This document shows positions 1-41,374 of a stretch of 41,374 nt of DNA, one piece after another. Every line of letters begins with the position of its first letter. Within the stretch, counting starts at the first letter, position 1. The position numbers were made by a program, and so were the translations under genes. The notes under the pieces were generated by a model. That model was not told where the DNA came from and did no database searches. It saw only the letters and a program-made list of their open reading frames with translations. This DNA is from an uncultured Thermoplasmatales archaeon (GTDB lineage Archaea > Thermoplasmatota > E2 > DHVEG-1), in assembly GCA_964601295.1 (NCBI GenBank), contig CAZRMY010000004.1, positions 1 through 41,374 of the forward strand. Direction: 5' to 3'.

Positions 1-115
1 GTTTTCATTGTATGGGATTTTGGCATTTTCACCAACTCTAGATTAGTGGGGTGCCATATATAGAAATAATTAAATATGTAGGATGCGTAATAAATATGTA
101 TGGGGGAGAAATGAA

Positions 116-1816
116 ATGGAAAGAAAGAAAATAATATTTTTTTCTAAAAAAGCGGTTATAATCGGAGTTGTTCTAGTGTTCTTGTGCCCGGGAGTTATCC
201 AAGGTATCCAGATTTCGGATAACACTCATAATCCCCGTATTTCACAGTCATATCCAAAAGATTTTAACTGTAAAGGGGAGCTATCATCTTTACATGTTCA
301 GCTGAGTAGGAGTCAATCTGCATCAGTTGGAGAGAATGTTGTTATTTCGGGTGAAGGTGACGATAGGTTGCCCGCCATAACCCGTGATGAGTATGGGTAT
401 ACAGTGGTTACTTGGACAAATGAGGAATCATCTGAGAATTCAAATCTTGGGTTTGTGTATTCATCAGAGCCACTTGATCCTTCATCATGGAGTGGTTGGA
501 TTATAAATTTATCTGGTTTTAATGTAGTCATGTATTCTGATATTGGATTGATAGAGGGATTTACTGATGAAATGCCCAAGCTTTTGGGGGTATATATTGC
601 ACCTGATAGTGATAGACTCGGTGGTTATGAGATCAAAGATATCACTTCAGATCCCTCGGAATGGGTATTCTTCTTTTATACTCAAGAAAAGTTAGATCCT
701 AAATACGCATCTATATCTGATGGTTTTGTATATGATTATGTGTATGATTCACCTGTTGTAGCTAATATGTATATTTATCATGTGATGCTTGCGGGAGAAT
801 ACGATATCACTGATTGTCCTGTTTGTATGGGGTATATAGATGGACAATCTCGGTTGTTAACAGCCCCTGCTATTGATCCTGATATAGTAGCGTTTGAAGA
901 TCGTTTTCATGTCACCTGGCAATATATGAACGCTTCGTTAGGTTATCCTCAAATTGTGTGGAAAAAGATTGTTCCAGCAGATGAACCTGATATTGAATTT
1001 ACTCCCTTTCAAGAATATCTAGCTGCAGGATATCATCCTGCTATAAGTGGTTTGGATGAAAATATAGTTATTGTATATATGGATAGTGAAGGCGGGATTC
1101 AATGTGCATATAGTTTTAATGATGGTGAAACCTGGGAGAACTCCACTGTTGTTGATGGAGATTGGTATTGTTATCCTGATGTATATGCTCGCGGTGATGA
1201 AATAGTCTGTGCATATATTCACTCGCCGTTTGATTGTCCAATGGGAAATTTGTACGTGAAGAAATCTTTTGATGGTGGAATAACTTGGAGTGATCCCTAT
1301 CTGATAAATGATGTTAACTGGAGTGTCTTTGCTGAAGAAAACACGGTTGATATCCACAGAGGAGGAATTGTTTGGTGCGATCAACGTAATGTCGATTTAG
1401 ATATTTATTACGAAATAATACCCTCTGAGGCACCTGATAAGCCTGAGATAACTGATGATCCCAAACGTTTCGAATCAGGAAAAGAATTTGAATTCCATGT
1501 GTGTACTACCGATCCGCAATCGGATGATATCTATTATCGATTTGATTGGGGTGACGGTACTGAAAGCGACTGGATCGGACCGTTTGCATCAGGTGAAGAG
1601 GGAAATGCTACTCATGCATGGGATACCCTAGGAGACTATGAAATTCGAGCAAAAGCCAAAGATATATCAGGGCACGAAAGTGAATGGTCTGAAGTTTGGT
1701 GGTACTGGCCAATAGATAACAATCACTGTTCTAATCCTATGTTACAAAGAATATTAGCACATCATTTTCCGAATTTATATTTTATCATCAATTATTTTTT
1801 TAATTTCTATAGCTAG
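116..1816 (+). CDS. Secreted BNR/Asp-box repeat protein (sialidase-like beta-propeller) with C-terminal PKD-like domain
   Basis: ORF 83..1816. Start moved to in-frame ATG 116 (MERKKIIFF...), preceded by an SD-like GGGGGAG at 102-108 and followed by a signal-like hydrophobic segment AVIIGVVLVFLCPGVIQG. Asp-box motifs SFNDGETWENS and SFDGGITWSD. PKD-like signature YYRFDWGDGTESDW...HAWDTLGDYEIRAKAKDISGHESEWSE. Confidence 0.6.
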   Translation: MERKKIIFFSKKAVIIGVVLVFLCPGVIQGIQISDNTHNPRISQSYPKDFNCKGELSSLHVQLSRSQSASVGENVVISGEGDDRLPAITRDEYGYTVVTWTNEESSENSNLGFVYSSEPLDPSSWSGWIINLSGFNVVMYSDIGLIEGFTDEMPKLLGVYIAPDSDRLGGYEIKDITSDPSEWVFFFYTQEKLDPKYASISDGFVYDYVYDSPVVANMYIYHVMLAGEYDITDCPVCMGYIDGQSRLLTAPAIDPDIVAFEDRFHVTWQYMNASLGYPQIVWKKIVPADEPDIEFTPFQEYLAAGYHPAISGLDENIVIVYMDSEGGIQCAYSFNDGETWENSTVVDGDWYCYPDVYARGDEIVCAYIHSPFDCPMGNLYVKKSFDGGITWSDPYLINDVNWSVFAEENTVDIHRGGIVWCDQRNVDLDIYYEIIPSEAPDKPEITDDPKRFESGKEFEFHVCTTDPQSDDIYYRFDWGDGTESDWIGPFASGEEGNATHAWDTLGDYEIRAKAKDISGHESEWSEVWWYWPIDNNHCSNPMLQRILAHHFPNLYFIINYFFNFYS

Positions 1817-2902
1817 TTTATACCCGACTCCAGCTATCGTCTGTAAACCCTTACATCCATCTTCATCATATAATTTCTGAACATTTCTACCCATTTCATC
1901 AATTGACCATGCAGCTCGTCTGAAAGCAAACTCACGATAATGAGATTCACCTGTTAACATGAGTTCACGAGCTTTTAAGAAAAGCTGTTCAGCAACAAGT
2001 TTATTTTTTTGAATATGTTCTGGGAAAAACCGTGCCTCGCGAGGGATATAATTAGGGATATGGTGTTTGTCACAGAGCTCCTTGACAAGAGTATGAACTT
2101 GTTTGCTATATGATTTATATGCTGCATCTTGTGAATACAATCGATCATATTTTTGAGGAAGGAGCGAGTCATACTTTTCAAGGTATTGGTAGAAAAATGG
2201 TTTGCAGGCACCCCAAAGTGTTAAGCCCGCATCAAGTACATAACTGCCACCCGCATCTTTGGTATTTTTTACCAGCAATTCTATATCTTCAGCTGTATCA
2301 TAAATATATGGCAAAATCGGCATAAATATCGCACCGGTCTGTATACCTTCACCGGAGAGTTCTTTCATCGCATCAAACCGCTGCTGAATTGAAGGCGACA
2401 TAGGCTCAAAATGAGTTTTCCGTTTATCATCAACCCCAGATATAAGTGACCATCCTACATTCACATACGTTTGATTGTTAATCTCTTTTAACAGATCGAT
2501 ATCACGTAACAGCATCGATGATTTTTCGTTAATAAAAACCGGAAACCCCATATGTAAACAAACTTCCAGTAACTGTCGCACCAATTTGTATGTAGATTCA
2601 ACAGGCTGATAACCACTGATATAGATGATATCCACGGGTTTGTTTTTCAATTCTTTTTTCAAAAGGGGCGGTGCATTGCTTTTTATTTTGATATACTGAG
2701 AAAACGGGTCATCTAGATCTTTTGATTTTTCATAACGTGAGAGATAGTTGTATTTTTCTTGCCGGCTGTAACAGTAGCTACATCCATACTGACACCCAAC
2801 ATACGGATCCACACTGTATTTAGACCAGAACCACCCGCCATCATTATGTTTATGGACATTCAGAATTTTTTTTGGTGTATACAGTTCATGTTGGACTTTC
2901 AT
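1775..2902 (-). CDS. Radical SAM protein, SplB-like ('DNA repair photolyase', COG1533-type) with C-terminal helix-hairpin-helix-like motif
   Basis: 375-aa ORF. CxxxCxxC cluster motif VGCQYGCSYCY (C37/C41/C44, nt 2771-2794) preceded by the SKYSVDPYVGC context typical of this family. C-terminal LQTIAGVGYKLAIEI resembles an HhH DNA-binding motif. Confidence 0.65.
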   Translation of the reverse strand: MKVQHELYTPKKILNVHKHNDGGWFWSKYSVDPYVGCQYGCSYCYSRQEKYNYLSRYEKSKDLDDPFSQYIKIKSNAPPLLKKELKNKPVDIIYISGYQPVESTYKLVRQLLEVCLHMGFPVFINEKSSMLLRDIDLLKEINNQTYVNVGWSLISGVDDKRKTHFEPMSPSIQQRFDAMKELSGEGIQTGAIFMPILPYIYDTAEDIELLVKNTKDAGGSYVLDAGLTLWGACKPFFYQYLEKYDSLLPQKYDRLYSQDAAYKSYSKQVHTLVKELCDKHHIPNYIPREARFFPEHIQKNKLVAEQLFLKARELMLTGESHYREFAFRRAAWSIDEMGRNVQKLYDEDGCKGLQTIAGVGYKLAIEIKKIIDDKI

Positions 2903-2938
2903 GAGCAGTCCGACATAATAGATATCATGCTAAAAAAA

Positions 2939-4606
2939 TCATTCTATGGGGGTCGTTGTCGTATTGTTGAAGTAGTTACGTAATTCACTGATTTTTTTAC
3001 GTTCTTGCTTAGTAGTATCTCTATCTCGGATGGTCACCGTGTTATCTGCAAGCGTATCATGATCAACAGTCACACAAAATGGTGTACCGATCTCATCCAT
3101 ACGTGCATATCGACGGCCAATCGTCCCCCCTTCATCATAGGCGGTTGCAATCCCTGCATCACGAAGCTGACTGTTGATATCCTGTGCTAGATCAACTAGT
3201 TTTGCATCACTTATTAATGGGAATACACCTACTTTTACCGGAGCAATACGCGGGTTCAACGTAAGCAGATGATACGATTCATCTTTCTTGATGATCTCCT
3301 TAAAATTATGTTCTAAGATGCAATAAATTATACGGTCAACCCCATAGGATGGTTCAATGACATGGGGGATAAAACGCTCACCCGTTTCCTTTTCCTCTGT
3401 GGTAACAACATCATATCCCTCTTGAGGGATGGTAACTTCCTTCTTGTCTATCGTTACTGTGATCTCATCTGATTGTGGTGGTGGCATAGTTTCAAGCAGT
3501 GTTTTAATTGTGCCTGCTTCACTTTTAAACAATGGGCCAAGGACATCCATTTTTGGCACAATCCGTGTTTTTTCTACTGTCCGTGGTGTTTCATATTTTC
3601 GTAATGCATACATATCGTTACCTGATGCATCGATATGCGCCTGGAGATCATAAGCGGAGCGATCAGCAATCCCCACGCATTCAATCCAACCAAACCGTTC
3701 ACTATACAGTTCAGCATCCCAGCATTCTGAGGCATAATGCGCAAGCTCATCTTCAGCATGTTTACGAAATCGAAATTTTTCTGGATCAACACCCGCATGC
3801 AAGAGAAACTCTTGGGTAAGATACATGTAATACGCAAGCGCTTGACTATTTACCACCTGTTTGTTTACTGCGTCTGCAAGTGAGAGTGTTAGTTTTTGTT
3901 TGTTATCATATAAGAAGAGTTTCTTGGATTTAACATGGGTGAACCGTGGGTGTGTTTTATCTTGTGGATCAAAAAAGATTTCAGCTTCAGCCATAGAGAA
4001 CTCACGCATACGGATAACCCCTTGACGTGGTGATACCTCATTACGATACCCGCGGCCAAGCTGTATCACACCAAGTGGGATTTTCTCCCGGCAGAACCGA
4101 TACAGTAGATGAAAATTGGTGAAAATACCCTGCGCCGTTTCCGGGCGTAAGAACGCATCTCTGCTGTTTCCAATCCCAATGTTTGTGGAAAACATTAGGT
4201 TCACGGGATGTGCATCACCAAGTTGTTTACCACAGGTGGGACAGATCACCTTGTTTTCTTTGAGTGCTTGCTCAATTGAGCTGTCTGGATCAATAATGTC
4301 TTCGACTTTATATGAACGCTTACATTTTTTGCAATCAACGGTTAAATCAGTAAATTCGTCGACATGCCCGGATGCTTTTAGTACTTCGTACAATGTTATC
4401 GTAGGGGTGTTTATTTCCACGCAAGTATCCTTTTGTAGATAAAAATATCTCCACAGGTTTTCAATATTATTCTTTAACTGTGAACCCAATGGCCCGTAAT
4501 CGTAGAAACCTGCGGCACCGCCGTATATTTCAAAGGATGGAAAAATAAACCCACGGCGTTTTGCCAACATCATGATTTTATCGTAGATATCCTGTGGCAT
4601 CAGCAT
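2939..4606 (-). CDS. glyS: Glycine--tRNA ligase, archaeal/eukaryotic alpha2 type
   Basis: 555-aa ORF. N-terminus AKRRGFIFPSFEIYGGAAGFYDYGPLGSQLKNNIENLW. Class II core RGYRNEVSPRQGVIRMREFSMAE and EPSYGVDRIIY. C-terminal anticodon-binding region PRIAPVKVGVFPL...GRRYARMDEIGTPFCVTVD. Confidence 0.92.
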   Translation of the reverse strand: MLMPQDIYDKIMMLAKRRGFIFPSFEIYGGAAGFYDYGPLGSQLKNNIENLWRYFYLQKDTCVEINTPTITLYEVLKASGHVDEFTDLTVDCKKCKRSYKVEDIIDPDSSIEQALKENKVICPTCGKQLGDAHPVNLMFSTNIGIGNSRDAFLRPETAQGIFTNFHLLYRFCREKIPLGVIQLGRGYRNEVSPRQGVIRMREFSMAEAEIFFDPQDKTHPRFTHVKSKKLFLYDNKQKLTLSLADAVNKQVVNSQALAYYMYLTQEFLLHAGVDPEKFRFRKHAEDELAHYASECWDAELYSERFGWIECVGIADRSAYDLQAHIDASGNDMYALRKYETPRTVEKTRIVPKMDVLGPLFKSEAGTIKTLLETMPPPQSDEITVTIDKKEVTIPQEGYDVVTTEEKETGERFIPHVIEPSYGVDRIIYCILEHNFKEIIKKDESYHLLTLNPRIAPVKVGVFPLISDAKLVDLAQDINSQLRDAGIATAYDEGGTIGRRYARMDEIGTPFCVTVDHDTLADNTVTIRDRDTTKQERKKISELRNYFNNTTTTPIE

Positions 4607-4634
4607 CGGTAACTCGTTAGCATTATTTAAAAGG

Positions 4635-5495
4635 TCATTTTTTACTGGTTTGAAACATGCATGCTAATAGATCAATATCTGAGACCATGCCAACCAGGCG
4701 GTCTTCAGAGGTAACCACAGGTACATGACTAATTTTATTTTTCACCATTTTTTTAGCGAGCTGAGAAATTGGGGTATGGCGTAATGCTTTGATTACATCG
4801 GTGACCATGATTTCTTTTACCGGTACTGGCGGTAGTTCAACCTGGGTGGTGGAATAATATAGTCGCATGGTATCGCGGATGCCCTCCCAGGTCCATTCAT
4901 CTTCATCTCCACCCATGCCCATATCGGTACGTGAGACGCTTTCTTTTACATGGCTGAGTTTAAACAGGTCTCCTTCGCTGATAACCCCAGCGAGTTTACG
5001 GGTATCATCTAACACGGGTAATGCGGTTTCGTTGGTGACATTGATGATTTCCATGACGATGGTGATAGGCGTATCTTGATGGATTGGCACTAAGTTATGG
5101 GTTAGGAAATCCTGGGTGACTTCTGTAGGATATTTATCAATAATTGCATGTTTTAATATGTCTGTGGGACTAATAATACCTGCGAGGTTTTTCCGTTTGT
5201 CAACTACGGGTAAACCATGGATTCGATGAGTATGCAGCAGCTTTGCTGCCTCAACGAGATCTGCATCTTTGTCGATAAGATGCGGGTTTTGACTCATAAT
5301 TAATGCTAGTTGCTCCTCGTCTGCGTGTTTAAAAATATCACTACGGGTTACTACACCCGCAACAGTTTTACTATCCTTTTTCAAAATTGGCATTCCTGAT
5401 ACATTATGTTTTGCAAGTGTTTCTAATGCCTCCCAAATTGTACCGGGGACATAGCCAACAATTAAATCCTTAGACATTGCATCTTCAACTTTCAT
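4635..5495 (-). CDS. CBS domain-containing protein (four tandem CBS motifs)
   Basis: 286-aa ORF with four repeats of the CBS pattern (..VSGMPILKKD..GVVTRSDI.., ..IHGLPVVDKR..GIISPTDI.., ..ETALPVLDDT..GVISEGDL.., ..ISHVPVVTSE..GMVSDIDL..). Confidence 0.8.
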   Translation of the reverse strand: MKVEDAMSKDLIVGYVPGTIWEALETLAKHNVSGMPILKKDSKTVAGVVTRSDIFKHADEEQLALIMSQNPHLIDKDADLVEAAKLLHTHRIHGLPVVDKRKNLAGIISPTDILKHAIIDKYPTEVTQDFLTHNLVPIHQDTPITIVMEIINVTNETALPVLDDTRKLAGVISEGDLFKLSHVKESVSRTDMGMGGDEDEWTWEGIRDTMRLYYSTTQVELPPVPVKEIMVTDVIKALRHTPISQLAKKMVKNKISHVPVVTSEDRLVGMVSDIDLLACMFQTSKK

Positions 5496-5514
5496 GTTAC
5501 ACCCCTTAAGTTTC

Positions 5515-6525
5515 TTAACCTACAACATACATGGTCTTTAATGTATCTTTGCATAAGACAACAAAGTCGGCAGGCGAGTTTAGACCCAGAATGTTAAGAC
5601 TCAAATTTAAAGCTTTCCGAGCAGTAAATGTAACCATGACAAGCAGCTCATGCAGCGAAAAACTATACTCCTTTGTGTAAACAAATCGCATTTCCTCTAA
5701 AATATCAGGTGATGTAATCATTGCGTTATCTGTTCCTAAGACTATCTGGTTGCCAACCTGTTTCATCAATTGTAAATTTGGTTGCAGACCAAAAAATTCA
5801 TTGGACCGTGGGCATACCACTATAGGTATACCTGCTGCTTTTACTTTTCTTAGATCCTCTTCTGTTGCCTTTACCATATGTACCAGCATATCTGGTTTCA
5901 ACTTGAGGACTTTGTCGATGTCTTCTCTAATTACTTCACTGCAATGTAACGCAAATAGTTTCTTCTGCTGATGAACATGCGCGGCAATTTTTTCTAACGT
6001 GGGGTACTCCCAGTCTGAAATACTACTCAGTCCAATGCCTGCGGAGATATCAAGTAGCTCAGTAAGCTCCTGTGTATCATATGTTAAATCATACGGCCGC
6101 GAGAAACATAGCACATCTATATCAACTGGGGTAATTGCTTTTTGTAACATGCGCACTCCCCGTGGTCCTCCTTCTCTGAAATCACAAAAACAGCTGGTAC
6201 CACACCTTGCCATTGCACCAGCAGCATGATACATTCCCTGCTGTATTTCTTTATCAGATGCCGAACGTAACAACCGGTGTTTTAACCCCTCAGGCGGTGC
6301 CACAAGCTTCTCAACATCGCGTGGCAACCGCAGATTTTTCTCAGCGATAAAAGCATCCCCAATATGAGTATGACAGTTTATGACTGAAGGAATAATTACA
6401 CCCTCTGCAACTGGGGGAACGGGTGGACGTCCACTTCCTCGTTCTACTATCAGCGCATCATCAAAACCAATATACCCTTGTTCGAACCCCTGTCTCGTTA
6501 AAATATCCCCAGCAACATACTCCAT
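5515..6525 (-). CDS. Amidohydrolase-superfamily metal-dependent hydrolase (chlorohydrolase/deaminase-like)
   Basis: ORF 5515..6642 trimmed to ATG at 6525 (MEYVAGDIL...), which places the HxH motif (VINCHTHIGDAF) about 50 aa from the N-terminus as usual. Later FALHCSE and LGTDNAM motifs fit the amidohydrolase fold. Substrate is unknown. Confidence 0.6.
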   Translation of the reverse strand: MEYVAGDILTRQGFEQGYIGFDDALIVERGSGRPPVPPVAEGVIIPSVINCHTHIGDAFIAEKNLRLPRDVEKLVAPPEGLKHRLLRSASDKEIQQGMYHAAGAMARCGTSCFCDFREGGPRGVRMLQKAITPVDIDVLCFSRPYDLTYDTQELTELLDISAGIGLSSISDWEYPTLEKIAAHVHQQKKLFALHCSEVIREDIDKVLKLKPDMLVHMVKATEEDLRKVKAAGIPIVVCPRSNEFFGLQPNLQLMKQVGNQIVLGTDNAMITSPDILEEMRFVYTKEYSFSLHELLVMVTFTARKALNLSLNILGLNSPADFVVLCKDTLKTMYVVG

Positions 6526-6763
6526 AGTGTCACGTGTAATAAAAATGATGCTATATATTTCCTTTTCTTCAACAAAATATTGTTCTAACTGAAAACCGAT
6601 AGCAGTATAGAAATATTTTTGAACACACCCTCTTATATCCACTCAATGTGATGCTGCTAATACGTTAGATCATATCCATAATACTTTTATTATAATCCCA
6701 TGGAGGCTGAAACGTATCATATTAGATGATCAGAATCAAATTAATAAAATCGATACATCCCAT

Positions 6764-7777
6764 ATGCTCGACACACTCGCTCAGTTCCCCGAACAAATAC
6801 AGGATGCACTTGCACTCACTGAAAACATTGATACACCAGCTATTCTCAAAATAGATAACATTTTAATCTGCGGCATGGGTGGATCAGGAATTATAGGACA
6901 CATAATAGCACGATTATTCAGGGATAAATTAGATGTACCCGTGGTTGTCAACAAAGAATATACCGTTCCTAAATGGGTGAACAAAAACACCTTAGCAATA
7001 TTTATTTCTTATTCTGGGGAAACAGAAGAACTCATTAAAGCATTAAAACACGCAGCACAAAAAAAATGTAAAATCTACTGTGTTTCTTCAGGTGGGAAAT
7101 TACGTGATATTTGCCAGGAGCACAGTCTCCCTCACATCACTGTTCCAACTGGTATCGCACCGCGTGCTGCCCTCGCGTATTTGTTGTTTCCACCAATTCA
7201 TATCATCCAGCATTTAGGACTCATAAAACACTCTCTAGAATCAGATATAAAGGAAACCATCGAAGTTATTACACAACTACGAGAAAAATATCGAAAAGAA
7301 ACCCCGTCAAAGGACAACCTTGCAAAACAACTAGCAACCAATCTACATAACACCATACCACAGGTATACGGCTGGGATATCTACACCCCTATCGCACGTA
7401 GATGGCAAACACAGTTTAACGAAAATAGTAAGCTTATCGCAACTGCAGCTTTTGTTCCTGAATGCAACCACAATGATATCGTTGGATGGTCATTAAACCC
7501 TGAATCATCACAATATTTTTCATGTGTCCTGCTCCGTGAAAAAAACGCAGAATCAATTTTTATGTCAACACGACTTGATTTCATGAAAACATTGTTTAAG
7601 GATGTAGCAGCCAACGTGTTTGAGGTTCATCCTGAAGGGAAAAGTAGATTAGCGAAAATGATGTCAACCACGTACCTGGGTGATTTCACCAGCTGTTATC
7701 TTGCCATATTACGAAAGATTGATCCCACCCCTGTTGATATCATCACGGAACTAAAAAATCGTTTGGCATCACTATAG
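6764..7777 (+). CDS. Bifunctional phosphoglucose/phosphomannose isomerase (archaeal PGI/PMI family, SIS domain)
   Basis: 337-aa ORF. SIS motifs CGMGGSGIIG and ISYSGETEE. Family-typical C-terminal signature RRWQTQFNENSKLIA...PECNHNDIVGW. Confidence 0.75.
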   Translation: MLDTLAQFPEQIQDALALTENIDTPAILKIDNILICGMGGSGIIGHIIARLFRDKLDVPVVVNKEYTVPKWVNKNTLAIFISYSGETEELIKALKHAAQKKCKIYCVSSGGKLRDICQEHSLPHITVPTGIAPRAALAYLLFPPIHIIQHLGLIKHSLESDIKETIEVITQLREKYRKETPSKDNLAKQLATNLHNTIPQVYGWDIYTPIARRWQTQFNENSKLIATAAFVPECNHNDIVGWSLNPESSQYFSCVLLREKNAESIFMSTRLDFMKTLFKDVAANVFEVHPEGKSRLAKMMSTTYLGDFTSCYLAILRKIDPTPVDIITELKNRLASL

Positions 7778-7791
7778 GTTTAGACACCAGG

Positions 7792-7799
7792 TTTTTTTT
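7792..7799 (+). terminator. Oligo-T (T8) tract inside palindrome GTTTTTTTTCAAAAAAAC, 15 nt after the PGI/PMI stop
   Basis: T8 at 7792-7799; palindrome at 7791-7808. Archaeal transcription terminates at oligo-T tracts. Confidence 0.5.
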
Positions 7800-7880
7800 C
7801 AAAAAAACATAAATATCGTTTATTCAATCATACAAACTAAAACATTTAAACCACCCTAACACGTTTATGTTATAAAATAT

Positions 7881-9077
7881 ATGAGGAGAGCGATGCATCG
7901 AAGATATTCCTATAGTTTGGCCATATTTTTCTTTTGCATACTGAGTATGCCCCTGATGTCATTGTTTACTGACTATAGTACTGCTCAGGAGGACGCGCTG
8001 GTAATCGCCATCTGGGATTATGATAACGAGGCATACACATCAGAGTATATACTATTAGAAGGAAAAGACTATGGAATTGAAGTATGGTATCAAGAGTCCA
8101 ACACACTAGCCTATGGTGTAACAGTCACTGTTTTAGGCAACACCTATCTAACCAGCGAAAACGAGTTAGATGAGATTCAAATAGAAACACCCTCATATGA
8201 AGAGTATCCTAATGGATTTGATATCACGGCTACCAAATCAGGGTACACCGGTGATCAAATCTCAGTTACTATATCCCGAGGTCCGCTCAGAGTAAACACC
8301 ACCGTTACATCCATCACTGAAAAACAGGATGTTACCGTAACCGTACATGATCATCAAGGCGACCCCATATCAGGAGCAACAATAACTATGGATACTACGC
8401 CAGTTGCAGAAACCGATGCATACGGAGAAGCAGTTATTACCACACCAGATGTCCCCGAAACACAAAATATTCAAATACAGGCATATAAAGACGGGTATCA
8501 ACACGGCAGCGTAACCATTGAAATCAGGCATGTTGCTGCTCCTTTTTTTCCCTTTGACTATATTGACCCTTTGTATCTTGCGATACTACTGGTTATTTTA
8601 GCCATCGTGTTTGTGACACTTCGTAACCGAAAATTGCGACGTACCTACATGAAACCTACACACTCTTCACCTTCGAAAAATACCCCTGAACAAGAAGAAA
8701 ACACTGATCCATCGCTTACCCCGGAGGTCACTATACAAAACAAACACGTCTATAGCACCAATGAAAAAGTAGTCCCCCTCTCAGTCAATAACAAACAGTC
8801 AAAAGTCGAAGAAATCCGTATCAAGCGCCCTGGAAAACAAAAAGATACTCAATACATTAAAGAAGAACCCGAGAAAAAGAAAAAAAAACCATTGCGGCAT
8901 CACCGAAAACATGAATATGACTGGTTTGAGGGAACCGAAAACATGCGGTATAAAATCGATAAAATCACTGGTGAAATTGATGAAGATACGATCGATAAAT
9001 GGTTCGAAGGCGTCGAAGATATCCGCTCAAAAATAGATGAAGCGATTACCAAGAAGAATAAGAAACACAAAAAATGA
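7881..9077 (+). CDS. Type I membrane-anchored surface protein (signal peptide, carboxypeptidase-regulatory/Ig-like domains, single TM, Lys-rich cytoplasmic tail)
   Basis: 398-aa ORF. N-terminal hydrophobic segment LAIFFFCILSMPLMSLF. Domain VTVTVHDHQGDPISGATITMDTTPVAETDAYGEAVITTPDV resembles the repeats of ORF 30595..32340. TM segment LYLAILLVILAIVFVTL followed by RNRKLRR. Tail has EKKKKKP and a duplicated WFEG(T/V)E(N/D)(M/I)R(Y/S)KID motif. Confidence 0.5.
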   Translation: MRRAMHRRYSYSLAIFFFCILSMPLMSLFTDYSTAQEDALVIAIWDYDNEAYTSEYILLEGKDYGIEVWYQESNTLAYGVTVTVLGNTYLTSENELDEIQIETPSYEEYPNGFDITATKSGYTGDQISVTISRGPLRVNTTVTSITEKQDVTVTVHDHQGDPISGATITMDTTPVAETDAYGEAVITTPDVPETQNIQIQAYKDGYQHGSVTIEIRHVAAPFFPFDYIDPLYLAILLVILAIVFVTLRNRKLRRTYMKPTHSSPSKNTPEQEENTDPSLTPEVTIQNKHVYSTNEKVVPLSVNNKQSKVEEIRIKRPGKQKDTQYIKEEPEKKKKKPLRHHRKHEYDWFEGTENMRYKIDKITGEIDEDTIDKWFEGVEDIRSKIDEAITKKNKKHKK

Positions 9078-9120
9078 ACATGTGTTTTTATAATGCCGTA
9101 ATGTATTACGGAGGCGTAAT

Positions 9121-9627
9121 ATGGGACGGAAAAAACGGTTGATACCTGATTTTTATGATCTTACAGTACATCAATTAATGGACAAACGAGTTTGGGATTT
9201 ACCTATTGTCGATGAAAATGAAGACATCCTACATATTCTTAACATACTTGGTGCCAGAAATCATATATGGGTGGTAAAAGACAAAAAATCAAAAGAGCTT
9301 ATTGGTGTGATCACTGAACATGATGTGTTGTCTATTCTTGCCCCGAAACAATTCCCCTCGTATATGTTTGGGATGCCTGATGTAAAATCATATCATCATG
9401 GCACTGCAAAAACCGCGGGTGATATCATGTGCTGCCGGGGTGTTATATCTGCGAGTAAAGATGATAAAATCGTTGATGTGCTTGCAAAAATGACCAAACA
9501 TCAACTCCGCAGACTTCCGGTTGTTGAAGATAAAAAAATTATTGGTGAAATAACCTTACATCAGTTAATTCGTAAATTCTATAATGCTACGCAGTTTGAG
9601 CCTATCGTGAATGATGAAGAAGGTTGA
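9121..9627 (+). CDS. CBS-pair (Bateman) domain protein
   Basis: 168-aa ORF. Two CBS motifs (..DLPIVDENE..GVITEHDV.. and ..LRRLPVVEDKKIIGEITLHQL..). GGAGG at 9110-9114 lies 6 nt upstream of the ATG. Confidence 0.8.
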   Translation: MGRKKRLIPDFYDLTVHQLMDKRVWDLPIVDENEDILHILNILGARNHIWVVKDKKSKELIGVITEHDVLSILAPKQFPSYMFGMPDVKSYHHGTAKTAGDIMCCRGVISASKDDKIVDVLAKMTKHQLRRLPVVEDKKIIGEITLHQLIRKFYNATQFEPIVNDEEG

Positions 9628-10844
9628 TAGTTACGGGCCTGGATGTTGTACTCTTAATAGCTATAGCGCTTCTGCTAGCCAGAGTTTTTGGGCATCTATT
9701 TGATAAAGTCAAACAACCTGCGGTTATTGGTGAAATATTTGCCGGTATCTTCCTCGGCGCTATTCATGTGATAGGCATATCAAATATGAATGTCTCTGTT
9801 TTAGGGCTACAGTATACTCTTCCCTCATTTGATTTTTCTTCTGAAGGGTTTACCATTTTTGCGCAAATTGGAATTCTGTTTCTGCTGTTTATATCTGGGC
9901 TTGAAACTAGTTTTTCTCAGCTGAAAAAAACTGAAAAAGCTTCCATATCAGTTGCTATTGGCGGCGTCATAGTTCCGTTGGTACTGGGTATAGGTGCTTC
10001 GCATTATCTGGGTTTTTCTCTCTCGGAAAGTGTTGTTATAGGGTTGATACTGGTTGCTACATCGGTGGGAGTGACAGTTCGTTCATTGATGGATATCCAT
10101 ATGTTGGACTCGGATGTGGGAACTGCAATACTGGGTAGTGCCGTGATTGATGATGTATTAGGTGTATTGCTGTTAGCATTTGTATTAGGCGTTGATTCAC
10201 CGCTTGTTATAGGGGTAAAAATTGTTTTGTTCTTTGTTATTTTCTTGTATCTTGGGTTGAAAGTAATCGATAAACTCCTGGATTTAGGAGATCGAATACA
10301 TCTTCCAAAAGCGTTTCTGAGCATTTCACTGGCGTTTTTCTTACTCATTGCGTTTTTTGCCGATCAAGCAGGTATCGCAGGTATTATCGGTGCGTTTGTA
10401 GCAGGGTTACTAATTGGGAATACGTTGAAATCACGTAAAATAGTTGATGATGTACAAGCTATCGGTTATGGTTTTTTTATACCGTTGTTTTTTGTATGGG
10501 TTGGTGCACATCTCTGGGAGGGTGCACAAGGTGAATTTTCATCATTTGCAACTATTGGTCTTTTTGCTTTTGTTTTAATTATCGTTGCGGTCATTGGGAA
10601 AATCATTGGATGTGGCATGGGTGCTAAACTGGTGGGTATGTCATCTCGGCAATCACTGCAAATTGGCGTGGGTATGATCCCTCGTATGGAACTTGCACTT
10701 ATAATCGCCAGCTCTGCTGTATCCTACGGGTTTTTTGTTACCGCTGACCGTGGTCATCAGGTTCTAGCGGTCACCATTATTCTCACGATTGCAACCACTT
10801 TGATTGCACCATTTTTAATTAAAGCGGTGTTTAAAAAATCATAA
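9624..10844 (+). CDS. Cation:proton antiporter (CPA2/Kef-type Na_H_Exchanger membrane domain only)
   Basis: 406-aa ORF with about 11-12 hydrophobic segments. N-terminus LLLARVFGHLFDKVKQPAVIGEIFAGIFLG is typical of Kef/NapA-like exchangers. No C-terminal RCK/KTN domain. TTG start overlaps the stop of the CBS gene (TTGA, 9624-9627). Confidence 0.8.
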   Translation: MIVTGLDVVLLIAIALLLARVFGHLFDKVKQPAVIGEIFAGIFLGAIHVIGISNMNVSVLGLQYTLPSFDFSSEGFTIFAQIGILFLLFISGLETSFSQLKKTEKASISVAIGGVIVPLVLGIGASHYLGFSLSESVVIGLILVATSVGVTVRSLMDIHMLDSDVGTAILGSAVIDDVLGVLLLAFVLGVDSPLVIGVKIVLFFVIFLYLGLKVIDKLLDLGDRIHLPKAFLSISLAFFLLIAFFADQAGIAGIIGAFVAGLLIGNTLKSRKIVDDVQAIGYGFFIPLFFVWVGAHLWEGAQGEFSSFATIGLFAFVLIIVAVIGKIIGCGMGAKLVGMSSRQSLQIGVGMIPRMELALIIASSAVSYGFFVTADRGHQVLAVTIILTIATTLIAPFLIKAVFKKS

Positions 10845-10867
10845 TATGTATTATCTTTGAATGACGT

Positions 10868-11881
10868 ATGAAGCTATTATTCGAGTTAGCCAAGCAATAC
10901 CCTTCGATTCCACAAGATGAAATCATCGCGTTGTTACATGCGTATAACATTGACTATCAGATACAGCACAGTGATACTGACGTAATTATTGTGAATGTAA
11001 AAACAGATGAAACCCGCTTGCTTGAACATTTATCACAGCGATTAGCATACACGTTCATCATTAATGAATATCTTGGAAGTAGCCCGCCACAGAAACAGTA
11101 TATACTAAAACTTCTTAAACACACCCCACGACCCAACGTTGCAGGATCACTGGCAGTCCGCTACCGAAATCGTTCAACAAAGATATCTTCCCAACCAATA
11201 ATACAAACTATTGCACAACATTATACCTTACACCGTACGGTAGATTTAGAACACCCCGATACCATCATCCGAGTTGTAATCACAGACACTGCAGTACACA
11301 TTGGACGACAGTTACGCACACTTGACCGTCAAAAATTTGATCATCGCCGTGTACATCAACGACCGTTTTTCTCACCAATCTCATTGCATCCAAAACTAGC
11401 GCGGGCACTCGTAAATATCTCACGGGTACAGTCTCAGCAAACATTGTTAGATCCCTTCTGCGGTACAGGGGGTATACTACTTGAAGCCGGGATCCTCGGA
11501 GTCACCGTGATTGGAAGTGACATCGAAGAAAAAATGATTGCCGGCTGCAAAAAAACATTCGACCATTATAATATACAAAAATATCAGTTGTTCTGTTGTG
11601 ACATCGCATCTATCACAGACCACCTTTCTGAAGTTGATGCCATTGTCACAGATTTACCCTACGGCAAGTCAACCACCACAAAAGGAGAAAACACCCTTTA
11701 TTTATATGATCGTGCGTTCACCGCCTTGTCAACGGTATTAAAGCCTGGGGGCATCGCGGTTATAGGCAGTTCAAACCAGACAGCACTTTCAAAGAACCAC
11801 TCGTGTTTTACCCAAAAAAAATGTTATGAAATACCAGTCCATCGCAGTCTCACACGTGTTTTTGCGGTATACAAAAAATAA
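10868..11881 (+). CDS. THUMP-domain tRNA (guanine-N2)-methyltransferase (Trm-G10/Trm11-like)
   Basis: 337-aa ORF. N-terminal region of THUMP-domain size. SAM motif I LLDPFCGTGGILLEAG and catalytic motif IV TDLPYGKS. Confidence 0.72.
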   Translation: MKLLFELAKQYPSIPQDEIIALLHAYNIDYQIQHSDTDVIIVNVKTDETRLLEHLSQRLAYTFIINEYLGSSPPQKQYILKLLKHTPRPNVAGSLAVRYRNRSTKISSQPIIQTIAQHYTLHRTVDLEHPDTIIRVVITDTAVHIGRQLRTLDRQKFDHRRVHQRPFFSPISLHPKLARALVNISRVQSQQTLLDPFCGTGGILLEAGILGVTVIGSDIEEKMIAGCKKTFDHYNIQKYQLFCCDIASITDHLSEVDAIVTDLPYGKSTTTKGENTLYLYDRAFTALSTVLKPGGIAVIGSSNQTALSKNHSCFTQKKCYEIPVHRSLTRVFAVYKK

Positions 11882-11921
11882 CCAAAATACTTTTACCGCC
11901 TATAATTATCCGCATGCTGTT

Positions 11922-12782
11922 ATGACACAACTGAGCATTATCTTCCTTGGAACCAGCGGTAGCTGGCCCACTGTTAAACGTAATGTGACATCAATAGCTG
12001 TTAAACGAGGAAGCGAAGTCATTCTTTTTGACTGCGGTGAAGGCACGCAACGGCAATTTCAAAAATCTAAACTCAGTTATATGCAGATATCAAAAATTTT
12101 TATCACCCATTTCCATGGTGATCATTTTTTGGGGTTACCTGGTCTAATTCAGACTATGCAGCTCAATGCTCGAGATATCCCACTGCATATCTATGGCCCT
12201 GCGGGTATTTCGCATCTTATGTTACAGCTCTTATCATTAGGATATTTTTCAGCCAAATATGAAATCATAACCCATGAAGTATCAGATGGTGACACTCTTA
12301 CTTTTGACGAGTATACTATTCATGCTAAACGCACGGATCATGGTATCCCAAGTCTCGCATATTGCATTGAAGGCCCATTGTTCAGTAAACTTCAACAGGG
12401 ACATACCATAGCATTAAAAGATGGTACAAAAATAAATCCCGATAGGGTTCTTGGTCCACCTCGCCCTGGAAGAAAAATCGTCTATTCCGGTGATACACGC
12501 CCCTGTGAACCTTTGATAGATTTTGCACAAAACGCGGATGTATTAATACATGAAGCAACATTTGATTCTGAGCAAAAAGACATCGCAGGAGATTACGGTC
12601 ATTCAACCACTTTAGAGGCAGCCGATATCGCTAGAAAGGCAAATGTAGACCGACTGTTTCTAGTACATGTTAGCCCACGATATCTCGATGCTAAACCACT
12701 ACAGGATGAAGCACAAAACATCTTCACAAACACAATTATCCCACGTGACTTCGACGAATACACAATACCCTTAAAAAAATAA
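11922..12782 (+). CDS. rnz: Ribonuclease Z (tRNA 3' endonuclease)
   Basis: ORF 11826..12782 trimmed to ATG 11922 (MTQLSIIFLGTSGSWPT), which removes the overlap with the upstream gene. MBL motif THFHGDHFLGLPGLIQTM; C-terminal YGHSTTLEAA...LFLVHVSPRY. Confidence 0.85.
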   Translation: MTQLSIIFLGTSGSWPTVKRNVTSIAVKRGSEVILFDCGEGTQRQFQKSKLSYMQISKIFITHFHGDHFLGLPGLIQTMQLNARDIPLHIYGPAGISHLMLQLLSLGYFSAKYEIITHEVSDGDTLTFDEYTIHAKRTDHGIPSLAYCIEGPLFSKLQQGHTIALKDGTKINPDRVLGPPRPGRKIVYSGDTRPCEPLIDFAQNADVLIHEATFDSEQKDIAGDYGHSTTLEAADIARKANVDRLFLVHVSPRYLDAKPLQDEAQNIFTNTIIPRDFDEYTIPLKK

Positions 12783-12790
12783 CATACAAC

Positions 12791-12797
12791 TTTTTTT
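12791..12797 (+). terminator. Oligo-T (T7) tract 9 nt after the rnz stop
   Basis: TAACATACAACTTTTTTTACA; T7 at 12791-12797. Confidence 0.45.
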
Positions 12798-12894
12798 ACA
12801 AACAAGCGCTAGTGTAGCATTTTGTATTACCCCGGCAATTAATAAATCATAATTTTATTAAGCAATTTTTTGTTGTGGTATACTAGGTTTTTTT

Positions 12895-13359
12895 ATGAAT
12901 GCCAAAACTGTAGAAAAGCAGCGTCCAAGTTATGATGAATATTTCATGGAAATGGCCTATGTTGTATCTAAACGAAGTACCTGTTTACGCAGGAAAGTAG
13001 GAGCGATACTTGTTAAAGATAAACATATTCTTAGCACCGGCTATAACGGTGCACCTAAAGGACTAAAACATTGCGCTGAAGTGGGGTGTCTACGACAGCA
13101 TTTAGACGTTCCATCCGGCCAGCGACATGAACTTTGCCGAGGGCTACATGCAGAACAAAATGCGATTATACAAGCAGCGGTTTTTGGTGTGTCAATTAAA
13201 GGCTCGACATTATATTGTACAAACACGCCGTGCGTAGTATGTGTTAAAATGCTTATAAACGCCGGGGTATCTGAAATTGTGTATGCCGGAGAATATCCCG
13301 ATGATCTTGCAAAACGCATGTTACAGGAGAGCAAATTAAAGATAAAAAGATTTAAATAA
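12895..13359 (+). CDS. dCMP (deoxycytidylate) deaminase
   Basis: 154-aa ORF. Zinc motifs HAEQNAI and [15 protein letters not shown]-terminal [25 protein letters not shown] is typical of ComEB/dCMP deaminases. Confidence 0.85.
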
Positions 13360-13403
13360 TAAATAAACATATAAAAGTTCGTTCAATTTCGAAAAAATAA
13401 GAA

Positions 13404-13414
13404 AAATATAAATA
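13404..13414 (+). promoter_or_regulatory. Candidate archaeal TATA box (AAATATAAATA) upstream of the wHTH regulator gene
   Basis: A/T box about 35-40 nt upstream of ATG 13447; GAGGAG SD-like at 13435-13440. Position only, no experimental support. Confidence 0.3.
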
Positions 13415-13446
13415 CCATTAAATAGTTTCCCAAACGAGGAGACCGT

Positions 13447-13833
13447 ATGAAACGAAAAAGATCGTTTGTGTTAGACGAAAAAGATGACAAAGCTGTCAAA
13501 TTATTTACGGATCTTGGGATGCCTAAAAACCTCGCTAAAACATTGATGTACATCTCACAAGTCGATGAATGCCGCTCTGCTGATGTTGAGCAAGGCGCGG
13601 ACCTTCGCCAACCTGAAGTCAGTGTGGCCATGCAGGAACTCCGCAAACGGGGATGGGCAAAAAAACGAGATATCAAAAAGAAAGGGAAAGGAAGACCAGT
13701 ACATATCTACCGATTAACACAACACCTACCAGAAATTCTCAAGAGTTTCGAAAAAGAAAAACTCAAAGAAGTCGAACAAATCAAAGACGACCTGGGCGAT
13801 CTACACAGCCTTATAAGAGCATATAAGAAATAA
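13447..13833 (+). CDS. Small winged-helix (ArsR/TrmB-like) transcriptional regulator
   Basis: 128-aa ORF. HTH-like segment RSADVEQGADLRQPEVSVAMQELRKRGWAKKRD followed by a wing-like KGKGRPVHIYRL. Coiled-coil-like C-terminus. Confidence 0.5.
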   Translation: MKRKRSFVLDEKDDKAVKLFTDLGMPKNLAKTLMYISQVDECRSADVEQGADLRQPEVSVAMQELRKRGWAKKRDIKKKGKGRPVHIYRLTQHLPEILKSFEKEKLKEVEQIKDDLGDLHSLIRAYKK

Positions 13834-13930
13834 ACCCCAGACTCCAACACCTCGACGATTACCACCGTATTAATACATAATAGTTATTCTAAGACAATAT
13901 TGCTTATACAACGTGCTCCTTTTGGTGAAA

Positions 13931-15031
13931 ATGACCGTGGAAAAACGTATTCAAACTATTTTTAAGCATGCCGAAAATCAACCAGATATCATTCTGATTA
14001 AAAACGGAACAGAATCATTTATCGACACCAATTTTTTTTATGTCACCCAACTTTCTCACGGTCTCTTCGAAGGCGCAGTAGCCATACTGCACAAAACCGG
14101 AGCATTAGACCTGCTCGTCTCAGAACTCGAAGGAGAACTAGCATCAAAAATCAAAGCCACTCTTCATATTTACAGCACCAAAAACGAATATGAAAAAAAC
14201 CTAAAAGCACTAACTAAACCATACAAAACCATAGGCATAAACGCTGCAGCACTTACACATAAACACTACACGCAATTAAAACAAAGTATGGGGCAACGTT
14301 CATTTATCGACGTATCTCACTCTTTTACCCAGGCTCGAGCTATCAAAGATACTCAAGAAATCCAAAAAATCCGTCAGGCATGCAAGATATCGGATGCGGT
14401 GATGTCGCAGATACCCAATCTTATTTATGACGGTCTTACAGAGTCAGAGCTGGCCGCGGAAATAAATTATCTTCTTCAAAAGAATGGCTCAAACAAACCT
14501 GCATTTGATACGATATCTTCATTTGGTACACATACTGCGCAACCCCATTATACTCACAGTAATACGACTGTGCAACCTGGTGATTTTATCCTCTGCGATT
14601 TTGGTGCTTCTTATCACCGTTATAACGCAGACATCACACGAACATTTATTTACGGTGAAGCCACAGACGAGCAACGACAGATGTATCAAACTGTTCAGGA
14701 AGCACAACAGCGCGCTTTTAACGCTATACAACCTGGTGTACGTGCATCTGAGGTTCATAAACAAGTATATGACTATATTAATGAAACCGCGTATCATGGG
14801 CGCTTTATTCATTCTACGGGACACGCGGTAGGGCTGAATGTCCATGATGGACCCAGTTTCACCATTGATAACAACGAGCCGCTAAAAGAAAACATGGTGT
14901 TAACTGTTGAACCGGGTATATATATCCCAGGCACTGGCGGTGTACGCATCGAAGATGACATCCTCGTCAAAAAAGACGGAATAGAACTCTTAACTTCTGC
15001 AGCACGCACGCTTCATGAGATTCCGAACTAA
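13931..15031 (+). CDS. M24B family Xaa-Pro aminopeptidase/dipeptidase
   Basis: ORF from GTG 13913; first ATG at 13931 (MTVEKR). Metal-ligand motifs FILCDFGASYHRYNADITRT, HSTGHAVGLNVHDGP, TVEPGIY and GGVRIEDD. Confidence 0.82.
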   Translation: MTVEKRIQTIFKHAENQPDIILIKNGTESFIDTNFFYVTQLSHGLFEGAVAILHKTGALDLLVSELEGELASKIKATLHIYSTKNEYEKNLKALTKPYKTIGINAAALTHKHYTQLKQSMGQRSFIDVSHSFTQARAIKDTQEIQKIRQACKISDAVMSQIPNLIYDGLTESELAAEINYLLQKNGSNKPAFDTISSFGTHTAQPHYTHSNTTVQPGDFILCDFGASYHRYNADITRTFIYGEATDEQRQMYQTVQEAQQRAFNAIQPGVRASEVHKQVYDYINETAYHGRFIHSTGHAVGLNVHDGPSFTIDNNEPLKENMVLTVEPGIYIPGTGGVRIEDDILVKKDGIELLTSAARTLHEIPN

Positions 15032-15065
15032 AAAATAGTTACGCCTGATTTCAAATACCTCTTCT

Positions 15066-15302
15066 TTACTTTTTATGTTTATAGGACCAATTAATCTCGC
15101 TATTTATCTTTCTATATAATAGTGCGCCTTTTTCTAATGTTTTACGTTCTAGTAGCACATCAATGGTATCATCCGCTAAAATCTTTAATATTTCTTGAAG
15201 CTCCTTTCTATTGGATTTAAACACACTTATACCGATATTAAGAAACTCACTGATGATCTCAGACAAATCTTCCCCTTCAACGGTAATATTTATTTTTACC
15301 AT
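15066..15302 (-). CDS. Small hypothetical protein (78 aa)
   Basis: ORF 15066..15311 (GTG). In-frame ATG at 15302 is preceded by GGGTGAG (SD-like). No recognisable motif. Confidence 0.3.
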   Translation of the reverse strand: MVKINITVEGEDLSEIISEFLNIGISVFKSNRKELQEILKILADDTIDVLLERKTLEKGALLYRKINSEINWSYKHKK

Positions 15303-15554
15303 ACTTCTCACCCAAAATAACTGCTTATGAAAAAGGAATCAAGATCGTATGATTAAAATCTTCCGTTTTTTTAACAAAAAAATACAGGGGGAGGAAAGGA
15401 AGGGGGTAAACTATGAAAACATGAAAAAGACCGCTAGAGATCTGCTCCCTTCCTCACCATAACTGTACTCTGTTGTCTTCTGTATATAAATATTTGGCGA
15501 TATTATGTCAAAATGACAAAACGTATCTAATAAAAATAGATTGTAGACTTGTTT

Positions 15555-15569
15555 AAAAAGGGAAAAAAA
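15555..15569 (-). terminator. T7 + T5 tracts (minus strand) about 35-50 nt after the stop of the 2195-aa gene
   Basis: Minus strand reads ...CTCCACTTTTTTTCCCTTTTTAAAC. The plus strand shows A-runs at 15563-15569 and 15555-15559. Confidence 0.45.
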
Positions 15570-15602
15570 GTGGAGAAGAGGCTTTTATGATAGATTTTTT
15601 AG

Positions 15603-18600
15603 TTAATCGCAGCAGTCTCCGACTGGTGCTGGACTCCCCGGGATGAATATGTAGTTGATGAGATAGACTGCGTCACTGACATTAATAGTGTCATCGCCGT
15701 TTGCATCTCCGATACAAAGTGGATCAGGTGCCGATGAACCTAAGAACACATAGTTTATGATGAACACAGCATCTGATACATTGATCAACCCGTCATCATT
15801 GACATCTCCACAAAGATATGGTGATTGTTCCATTATAGTTGTTGCCGTCATTTGATTATTAGAAGGATTTTCATCACCTGTAAGACTTGTGGTTATCTTC
15901 ATACCATAAATACCCGGTATAGCATTCCAAGATGGGATAAAATCACAGTAGGCGGTTGACAACGCGTCTATTTCCATGGTTTGTTCACAGGTGTACACGA
16001 TGTCTCCGGGGTCGCGCGTTTCTTCTGAGACGATTTCAACGTCATCAAGGTTCCAGTAGTCGATGTCGTAGTAGTATCCATCGTATTCGAATCGTACTTG
16101 TGTTCCTGAGCCTACATCGTGTCCGATGGGTATGGTTTCGTATTGTGGGCCGACATCAGCATGTATTGGGTTGGTCCATGGGGTGACATCTGTCCAGGTG
16201 TCAGCTTGGTCTGCGCGGGTGTATACGCGGCAGTATATGTCGTTGTCGTTACCCGCGAAATCTTCGATGTAGTGGTTGAATTTGAGGTGTAGATTTGCCG
16301 CTCCGTTGGTGTCTACTGGTGGTGTGTCAAGGTAGGAGTAGTCGCCGTTGATGAGACTCCAACGGAGTCGTATCTCTGGTGCGGTTCCTCCGGCGTAGTT
16401 GTTTGGTCTGAGTTCCCATTCAGGGTTGTCTGGTTCTTCTTCTACCCAGCCTGCTGGTGGGTAGCCTTGGGTGAAGTTTTCGTAGAGGAAAGTTCCAAAG
16501 ATTCCTTCAGTTATCGTACAATTCACGGTAACCAGTTGGCTGGTGTCTCCGTTGTTCTCAATTGTTGCATTCACTATATGATTCCCTGCATAGTGCTCAC
16601 CTGTTGGATAGTTGATGCTGTGTACACCAACATCCGTGTATGGTTGTATAGTAACAATAAGTTCTGTACCATCATTTTCCGGGTATTCATCACCAGGAAG
16701 CTGGGTGAATACCTGTATTGTATAATCATCGGGTGTGATCACTGACCATGCAGATGAAAAATCAACATACCTGCTACTTAAAAGTTCCACATAAACATCT
16801 TCGGTTTCAGAGTATACTAGCGAAGAGGTTTGATCATAGATTTCACAGGTTATTGGCACCATATGCGAAATACTACCAAAGTTTTCAACAGTGGCATTGA
16901 TAATATAATTCCCTGGTCGTTGTATGCCGGTTGGATAGTTAATTGCTGTAACTCCGGTGTCATATCCAGGGATAACAGAAACGGCAGTGTCACTCAAATT
17001 GTTTGCTTGTACTTCATCTCCAAATAACATGGTCTGTACCTGAATGGTATAGTCCCCGGGATCTGCAGACCAGGGTGTGGTAAATACAATGTGATCATCT
17101 GAAAGCGCGGGAATATATATTGATTCAACTGTGGAATAAATATCTGTTAGACCGTCGTTTATTGTGCAGAGAACAGGTATTGATTCATCTTGATCACCAA
17201 GGTTTTCTATCGATGCATTAACATAGATATCACCTGGCTGTATAATTCCTGTTGGATAGTTTATCCCAGCGCATGCTACATCAGTAAAGGGTTGGATTTG
17301 AACATCGATAACCCATGCGTCGTTGTTAGGCTGTGCATCATCAGAAAGAACGGAGGCTACCTGAATGGAATATATACCTTCTTCTGACACAGACCATGGT
17401 GGTGAAAACTCTGCAAACTTCTCCTTCAACGGATCAATAAATACCGATGTAGTTGATGAGTAAACAAGTGTATCTAAATCATCATAGATTTCACATTCAA
17501 GTGGTATTATTTGTCCAACGCTCCCATAGTTTTTCGCCGTGACATTAACGGTAAAGTCCCCGGGTCTATTAAGCCCTGTAGGATAATTTATGGTTGTTAC
17601 GCCACCGTCATTAGCTGCAATAATCTGTATTCCCGTGGTCTTTTTATCATTAGCCGTCTCTTGATCACCAGGTAATAATGTGGTCACTTTAATCCCATAA
17701 GTACCAGGTAAGGCATTCCATACAGGGCTGAATTCTATATCTTTTGTTTGATAAGCATCTAGATCAACTGTTGTTTCAGCGCTGTAAATGATATCACCAG
17801 TATCCCGGGATGCTGATGATACACAAACATCGTCGATATACCAGCCAAGGTGTGGTGTAACGGTTGTTGTTCCACAATGCCATCGAAGCAGAATGGTTTC
17901 TCCCTCATAACTTGTGAGATCAAATGTCACCTCAGTCCAATCAGCTGTTTCACCATTTGTATAGCAGGGCTCATTAGGGATTCCTGTATTGCTTGATGAA
18001 GCAGTATCTGGATAACCTCCTTCTGGGTATATCAACGTCCAGGTTGCACCATTATCCGTTGAGATTTTTACATTACCTCCATCGTATGCCCCACCGGTGA
18101 AATCATACCAATGCCAGAAGGTTAACTGTGGTTCAACAAAACCTAGGAGATCAATGGGTATTGAATCAAGTACCATGTCTCCATAGTTGTTGAAATTTCC
18201 TGCTAAATTAGTGGCCCATACATTTACCCCTGAATGCGCGCTGGAGGGACCTGAGGTAGGAGTTCCCCATTCCCAGTCATCATATGTTCCAGATCCGGGT
18301 CCAACATCATGTGTGTATCCACCATCGTCTATCTCAAAATCTTCTTCGTAGGATACCGATCCTTCGATAATAGTGCAGTTAACTACAACATCAGTTTGAT
18401 CTGCGCTTCCATAATTTGTTACCGTCGCGTTTACAGCATAGCTATCTGGTGGAGCAACCTCGGTTGGATAATTAATTGATAACGTTCCAACATCATTTGC
18501 AAGAACAATATTTAATGTTATCGGGATTTCAAGCAATGGTTCATCTGGGTCGTTACTTGATACATGAATGGTTTCCTGATAGATTCCAACATCGAGTCCA

Positions 18601-21600
18601 TAGGTTGACAATATTACATCAATTTCGATTGTGGAATTTGGCTGCAATTCACCAGTTGTAGGTGTAACTGACAGCCAGCCATCAGTGTTGGTATATGTTA
18701 TATCAAACGTGAGATTTTCACCAGCAATTTCATCATTACCAATAGTTAATGTTTCTGTAACCGTTAGTTCACTTGGTGAGTTAATAGAATAACTCTCAGG
18801 GTCAATCCATATTTCAGGTACAAGTGTGACATCAAATGCATAAGGATCTGCAGCTCCTATATAGGGATCATCAATGATATTCCCTCCAGTGTCTTCAGCA
18901 TGAATGTAGTATTGTACTGTTTCACCGCAGGGCTGAGGCGGTATGTATGCTTGATAATAGTCTCCACCTACATGTGTCATTTGAACAGAGTTCCATGCTC
19001 GTTCATCGAGCTGCCAATACAAGAGCACGGATTCGGGTATGAGATCAAGATCGCTGTAAGGTACAACACGTGCGTTTACCAGGAATCCATTATCACTAGG
19101 GAAGCCATTTGACAGTGGTGTATGATCGATGTATATCATATCGATATCTGGTATCCCTTTGGCGCGACAGTGTATTGCATCAGTGGTTTCCCAAGAGCCA
19201 GTAAAACCAAGGACTTCATAACCGGGCATTGCTGTCTGATATGAGGTAATTGCATCGTCATCCCATGATGACGTTCCATCCATAGGGACAAATACTTTGT
19301 CATTTAAAATAAGTGAGTTAATATATGGTTCACCATCTGGTGTGTACACCCGTACTATGTCATAAGGTGTTCCATAACAACTTATTTGATTTTCAAAGTA
19401 TGACACCGCTGCTTCAAGTTCATCATATTGCGAGTGACTCGGTGGCACCTCGATTATCATAATGGTATCCGGTGATAATAGTTTCGCCCAACAGTCAATA
19501 TGTTCTATGTATTCACCTAAAGCATCATCGGCAACATGATAGGTATGGATTCCAAGATAATCAGCTACCATCTCATCAATGTCGCTTGGCGTCAAACCAG
19601 GGTTTTCTGTGTATACAAGATCAGTTGATATTGCTATACCTTCTCCATCGGTCATATAGTTGCCTCCCGCGGTTTCGAGGTTCATAAACGATAGATTTAA
19701 ACCTTGGTCAACCGCAAAAGCATTTGGGATCGCATTGTCATCCGGACGGGGCCGATTGTAGGTGAAATCTACGACTTCTAACTCATTATTGACATTGTAA
19801 ATAAACCACGGTCCGTAATCACGTGTCCAATAGGTATCTGATGGAGCTATTAGAAAATCTGTATTTGCCATGGTAACACCCGCTGAGCTGTACATGTTCT
19901 CTACAGTGGTTTGTTCAGAGGTTGAGGCGACTATCGTGGTAACAATTACGTCCTCTGACATCTCAGCAATCATATTTACCGGCAGACCAAGTGGATATCT
20001 AACTAGCACCCCATCCATATGTTCGAATTCAGCTGGCTGCCGTTTCGATACCACCTGAAGCGTGGTAATATACGTCTCAGTGTTATAACCGGTTATCACT
20101 AAATCTACTTCATCTATATCACTGATAGGTTCAGTAAAGGTAATAGTAGCTTGACCATTTTCATCGGTATACGCGTAGCCTAATAGTTCATAGTTGTAGG
20201 AGATTGCGCATAACGCATTATCCAGTCCCACAACTTCAACATCAAATGATGTTACGCCTTCCAGAATTATTGGGTTATGGTTAACCGTGATATCTGCAGG
20301 GGTATCAGTTCGCACCTGTAGGGAAGGATCACCAAAGATTGTCCATTGATCGGTTACGTAATAGTAGCTGGACCCATATTCATCATTCATAAGCATACAG
20401 CCTTGAAAGGAAAGCGCACCAAATGAATGTTGAATATTAGCAGGATACGTTTCGACTAAAATATCATTCATTTCATCTTGCGCAGCCATCGGTGGATCCC
20501 ACGGTTGATTATCTGATCCAGCGAAAACAGCGATAGCACCTGTTGGCTCACCATTATGTACCTCTCGCATTAATTTCTCTGCAAAACATGCATCATAATC
20601 ATCAAACATACCACATTTACAGGCAACAATCCACATAAACGGCAACATATTGTCATTAGTGAGATCGTCGATATCATCATTTGTATACCAGCTACCTGCT
20701 GAATTCCAATAAAATTCTTGAGGGCCTCCATGACCACAGTAATTGAGAATACTTCGCCCTTCATTTAACACGAGATTCAGATCAGCTGCAGAGGGGTTAC
20801 CATCAGCGTCCTGTCCACCTTGTGAACCACCGTATATTTCATCAACTTGAGAATACGTATATCCAAGGAGATCAGTACGGATATTTCGTATATGTTCCCA
20901 ATCCCATTCATTGTCATCTCCTGTTCCTTCATCTGAACCAACCCCAACACCTTTCGCATACCAATCATCTCCTAATTGCGGATATTTTTCATATTCAATC
21001 GTTCTTTCCACCTGGGTTTGTAAATCAGCTGTGTTTGAAGCAGAGAATCTTCCGATAAATAGATCCGGATAGTGATCTATACCATCAACATAGGTATAAC
21101 TTGGATCGGATGCTGCATAGCTTGATTCCAGAGATGGAATCTGCGCTATATCGCCGACTAACAAAACAAACGTTAACCCATTTGTCAAGTAATAGTTTTC
21201 AATATATGTGTCAATCGCAGAGGCAGTTGTTCCTACATCAGAAACATTAACCATTTCAGTTGGAATGCCTTTCATGTTTTTCCATTCCAAAAATGGCACC
21301 ATTGTGTCCCAAAAAGTGTCATAGGTTATAATCAACATATTTCCAATTTCAGTAACTGGTGTATACGTTAATCCCGGTTCGCCATAGTTTACAAAATGTC
21401 TCTTATATATCTGCTCAAAGTCAGCATCTATCTTCTCAGGGAACTCAGAGCGATGGATACAATTCAAAGTATCTTCAACATTTGTTTTTACAACTTCTAA
21501 GGTAATATCTGTATAAACTCTAAGTTGATGGTGTATTGGATTATACTGGAAGGGATATACTGTTACTACCTGCCCTCTGTAATCACGTAAAATATAAGGA

Positions 21601-22190
21601 TCGCTTAACTCAGCTACCTTATTTGGATACCAGGTGTCTTGAATATAAACATCGGCAAATTCATGAGGGACAGTTGCCGGATCAACTGTTCTCAGTATGT
21701 CACCTTTTGAAGGGGGAACTCGTATATCGATAGTTTCATAATTCACGTTGATTATCTGGGTATCCATTTTGGCGGTGTCATCTACAATAACACTTCTGGA
21801 AATTTTCGGTAACTCAGGGTATCCTTTATGTACTAAGGATGGCTCTCCGCCAAGGATAACTTTATGGTATATCTCATCGTCGATTTCAAGTGTTTCTGTT
21901 GTATACTCATGAATGCTATAACTGATGATTGTGGACTCCTGAGATTGATCTATGGTTATAGTCAGCGGGTCAGCATCTCTTGTTGTATGTGGGTTTACCT
22001 CAGTGTTTTCAAGAGTACTCTCTTGGGATACACTATCCGGCACTATAGTTACGGAGCTATTTGTTATTTCTTTTTGATTTGTGAAACCCCCTTGCAAAAC
22101 TGGAAAAGCAGTTGTCATCAAAAACAAAGAGATCATAAATACTATTGTACGGCTGCCTTTATTTTTTAGGTTAAAATAGTTTTTTTTCAT
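15603..22190 (-). CDS. Giant secreted multidomain protein: signal peptide, C25 propeptide-like region, peptidase C25 (gingipain-like), Ig-like, PAD_porph-type arginine/agmatine deiminase domain, Ig-like domains, five CARDB-like repeats (two with nested jelly-roll inserts), dockerin-like tail
   Basis: Uninterrupted 2195-aa ORF. N-terminal hydrophobic segment IVFMISLFLMTTAFPVLQG. SD-like GGGGGT at 22199-22204. Domain motifs are listed under the sub-features. Confidence 0.9.
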   Translation of the reverse strand: MKKNYFNLKNKGSRTIVFMISLFLMTTAFPVLQGGFTNQKEITNSSVTIVPDSVSQESTLENTEVNPHTTRDADPLTITIDQSQESTIISYSIHEYTTETLEIDDEIYHKVILGGEPSLVHKGYPELPKISRSVIVDDTAKMDTQIINVNYETIDIRVPPSKGDILRTVDPATVPHEFADVYIQDTWYPNKVAELSDPYILRDYRGQVVTVYPFQYNPIHHQLRVYTDITLEVVKTNVEDTLNCIHRSEFPEKIDADFEQIYKRHFVNYGEPGLTYTPVTEIGNMLIITYDTFWDTMVPFLEWKNMKGIPTEMVNVSDVGTTASAIDTYIENYYLTNGLTFVLLVGDIAQIPSLESSYAASDPSYTYVDGIDHYPDLFIGRFSASNTADLQTQVERTIEYEKYPQLGDDWYAKGVGVGSDEGTGDDNEWDWEHIRNIRTDLLGYTYSQVDEIYGGSQGGQDADGNPSAADLNLVLNEGRSILNYCGHGGPQEFYWNSAGSWYTNDDIDDLTNDNMLPFMWIVACKCGMFDDYDACFAEKLMREVHNGEPTGAIAVFAGSDNQPWDPPMAAQDEMNDILVETYPANIQHSFGALSFQGCMLMNDEYGSSYYYVTDQWTIFGDPSLQVRTDTPADITVNHNPIILEGVTSFDVEVVGLDNALCAISYNYELLGYAYTDENGQATITFTEPISDIDEVDLVITGYNTETYITTLQVVSKRQPAEFEHMDGVLVRYPLGLPVNMIAEMSEDVIVTTIVASTSEQTTVENMYSSAGVTMANTDFLIAPSDTYWTRDYGPWFIYNVNNELEVVDFTYNRPRPDDNAIPNAFAVDQGLNLSFMNLETAGGNYMTDGEGIAISTDLVYTENPGLTPSDIDEMVADYLGIHTYHVADDALGEYIEHIDCWAKLLSPDTIMIIEVPPSHSQYDELEAAVSYFENQISCYGTPYDIVRVYTPDGEPYINSLILNDKVFVPMDGTSSWDDDAITSYQTAMPGYEVLGFTGSWETTDAIHCRAKGIPDIDMIYIDHTPLSNGFPSDNGFLVNARVVPYSDLDLIPESVLLYWQLDERAWNSVQMTHVGGDYYQAYIPPQPCGETVQYYIHAEDTGGNIIDDPYIGAADPYAFDVTLVPEIWIDPESYSINSPSELTVTETLTIGNDEIAGENLTFDITYTNTDGWLSVTPTTGELQPNSTIEIDVILSTYGLDVGIYQETIHVSSNDPDEPLLEIPITLNIVLANDVGTLSINYPTEVAPPDSYAVNATVTNYGSADQTDVVVNCTIIEGSVSYEEDFEIDDGGYTHDVGPGSGTYDDWEWGTPTSGPSSAHSGVNVWATNLAGNFNNYGDMVLDSIPIDLLGFVEPQLTFWHWYDFTGGAYDGGNVKISTDNGATWTLIYPEGGYPDTASSSNTGIPNEPCYTNGETADWTEVTFDLTSYEGETILLRWHCGTTTVTPHLGWYIDDVCVSSASRDTGDIIYSAETTVDLDAYQTKDIEFSPVWNALPGTYGIKVTTLLPGDQETANDKKTTGIQIIAANDGGVTTINYPTGLNRPGDFTVNVTAKNYGSVGQIIPLECEIYDDLDTLVYSSTTSVFIDPLKEKFAEFSPPWSVSEEGIYSIQVASVLSDDAQPNNDAWVIDVQIQPFTDVACAGINYPTGIIQPGDIYVNASIENLGDQDESIPVLCTINDGLTDIYSTVESIYIPALSDDHIVFTTPWSADPGDYTIQVQTMLFGDEVQANNLSDTAVSVIPGYDTGVTAINYPTGIQRPGNYIINATVENFGSISHMVPITCEIYDQTSSLVYSETEDVYVELLSSRYVDFSSAWSVITPDDYTIQVFTQLPGDEYPENDGTELIVTIQPYTDVGVHSINYPTGEHYAGNHIVNATIENNGDTSQLVTVNCTITEGIFGTFLYENFTQGYPPAGWVEEEPDNPEWELRPNNYAGGTAPEIRLRWSLINGDYSYLDTPPVDTNGAANLHLKFNHYIEDFAGNDNDIYCRVYTRADQADTWTDVTPWTNPIHADVGPQYETIPIGHDVGSGTQVRFEYDGYYYDIDYWNLDDVEIVSEETRDPGDIVYTCEQTMEIDALSTAYCDFIPSWNAIPGIYGMKITTSLTGDENPSNNQMTATTIMEQSPYLCGDVNDDGLINVSDAVFIINYVFLGSSAPDPLCIGDANGDDTINVSDAVYLINYIFIPGSPAPVGDCCD
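15606..15815 (-). other. Dockerin-like double EF-hand-type repeat, Cys-bracketed, C-terminus ...GDCCD
   Basis: CGDVNDDGLINVSDAVFIINYVFLGSSAPDPL / CIGDANGDDTINVSDAVYLINYIFIPGSPAPVGD / CCD (aa 2126-2195). Confidence 0.65.
16641..17612 (-). repeat. Three intact tandem CARDB-like domain repeats (about 107 aa / 321 nt period; aa 1527-1850), flanked by two further split copies (overall aa 1232-2120, nt 15831-18497)
   Basis: Recurring pattern (T/N)D(G/V)G(V)..INYPTG..(R)PG...VNA(T/S)(V/I)EN(F/L/Y)GS.....V.C.I.D....YS.T..V.......V.F...W.....G.Y.IQV.T.L.GD....N(N/D). Confidence 0.7.
19131..20033 (-). other. PAD_porph-family guanidino-group modifying domain (peptidylarginine/agmatine deiminase-like; aa ~718-1020)
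   Basis: Ordered family signatures: QPAEFEHMDGVLVRYP, WTRDYGP (nt 19809-19829), ETAGGNYMTDGEG, IEHIDCWAKLL, YINSLILNDKVFVPMDG and TDAIHCRAKG (Cys1008, nt 19167-19169). Confidence 0.7.
20316..21353 (-). other. Peptidase C25 (gingipain-like, clan CD) catalytic domain of the 2195-aa protein (aa ~280-625)
   Basis: FVLLVGDIAQIPS. His context ILNYCGHGGPQ (His487, nt 20730-20732). Cys context MWIVACKCGMFDD (Cys524, nt 20619-20621). Upstream propeptide-like region has KGYPELPKISRSVIV and RGQVVTVYPFQYNPIHHQLRVYTDITLEV. Confidence 0.75.
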
Positions 22191-22233
22191 GTAGTTTTAC
22201 CCCCACGTTATACGTTTCAGGTCACTCCCCCTG

Positions 22234-22241
22234 TTATATAC
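22234..22241 (-). promoter_or_regulatory. Candidate TATA box (minus strand GTATATAA) about 48 nt upstream of the 2195-aa gene start
   Basis: A/T box at 22234-22241, with SD-like GGGGGT at 22199-22204. T-rich tract (22298-22322, minus strand) after the upstream gene suggests independent transcription. Position-based only. Confidence 0.3.
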
Positions 22242-22344
22242 TTGGAGCACTATGTAGTTATCACATTTCTTCTTATAACCATTTTCATGGTATATATGAA
22301 TAATAAAATAGAAAGAAAAATAGGTTTTTTCAATGAGTATATTG

Positions 22345-25300
22345 TTAATCACAGCAGTTTGACACTGGCGGGGGTCCATTTGAGAAAATGTAATTTATGA
22401 GATGCACAGCATCGCTTACATTGATTTGACTATCTCCATTTGCGTCGGCGCTGCATACTGGATGTGGCTCTGGACTGCCGGGGGTAAACACATAATTGAT
22501 GATAAACACAGCATCGCTTACATTGATAATTCCATCGGTGTTAACATCGCCACATAGTACGGGTACTTCTTCCATTATTATTGTTGCTCCAGTGTAGTCA
22601 TTTGAGGTGTCTTGGTCATCAGGGAGTAATGTAGTTATTGTTGCGCCATATGCGCCTGCAGTGGCATGCCATGGTGGGTTAAATTCGACTACAGCGGTAG
22701 AATATGCTTCAACCTCCACTGTTGCTTCACAGGTGTAGACGATGTCACCGGGGTCTCGAGGGTTTTCTGAAATCAGTAATACGTCGTCGATGTACCAGTA
22801 ATCGATATAAAAATAATAGCCTTCGTATTCGAATCTTACCTGGGTTGCGGGTCCTGAGTCAAAACCGATGTCTATGGTGACATATTCCGGTCCGACATTA
22901 TTGTAAATAGGGTTAGACCATGGGGTTACATCAGTCCAGGTATCTGTAGTTTCAGCTCGGGTGTATACTCTACAATAAATGGGATCGTCACTGTTTTCAT
23001 AATCATCGATCCAATGGTTGAATCGCAGTTGAAGTTGTGCGGCACCGACGGTATCTACGGGTGGTGTCTCTATGTACGAGTAGTCACCATTGATGGAATT
23101 CCAATGGAGCCGCATTTCGGGTGCGGTACCACCAGCTCTATTGTTTTGATATGTCTGCCATTCATTTGCATCTGGTTCTTCGACAGTCCAACCTGCTGGT
23201 GGGACGCCTCCAGAAAAATTTTCTGATAAGAACGTTCCGAAAATCCCTTCAACAATTGAACAATTTACTAGGACATTGGTTTGATCTATGCTCCCAAAAT
23301 TTTCTATGACCGCACTAATCGTGTGTACACCTGCCGGTAGTGGTTCTAACGGATAATTTAAGCCTATGGGACCCACATTGTTTTCATATACAACATTAAG
23401 CACAACGGGGATGATAACCGTGGCTTCATCAAGATCATTAGTTGTTAATACAACAGATGCCTCGTAGATTCCTTCTGCTAAACCATTTGTATCAAATACG
23501 ACATCAAGAGTTTGCTCCATTCCAACCGGGACGAAAAGTGTTTCTGGTGTAACAGACAGCCAGCTAGGGTTATCTAGAAAGGAGACGTCTCCGGTTAACT
23601 GCGCTTCAGCATATTGTTCATTCCCTACTATTATGCTTTCGGTATGTATTACGCCTTCATTGAGATTAATGGAATACTCTGTTGGTGACACCCAAATGTC
23701 GGGCACAGGGATTACTTCAACTTCTTTAGACATAGCATTGTTTAGGATATAGTTTTCTCCAGGTATGGGTACTACCTCTACATTAACATTATGAAAACCA
23801 AAATCAGGGAACCAATCAAAGCTAACTTGATGTGATTCACCGAGATCAAGAGAGTTAATGAATTCAACATCCTCTGTTGTGCCATCAATGACAAAATTGA
23901 CAGTTATCGCACTTTCGTTATTTAATCCACAGTTAAGCACATTGGCAGTAATTGTAACTGATTGATTATGTGGCAATATATCTTCTACGTCTAAATCTAG
24001 CACACCAATATCATGATCATCAGCAGGTTGTTTAATTCGCTGCGCTGGATCACCGAAGAGCAGGCAGCTTTCGATAACGCCTCGCCAGGTTTGATCATAA
24101 TAATCCCATCCTATCGTCGGGGCCATAGTATCTTTTGACCATGCCTGGGCTCGCCCCATCTGCCAGTTGTCTCTGTCATTTGAATTGTTGGTGATGTCAA
24201 ACAAGTAATCCCAGAAACTTTTTTGTTGCACTGCGCTACTTGAGTTAGTGGTATAATAATTACCCCAACCGTACCCAGTATTGTACACACATGCAAACGC
24301 AAGCTCGGTATCTGAATGAAACAACATGGAATGCAATACTCCATCTCCTGCAGCGCTCATGTCACCGCAGTGGCAGCCGTAATCATGTAGGAAGAATGGT
24401 TTTGTGTTGTGATACTGTGATTCCCAGTTATAATCATACACATCCATCGACATATATTCATTTGCATGAGCTATCGCACTAATCAGCGTTACCTGATCAT
24501 TGTTAATCGCGCTTTTTAACCCATTGATCGCTGAGTATTCCGAGCCACCTGACCACCCAGGGTTAGGTGATTCTGCTGTCCATTTCACAGAAAGATCATA
24601 CGGTACTGCAGGGTTATTATTATTCCAGGTTTCAAACCCATATTGAAACCCAAGCCAGGTTGGATATGGTCCGCTATCTCCAGGGTAGGGTCCAAGGTAA
24701 TTAGCTAACCCTTTGATTGCACTATAATCAATAAAATCATCACCCTGTGCGCTCCAGCTGGTATCTCCACCATAAAAACCTGCATTATTTAGATACTCGG
24801 GGTCATAGGCATCCGCGTAATAGAAACTTTTTGTCATCCAGTTCGAAAGATCAAGGCCTGTGTCACAGGGGAGAGAACCAATGAATAACTCGGAGTATAA
24901 ATCAAACCCAGCGTCATTACTTTCTCCCCATTGATAATCAGAATCAGCATTAAAATTGTTATCTAGATTCGACCAATAAAGATCAGATTCGACATTCTCT
25001 TGGTATTCCCCAAGACCATAATGTAACAGTCTGCGAGGTATTCCGGCAACTCCTTCATGATCCCCAGCTATCAGAATATATTGCGTACCCCAATCCTGGT
25101 ATGCATCCTTACAAAATTCACGAATCTTAGCGGCAGTATCATTAAACAAACTTGTGGGATTCCAATAATCTGAACATGTTATAATATTTTCAACAGATAC
25201 TTTAGATGTTGATAATCCCTCAGCTTCTTTTCGACTGATAAAATCATCCCAAGTATATGCGGTACCTGAAAAATTCATCAACGATTCTCTGGTAATGATA

Positions 25301-26142
25301 ACATAGTCATACTCGTCACTTGAATCACAGAGACCACCAGAATAGCCGATATCACCTAATGGCAGAGTATTATACCTCTTCGTACCATCTGGGTTACACA
25401 CTAAACTCTCTACCCAAACTCTATCATCGGCTCTGTTACGATAGAATTGATTAATATAATCAGTGTTTTCCATTTCTATTTCCACGGTTAATTCAGAATA
25501 ATAAGAGAGCTTTCCATCAGATGGAATATACTCAATAGGGTTAAGCGAAATATCACATATCGTATAACCACGACAATACCCAATATGAAAATCCTCATAT
25601 CTTTTCTTGGGAAACACCTCAGATGAATCATAAACCTGCGAATCAATCCTAATTTCAAAAGACTCTTTCTTCAAGCCTAAAGGCATTGAACTCTGATACG
25701 GCAAAATAGGAGTATCAATAAGATCAAAATCCTTAGCATCTATATCATGGGACTGACCAGATACATCCAACGAGATAACCTTTTTCATAGGAGGTAGTAA
25801 TATTTTCGCGAAACTCACGGGTAAAAATGGCTGACCGACACCTCTTCCGACATTCATCACACCCGGCATACTTATTTTAGTAAATTCATGCGAAGGCAAA
25901 ATAACATGATCTAACACTGGTTCACTAAATTGAAAAGTATAACTGAGTACGTCCAGTTGTTCCTTTTGTACCCCTAGCGCATCATTGTTTTCATAAAAAG
26001 ATACCTGCTGATTTTCATTAACTATTATTCTATTTGACACGCCGATTGTTGCAGAGATTGATGTGAATATCAATACCGTGCATATCATTAAGCAAATGCC
26101 TTTTCCACTTTTTTTACTATCTGTAAAAATTTTATCTCTCAT
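22345..26142 (-). CDS. Large secreted C25-family (gingipain-like) protein with CARDB-like and Ig-like domains, CARDB-like domain with nested jelly-roll insert, and dockerin-like tail
   Basis: Uninterrupted 1265-aa ORF. Signal-like ICLMICTVLIFTSISATIG. SD-like GGGGGT at 26150-26155. Propeptide-like GVGQPFLPVSFAKILLPP and CDISLNPIEYIPSDGKLSYYSELTVEIEM. C25-like YILIAGDHEGVAGIPRR. aa 921-1265 are colinear with aa 1851-2195 of the neighbouring giant protein. Confidence 0.88.
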   Translation of the reverse strand: MRDKIFTDSKKSGKGICLMICTVLIFTSISATIGVSNRIIVNENQQVSFYENNDALGVQKEQLDVLSYTFQFSEPVLDHVILPSHEFTKISMPGVMNVGRGVGQPFLPVSFAKILLPPMKKVISLDVSGQSHDIDAKDFDLIDTPILPYQSSMPLGLKKESFEIRIDSQVYDSSEVFPKKRYEDFHIGYCRGYTICDISLNPIEYIPSDGKLSYYSELTVEIEMENTDYINQFYRNRADDRVWVESLVCNPDGTKRYNTLPLGDIGYSGGLCDSSDEYDYVIITRESLMNFSGTAYTWDDFISRKEAEGLSTSKVSVENIITCSDYWNPTSLFNDTAAKIREFCKDAYQDWGTQYILIAGDHEGVAGIPRRLLHYGLGEYQENVESDLYWSNLDNNFNADSDYQWGESNDAGFDLYSELFIGSLPCDTGLDLSNWMTKSFYYADAYDPEYLNNAGFYGGDTSWSAQGDDFIDYSAIKGLANYLGPYPGDSGPYPTWLGFQYGFETWNNNNPAVPYDLSVKWTAESPNPGWSGGSEYSAINGLKSAINNDQVTLISAIAHANEYMSMDVYDYNWESQYHNTKPFFLHDYGCHCGDMSAAGDGVLHSMLFHSDTELAFACVYNTGYGWGNYYTTNSSSAVQQKSFWDYLFDITNNSNDRDNWQMGRAQAWSKDTMAPTIGWDYYDQTWRGVIESCLLFGDPAQRIKQPADDHDIGVLDLDVEDILPHNQSVTITANVLNCGLNNESAITVNFVIDGTTEDVEFINSLDLGESHQVSFDWFPDFGFHNVNVEVVPIPGENYILNNAMSKEVEVIPVPDIWVSPTEYSINLNEGVIHTESIIVGNEQYAEAQLTGDVSFLDNPSWLSVTPETLFVPVGMEQTLDVVFDTNGLAEGIYEASVVLTTNDLDEATVIIPVVLNVVYENNVGPIGLNYPLEPLPAGVHTISAVIENFGSIDQTNVLVNCSIVEGIFGTFLSENFSGGVPPAGWTVEEPDANEWQTYQNNRAGGTAPEMRLHWNSINGDYSYIETPPVDTVGAAQLQLRFNHWIDDYENSDDPIYCRVYTRAETTDTWTDVTPWSNPIYNNVGPEYVTIDIGFDSGPATQVRFEYEGYYFYIDYWYIDDVLLISENPRDPGDIVYTCEATVEVEAYSTAVVEFNPPWHATAGAYGATITTLLPDDQDTSNDYTGATIIMEEVPVLCGDVNTDGIINVSDAVFIINYVFTPGSPEPHPVCSADANGDSQINVSDAVHLINYIFSNGPPPVSNCCD
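22348..22557 (-). other. Dockerin-like double repeat, Cys-bracketed, C-terminus ...SNCCD
   Basis: CGDVNTDGIINVSDAVFIINYVFTPGSPEPHPV / CSADANGDSQINVSDAVHLINYIFSNGPPPVSN / CCD (aa 1196-1265). Confidence 0.65.
24028..25320 (-). other. Divergent peptidase C25-like domain of the 1265-aa protein (aa ~275-705)
   Basis: YVIITRESL, YILIAGDHEGVAGIP, candidate His context LISAIAHANEY, candidate Cys context LHDYGCHCGDM, and terminal LLFGDPAQRI (compare TIFGDPSLQV in the paralog). Confidence 0.55.
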
Positions 26143-26330
26143 TTGGTGTACCCCCTGTAATCATATAATTTAGTTTGCCTCCCCTTAAAGCAAACCACAA
26201 CCATGACTTCTTATTGACAATGCTTTTATAACGCTTTCCCCGAAAATACCATTTAGAGATAATTTACATTTTTTGAACAACCATAGGGTTTTAAAGAAAA
26301 ATATGATACAGTATATGACGAAGGGATACT

Positions 26331-26558
26331 ATGAAGACAACTCATACTTTAGATGAAATCCGAACAAAAGCGCATAGTATTAATTGTGAATTGACAGAGG
26401 AGGGTTTTTCCCCGAGGGAAATTGAGATTGTTGGCTATTATCTTAAGCGAATTGCAGCAAGTTATTTGAGTTATTTTACTCATCGTGAATATGATCGCAC
26501 CCTTGATCCTGATATTTCTGATGAGGAAAGTAAAGAGGAATATACCTACCTATCCTAA
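26331..26558 (+). CDS. Small hypothetical acidic protein (75 aa), divergent from the C25 locus
   Basis: ORF only; no recognisable motif. Coding status uncertain. Confidence 0.3.
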   Translation: MKTTHTLDEIRTKAHSINCELTEEGFSPREIEIVGYYLKRIAASYLSYFTHREYDRTLDPDISDEESKEEYTYLS

Positions 26559-26870
26559 TCGTGTTAAATTTCTTTTTGGTAATAATTGTACCATAAATCC
26601 TTTATAAGTAGAAAGCAACCAATGCATGACGAAACATGAGAGTTATTGGTTTGCTATCCACACAAAAAGAAGCTAACGAAATTAAATATATCGCCAATGT
26701 GTGTTCTGTTGAAAATCGTATTCGTTTTATTGTGCATATACAAAAAATAAAGCGGTTATTAGATAATCAAAATGAATAAAATCACTATGTCTTTTTTCGA
26801 TAACTTAATGAGTTTGCAGGTACTTTAAGCACCATAGTATAGTACCAATAATGTGAGACTGTTGATATAA

Positions 26871-27743
26871 ATGGCAATCGTGATAGTTTCTTCTTTTGAG
26901 GATCCTGCTGGAACGAATATTACCTCCCAACTACAAAAACTTTCATCTTGGCACACGATAGATTCATTTAACAATCAGCCGGTTTATGCATCCGATGAGT
27001 TTTCACAGGTATTGTTGACGTTTATTGATGATCGAACAATTTTCCATGAGCATCTTGATAAAGAGTTACAAAGCGCTCTTAGGATATCTATTGATACATT
27101 GGTTATCGCTTCAAGGCATACTAGTAAAAAGGGCATCCCAACGCTTACAGTGCATCCTATTGGGAATTATGGCAACGCTGATTTTGGCGGGCGATCGCAC
27201 ACGTTAGTTCCTGCTGCACCAGTCATAATGACTTCGTTACTGCGTAATATTAAAACTAACACTCGAAATAGCAATCTCGATCATCAGGTTTGTTTCGAGG
27301 TAACACATCATGGCCCACTCGTAAGTGTACCAACAGTGTATATAGAAATAGGAAGTACTGAGGTAGAATGGAAGAGATTTAAACCCGCGGAGGTCATCGC
27401 CCAATCAATTTTGGATTTTTTTATAGCTCAGAAAAATGGAAGAAACTTGCAGAACCATAATCACGTGTTAATTGGTATAGGTGGGGGCCATTATGCACCT
27501 CGGTTTTCTGATGTTGCCTTTCAGAAAAAGGTGGTTTTTGGTCATATGATTCCATCGTACCAAGTGAATGCAGGGAATATCTTGGAAGATATCCTTGAAA
27601 AGACTGTTCAGTCGACTCCAAGGGTGTCGGGCGTGTATTTCCATAAAAAAGCGTTACGTAAATCATGGATACATACGGTGTCCTCATGGTTTACTGATAA
27701 AGGGATTGCCATAGTATCAAGTAAAGATTTACCTGATTTATGA
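26871..27743 (+). CDS. dtdA: D-aminoacyl-tRNA deacylase, archaeal DtdA (Dtd2) type
   Basis: 290-aa ORF. N-terminus MAIVIVSSFEDPAGTNI, internal TVHPIGN and LIGIGGGHYAPRF are typical of the archaeal tRNA_deacylase family. Confidence 0.7.
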   Translation: MAIVIVSSFEDPAGTNITSQLQKLSSWHTIDSFNNQPVYASDEFSQVLLTFIDDRTIFHEHLDKELQSALRISIDTLVIASRHTSKKGIPTLTVHPIGNYGNADFGGRSHTLVPAAPVIMTSLLRNIKTNTRNSNLDHQVCFEVTHHGPLVSVPTVYIEIGSTEVEWKRFKPAEVIAQSILDFFIAQKNGRNLQNHNHVLIGIGGGHYAPRFSDVAFQKKVVFGHMIPSYQVNAGNILEDILEKTVQSTPRVSGVYFHKKALRKSWIHTVSSWFTDKGIAIVSSKDLPDL

Positions 27744-28667
27744 ATGAAGGTTTTTAGTGGCCAGTAGATGTGCTTGTCGTAAGGGTTCAGGTTGTTTATA
27801 TGTACAGAGGTTCTTAACGATAGTATTTGCGGTTGAAAAAGAGATGTTGTTTCCTGGTGAGATGTAAATGGGCTTTGTTGCGCGAGGTGAACTATGTAGA
27901 AGGGTCCCCCGTAGTTCATTTTGATAATATATTTTGTTGTCTTGAGGCTTCCCAATAAGTAGATTTTTGGCAACACCTATCGTTGGTATTTGCGTTGTTG
28001 CTCCTACGTGTGCGGCTAATCCAAGTTTATATGGGTGAAGGATGCCATTGCCATCCAGTAGTAATACTGAGGGTTTTGTTTGTATTTTCTTTAAAAGAAT
28101 GGTGATAAAGGGGAGTTCCCGGAAGGTTAGATATGTGGGGATATATGGGAAGGTGCTGCAGTGAAATATGAGATGTTTCTCGATGATTTCTTTGGTACGA
28201 TAGTTGAGTGCGATGTATGCGCCACAGGCTTTTTCAAAAGCGTTTTTCGGGTATGCGACATCTATTCCTGCAACTATGTTGATATTGGTGAATGTGTCTT
28301 GGAGTGTAATTTTTTTTGATAGTTGTATTTGTTTCTCACGAAGTTTTTTAAGGGGATAGGTGGTGGTAAAATCATCAAAAAATACTTGTTGAAAGTCATC
28401 GATGTAGCCGTTGGTCACGGTGATGTTGTCTTGCTGTAAACGTCTGATTTTATCTTGTATCCCTCGTCCGAATCCTCCGAGTCGTCCATCGGAGTGTACT
28501 ATTTTGTAGCAGGGCATGGTATCTGCGTTGGGGTTTTGGTTCATCATGTACCCCACGGCTCTTGATGCGCGTATGTCTCCTAGGGCTTTAGCTACTGCAC
28601 CGTATGAGGATATTTTCCCGGGTGGGATTTGACGGACGAGATCGTAGGTGTATTCGAAAAGGTTCAT
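27738..28667 (-). CDS. nfi: Fusion protein: O6-alkylguanine-DNA alkyltransferase-like DNA-binding domain (variant PCYK site) + endonuclease V
   Basis: 309-aa ORF. aa 1-~90: VRQIPPGKISSYGAVAKALGDIRASRAVGYMMNQNPNADTMPCYKIVHSDGRLGGF (AGT C-terminal domain; PCYK at nt 28503-28514). aa ~100-309 carry EndoV motifs VAGIDVAY, YLTFRELP, LLLDGNGILHPYKLGLAAHVG and PTIGVAKN. Confidence 0.82.
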   Translation of the reverse strand: MNLFEYTYDLVRQIPPGKISSYGAVAKALGDIRASRAVGYMMNQNPNADTMPCYKIVHSDGRLGGFGRGIQDKIRRLQQDNITVTNGYIDDFQQVFFDDFTTTYPLKKLREKQIQLSKKITLQDTFTNINIVAGIDVAYPKNAFEKACGAYIALNYRTKEIIEKHLIFHCSTFPYIPTYLTFRELPFITILLKKIQTKPSVLLLDGNGILHPYKLGLAAHVGATTQIPTIGVAKNLLIGKPQDNKIYYQNELRGTLLHSSPRATKPIYISPGNNISFSTANTIVKNLCTYKQPEPLRQAHLLATKNLHS

Positions 28668-28745
28668 AAAGGTGCATTATCTACGGCTTGTTTAACTTTG
28701 CTTATCTGCATCTTTTTTTTTGATGTAGGTTTGGAGAATAGAGTT

Positions 28746-29516
28746 ATGAATTACGTTAAATTCTTGGGGACAGCTGGAGCGCGCTTTGTGGTATCAAGGC
28801 AGCTGAGAGCATCTGGGGGTATCTGGCTTAATCTTGATGATACGAATGTGTTGATAGACCCAGGTCCGGGATCACTTGTTCGCTGTCTTAAGAGTCGGCC
28901 ACGGTTAAATCCAATGGGTCTTCATGGGATCATTCTTACACATCGGCATCTTGATCATTCAAATGATATTAATGTTATGATTGAGGCTATGACCAATGGT
29001 GGGTTCAAACCGGGGGGTGTTGTTTTTGCACCAGGTGATGCACTTGAGGATGATCCAGTTATTTTGAAATATGTTCGTTCCCATGTTGATGACATACAGG
29101 TATTGAAAGAGAAAGGATCGTACACTCTTGGCAACATCAAATTTACGACACCAGTGAGACACCAGCATGGTGTGGAGACGTATGGTTTAGAGTTGCAGAG
29201 TAGCACCTGCAATGTATCATTGATTGCGGATACAAAATATTTCAAAGACCTTGAAACCTATTATCATGGTGATGTGGTTATTATAAATGTAGTCTTGGTG
29301 GAAAGCAAGGATCATATTATGCATCTTTCTCTTGATGATGTAGAACGTATCATTACATACATCAAACCGCAGGTTTGTGTGTTAACACATTTTGGTATGG
29401 GTGTGATAAAGGCCAAACCTTGGGAGATTGCGAGAGAGATAGCAGATACAACGGGTGTTTCAGTGATTGCCGCACGTGATGGCATGATGATCAATTTAGA
29501 CGAGTTGGTCAAATGA
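28746..29516 (+). CDS. MBL-fold metallo-hydrolase
   Basis: ORF 28629..29516 trimmed to ATG 28746 (MNYVKFLGTAGARF), which removes the overlap with the divergent nfi fusion start. HxHxDH motif ILTHRHLDHSND. Confidence 0.7.
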   Translation: MNYVKFLGTAGARFVVSRQLRASGGIWLNLDDTNVLIDPGPGSLVRCLKSRPRLNPMGLHGIILTHRHLDHSNDINVMIEAMTNGGFKPGGVVFAPGDALEDDPVILKYVRSHVDDIQVLKEKGSYTLGNIKFTTPVRHQHGVETYGLELQSSTCNVSLIADTKYFKDLETYYHGDVVIINVVLVESKDHIMHLSLDDVERIITYIKPQVCVLTHFGMGVIKAKPWEIAREIADTTGVSVIAARDGMMINLDELVK

Positions 29517-29596
29517 ATGGTTTTTAGGTTTTAAGGATATACTGTATGTGAGTATTGAAGGTAAAACTAGGTTTTTTAACACATTACACTATGTGA

Positions 29597-30598
29597 TTGA
29601 GTGAGACGGGTACGTGGCAATCAATGTTAAAACACTATCATGCTATTCTTGAGGAGCATGCACTACCACGGTATGTGCTGTCGAAGTATGTGCCTGTGGA
29701 TTACTCTGGCTCTGAATCTGTTTCGGGTTTATGGGAACTTCATAAAAAGGCTTTTGGTGGGTACAAGGTTGAAGATGTTTGTCCAGATCAGTCGCTATTG
29801 GATTTAAAAAGGGAGCTTGCGCAGCATATTTTTTCGTCTTGTGTTTTTTGTGAGCATCGATGTCAAATAGATCGAAATCAACAGGCTGGGGCATGTGGCG
29901 TACAAAAAGCTCGTATTGCCTCTGAATTTTTACATATGGGCGAGGAACCGTTTTTGATTCCTTCGTATACTGTTTTTTTCTCAGGGTGTACGTTTCAGTG
30001 TGTGTTTTGTCAGAATTGGGATATTAGTCAGCAGCTGTGTGGACTGGAGGTTGCGCCAGATAAGTTAGCTGAGTTGATTACAGTGAGGACGCGTGAGGGT
30101 GCGCGGAATGTGAACTGGGTTGGGGGTGATCCTACATCCAATCTTTTGTATATTCTTGTAGTTTTAAATTCATGTACTAGTGATATCCCTCAGGTGTGGA
30201 ATTCAAATATGTATTGTTCTGAGGAAACTATGCGATTGTTAGATGGTGTGATTGATGTCTTTTTAACTGATTTTAAATATGGGAATAATGGGTGTGCGCA
30301 ACGATTGTCAAAAGTACCTAATTATTGGGAGGTGGTTACCAGGAATCATCGGTTGGCAGGTGAGCAAGCAGAGGTGGTGATACGTCATCTGGTGTTACCG
30401 GGGCATGTTGAGTGTTGTTCAAAACCGGTTATGAGATGGATTGCTGAATTTTTGCCTGAAGCCGTGGTGAATGTGATGGGTCAGTATCATCCTGCGTATC
30501 AGGCTCAGCGTTATGACGAGCTTGCATTTCCGGTTGATCAACGAGAGGTTGAGCAGGTAAAAGAGTATGCACAGCAGCGGGGGTTGTTTCTTGTTTAA
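29597..30598 (+). CDS. Radical SAM protein, PflX-like (COG1313-type homolog of pyruvate formate-lyase activases)
   Basis: 333-aa ORF (TTG start in the track; alternative ATG at 29624). N-terminal Cys cluster CVFCEHRCQIDRNQQAGACG. Radical SAM motif FFSGCTFQCVFCQNWDISQ. Confidence 0.68.
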   Translation: MSETGTWQSMLKHYHAILEEHALPRYVLSKYVPVDYSGSESVSGLWELHKKAFGGYKVEDVCPDQSLLDLKRELAQHIFSSCVFCEHRCQIDRNQQAGACGVQKARIASEFLHMGEEPFLIPSYTVFFSGCTFQCVFCQNWDISQQLCGLEVAPDKLAELITVRTREGARNVNWVGGDPTSNLLYILVVLNSCTSDIPQVWNSNMYCSEETMRLLDGVIDVFLTDFKYGNNGCAQRLSKVPNYWEVVTRNHRLAGEQAEVVIRHLVLPGHVECCSKPVMRWIAEFLPEAVVNVMGQYHPAYQAQRYDELAFPVDQREVEQVKEYAQQRGLFLV

Positions 30599-32340
30599 TA
30601 TAATCGTCTGTTGTATGTGAAGTACATGATGATGCCGATTGCAAGGATGATGACAACAATCAGGGCTAGGATCCCGTGAGAAAAGGCATTCTGGTTGATG
30701 ATAGTAATCGTGGTAGTGGCCGTGGTGTAGCCTGTTTTTACGGTTCGTATCGTATAGGTTTCATCCCAGTTTACCTCTGATGCAGTAAATGAGACGATGC
30801 CGATGGCATTGGTTTTTTTGGTGGTGTCTCTGAAGGTGACATCTGCGTTGGCGATGGGTGTGTTGTCGATGGAGCGGATGGTGACGTTGAATAGCTGGTT
30901 TTCTTGGATGCGTGGTGGTGCATGAATGTAGAGTTGTTTTTGTGTGTGGTTTGCAGTGGTGGTATCAAGTATTTTTATAGATGCCGTAGTAGGTCTATAT
31001 CCTTCTTTGTGAATTTGGATCTGGTAGTGTTTGTCAAAGGTTACCTCTGGTGCTGTGAATACTGTTGCACCATTGTCATTTGTTTGTTGTGTGTGATGGT
31101 TGAAGGTCACTTGAGCGGTAGGTATTGGATAGAAAGTATCATCGTGGATGAGTATGGAGAATTCCTCGTTTTCGTAGACGGTTCGTTCGTAGGTGGGGTA
31201 TAGGTTGTTTGGGCTCTGTGCTCGTATGGTGAGTGTTTCTTCTGCGTAGTTATAGCCATGTTTTTGCGCGTAAAAATAGCATTCACGATCAATGGGCGTG
31301 TACGGTGCGTTGGTGGTGAGTATTCCTGCAGTGTCGGTGGTTGAGAGTAGGGCATCCTGGTATTGGATGCGTGCATCAGGGATTGGTTGGTTTGAACTAT
31401 CGGTGACCATGAACGTGATGGGCGCTCCTTGTGTTACCTCGGTTGGTGTGATGGTTAATACAAGGTTTTCTGATGCAGAGTTGTTGATTAGGGTTATTGT
31501 GTGTGTGGTGGTGCCGGTGAAGGTTTGGTACCTGTTTTTGGTGAATATGAGGTAACAGCTGTTGGTTTCGGTTAGGGCGGGGGTTGAAATGGTTGCAGTG
31601 CCTGTGGCGTCTGTTGTGTATTCTTGTATTTTTGAATCATTGTAGTAGAGTTCTATGAGAACATTTGGGATGCCGGTGGTGATTCCTTGGACCATTATGT
31701 CGATGTTTTCTTGGTTTGGTGGGAGGATTGAAGGGGCGATTAATTCCATGAGTTGTGTCCCTTGTCCTGCTTCATAGATCTGTAGAACGCTTGTGTTGGT
31801 GAGGTATCCGGTTTTGTTTACGCGTATGCCATAGTTGGTGGTTATGAGTACATCTGGTGCGGTGATGATTGCCTGGCCTGTAGTATTTGTATGATAGGTT
31901 ATTGTGTTGAAAAGTAGGGTTGCATCGCTGATTGGGTGTAGTCCGTCGGTTACGGTAACTGTAAATGAACTGTTCTCAAGAATGGGTTCTGAGGGGGGCT
32001 GAAGTTGAAGGAGACTGGTGGTATTTTTTACAAAAATGGTATGCGTTGCTTGCTCTCCGTTTGGCAGAGATGCAGTTACGGTGTAGAATCTTCCTTGCGC
32101 TGGGACAGTAGGCATAGTAAAAGTTATTCGGCCTGTGGAGATGTTCGAGTACACTGGCGTTGTCTGCCCCTGGAGAAGTACACGTGCTTGCACGGGGGTA
32201 TTATCATATGTTATTGTGAAGGTGACACTATCATTTTGGTATGCTTCAATAGGGCCATCGATATGGAACTTTGATATAGAACCTGTGGCAGCAGTACTTA
32301 CCATAAGTAAAAGTAGTAGCAGTGTTAGAAACCCTTTCAT
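30595..32340 (-). CDS. Surface protein with six tandem carboxypeptidase-regulatory/Ig-like repeats and a C-terminal TM anchor
   Basis: ORF 30595..32367 (GTG). ATG at 32340 gives MKGFLTLLLLLLMVSTAATGS (signal peptide-like). Six ~85-95-aa repeats share the ..(P)I(S/P/A).A.(V/L).F......T(N/D)..G.....AP(D/E)V......I...K.GY motif. Many N-x-T/S sequons. C-terminal ILALIVVIILAIGIIMYFTY then NRRLY. Confidence 0.55.
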   Translation of the reverse strand: MKGFLTLLLLLLMVSTAATGSISKFHIDGPIEAYQNDSVTFTITYDNTPVQARVLLQGQTTPVYSNISTGRITFTMPTVPAQGRFYTVTASLPNGEQATHTIFVKNTTSLLQLQPPSEPILENSSFTVTVTDGLHPISDATLLFNTITYHTNTTGQAIITAPDVLITTNYGIRVNKTGYLTNTSVLQIYEAGQGTQLMELIAPSILPPNQENIDIMVQGITTGIPNVLIELYYNDSKIQEYTTDATGTATISTPALTETNSCYLIFTKNRYQTFTGTTTHTITLINNSASENLVLTITPTEVTQGAPITFMVTDSSNQPIPDARIQYQDALLSTTDTAGILTTNAPYTPIDRECYFYAQKHGYNYAEETLTIRAQSPNNLYPTYERTVYENEEFSILIHDDTFYPIPTAQVTFNHHTQQTNDNGATVFTAPEVTFDKHYQIQIHKEGYRPTTASIKILDTTTANHTQKQLYIHAPPRIQENQLFNVTIRSIDNTPIANADVTFRDTTKKTNAIGIVSFTASEVNWDETYTIRTVKTGYTTATTTITIINQNAFSHGILALIVVIILAIGIIMYFTYNRRLY

Positions 32341-32513
32341 TAGAACGCTTGATCGTTTGTGAAGCACTGTTAATCCCTCCTCATAGGTACACAGTGTGTG
32401 ACTGTAGTATATGGGAGATAACGCTGTCGATATTTAACTTTTTGTCGCTGGTGATACCTAAATGTTATTAAAACTTTCATTGCTTACCCTTTTTTATCTG
32501 GGGTGAATCCTGG

Positions 32514-33236
32514 TTGAACTGGCGGTATATTGACACGGGTTGTGCGGATCCCTGGTATGTGACCGCAGCCGATGAAGCACTTGCAGTAGCCCGGCAGCAA
32601 AATCGTATCCCTAACACGATACATTTGTATCAACGAGCGCCCTCAGCAGTCTCGATGGGCTGTTCGCAGTCCATAAATGATATTAATGCAGATTACTGTC
32701 AGCATCATAACATCCCGCTTATACGTCGAAGTTCAGGTGGCGGATCGATTTATACAGACCGCGGCTGTTTAATTTATAGTCTTGTTTTTAACCCTCTTGA
32801 CCAGGGGTTATCTACACCGCAGATAGTCTTTGATCGTGTATGCGGATGGCTTGTTAACGCTTTGAAATCATTACATATTACCACGACGCATAAACCTCCA
32901 AATGATATTCTTCTTAACGCCAAAAAGATCTCAGGATCCGCGCAACGACGTAAACCGCCCATAACACTCATCCATGGCACCCTGCTTGTAAACACGGACT
33001 TATCCGTGATGGAAAAGGTTCTCCCGCACTCTGTTACACCGGTCACGACACTGTACAAAGAAATACCAACTGATTCCCCTTCTTTTGATCAGCTTAAAAA
33101 CGCATTAATTAGCACCAGTGAACACTCTTTTAATATGCATGTTTGCCCAGGTGCGTTTACCCCGTATGAACAGCAATTAATTAACAAATTACTTGATACT
33201 CGTTACCATTGTAATGAATGGACTACCAAGAGATGA
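32514..33236 (+). CDS. lplA: Lipoate-protein ligase A-like enzyme, catalytic (BPL_LplA_LipB) domain only
   Basis: 240-aa ORF, TTG start. Motifs NTIHLYQRAPSAVSMGCSQS, LIRRSSGGGSIYTDRGCLIYSLV and KKISGSAQRR (lysine of the acyl-adenylate site context). No C-terminal accessory domain. Confidence 0.72.
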   Translation: MNWRYIDTGCADPWYVTAADEALAVARQQNRIPNTIHLYQRAPSAVSMGCSQSINDINADYCQHHNIPLIRRSSGGGSIYTDRGCLIYSLVFNPLDQGLSTPQIVFDRVCGWLVNALKSLHITTTHKPPNDILLNAKKISGSAQRRKPPITLIHGTLLVNTDLSVMEKVLPHSVTPVTTLYKEIPTDSPSFDQLKNALISTSEHSFNMHVCPGAFTPYEQQLINKLLDTRYHCNEWTTKR

Positions 33237-34123
33237 TATACACCATGAATATCCATGTGACAAAAATCAATGCGTTTGCCCCTTCTTTTTCTGGGGGCAA
33301 CCCGGCAGGTGTCGTAATTCATCCACCTGAGCATTTACGTGATGAGCAGATGAAACGGATTTGTCAACAATTATCTGTATCAGAGACTGCTTTTGTGTTT
33401 CCAAGTGATAAAGCAGATTATACACTACGCTTTTTTTCTCCTGAAACAGAAGTTGCTCTCTGCGGTCATGCGACTATTGCTGCGTTTCATAAGATAGCCT
33501 GGAGTCAAATGCAACCTAGTGAATCATCCGTTACTCTCACTCAGCAGACTAACGCAGGGATTTTACCCGTTCACCTATACTTTTCTGATGGCAAATGTAC
33601 ACGGGTGATGATGACTCAGGCAACCCCACAAGTAGAACAGCTATCCTTGGATTATGACGTGATTGCAACAGCACTGGGCGTAACTAGTGATCAGATTGAT
33701 ACCTCCCTTCCGCCGCAGCGTGTATCCACCGGGTTATTCACGTTGCCCGTGTGCATATCCTCCTTGCAGGTATTACGCAGGATCACCCCGGATTATCAAC
33801 TTGTAAAAAAGATATGTAACCAGCAGGGTGTTGGAAGCATGCATGTGTTTTCATTTGAAACAATTGAAACAGACTCAGTGTATCATGCTCGTAATTTCGC
33901 TCCAGTTTATGGAATAAATGAAGACCCAGTAACTGGTACGGCAAATGGTGCTACCTGTTGGTATCTTCGTGTAAATAACATTATCACCGGTTCCAATTTT
34001 ATGTGTGAGCAGGGAGATGTTCTTAATCGTTCAGGGCGCGTATTGGTAGCTATCAACGATAATCACGTTAAGGTTGGTGGTCAGGCAAAACAAGTGGCAG
34101 AATATGATATAGAGGTGGATTGA
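33233..34123 (+). CDS. PhzF-family isomerase/epimerase-like protein
   Basis: ORF from 33218; ATG 33233 overlaps the lplA stop (ATGA). Motifs INAFAPSFSGGNPAGVV, SETAFVFP, FFSPETEVALCGHATIAA and DPVTGTANG. Confidence 0.75.
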   Translation: MIYTMNIHVTKINAFAPSFSGGNPAGVVIHPPEHLRDEQMKRICQQLSVSETAFVFPSDKADYTLRFFSPETEVALCGHATIAAFHKIAWSQMQPSESSVTLTQQTNAGILPVHLYFSDGKCTRVMMTQATPQVEQLSLDYDVIATALGVTSDQIDTSLPPQRVSTGLFTLPVCISSLQVLRRITPDYQLVKKICNQQGVGSMHVFSFETIETDSVYHARNFAPVYGINEDPVTGTANGATCWYLRVNNIITGSNFMCEQGDVLNRSGRVLVAINDNHVKVGGQAKQVAEYDIEVD

Positions 34124-35340
34124 TAGTGTTATCAAATCAAGAAAAAGATGTTCTCTCTCATGCGATTTGCCCGTTGAATCTAGATCCTGAGGTGTTAGGG
34201 CAGTTCAAACTTCCTAAGGATATTAGTATTTATGATAGTACATTACGTGATGGGGAGCAGATGCCGGGGGTGTCTTTCACTGATGAACAGAAACTTTGTA
34301 TCGCCCGTAAACTCGATGAAATAGGTATCCCTGAAATCGAGGCGGGTTTCCCCGTTGTTTCAAAAAACGAGCTTAAAGCCGTACAGGCTATTTCACGTGA
34401 GGGTTTGGATGCTCGTATTCTGGTATTATCACGGTTACGTAAGCTGGATATTGATGCAGCTATAGATTCTGAGGCGGATGTGATTTTGTTGTTTATCGCT
34501 TCGTCACCATTACATCTGCAGTATAAACTGCATATAACCCCTGCTGAGTTGAAACAACGGGTGATTGAGTCTATTGATTATGCGCAGGATCATGGGGTAA
34601 CAGTGAGTTTTAGTACTGAGGATAGCACGCGTACGCCGTTATCGTTTTTAGAGGAGCTTGTGTGTCTTGCAGCTAAGCAGGGGGTGCAGCGTATTGGGTT
34701 TACTGACACGGTAGGTTGTGCAACGCCGCAGGCGATCCAGTTTTTGTATAATCGTATGTCGCAGTTGGTGTCTCTTCCTTTTTCAGCGCATTTACATAAT
34801 GATTTTGGGCTTGCATTGGTTAATGCGCTTACTGCGTTGAATGCAGGTGCACGATATGTGTGCACCACGGTGAATGGATGGGGTGAGCGTGCCGGGAATG
34901 TACCCTTGGAACAACTGGTGATGGCAATTCAGACGTTGTATGGCCGTGATCTTGGGATTGATACCACTGGTTTTTCTGCGTTATCCCAGATGGTCGCTGA
35001 TTTTTCTGGTCTCCCTGGCCCCCGGTTGCAGCCTTTTGTCGGCTCGCAGGTGTTTACGCATGAGTCAGGTATCCATGTTGCGGCTATGCTGGAGAACCCC
35101 CGAACTTATGAGGCAGTATCGCCAGCTCTGGTGGGTAACACACGGCATTTAGTCATCGGAAAGCATACGGGTCGTCATATTATTAAATGGAAGTTGCAGC
35201 AGCAGGGCATTGAGGTCTCCACGGGTATGCTTGATAGAATTATTACTGAGGTTAAGAGCAGGGGCGAGCGTAATGGTGCTCTCTCTGATGAGGAGTTGTC
35301 AAGTATTGCGTTAACGGTTAAACAAGGCGGTAGATTATGA
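34120..35340 (+). CDS. Homocitrate / (R)-citramalate / 2-isopropylmalate synthase family enzyme (HMGL-like domain, no LeuA regulatory domain)
   Basis: 406-aa ORF. TTG 34120 overlaps the upstream stop (TTGA); GTG 34126 is an alternative start. Motifs IYDSTLRDGEQMPGVSF, SAHLHNDFGLALVNALTAL, VNGWGERAGNVPLE and FTHESGIHVAA. Confidence 0.8.
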   Translation: MIVLSNQEKDVLSHAICPLNLDPEVLGQFKLPKDISIYDSTLRDGEQMPGVSFTDEQKLCIARKLDEIGIPEIEAGFPVVSKNELKAVQAISREGLDARILVLSRLRKLDIDAAIDSEADVILLFIASSPLHLQYKLHITPAELKQRVIESIDYAQDHGVTVSFSTEDSTRTPLSFLEELVCLAAKQGVQRIGFTDTVGCATPQAIQFLYNRMSQLVSLPFSAHLHNDFGLALVNALTALNAGARYVCTTVNGWGERAGNVPLEQLVMAIQTLYGRDLGIDTTGFSALSQMVADFSGLPGPRLQPFVGSQVFTHESGIHVAAMLENPRTYEAVSPALVGNTRHLVIGKHTGRHIIKWKLQQQGIEVSTGMLDRIITEVKSRGERNGALSDEELSSIALTVKQGGRL

Positions 35341-36209
35341 GTAAGGTGTTTCGTGCGTATTATGTCTGGCCAAAGTTCCCATCAGTGTCTATGTCTGGGA
35401 ATGCATGTATGCTGTCTTGTAAACATTGTAACCATACCTATTTAGCTGATATGCAGCAGCTTACTAAACCTGCTGATCTATTTGCGGCAGCGCGTCGTTT
35501 TGCTTCGGAGGGTGCGATTGGTTTGTTGTTAAGTGGTGGTTGTGATGATCACGGTGAAATGCTTAATCTTCGTCGGTTACTGCCAACGATTCGAAAGATT
35601 AAAGATGAGACTGAGTTGGTTATTAAATTGCATACCGGACTTGTAGATCGCACGCTGGCTGAAGAGATTGTGTCTGCAGGAGTTGATATTGCTTCAACAG
35701 AAGTTGTGGGCGATAATGAGACAATACAGGATATCTTTGATTTTTCTGCATCTGTTGAATCATACCGGAACACCTTGGTATATCTGGAAGACGCCGGGAT
35801 GCCATTTATTGTTCCTCATGTTTGCATTGGGTTGCGATATGGGAAAGTACGTGGTGAAAGAACGGCGTTACAGATAATTCATAACTCATGTGACCCTGAG
35901 TTGTTAGTGATGATTGTATTTCGTCCAACTAAGGGAACGGCATTAGAAAATACACCGCCTCCGGCATCGCAAAGTGTCGCCAAAGTTATCGGTATGGCAA
36001 AAAATATGTTTCCAGATAAAGAAATCTCTCTTGGTTGTATACGCCCGCGTAATCAACATCGGCAGGAAATTGAATCTGCTGCGCTGAACGCTGGAGTCAG
36101 TCGCATGGAAATACCTTCTAAAAAGACCCTTCAGCTTGCTCAATCAATGGGGTATACCATTAAACATGTTGATGGATGCTGCGCGCTACCGCAATCGCTT
36201 GAACCTTAA
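35337..36209 (+). CDS. Radical SAM protein, biotin-synthase-like small archaeal type, Cys-rich
   Basis: 290-aa ORF. ATG overlaps the upstream stop (ATGA, 35337-35340). CxxxCxxC motif SMSGNACMLSCKHCNH (nt 35406-35429). Six further Cys (SGGCDD, PHVCIG, HNSCDP, SLGCIRPR, DGCCALP). Confidence 0.65.
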   Translation: MSKVFRAYYVWPKFPSVSMSGNACMLSCKHCNHTYLADMQQLTKPADLFAAARRFASEGAIGLLLSGGCDDHGEMLNLRRLLPTIRKIKDETELVIKLHTGLVDRTLAEEIVSAGVDIASTEVVGDNETIQDIFDFSASVESYRNTLVYLEDAGMPFIVPHVCIGLRYGKVRGERTALQIIHNSCDPELLVMIVFRPTKGTALENTPPPASQSVAKVIGMAKNMFPDKEISLGCIRPRNQHRQEIESAALNAGVSRMEIPSKKTLQLAQSMGYTIKHVDGCCALPQSLEP

Positions 36210-36232
36210 TCTGCGGACGTTTAACAATGTGG

Positions 36233-37279
36233 TTATACGCCCATAGTTACACGTAATAAATCCCGCAGTCCAGGTGAAAAACCTAGTATAAGGATACCGA
36301 TTTTCAGCAGGTTAACCAATCGTTGATTCCCCTGTAATTCTTTTTTGTACAATATATCAAACACGTAAATTATGACAATGATAAGAAGGAATTTGACAAT
36401 AGGAAATAATGGTCCCCAGATGTTCAGAAGCAGTTCTGATGCAGGGTGTTTCTCCGCGTAGGATAATCCCATGTTAAATGGATCTTTAATGCTTATGTAA
36501 CTGGCTAAACCGTCGATAAGATGACCAAACAGCATTGCAAGGTTTAGTGGGTTACCATATGGTTTGAGCTTCTCAGAATCGGATACTTTTTGGGATATAC
36601 TGTAGACGACTGCTATAATTGCACTGGTGATACCAATAACGATAAGAAACACATCGAATCTGACACCGGTGCTGATATTCCATTGATCACCAAGAATCCA
36701 CTGAGCGATTAACCAAAAGCTAGGAATGAGGAAGATAAATCCTCCAAGAAAAACCGTTTTATTAATCGTAAGATGGTGAACGTGTTTTTTACGTTCAAAA
36801 TAGTATCCAAGCAGTACAAAGAACAGTGCATATACGGCGATTTGCAGGTAGATTAACGGTGAAATAAACCAGTACACCACAGGTGCGGTGAAATACCCGG
36901 TGTCCTCAAGGGTTCGTCCGACGGGTCCAAAAATAATGTAAGGGAGTAGTGCCAGAGCAAATTGCCAGTTAATCTGGATGTCAAGTTTTTTGAAAAGCTG
37001 ATAAATACCGTAAAGTGCGCCAATGAGTAGAACACCGTAGCTGATCTCTGAGATAAGCGTGTATCCCTCTTGGGCGACTACACCGTTGTGTATTGCCGTT
37101 TGAGTACCCGGGGTTGCATCAGCGACGACTGGCCCCCAGTAGTATTTCCATATCCATTGGTCGTAGAACAAGGTGGGCAGCAGTACACAGCCTAGTGCGA
37201 TGATACTAATGATGGCTGCGATGAGCCCTACGAAGATGGCGGTCCTGTGTTGATGGTAGAAAGCTAGTATTTTTTTCAT
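36233..37279 (-). CDS. Polytopic membrane protein (possibly DUF63 family)
   Basis: ORF 36233..37417 trimmed to ATG 37279 (MKKILAFYHQHRTAIFVGLIAAIISI), which removes the overlap with divergent egsA. About 8-9 hydrophobic segments. Motifs FGHLIDGLASYISI, YAEKHP and GFSPGLRDLLRV. Family assignment is from memory only. Confidence 0.5.
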   Translation of the reverse strand: MKKILAFYHQHRTAIFVGLIAAIISIIALGCVLLPTLFYDQWIWKYYWGPVVADATPGTQTAIHNGVVAQEGYTLISEISYGVLLIGALYGIYQLFKKLDIQINWQFALALLPYIIFGPVGRTLEDTGYFTAPVVYWFISPLIYLQIAVYALFFVLLGYYFERKKHVHHLTINKTVFLGGFIFLIPSFWLIAQWILGDQWNISTGVRFDVFLIVIGITSAIIAVVYSISQKVSDSEKLKPYGNPLNLAMLFGHLIDGLASYISIKDPFNMGLSYAEKHPASELLLNIWGPLFPIVKFLLIIVIIYVFDILYKKELQGNQRLVNLLKIGILILGFSPGLRDLLRVTMGV

Positions 37280-37295
37280 ATGTAAAAGCTGAAAG

Positions 37296-37315
37296 AAAAA
37301 TATAATATATAATAT
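37296..37315. promoter_or_regulatory. A/T-rich TATA-like block (AAAAATATAATATATAATAT) in the 63-nt divergent spacer between the membrane protein gene and egsA
   Basis: Lies about 20-35 nt from both start codons (37279 minus, 37343 plus), compatible with a bidirectional promoter with short or absent leaders. Confidence 0.35.
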
Positions 37316-37342
37316 CCGTGGTTTACCGGTGTGGATTAAACA

Positions 37343-38437
37343 ATGGAACGATTTACCAAATATAAAACCATGGTGTTTCCACGAGAGGTCATCGTGGGTC
37401 ATAATACTACTGAACAAATTAAAGGTCTCTGTAACAGAATTACGATCGGGAAACGCATTCTCATTGTTGTTGATAAAAACACGCGGAAGATCTCAGGTAA
37501 TAAAGTCGCTAAACTTCTGTCAAGTTCAGGCTATGAAGTCAACATGGAAACAATTTCTACGCCGATAGTCCGTAAGGATCGCTATGTCGCGTGGCCGACG
37601 ATGAAAGATGTGAATCATCTTATTCAAATAGAGAAGAAAACGAATGCTGATTTATTCATCGGTGTTGGTGGCGGTTCAGTAATTGATGTTACGAAATTGG
37701 CTTCTGCGGAGTTGTCAAAACCGTTTATTAGTGTGCCCACATCTGCTGCGCATGATGGGATTGCATCTCCTCGTGCATCGGTGAAAGAAAAAAAGGGTTC
37801 TATTTCTAAAACCGCGCGACCGCCGATTGCTGTTTTAGCGGATACTTCAATAATATCAAAGGCGCCGTATCGTATGCTTGCTTCAGGGTGCGCAGATGTT
37901 ATTTCTAATTTATCAGCGGTGAAAGACTGGGAGCTTGCACATCGGCTTAAAAATGAGGAGTTCAGCACGTTTGCTGCGTCGTTGTCAACCACCGCATCGC
38001 AATTGTTGATTAACGAAGCAGAGGATATCAGATCAGGGTTAGAAGAAGCAGTATGGCAGGCGGTTAAATGCATGATTGTCTCAGGTGTTGCCATGAGTGT
38101 GGCAGGTAACACGCGTCCGGCATCAGGTGCAGAGCATATGTTTTCCCACATGCTTGATCGTATCGCCCCGGGTCGAGCGATGCATGGCGAGCAATGTGGG
38201 GTTGGTGCACTTATGATGATGTATCTGCATGGGGAGGACTGGGAGGAGGTCCGTGATGCTCTGGAGGGTGTTGGTGCTCCTACGACTTCTAAAGAACTTG
38301 GTGTTCCCAAGAAATCAATTGTGCAGGCGTTAATGCAAGCTCAGGAGATACGACCTGAGCGATATACGATTTTAGGTGAAAATGGGCTAACAAAAGATGC
38401 TGCAAAAAAACTAGCTAAAATAACTGGGGTAATCTAA
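37343..38437 (+). CDS. egsA: Glycerol-1-phosphate dehydrogenase [NAD(P)+]
   Basis: 364-aa ORF (alternative start ATG 37370, MVFPREVIVG). Motifs IGVGGGSVIDVTKLAS, SVPTSAAHDGIASPRASV, GCADVISN, SGAEHMFSH and HGEQCGVG. Confidence 0.87.
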   Translation: MERFTKYKTMVFPREVIVGHNTTEQIKGLCNRITIGKRILIVVDKNTRKISGNKVAKLLSSSGYEVNMETISTPIVRKDRYVAWPTMKDVNHLIQIEKKTNADLFIGVGGGSVIDVTKLASAELSKPFISVPTSAAHDGIASPRASVKEKKGSISKTARPPIAVLADTSIISKAPYRMLASGCADVISNLSAVKDWELAHRLKNEEFSTFAASLSTTASQLLINEAEDIRSGLEEAVWQAVKCMIVSGVAMSVAGNTRPASGAEHMFSHMLDRIAPGRAMHGEQCGVGALMMMYLHGEDWEEVRDALEGVGAPTTSKELGVPKKSIVQALMQAQEIRPERYTILGENGLTKDAAKKLAKITGVI

Positions 38438-38439
38438 CT

Positions 38440-38865
38440 ATGGCAATGGTGACCCTCATCGGTGTAAATCTGGCAGAAACCGGTGTACAATTCCGTTATA
38501 TTGGTCCAAATACTGAGTGTCGTAACTGTCGGCTGAAAACAGTCTGTTTTAACTTGAAACCAGGGCGGCTTTATGAGATTACCGCGGTTCGTGACAAAGA
38601 ACATACTTGTGGGGTACATGAAGACCATGTGGTAGTCGTTGAGGTTACAGAACTTCCGCTGGTGTTATTGCTTGAGAAATCAGCTACAGTGGGTTCATCA
38701 GTGAAAATTAATCGAGCGCGATGCCGGCAGCTTGATTGCGAACATTATTCCGAGTGTATGAACCCAGGTGTTAAACCTGAGAAAACATACACGGTACAAA
38801 AACTACTTGGTGAGGTATCCTGCCCAAAGGGTAAAACATTATATAAAGTTGAACTCTCCGAATAA
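38440..38865 (+). CDS. UPF0179-family Cys-rich archaeal protein
   Basis: 141-aa ORF starting 2 nt after the egsA stop. N-terminus VTLIGVNLAETGVQFRYIGPNTECRNCRLKTVCFNLKPGRLYEITAVRDKEHTCGVHE matches my recollection of UPF0179. Eight Cys. Confidence 0.6.
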   Translation: MAMVTLIGVNLAETGVQFRYIGPNTECRNCRLKTVCFNLKPGRLYEITAVRDKEHTCGVHEDHVVVVEVTELPLVLLLEKSATVGSSVKINRARCRQLDCEHYSECMNPGVKPEKTYTVQKLLGEVSCPKGKTLYKVELSE

Positions 38866-38890
38866 GCCCTTGGTATTTTTTGCGGGGTGG

Positions 38891-39556
38891 TTAGTCATGG
38901 CAGACTATCTGATAGATGAGCCCGTTTTCTTGTGGTGATTCAGATATGCTGCCTGTTGGATCTTGTATGATTGTATCCCAGTTGCTTGTGTTTGTCAGTG
39001 TTATATTGTTTGTGGTGTTGGTAATATAGGAAATCCCAATGCAGATAATGGAGGCTCCACTGGTGCCACAGTTCCACAGTTCTCCAATGATTCGCATCTG
39101 CTCAGCTGGTTTTTTGGAAGGGTCTATAGCACGATACGTGATGTATTTTGTTTGATGATTGTTTTCCAACTGGCGTTCGCCATGCTGCTGGCTGCTGATG
39201 TTTATTTCAAGGTAGTCATTTAAGGTTGTGAGGATTGTGGTGTTGGTGCGGTGAAACAGATCTTCTTCGTCCATGAGCATCCATGTTTTAATGGTGGTGA
39301 TACTCAGCGAAGCAGGATAACTGCCGTGTGTCTCATAGGTTATTGTCTCCCATGTTTCCATACCATATGAGGTGGTGCCTGTTTCATGTAACGCTTTGTT
39401 TTCATACCATGTTGACGGCAATTGCACGGAGGGAATATAAGCGGGTTTATCAAGGCTGACGCAACCTGTAAAAAGAGATGCTAAAAGAATCAATATGCTA
39501 ATAATTAGAAATGGTGTAGGTTTTTGTGTTAGTATTTTGTGTGTTGCTGATGGCAC
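38891..39556 (-). CDS. Putative lipoprotein / secreted hypothetical protein
   Basis: 221-aa ORF. N-terminal FLIISILILLASLFTGC resembles a lipobox (LFTGC). No other motif. Confidence 0.45.
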   Translation of the reverse strand: MPSATHKILTQKPTPFLIISILILLASLFTGCVSLDKPAYIPSVQLPSTWYENKALHETGTTSYGMETWETITYETHGSYPASLSITTIKTWMLMDEEDLFHRTNTTILTTLNDYLEINISSQQHGERQLENNHQTKYITYRAIDPSKKPAEQMRIIGELWNCGTSGASIICIGISYITNTTNNITLTNTSNWDTIIQDPTGSISESPQENGLIYQIVCHD

Positions 39557-39619
39557 ATCAGTTAGAAGAGTTATCCGCTACTTTAATGTATTGAAAAAAA
39601 GAGGAGTGGATATAGGTGG

Positions 39620-40789
39620 TTATAGTCCTGCTTCTTTTTTCAAAAGTTTAGCTTTATCTGTTTTTTCCCAGGTGAAATCAGGATCATTTCTGCCAAAATG
39701 ACCGTATGCAGCGGTTTTTGTATATATCGGTCGAAGCAGATCCAGGGTTTCGATGATCTCACCAGGTGTTGTTGGGAAAAACTTGCGGATGAGATCTTCT
39801 ATGTGCTCGATGGGTATTTTATTAGTTCCAAAGCAGTTTATGTTAATGGATACCGGTTCAGCGACACCAATAGCGTAGGCGAACTGGAGTTCACAATGGT
39901 CTGCGATGCCTGCGGCGACAATGTTTTTTGCAATGTATCGAGCGGCATATGCCGCACTTCGATCTACTTTAGTAGGATCTTTTCCGGAGAACGCGCCACC
40001 ACCATGACGTCCAATGCCACCATACGTGTCAACGATGATTTTACGGCCGGTTAACCCTGCGTCTGCGTAGGGTCCTCCGCGGACAAACGCGCCAGTGGGA
40101 TTCACATAGATTTTAGTGTCTTTATCTATCCATTCTTTGCAGATAGGTTGGATAACATGGGTGACAATATCTTTTTTTATTTTGTTATGTGATATACCGG
40201 GGTCATGTTGTGTAGATACCACTATGGCATCAGCCCGGAGAGGTTTTCCGTTGTTATCGTATTCGATGGTCACTTGTGATTTCCCATCTGGTCTGAGATA
40301 TGAGATACTACCATTTTTACGGTTTTCACTAAGTTTTTTTGCAAGTTTATGTGCTAGGGCGATGGGTAGCGGCATGAGTTCTTTGGTTTCATTGCAGGCG
40401 TATCCGTACATCATCCCTTGGTCGCCGGCTCCTTGTTTTTTATGGAGGCCTTTTCCCGCGGTGACTCCTTGGGAGATATCAGGGCTTTGTTCTGTTATTT
40501 GTACCCACACCGAGCAGGTTTCCCATTCTATGCCATATTCTGATTTAGTGTATCCAATGTTTTTGATTACCTCGCGGGCGACAGTGGGGACATCAACATA
40601 GGCTTTGGTGGTCATTTCGCCGAAGACCATGATGCCACCGTTTTTTGTCCCGGTTTCTACTGCTACGCGTGAGGTGGGATCTTGGCGGAGTGCTTCGTCA
40701 AGGATAGCATCTGATATCATGTCGCATATTTTATCAGGGTGCCCCTCGGTTACTGATTCTGAGCTGATGAGTATTTTTCTTTTTGCCAT
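39620..40789 (-). CDS. metK: S-adenosylmethionine synthetase, bacterial/eukaryotic MetK type
   Basis: 389-aa [59 protein letters not shown] and [20 protein letters not shown] lies 10 nt upstream of the ATG. Confidence 0.93.
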
Positions 40790-40909
40790 AAGTATTTGTC
40801 ACCTTCCACAGGGGATATGGTGTTTTTTTTGGTTGGGTAACGATAGGTGTTACTCCCCCAAATTATGAATGATTTTAGTGGAATTATTAAGTTCTTTATT
40901 AAAGTTTTT

Positions 40910-40916
40910 AAAAAAA
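40910..40916 (-). terminator. Oligo-T (T7, minus strand) about 45 nt after the stop of the 134-aa gene
   Basis: Minus strand reads CCCTCTTTTTTTAAAAAC. The plus strand shows an A7 run at 40910-40916. Confidence 0.4.
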
Positions 40917-40960
40917 GAGGGAGAAAAGTTGGATGGGCGGTAGGATAGTGTATTGTTTTT

Positions 40961-41365
40961 TTACCAGTCTTTTTTGCGTGTGGTCCAGAGGTCCTCGGTG
41001 AGGTTGTTGTATATGTCGTCTTCTGAGACGTTGCGTGGTTGGCGTTCGAGGAGTATGTTTTCTGATCGGCTGTTTTCGTCTTCTGAGTATTGAAGGATGA
41101 TATCCTTTCTAAGACGCCAGTAATGTGTGCGCCATTCGCGTCCGTCGTAGAGGGTGGTTTCTTCTCGTTCCGTAGTAAGCATGCCTTCTTCTTCGAGTAT
41201 GTAGAAGAGTTGGCGGTCTTCTGGGTCGAGGACGTTGTCGATGACGCGGTCGTCGAATCCGAAGATGTCCATGACAAATCCGGCGTCCCGTCGTGCTTCA
41301 TCGAGGTCGATTCCTACGCGGTTTGCGATAGCTTGCGATAGGTCGTCAAGTGTGATAATGCTCAT
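40961..41365 (-). CDS. Acidic hypothetical protein (134 aa)
   Basis: Complete ORF with balanced, non-repetitive composition (…LYDGREWRTHYWRLRKD…). Preferred over the overlapping low-complexity ORF 40750..41301. Family not recognised. Confidence 0.45.
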   Translation of the reverse strand: MSIITLDDLSQAIANRVGIDLDEARRDAGFVMDIFGFDDRVIDNVLDPEDRQLFYILEEEGMLTTEREETTLYDGREWRTHYWRLRKDIILQYSEDENSRSENILLERQPRNVSEDDIYNNLTEDLWTTRKKDW

Positions 41366-41374
41366 ATGAATCCC

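Follow-up and report, generated by a model that had tools for sequence, protein, structure and literature searches.

A secreted archaeal protein that joins relatives of the gingipain RgpB and the deiminase PPAD of Porphyromonas gingivalis

PPAD has been studied almost solely as an oddity of the periodontal pathogen Porphyromonas gingivalis, and it is suspected as a trigger of anti-citrullinated-protein autoimmunity in rheumatoid arthritis. In that bacterium PPAD works in series with the Arg-gingipain RgpB, and together they yield 37 C-terminally citrullinated fibrinogen peptides (PMC4893104). A reading of one archaeal contig made from the sequence alone had proposed that relatives of both enzymes are fused there in one secreted polypeptide, a Rosetta-stone fusion of the two steps. 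Does an archaeon indeed encode such a protein, and what might the combination be for? Profile scans used Pfam and NCBIfam models, judged against their curated cut-offs; phmmer was run against the PDB, and Foldseek was used for structures.

The window, that is, the whole stretch of 41,374 nucleotides that was analyzed, was confirmed to be archaeal and to belong to the Thermoplasmatota. It encodes a glycerol-1-phosphate dehydrogenase equivalog (471 bits against a cut-off of 413) and a D-aminoacyl-tRNA deacylase of the archaeal type (PF04414). Among the named relatives of its GlyRS, the best are from Thermoplasmatales and Thermoplasmata MAGs at ~70–73% identity; the best hits overall reach up to 76%.

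The ORF listing of the window contains no internal stop anywhere between the domains of the fusion gene, and no tandem DNA repeats of note were found within it. The modules follow one another as signal peptide, RgpB-type propeptide, C25 catalytic domain and Ig domain, then the PPAD-type deiminase with an Ig domain of its own, and finally a display region of ~1000 aa and a dockerin (Table 1). The range of 19131–21353 proposed earlier holds the two-enzyme core (aa 280–1020) but is only part of this far longer gene. Recomputed from the ORF, the motifs quoted at that time, including His487, Cys524, WTRDYGP (nt 19809–19829) and Cys1008, lie where they had been placed. The single Ig-like spacer between the two enzymes was found as well, and the PPAD module continues past aa ~1020 into its own Ig domain. 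In the probable signal peptide, a hydrophobic core of 18 residues comes after a basic n-region. An AlphaFold model covering four domains reached a pLDDT of 91.8 and a pTM of 0.78, and the high pTM suggests that the four modelled domains pack together.

Table 1. Position of the fusion gene, its modules and the neighbouring tandem gene in the window
Feature	Residues (aa)	Position (nt)	Strand	Remarks
Fusion gene	2195 aa	15603..22190	-	Single ORF; secreted multidomain protein: RgpB-like + PPAD-like + display modules + dockerin
Probable Sec signal peptide	1 to ~34	22089..22190	-	MKKNYFNLKNKGSRTIVFMISLFLMTTAFPVLQG; read off the translation
Propeptide_C25	69-265	21396..21986	-	PF08126, 97.4 bits; 4ief_A E=6e-29
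RgpB-type C25 catalytic domain	276-625	20316..21365	-	1cvr E=7.7e-76, 36% identity
Gingipain C-terminal Ig-like domain	631-711	20058..20300	-	Peptidase_C25_C, PF03785, 44.9 bits (cut-off 25)
PPAD-type deiminase catalytic domain	717-1026	19113..20042	-	4yt9 E=1.7e-92, 45.5% identity
Ig-like domain of PPAD module	1027-1125	18816..19112	-	Foldseek to 4ytb; conserved in stand-alone homologues
BACON-like Ig-fold module	1128-1206	18573..18809	-	PF19190, 25.3 bits, at cut-off, segment scanned alone
Display region	1207-2127	15810..18572	-	Five CARDB-like repeats + MAM / choice-of-anchor-J-like modules
Type I dockerin	2128-2181	15648..15809	-	PF00404 (Dockerin_1), 35.6 to 41.9 bits (cut-off 22.9); followed by C-terminal ...GDCCD
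Tandem upstream gene	1265 aa	22345..26142	-	Secreted protein; 154-nt gap from fusion gene

The first half of the protein shares with RgpB of P. gingivalis (MEROPS C25; PDB 1cvr, 4ief) a propeptide with an inhibitory Arg, a caspase-like catalytic domain and an Ig domain. Peptidase_C25 (PF01364) matched aa 285–625 with E=3.7e-51 and 174.9 bits against a cut-off of 23, and the alignment to RgpB extends to aa 713, taking in the gingipain Ig domain. HMMER alignment matched every RgpB residue considered: Glu421 corresponds to E152 (nt 20928–20930), Asp430 to D163 of the S1 pocket (nt 20901–20903), Gly486-His487-Gly488 to G210-H211-G212 (His487 at nt 20730–20732), Cys524 to C244 (nt 20619–20621), Gln562 to Q282 and Trp564 to W284, while Arg167 of the propeptide (nt 21690–21692) aligned with Arg126 in the inhibitory loop of the RgpB prodomain (4ief_A). 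The inhibitory role of Arg126 and the S1-pocket roles of Asp163, Gly210, Gly212, Gln282 and Trp284 have been described for RgpB (PMC4357240). The catalytic dyad His487/Cys524 is kept in every homologue checked, and Foldseek superposed the predicted C25 and Ig domains on 1cvr over 446 columns with a TM score of 0.95 and an rmsd of 1.5 Å. Judged by these residues, the C25 half would be expected to cleave after Arg. Two other C25 types were rejected: the Lys-gingipain Kgp matched with E=3e-13, compared to 7.7e-76 for RgpB, and with a TM score of 0.77, and the model of the PorU-type T9SS sortase (NF033707) gave 44.9 bits against a cut-off of 420.

Compared to RgpB, this half of the protein differs in several ways. 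First, it belongs to an archaeal host and is followed by a long display region and a dockerin instead of a T9SS domain; none of the Pfam and NCBIfam models for a T9SS C-terminal domain matched, as expected from the host, and the C-terminus is the dockerin. Second, it is covalently joined to a downstream deiminase. Third, its pro/mature junction, GEPGLT/YTPV, lacks the Arg that is present in RgpB, so activation may differ from that of RgpB.

The second half resembles PPAD (PDB 4yt9, 4ytb, 5ak7). Phmmer aligned it to 4yt9 with 314 bits and a single gap of 4 residues, and PAD_porph (PF04371) matched aa 719–1008 with E=1.6e-28 and 100.3 bits against a cut-off of 25. With the PPAD numbering verified against the published positions of Cys351 and Asn297, all of W127, D130, R152, R154, Y233, I234, H236, D238, C239, N297 and C351 were matched in the alignment. 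Among them are Trp788 (W127), the five catalytic residues Asp791 (D130), His897 (H236), Asp899 (D238), Asn958 (N297) and Cys1008 (C351; nt 19167–19169), and the carboxylate clamp of Arg813 (R152; nt 19752–19754), Arg815 (R154; nt 19746–19748) and Tyr894 (Y233). Mutagenesis and ligand complexes of PPAD have established that the substrate's C-terminal carboxylate is held by R152, R154 and Y233 (PMC4893104, PMC4487231). The predicted deiminase and IgSF domains superposed on 4ytb (422 residues) over 413 columns with a TM score of 0.93 and an rmsd of 1.6 Å.

Relatives conserve these features as well. In an alignment of PPAD-like sequences (A2), the key residues are kept in 6 of 8 fused and 21 of 22 stand-alone proteins, the exceptions being P0004 (Y233 replaced by S), the truncated sequence P0005 and the divergent paralogue P0185. 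The clamp itself is intact in 28 of the 30, apart from the Ser of P0004 and the loss of Arg152 and Tyr233 in P0185. Unlike PPAD, the deiminase of the fusion protein is embedded in mid-chain and lacks its own signal peptide, propeptide and T9SS C-terminal domain; the loop before its catalytic Cys is 4 residues shorter. It also carries Ala841 in place of Thr180, which is a minor objection since the T180A mutant of PPAD retains ~66% of its activity (PMC4487231). Agmatine deiminases matched the domain with no more than 54 bits (E=1e-14 or weaker) and TM scores of at most 0.78. The agmatine deiminase (AguA) models were rejected, TIGR03380 with 40.2 bits against a cut-off of 381.8, a shortfall of ~340 bits, and NF010070 with 44.7 against 483. 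Thus, the pocket appears to be PPAD-like rather than agmatine-type, as the sequence-only reading had supposed, and the deiminase half is probably an exo-deiminase for peptides that end in Arg.

Collectively, these results confirmed that one secreted archaeal chain joins relatives of RgpB and PPAD. Peptidase_C25, Propeptide_C25 and PAD_porph, the three profiles by which the proposal was to be checked, gave 175, 97 and 100 bits, all above their cut-offs; the catalytic residues aligned and the models superposed on RgpB and PPAD at 1.5–1.6 Å. No unrelated family scored better.

The remainder of the chain suggests display outside the cell. The CARDB-like repeats carry an INYPT motif at aa 1239, 1534, 1643, 1750 and 1859, and the MAM / choice-of-anchor-J-like modules match best at aa 1303–1460; choice_anch_J of NCBIfam scored 35.8 against a cut-off of 30 in two stretches, and InhA-like_MAM gave 33 bits. 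Scanning of 31 window ORFs with Pfam revealed no cohesin partner for the dockerin. The product of the tandem upstream gene likewise carries a dockerin and the same C-terminal module; it also contains Propeptide_C25, a C25-like core that has diverged strongly, and a CARDB domain, and its tail is 46% identical to aa 1655–2195 of the fusion protein. The two genes are probably co-expressed.

How common is such a combination? PPAD-type deimination had been regarded as rare among prokaryotes, a view that does not hold at the level of sequence: 518 clusters at 50% identity were found with E<=1e-30, along with at least 589 loci in species-representative genomes. By this criterion, uncultured anaerobes of bacterial as well as archaeal affiliation widely possess PPAD-type enzymes. 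A C25 gene is fused to the PAD gene, or lies upstream and close to it, in 10 of the 11 closest archaeal loci that could be assessed, which supports a coupled cleave-then-deiminate function. Some loci have a same-strand C25–PAD pair of neighbours (L001, L006, L008, L011, L012), one has the order C25, M14, PAD (L007) and others have fused genes (L002, L005, L013, L016, L024); in Bacteroidales, pairs in the reverse order, PAD before C25, were seen (L020, L027, L034, L046). The adjacent pairs of Thermoplasmatota and Bacteroidales MAGs (e.g., L001, L008, L011, L012, L034) consist of the same two enzymes on the same strand, and in archaea these are 55–58% and 63–68% identical to the window domains. 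The pairs encode two separate secreted proteins, both equipped with a signal peptide and a PKD tail, whereas the window gene is their fused form. The occurrence of the same two genes side by side bears out the proposed Rosetta-stone relationship.

Fusion itself recurs. Among the top 150 clusters (50% identity), 14 are fused, in several architectures and at least three junction layouts, and the C25 paralogues of some fused clusters are only 33% identical to the C25 domain of the window; these observations suggest repeated fusion. The architecture is therefore not singular, but its description was not found in the literature searched. At the same time, many PPAD-like genes, including archaeal ones at 58–61% identity, lack any neighbouring C25 gene within 10 kb, indicating that coupling is not obligatory for the family. 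ORF clustering of 20 archaeal loci yielded no recurrent transporter or citrulline-catabolic gene; beyond secreted C25, PAD and M14 proteins, nothing recurred.

The reading that we favor, with a probability of roughly three in four for the explanation as a whole, is that a Thermoplasmatota archaeon secretes a bifunctional enzyme, tethered through its dockerin, that would cleave proteins and then deiminate the products. The protein would be made as a zymogen, with Arg167 of the propeptide occupying the S1 pocket in the manner of the RgpB prodomain, and the propeptide would then be removed. The RgpB-like domain would then cut extracellular proteins after Arg through His487 and Cys524, with Asp430 binding the guanidinium group, and each cut would produce a peptide with a terminal arginine. 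The PPAD-like domain of the same chain would grip the free C-terminal carboxylate via Arg813, Arg815 and Tyr894 and, using Cys1008, His897, Asn958, Asp791 and Asp899, convert the Arg side chain to citrulline with release of ammonia. Finally, the tail of ~1000 aa and the dockerin would anchor the enzyme to the cell surface or to a partner protein. The two domains are predicted to act one after the other, and the likely benefit is the scavenging of detrital protein by a protein-fermenting sediment archaeon. Deimination could provide NH3, or it could neutralise the Arg-ended product and so prevent it from rebinding to S1 or sticking to surfaces. The fusion may serve co-secretion only.

The alternative that survives best, though we regard it as unlikely, is that the exported chain is a polyprotein precursor that cuts itself at a linker Arg, such as Arg717 (...VVSKR/QPAEFE), to release separate RgpB-like and PPAD-like enzymes. 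Fusion would then ensure only co-expression and 1:1 co-secretion without an intramolecular hand-off, the chemistry being otherwise the same. The gingipains RgpA and Kgp are autoprocessed polyproteins, likewise large secreted C25 precursors with additional functional domains behind the protease; these, however, are haemagglutinin/adhesin modules and not a second enzyme. Arg717 lies exactly at the junction of the Ig domain and the PAD core, of 217 homologues, 196 have this Arg ahead of their PAD core, and in stand-alone genes its equivalent comes after the signal and pro region. However, this equivalent, 90% conserved even among stand-alone enzymes, is Arg56 of PPAD and lies inside the crystallised mature enzyme A44–A475 (PMC4487231), so its conservation may be structural. 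The predicted packing of the four domains also speaks against separation.

It is less probable still that the pair acts mainly on the archaeon's own surface or secreted proteins, with maturation, charge tuning or the shielding of C-termini from carboxypeptidases as the purpose, and only secondarily in detrital feeding. Many of the proteins that P. gingivalis secretes are themselves citrullinated by its PPAD, the fusion gene adjoins a gene for another dockerin-bearing C25-like protein, and M14 carboxypeptidases co-occur at two loci (L002, L007). On the other hand, no particular substrate gene is conserved in the neighbourhood, and the gingipains of Thermoprofundales are generally read as degraders of detrital protein, Arg-directed peptidase activity having been measured in sediments (PMC6461988, PMC9585477).

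We consider it very improbable that the PAD_porph domain deiminates agmatine or free arginine in polyamine or ADI-type metabolism, its fusion to a protease being incidental. PF04371 spans both activities, NCBI uses the label "agmatine deiminase family protein" and NCBIfam agmatine deiminase models match weakly, but the bit scores and TM scores given above are far on the side of PPAD, the clamp is conserved, the domain is extracellular with the Ig domain of PPAD, and linkage to an Arg-specific C25 protease recurs. Finally, a merger of two adjacent genes by sequencing or gene-calling error, conceivable because relatives carry them as separate neighbours, can be dismissed for practical purposes, as nothing, be it a tail, a stop codon, an intergenic spacer or another signal peptide, separates the Ig domain from the PAD core and the identical junction occurs in independent ENA, JGI and GenBank assemblies (P0001–P0005, L005, L013).

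Returning to the bifunctional enzyme, another comparison is offered by the extracellular gingipain-type peptidases of MBG-D / Thermoprofundales, which belong to the same archaeal phylum and the same C25 family (PMC6461988, PMC9585477); a comparable ecological setting is suggested by the relatives. Both of these genome papers mention gingipain and never deiminase or citrulline, and literature searches on gingipain or PPAD together with archaea or Thermoplasmata, and on the Pfam names PAD_porph and Peptidase_C25, found no description of the fusion. The PPAD partner appears to have been overlooked. Generic labels conceal the link between the two enzymes: "C25 family cysteine peptidase" is one of them, and fused homologues, including those of Cloacimonadota, are named "agmatine deiminase family protein" at NCBI.

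The occurrence of the same pair, linked or fused, in many uncultured anaerobes indicates that this chemistry is probably no speciality of a pathogen, and that free-living organisms possess the RgpB and PPAD modules in full argues for a primary role that is nutritional or environmental and not host-directed. The single polypeptide allows the coupling of the two steps to be tested directly, with hundreds of natural variants at hand, and gives reason to seek C-terminal citrulline in environmental peptides. More tentatively, and at somewhat less than even odds, Rgp followed by PPAD may be an old shared extracellular cassette of anaerobic protein degraders, repeatedly fused, and a large-scale source of peptidyl-citrulline and ammonia in sediments, and not a host adaptation of Porphyromonas. 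If so, its holders would include Thermoplasmatota, Cloacimonadota, Bacteroidales and others. Fusion would make cleavage effectively irreversible, since loss of the guanidinium group would stop the products from rebinding to S1 or sticking to mineral and organic surfaces, and the cassette would constitute an unrecognised step in detrital nitrogen turnover.

The fusion gene is one unbroken reading frame, and the interval 19131-21353, in which the sequence-only reading had placed a gingipain-like C25 protease and a PAD_porph deiminase on one polypeptide, falls inside it. All motifs and codon coordinates of that reading were correct, and the single frame matches both Pfam models. The N-terminus, read from the translation, resembles a Sec signal peptide, its basic n-region leading into a hydrophobic core of 18 residues, and the protein carries five CARDB-like repeats, each with an INYPT motif. 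In effect, it is an entire pro-RgpB (Arg-gingipain) followed by an entire mature PPAD (peptidylarginine deiminase), each without the C-terminal domain used in type IX secretion (T9SS). A short antisense ORF within the 5' end of the gene is most likely spurious.

Coordinates of the fusion gene, its domains and other features (window positions; aa, residues of the fusion protein; L, homologous loci)
Feature	Position	Support or remark
Fusion gene	15603-22190 (-)	2195 aa
Propeptide_C25	aa 69-265	Pfam, 97 bits
Peptidase_C25	aa 285-625	Pfam, E=3.7e-51
Gingipain C-terminal Ig domain	aa 631-711	Pfam
Arg717 codon (R/QPAEFE)	20040-20042 (-)	
Segment with Arg717 and the PAD core	19101-20048 (-)	
PAD_porph	aa 719-1008	Pfam, E=1.6e-28
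PPAD-type Ig domain	aa 1027-1125	Foldseek superposition on PPAD
BACON-like module	after PAD_porph	Pfam; reconfirmed scanning the tail piecewise
MAM / choice-of-anchor-J-like module	after BACON-like module	Pfam; MAM-like reconfirmed by the same scan
Type I dockerin	aa 2128-2181	Pfam; reconfirmed by the same scan
Antisense ORF	21864-22169 (+)	101 aa
Tandem upstream gene	22345-26142 (-)	1265 aa
Endonuclease V-MGMT gene	27738-28667 (-)	
Surface protein gene	30595-32367 (-)	590 aa
MetK gene	39620-40789 (-)	PF00438/PF02772/PF02773
M14 carboxypeptidase	L002, 13859-16885	
M14 carboxypeptidase	L007, 7436-8623	
PPAD-like paralogue P0185	L038, 10001-10942	Thermoplasmatales genome CP070798

In a PDB sequence search, the fusion protein shared 45.5% identity with Porphyromonas gingivalis PPAD over 314 aa (E=1.7e-92, 314 bits, one 4-residue gap) and 36% with RgpB over 448 aa (E=7.7e-76); agmatine deiminases reached only E=1e-14 to 1e-4 and the Lys-gingipain Kgp only 3e-13. 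Agmatine deiminase was rejected as an identity (NCBIfam equivalog, 40 bits, cut-off 382), as was PorU sortase for the C25 domain (45 bits, cut-off 420). An AlphaFold model of aa 276-1130, built on a 52-sequence alignment, was confident (mean pLDDT 91.8, pTM 0.78). Foldseek superposed it on both enzymes, RgpB with TM 0.95 and rmsd 1.5 A over 446 columns and PPAD with TM 0.93 and rmsd 1.6 A over 413 columns; Kgp and agmatine deiminases reached at most 0.78. The PPAD superposition spans the catalytic domain and PPAD's own Ig domain, and aa 1027-1125 are therefore a PPAD-type Ig domain.

Residues were mapped from HMMER alignments, with numbering checked against published RgpB His211 and Cys244 and PPAD Cys351, Asn297 and His236. 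RgpB Glu152, Asp163, Gly210-His211-Gly212, Cys244, Gln282 and Trp284 correspond to Glu421, Asp430, Gly486-His487-Gly488, Cys524, Gln562 and Trp564, and prodomain Arg126 corresponds to Arg167. In RgpB, Asp163 alone among the side chains forms a salt bridge with the P1 arginine, and Arg126 is the residue that the prodomain puts into S1 (PMC4357240). PPAD Trp127, Asp130, Arg152, Arg154, Tyr233, Ile234, His236, Asp238, Cys239, Asn297 and Cys351 correspond to Trp788, Asp791, Arg813, Arg815, Tyr894, Ile895, His897, Asp899, Cys900, Asn958 and Cys1008. Crystal complexes and mutagenesis showed that Arg152, Arg154 and Tyr233 grip the free C-terminal carboxylate, making PPAD an exo-deiminase (PMC4893104, PMC4487231); their matches, Arg813, Arg815 and Tyr894, argue for a PPAD-like rather than an agmatine-type pocket. 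The sole change at a PPAD position mutated in the literature is Thr180 to Ala841, and the PPAD T180A mutant keeps approximately 66% of activity (PMC4487231). All eleven PPAD positions are intact in six of eight fused and 21 of 22 stand-alone homologues in the alignment, the exceptions being P0004 (Ser at Tyr233), the truncated P0005 and the divergent archaeal paralogue P0185. In P0185, which lacks a nearby RgpB-like C25 gene, the carboxylate clamp is changed (R152 to F, Y233 to V, I234 to K), perhaps the mark of a subfamily with another substrate. Judged by sequence and predicted structure, both halves appear to be of RgpB and PPAD type throughout, with their specificity predicted, except for the T9SS sorting domain, which P. 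gingivalis RgpB and PPAD carry, the fusion lacks and an archaeon would not use.

The two enzymes are also linked in relatives. Among the 11 archaeal loci with the PAD nearest to that of the fusion (at least 63% identity) and an assessable upstream flank, C25 is fused, or encoded a short way upstream on the same strand, in 10: it is fused in L002, L005, L013 and L016, adjoins PAD upstream in L001, L006, L008, L011 and L012, and is separated from it by an M14 carboxypeptidase gene in L007; L015 is the exception. PAD genes of split pairs encode their own signal peptide and then the R-QPAEFE start seen at the junction of fused proteins. The order is reversed, PAD then C25, in Bacteroidales (L020, L027, L034, L046), and Marinimicrobia locus L075 has C25 then PAD. 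Over 80 genome loci, many on truncated contigs, 16 carry an RgpB-like C25 either on the PAD ORF itself or no more than 7.4 kb away; by a rough estimate, in a 2-4 Mb genome with a few C25 genes, the chance that one falls 10 kb or less from any particular gene is only a few per cent. In P. gingivalis, rgpB and ppad are far apart. ORF clustering of 20 archaeal loci found no recurring families other than C25, PAD and M14. The M14 enzymes are secreted; that of L002 is encoded directly downstream of the fused gene, that of L007 between the two separate genes. These positions hint that three enzymes may work as a set on C-terminal Arg or citrulline.

The view that PPAD-type enzymes are rare among prokaryotes did not hold. 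The domain was found in 977 clusters at E<=1e-20 among 5.8 billion, in 518 at E<=1e-30 when HMMER was run exhaustively over 1.84 billion 50%-identity representatives, and in at least 589 loci of GTDB species-representative genomes. The best 120 of the 977 clusters are all at least 52% identical. Most are secreted and 500-550 aa long; they come from Thermoplasmatota, Cloacimonadota, Bacteroidales, Fermentibacteria, Eisenbacteria and others and are usually labelled 'agmatine deiminase family protein', also the NCBI name of two fused Cloacimonadota proteins. P. gingivalis PPAD is one member, its nearest loci (52-57% identity) being from Bacteroidales, Cloacimonadota and unclassified bacterial MAGs. 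The fused form is a minority yet recurrent: 14 of the best 150 50%-identity PPAD-type representatives also include C25 on their chain. PAD is preceded immediately by the gingipain Ig domain (the fusion protein, P0001-P0005, P0362, P0385, P0401) or, in other layouts, by a different C25 paralogue only 33% identical to the fusion's C25 domain (P0367, L016), by roughly 150 inserted aa (P0006, P0007, L024) or by a 570-900-aa spacer (Cloacimonadota P0379, P0396, P0451, P0468). The PPAD-like genes of L004, L017 and L010, binned as Gemmatimonadota or Glassbacteria, are 66-69% identical to the fusion's archaeal domain, as close as any Thermoplasmatota match, which suggests mis-binning or recent inter-domain transfer.

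The contig is archaeal. It carries a glycerol-1-phosphate dehydrogenase equivalog (471 bits against a cut-off of 413), an archaeal D-aminoacyl-tRNA deacylase (PF04414) and an Endonuclease V domain fused to an MGMT-type DNA-binding domain, an architecture known from Ferroplasma and Thermoplasmata and so in keeping with the assigned taxonomy. The closest named relatives of its GlyRS are Thermoplasmatales archaeon SG8-52-4 and Thermoplasmata MAGs (approximately 70-73% identity; metagenomic proteins reach 76%), and the closest C25 relatives of the fusion are likewise from Thermoplasmatota MAGs. The S-adenosylmethionine synthetase MetK is of bacterial type. The Thr/Asn-rich surface protein of 590 aa combines a signal peptide and CarboxypepD_reg-like repeats with a transmembrane anchor at its C-terminus, and the codon bias of its gene accounts for the strong plus-strand GC skew of +0.40 at 30-32 kb. 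The tandem upstream gene encodes a secreted protein with Propeptide_C25, a highly diverged C25-like core (only 1.5e-07 to RgpB by blastp; no match to the Pfam C25 model), a CARDB domain and a dockerin; it shares a 540-aa C-terminal module with the fusion (46% identity), and both terminate in CCD.

In Porphyromonas, RgpB cleaves after Arg and PPAD then deiminates the Arg left at the C-terminus of each product, as in 37 citrullinated fibrinogen peptides (PMC4893104). In the archaeon, following a zymogen stage controlled by Arg167, one tethered polypeptide would perform both Arg cleavage and C-terminal deimination. Alternatively, the chain may be autoprocessed like RgpA and Kgp instead of staying intact: Arg717 at the junction is conserved in 196 of 217 fused and stand-alone homologues (90%), and could be either an Rgp-processed site or a structural residue, since it aligns with PPAD Arg56, inside the mature enzyme. 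Speculative benefits of coupling include, first, ammonia release; second, loss of the guanidinium, so that products no longer rebind the S1 pocket or adsorb to surfaces; and third, peptides made ready for carboxypeptidase action, for instance by the M14 enzymes of L002 and L007.

Gingipain-type C25 peptidases are on record for MBG-D/Thermoprofundales sediment archaea, and genome papers PMC6461988 and PMC9585477 make no mention of a deiminase or citrulline. The literature searched contained no description of a C25-PAD fusion or linkage, in line with the sequence-only reading, though the fused form recurs. What is new is the covalent RgpB-type/PPAD-type fusion, its archaeal host, its dockerin-based display and the occurrence of the two enzymes as a linked pair across many uncultured anaerobes. 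This contradicts the widespread claim that only Porphyromonas has PPAD (PMC4487231).

Follow-up and report, generated by a model that had tools for sequence, protein, structure and literature searches.

A conserved archaeal gene cassette with a LeuA/AksA-family synthase between two lipoate genes

Introduction

The closest described relative of the locus studied here is the Lpl(AB)-LipS1/LipS2 lipoate pathway, which was described between 2020 and 2023 for Thermococcus kodakarensis and, in the form sLpl(AB)-LipS1/S2, for sulfur oxidisers (PMC9585515, PMC10332631). The papers on this pathway describe ACP as generally absent from archaea and assume that free octanoate is the substrate of the ligase. 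The published LipS1 of T. kodakarensis acts only on 8-mercaptooctanoyl-lysine; a system with LipS1 alone therefore needs another C8 sulfur source. In the canonical clusters of Hadarchaeota, Bathyarchaeia, Altiarchaeia and WOR-3 the genes for LplA and LipS1 are accompanied by those for LplB and LipS2 and usually GcvH (loci L025-L032, L034, L035, L037, L045 and L049). Thermoplasmata also harbour LplB-LipS1a-LipS1b clusters (L139, L022), and in L140 LplB and LipS1a are fused. Other families of the DHVEG-1 group possess LipM-LplB-LipA instead, as listed in a published per-genome table.

The LipM/LipB plus LipA pathway likewise ends in a lipoylated lysine. Another relevant system is the AksA-AksD/E-AksF elongation of methanogens, which leads to precursors of coenzyme B and pimelate and has been proposed as a pimelate source in archaea. 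In it AksA accepts C5-C7 2-oxodicarboxylates and works together with homoaconitase (HacA/B) and homoisocitrate dehydrogenase (AksF), whose genes are often close by.

Here we analyse a stretch of 41,374 nucleotides (the window) from an uncultured Thermoplasmatales archaeon (GCA_964601295.1, CAZRMY010000004.1:1-41374), a sediment archaeon of the MBG-D/DHVEG-1 group of the Thermoplasmatota. A reading of the sequence alone (the sequence-only reading) had pointed to a gene combination in it that was not recognised as a described pathway. This holds for the synthase gene between two lipoate genes, with no LplB, LipS2 or GcvH gene within 10 kb, which is what is new at this locus, but the half formed by ligase and LipS1 corresponds to the published pathway. 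The conserved combination may bear on the source of the lipoate carbon chain in archaea without fatty-acid synthase.

Gene organization of the cassette

Four open reading frames on the plus strand occupy positions 32514-36209, each following the last with an overlap or a gap of at most 8 nt. They encode an LplA-type ligase (32514-33236, TTG start, 240 amino acids), a PhzF-like protein (33245-34123, alternative starts at 33218 and 33233), a predicted LeuA/NifV/AksA-family synthase (34120-35340, TTG start, 406 amino acids) and a LipS1-type radical SAM protein (35337-36209, ATG start, 290 amino acids). All four family assignments of the sequence-only reading hold when judged by Pfam and NCBIfam profile scores.

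Three 4-nt overlaps can be read directly in the sequence, ATGA at 33233-33236, TTGA at 34120-34123 and ATGA at 35337-35340, but two of them may be replaced by gaps depending on the choice of start. The PhzF family profiles begin at ATG 33245, leaving an 8-nt gap and no overlap with the ligase gene, and in the public gene call the synthase has 404 amino acids, which agrees with GTG 34126 and a 2-nt gap. Whichever of these starts are used, no intergenic space is left between the genes. Tight junctions recur in 18 related loci (overlaps of -3, -7 or -10, or gaps of +4 to +11), so the packing is more than chance, and the proposal that the four genes form one coupled operon is upheld.

The sole real intergenic gap ahead of the four genes, at 32368..32513 on the same strand, is a putative operon promoter and leader, judged from sequence only. 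It contains an AT-rich TTATTAAAA stretch at about 32466-32474, roughly 40 nt upstream of the ligase TTG at 32514, and a Shine-Dalgarno-like GGGGTGA at 32500-32506, 7 nt ahead of that codon. The cassette is indeed richer in GC than the 7-15 kb region, as had been noticed by eye (44.8% versus 40.0%), but the entire 30-41 kb region has 44.3%, so that the difference is not particular to the cassette.

The ligase and the LipS1-type protein

The ligase consists of the catalytic N-terminal domain of LplA alone and lacks the LplB-like C-terminal domain. It scores 133 bits with Pfam LplA-B_cat, and its closest solved relative is the large subunit of Thermoplasma acidophilum LplA (E=1.7e-13). As it stays under the NCBIfam cut-offs (LplA_large 118 versus 480, TIGR00545 122.5 versus 280), it is a divergent member of the family. 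The residues R71, R72 and G75-G77 of the RRxxGGG motif are retained, as are K138, the candidate acyl-AMP-binding lysine, SGxA and HGT; these features are common to the LplB-partnered LplAs of the canonical LipS clusters. Family membership and residues together support gene 1 as an Lpl-N-type acyl-lysine ligase. Its fold without the C-terminal domain resembles LipM, but it matches the LplA models and not those of LipM or LipB, and in contrast to the LipM/LipB plus LipA pathway the cassette has no LipA.

LipS1 proteins have long been annotated as biotin synthases, as the title of one paper puts it. The protein of gene 4 reaches 241.4 bits with the NCBIfam LipS1 model (NF053742, cut-off 230) and also matches Pfam Radical_SAM (30 bits), whereas BioB (46 bits, cut-off 225) and LipS2 (23 bits) score far lower. 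Its radical SAM motif is C24-x3-C28-x2-C31, and the auxiliary-cluster ligands of T. kodakarensis LipS1 (H159, C230 and C276/C277; PMC9585515) have their equivalents in H161, C234 and C281/C282. All these residues are invariant among the window and the loci L001 and L005. The family score and the residues support gene 4 as a LipS1-type component of a radical SAM lipoyl synthase.

Because the ligase has the family and residues of an LplA, and LipS1 lies above its cut-off with all ligands in place, these two genes represent the ligase and LipS1 half of the archaeal Lpl-LipS1/LipS2 pathway, and the earlier link to lipoylation stands. The LipS1 proteins that are linked to a synthase form one clade of their own in a neighbour-joining tree, and their NCBIfam scores are borderline (199-241). 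The LipS1a of the Thermoplasmata clusters is the sister clade, and both arrangements belong to Thermoplasmatota; however, those clusters have LplB and a second LipS1-type gene, and no synthase.

The synthase and the PhzF-like protein

The synthase gene, which with or without that for PhzF separates ligase and LipS1, has no counterpart in the Lpl(AB)-LipS1/LipS2 pathway. Its predicted product is an acetyl-CoA:2-oxoacid condensing enzyme of the DRE-TIM fold, the family to which AksA, LeuA and CimA also belong. The Pfam domains HMGL-like (256 bits) and HCS_D2 (79 bits) were found and the regulatory LeuA_dimer domain was not, an organization shared with AksA-type synthases. All NCBIfam scores are below the cut-offs, the best being PRK00915.1-2 (439 versus 517) and LEU1_arch (420 versus 485), and the same holds for the NifV and LysS models. 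Among PDB entries the Sulfolobus homocitrate synthase 6KTQ comes closest (E=6.5e-74). The protein keeps LRDGEQ and HxH as metal and catalytic motifs, in which R, D, G, E, Q and H-L-H do not vary across the alignment.

In the substrate pocket the protein has Leu103 and Ser163, where the Schizosaccharomyces pombe homocitrate synthase has H103 and R163. The same pair occurs in nearly all of 142 aligned close relatives, one of which has Gly in place of Ser163. Two assignments were rejected: a lysine-type or NifV-type homocitrate synthase would use His and Arg at these positions to bind 2-oxoglutarate by its distal carboxylate, and LeuA does not fit because of the missing regulatory domain, the Ser instead of Glu at 163 and the LeuA models all being below cut-off. 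Therefore the name homocitrate synthase given earlier is correct as a family label only, since the substrate-specific residues are of neither the homocitrate synthase nor the IPMS type. Other pairs are found elsewhere in the family: His/Arg in homocitrate synthases of the lysine type, Leu/Glu in proteins resembling IPMS, and Leu/Arg or Phe/Arg where the synthase belongs to a full marker-11/Aks cluster. The closest relatives outside the cassette (44-53% identity) have genes of 2-oxoacid elongation and of methanogen cofactors as neighbours, namely those for HacA, for methanogenesis marker protein 11 or for XcbA-family proteins, and several synthases of the cassette clade carry the JGI label 'methanogen homocitrate synthase'. 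Unlike the AksA-AksD/E-AksF system, the cassette has no adjacent homoaconitase or dehydrogenase genes, and the pocket is Leu/Ser.

Gene 2 encodes a PhzF-family, isomerase-like protein of the DapF fold (Pfam PhzC-PhzF 204 bits; TIGR00654 210.7 versus a cut-off of 76.2). The best PDB match, 3EDN (E=5e-40), is itself an uncharacterised PhzF-family protein. The alignment reveals the motifs SETAF, CGHAT and EDPVTGTA, the first of which corresponds to the catalytic Glu motif SETxF when compared with 3EDN and YddE. No phz genes were found in the window or the related loci, so the setting is not that of phenazine biosynthesis.

Conservation and missing partners

About 16 Thermoplasmatota (DHVEG-1) genomes that represent species in GTDB have the arrangement ligase-(PhzF)-synthase-LipS1; two of these MAGs are assigned to E2/DHVEG-1 in the published table. 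The four genes seen here are not the only form of the cassette: PhzF is missing in the three-gene variants L018, L019, L021, L051, L053 and L058 and is thus an optional, dispensable member. In L019 and L021 the three-gene core is kept despite different flanks, and L058 shows the order ligase-synthase-LipS1 in a second lineage, which is high in GC and whose flanks are unrelated. The neighbourhood comparison thus finds the families in synteny outside the window as well, the lack of which would have spoken against the sequence-only reading. The complete genome L012 has lost the ligase gene and kept PhzF-synthase-LipS1.

LplB, LipS2 and GcvH, which distinguish the canonical clusters, were found neither in the 41-kb window nor within 10 kb at any cassette locus, L058 included; for LplB, the partner with the C-terminal domain that adenylation requires, three different queries were used. 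A second LipS-type partner for the C8 sulfur, whether LipS2 or another LipS1-type protein, is likewise missing from the window and from the 10 kb around each cassette locus. In the published table two cassette-bearing MAGs are listed with LipS1 and Lpl only, as is a third DHVEG-1 MAG, in which the genes for LipS1 and LplA are six genes apart. LipS1-like genes are solitary in the Methanoperedens loci. Judging from locus tags, the genes for LipS1, LipS2 and both ligase subunits are presumably unlinked in Thermococcus. Both cases indicate that absent neighbours prove little.

Possible functions of the cassette

We consider it plausible, with moderate confidence, that the cassette is a lineage-specific lipoyl-cofactor operon of archaea in which the synthase feeds an acyl precursor by 2-oxoacid elongation. 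In favour are the assignments of ligase and LipS1, the tight junctions here and in the 18 related loci, the recurrence of the cassette among changed flanks, in L058 and, after loss of the ligase, in L012, the single clade of synthase-linked LipS1 proteins, the lack of the canonical partners at the cassette loci, the elongation and methanogen-cofactor genes beside the closest synthase relatives, and the published statements on ACP and free octanoate. The synthase, and in one subclade the PhzF-like isomerase, would then belong to the same pathway as ligase and LipS1. Most likely the synthase would condense acetyl-CoA with medium-chain 2-oxoacids, and together with an isomerase, a dehydrogenase and a decarboxylase, housekeeping activities encoded elsewhere, it could yield a C8 acid, either octanoate or a functionalised form. 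The ligase would join this acid to a protein, and LipS1 would then sulfurate the bound C8 chain with the help of its auxiliary Fe-S cluster. Such an operon would couple precursor supply with attachment in an organism without ACP-based fatty-acid synthesis. The proposed role of the synthase in making the acyl chain is an attractive inference. It had been suggested that the route is self-contained, but this has to be given up, because an elongation isomerase of the HacA/HacB (homoaconitase) type, a dehydrogenase (AksF) and a decarboxylase are all missing in and near every cassette locus, as are the local lipoylation partners; the missing elongation genes also count against the favoured reading itself.

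It is possible, although we regard it as rather doubtful, that only ligase and LipS1 lipoylate, with LplB and a second LipS encoded elsewhere, and that synthase and PhzF serve unrelated metabolism, such as the synthesis of amino acids or of another cofactor, being co-transcribed and inherited as a block. Archaeal operons can combine unrelated functions, and the scattered lipoate genes of Thermococcus and Methanoperedens as well as the dispensable PhzF would fit. Synthases with the same pocket stand alone beside a CYTH gene in Methanomassiliicoccales-type genomes, so the family also exists outside lipoylation. In one MAG (L055/L017) no synthase gene lies in the roughly 1.4 kb that separate the ligase from a LipS1 of the cassette clade. 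Furthermore, the flanking synteny is also kept in much of the clade, and part of the conservation may therefore reflect shared ancestry and not selection. However, the pair of synthase and LipS1 outlasts the change of both flanks, the loss of the ligase and the loss of PhzF, and the gene order recurs in L058 among wholly different neighbours. Overlapping junctions persist across about 50-60% protein identity, and leu, ilv or lys genes are absent nearby.

Compared with lipoyl assembly, a non-lipoate product is improbable. The LipS1 clade and an AksA-like synthase derived from a coenzyme-B-type pathway for terminal-thiol acids would here have been joined to an LplA ligase, and the acceptor protein would carry a monothiol acyl group, or some other unusual acyl-lysine, instead of lipoyl-lysine. 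The single LipS-type gene, both locally and in the published inventories of the three DHVEG-1 MAGs, would suit this, as would the separate LipS1 clade with its borderline scores, the lack of GcvH nearby and the marker-11, XcbA-family and homoaconitase genes beside the nearest synthase relatives. L058 in addition has a radical SAM gene of a family found in marker-11/Aks clusters. On the other hand the LplB-LipS1a-LipS1b clusters and the LplB::LipS1 fusion clearly tie the sister clade of these LipS1 proteins to lipoate, every cluster ligand of LipS1 is conserved, and the ligase retains the canonical LplA residues. DHVEG-1 archaea are not known to be methanogenic, nor is a use known for a protein-bound monothiol acyl group.

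Biotin formation, with the synthase leading through 2-oxosuberate to pimelate, a biotin-synthase analogue as radical SAM protein and a ligase that attaches biotin, is very improbable in spite of the old annotation of LipS1 proteins, the biotin ligases in the BPL/LplA superfamily and the proposed role of the Aks pathway, because bioF, bioA and bioD are absent from the 41-kb window, the radical SAM protein clearly prefers the LipS1 over the BioB model, and the ligase, at 118-133 bits with the LplA models, reaches no more than about 19-21 bits with those of BirA.

Organization of the operon

The cassette comprises four genes on the forward strand, which encode an LplA-type ligase (32514-33236, with a TTG start), a PhzF-family protein (start at 33218, 33233 or 33245, end at 34123), a synthase of the LeuA/NifV/AksA family (34120-35340) and the radical SAM protein LipS1 (35337-36209). 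Direct reading of the sequence gave the junctions ATGA (33233-33236), TTGA (34120-34123) and ATGA (35337-35340), as claimed in the sequence-only reading, whose description of a coupled four-gene cassette therefore stands. The four genes form one operon. PhzF family profiles start at the ATG at 33245, and the synthase of the public gene call has 404 amino acids, in agreement with a GTG at 34126. Since the starts of these two genes are uncertain, two of the junctions might leave 8 and 2 nt free instead of overlapping; under either choice of starts the cassette genes follow each other without intergenic space. The sole real gap lies 5' of the ligase gene and contains the AT-rich stretch TTATTAAAA, and a GGGGTGA motif is found 7 nt ahead of the ligase start. 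On the downstream side, 23 nt separate the last cassette stop from the end of a convergent DUF63 gene. The cassette had also been thought to be richer in GC than the 7-15 kb region, which is correct (44.8% versus 40.0%) but not specific for the cassette, as the whole 30-41 kb region of the window has 44.3%.

The ligase and LipS1

Gene 1 encodes a bona fide Lpl-N-type ligase. The protein has no domain besides the catalytic one of LplA/LipB (Pfam, 133 bits), and among solved structures the large subunit of the Thermoplasma acidophilum ligase, a two-part enzyme, is closest to it. Canonical LipS clusters contain LplB-partnered ligases in which RRxxGGG, K138, SGxA and HGT are conserved, and the protein keeps these residues. 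Because it stays under the curated NCBIfam cut-offs it has to be regarded as a divergent member of the family.

Judged from its sequence, gene 4 encodes a bona fide LipS1-type sulfur insertase, with an NCBIfam LipS1 score above the cut-off of 230. Its residues C24, C28 and C31 (spaced Cx3Cx2C), H161, C234 and C281/C282 match those known from mutagenesis of Thermococcus kodakarensis LipS1, namely C27/C31/C34, H159, C230 and C276/C277 (PMC9585515).

In a neighbor-joining tree the LipS1 proteins linked to the synthase group in a single clade, and the sister clade, named LipS1a here, is lipoate-linked. Thermoplasmata genomes carry LplB followed by tandem LipS1a and LipS1b genes without LipS2. This order is seen in L139:5697-7774, where LplB scores 62.6 bits, just below the cut-off of 65, and the two LipS1-type genes score 225.7 and 267.2 in the NCBIfam LipS1 model; a LipS1a-LipS1b pair is also present in L022:1529-4796, and LplB and LipS1a are fused in protein P0128 (L140:1191-2345). 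The arrangement suggests a two-LipS1 variant of lipoyl synthase. Because the sister LipS1a occurs with LplB and LipS1b, the cassette LipS1 is taken to descend from a lipoylation enzyme which is usually paired with a second LipS1-type protein. L022 hinted that LipS1 might be linked to methanogenesis marker protein 11; as a general rule this was abandoned, because L139 and L141 have LplB or a zinc-ribbon protein upstream.

Conservation of the gene order

When each GTDB species was represented by one genome and scanned with an alignment of LipS1, 49 loci were obtained, onto which the four window proteins were then mapped. The full four-gene order is found in L007-L011, L013, L014, L016 and L020 (with the contig-truncated L009 and L015) and, found via the synthase, in L001, L005 and L056. 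Five loci have the three-gene order without PhzF (L018, L019, L021, L051 and L053). The flanks of L019 and L021 differ and are unrelated, so the three-gene core is conserved past simple block synteny; these flanks harbour geranylgeranyl-reductase-like, FIST, KaiC, TraB and DHBP-synthase genes and no Aks or Leu partner genes. In 18 loci the junctions overlap or are at most 11 nt apart. The complete genome CP070724.1 (L012) lacks the ligase: AT-rich non-coding DNA occupies its place (L012:6800-7935) and PhzF-synthase-LipS1 is intact.

Ligase, synthase and LipS1 occur in an unrelated context in L058, a high-GC contig (52%) whose neighbours are wholly different from those of the cassette loci; identities to the window proteins are 36%, 53% and 54%, respectively. 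Ahead of the ligase of this second lineage with the synthase (region L058:2742-5003) lies the gene of a 366-aa radical SAM protein which is only remotely related to LipS2 (variant_rSAM 80 bits, MSMEG_0568-like model 73, LipS2 46). Divergently upstream there is another radical SAM gene, which is HydE-like with 360 bits. The synteny test set in the sequence-only reading is thus borne out in many genomes, including L058 with its different neighbours, and the LeuA/AksA-family synthase is stably embedded between ligase and LipS1 in many genomes and two gene contexts.

Ligase and LipS1 can also be found without the synthase. They lie about 1.4 kb apart in the MAG STD1_48, where two unrelated genes separate the ligase from a cassette-clade LipS1; this locus is spread over L055/L017, two contigs overlapping by exactly 127 nt. 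L055 and L054 differ in their upstream sequence and share the final 127 nt, which are the start of L017 with its cassette-clade LipS1; the three contigs are an assembly-graph branch, and both upstream versions, L055 and L054, lack the synthase.

The synthase and the PhzF-family protein

The synthase has an HMGL-like and an HCS_D2 domain, lacks the LeuA regulatory domain and falls beneath all NCBIfam equivalog cut-offs; in the PDB it matches the Sulfolobus homocitrate synthase best. Two pocket positions were mapped by alignment to H103 and R163 of the Schizosaccharomyces pombe homocitrate synthase, which bind the far carboxylate of 2-oxoglutarate. The window synthase and nearly all of 142 close relatives have Leu/Ser here (one has Gly for Ser), IPMS-like proteins from a metagenome sample Leu/Glu, proteins of the CYTH-synthase-HacA type Leu/Ala, and synthases from complete marker-11/Aks clusters either Leu/Arg or Phe/Arg. 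Among relatives with Leu/Ala or Leu/Ser, neighbouring genes encode a homoaconitase large subunit, methanogenesis marker protein 11 in L080 (309 bits) and an XcbA-family protein in L062 (224 bits). Several cassette-clade synthases are named "methanogen homocitrate synthase" by JGI. On account of these pathway neighbours, pocket types and names, the synthase is assigned to a subfamily apparently linked with the 2-oxoacid elongation of cofactor synthesis, and it is predicted to be typical neither of 2-oxoglutarate-specific enzymes nor of leucine enzymes. The neighbor-joining tree of the synthases, midpoint-rooted and computed without reference AksA, LeuA or CimA, served only to split cassette from standalone groups; synthases of about 53% identity stand alone in Methanomassiliicoccales-type genomes, adjoining a CYTH gene.

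Another recurrent metagenomic operon (L100:3756-11582, also L098, L103, L108 and L118) contains an AksA-like synthase whose pocket has Arg. It starts with methanogenesis marker protein 11 (TiaS-like, 332 bits) and a radical SAM protein that is a remote relative of LipS2, continues with a TPP-binding IOR-alpha-like protein, the AksA-like synthase, HacA and HacB, and ends with an XcbA-family/DUF7714 protein followed by an AksF-like dehydrogenase. From its gene content it looks like a complete coenzyme-B-type cluster, including candidates for unassigned late steps.

Gene 2 is by its profile matches a clear member of the PhzF family. Its nearest solved relatives, 3EDN and E. coli YddE, are both uncharacterised.

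A variant of the lipoate system

Glycine cleavage and the 2-oxoacid dehydrogenases require lipoate. Its assembly by an LplA-type ligase together with LipS1 and LipS2 is known from T. kodakarensis and sulfur oxidisers: LipS2 first converts octanoyl-lysine to 8-mercaptooctanoyl-lysine, and LipS1, which accepts the 8-mercapto substrate only, then adds the C6 sulfur (PMC9585515, PMC10332631). As free octanoate is assumed to be what the ligase starts from and ACP is generally absent from archaea (PMC9585515, PMC10332631), the origin of the C8 chain is an acknowledged gap. With its ligase and LipS1, one half of the cassette is part of a system already described, and the cassette is a variant of this system which is real, conserved and experimentally tractable. 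The link to lipoylation drawn in the sequence-only reading holds, while its "self-contained" route and its view of the gene combination as undescribed have to be corrected. In the literature searched no paper was found that links Thermoprofundales or AksA with lipoate, or 8-mercaptooctanoate with 2-oxoacid elongation, and none that ties a homocitrate/isopropylmalate-synthase-family or PhzF gene to lipoate assembly.

The chances are about even that the synthase works in the same pathway, most economically as the source of the C8 acid through 2-oxoacid elongation, the other elongation enzymes being encoded elsewhere. An operon linking a chain-elongating synthase, a ligase and the second-step sulfur insertase would be a concrete, cloneable candidate for the C8-supply step. 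The usual first-step insertase was not found nearby. The operon also allows one to test whether LipS1 works without LipS2.

Alternatively, the synthase and PhzF could be passengers, with LplB and a second LipS gene elsewhere in the genome, and the finding would shrink to a routine lipoylation locus of an uncultured lineage. We consider this main rival possible but rather unlikely: the locus with ligase and LipS1 alone agrees with it, the recurrent embedding of the synthase argues against it. Canonical clusters have the order LplB-LplA-LipS1-LipS2, often with GcvH, and occur in Hadarchaeota, Bathyarchaeia, Hydrothermarchaeaceae, Altiarchaeia and WOR-3; there LipS2 scores 314-353 (NCBIfam cut-off 270) and LplB 70.6 (cut-off 65), and GcvH is matched in seven of these loci (E 9e-24 to 5e-39, with an E. 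coli query sequence). The 41-kb window, all cassette loci (searched within 10 kb) and L058 yielded no LplB, no LipS2, no GcvH and no second LipS1. For hidden LipS2 genes four queries, and for hidden LplB genes three, were run against the window by tblastn without a match, and the other radical SAM genes of the window were rejected as LipS2, one being PFL-activase-like (29597-30598) and the other having an HHH domain (1775-2902). In a published per-genome table (PMC10332631), B8-G13 has no entries besides LipS1 and Lpl, B82-G9 none besides LipS1 and LplA, and B18-G2 none besides Lpl, the contig end truncating its LipS1; LipM-LplB-LipA is the set of other families of DHVEG-1. A word-indexed search with a Thermoplasmata LipS1b listed no protein of the complete genomes CP070798.1 and CP070724.1, a search which is not exhaustive, as it missed the cassette LipS1 too. 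Genome-wide absence of the four partners from cassette genomes is thus suggested.

Bolder, but improbable, is lipoate assembly without any insertase for the C8 sulfur. Here the AksA-like synthase would elongate 2-oxodicarboxylates one round past the coenzyme B pathway to 2-oxoazelate, and decarboxylation and conversion of an aldehyde to a thiol, of the kind proposed for 7-mercaptoheptanoate, would yield free 8-mercaptooctanoate, the counterpart of the 7-mercaptoheptanoate of the coenzyme B route. The LplA-type ligase would join it to the acceptor lysine and LipS1 would add the C6 sulfur alone; given that the characterised LipS1 takes only the 8-mercapto substrate, LipS2 would become unnecessary and ligase and LipS1 would suffice. 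If true, this would be a new de novo route to lipoate and would explain the source of the C8 chain in ACP-less archaea. The extra radical SAM gene of L058 and the LipS1a-LipS1b pairs of the sister clade call for caution, because related systems employ two insertases. Finally, a cassette serving biotin is rejected on the profile scores of gene 4 (LipS1 241.4, BioB 46).

Host and other genes of the window

DHVEG-1, identical with Marine Benthic Group D (Thermoprofundales), is not known to be methanogenic. The window encodes glycerol-1-phosphate dehydrogenase, UPF0179, DUF63 and further archaeal housekeeping proteins, and its relatives are Thermoplasmatota MAGs; the cassette-bearing MAGs QMST01 and QMTN01 are classified as Thermoplasmatota; E2; DHVEG-1 (supplementary table, PMC10332631).

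The PFL-activase-like radical SAM protein (29597-30598, forward strand, 333 aa, Radical_SAM and Fer4_12 domains; not LipS2) is encoded two genes upstream of the cassette, from which it is separated by a large surface protein gene on the opposite strand, and it keeps its relative position in L005, L007, L008, L013, L014, L019, L053 and L056. The S-adenosylmethionine synthetase (39620-40789, reverse strand) is of the bacterial/eukaryotic MetK type with the Pfam N, M and C domains, unlike the archaeal-type AdoMet_Synthase (PF01941) of L005 and L141. One reverse-strand ORF (27738-28667) fuses a methylguanine-DNA-methyltransferase DNA-binding domain to endonuclease V, as is also the case in L005, and two reverse-strand ORFs are very long (15603-22190, 2195 aa; 22345-26142, 1265 aa). 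The longest-ORF 5' ends of the DUF63 membrane protein (36233-37417, reverse strand) and glycerol-1-phosphate dehydrogenase (37343-38437, forward strand) overlap by 75 nt; the true start of DUF63 is probably located further downstream, because its Pfam match begins at residue 113.
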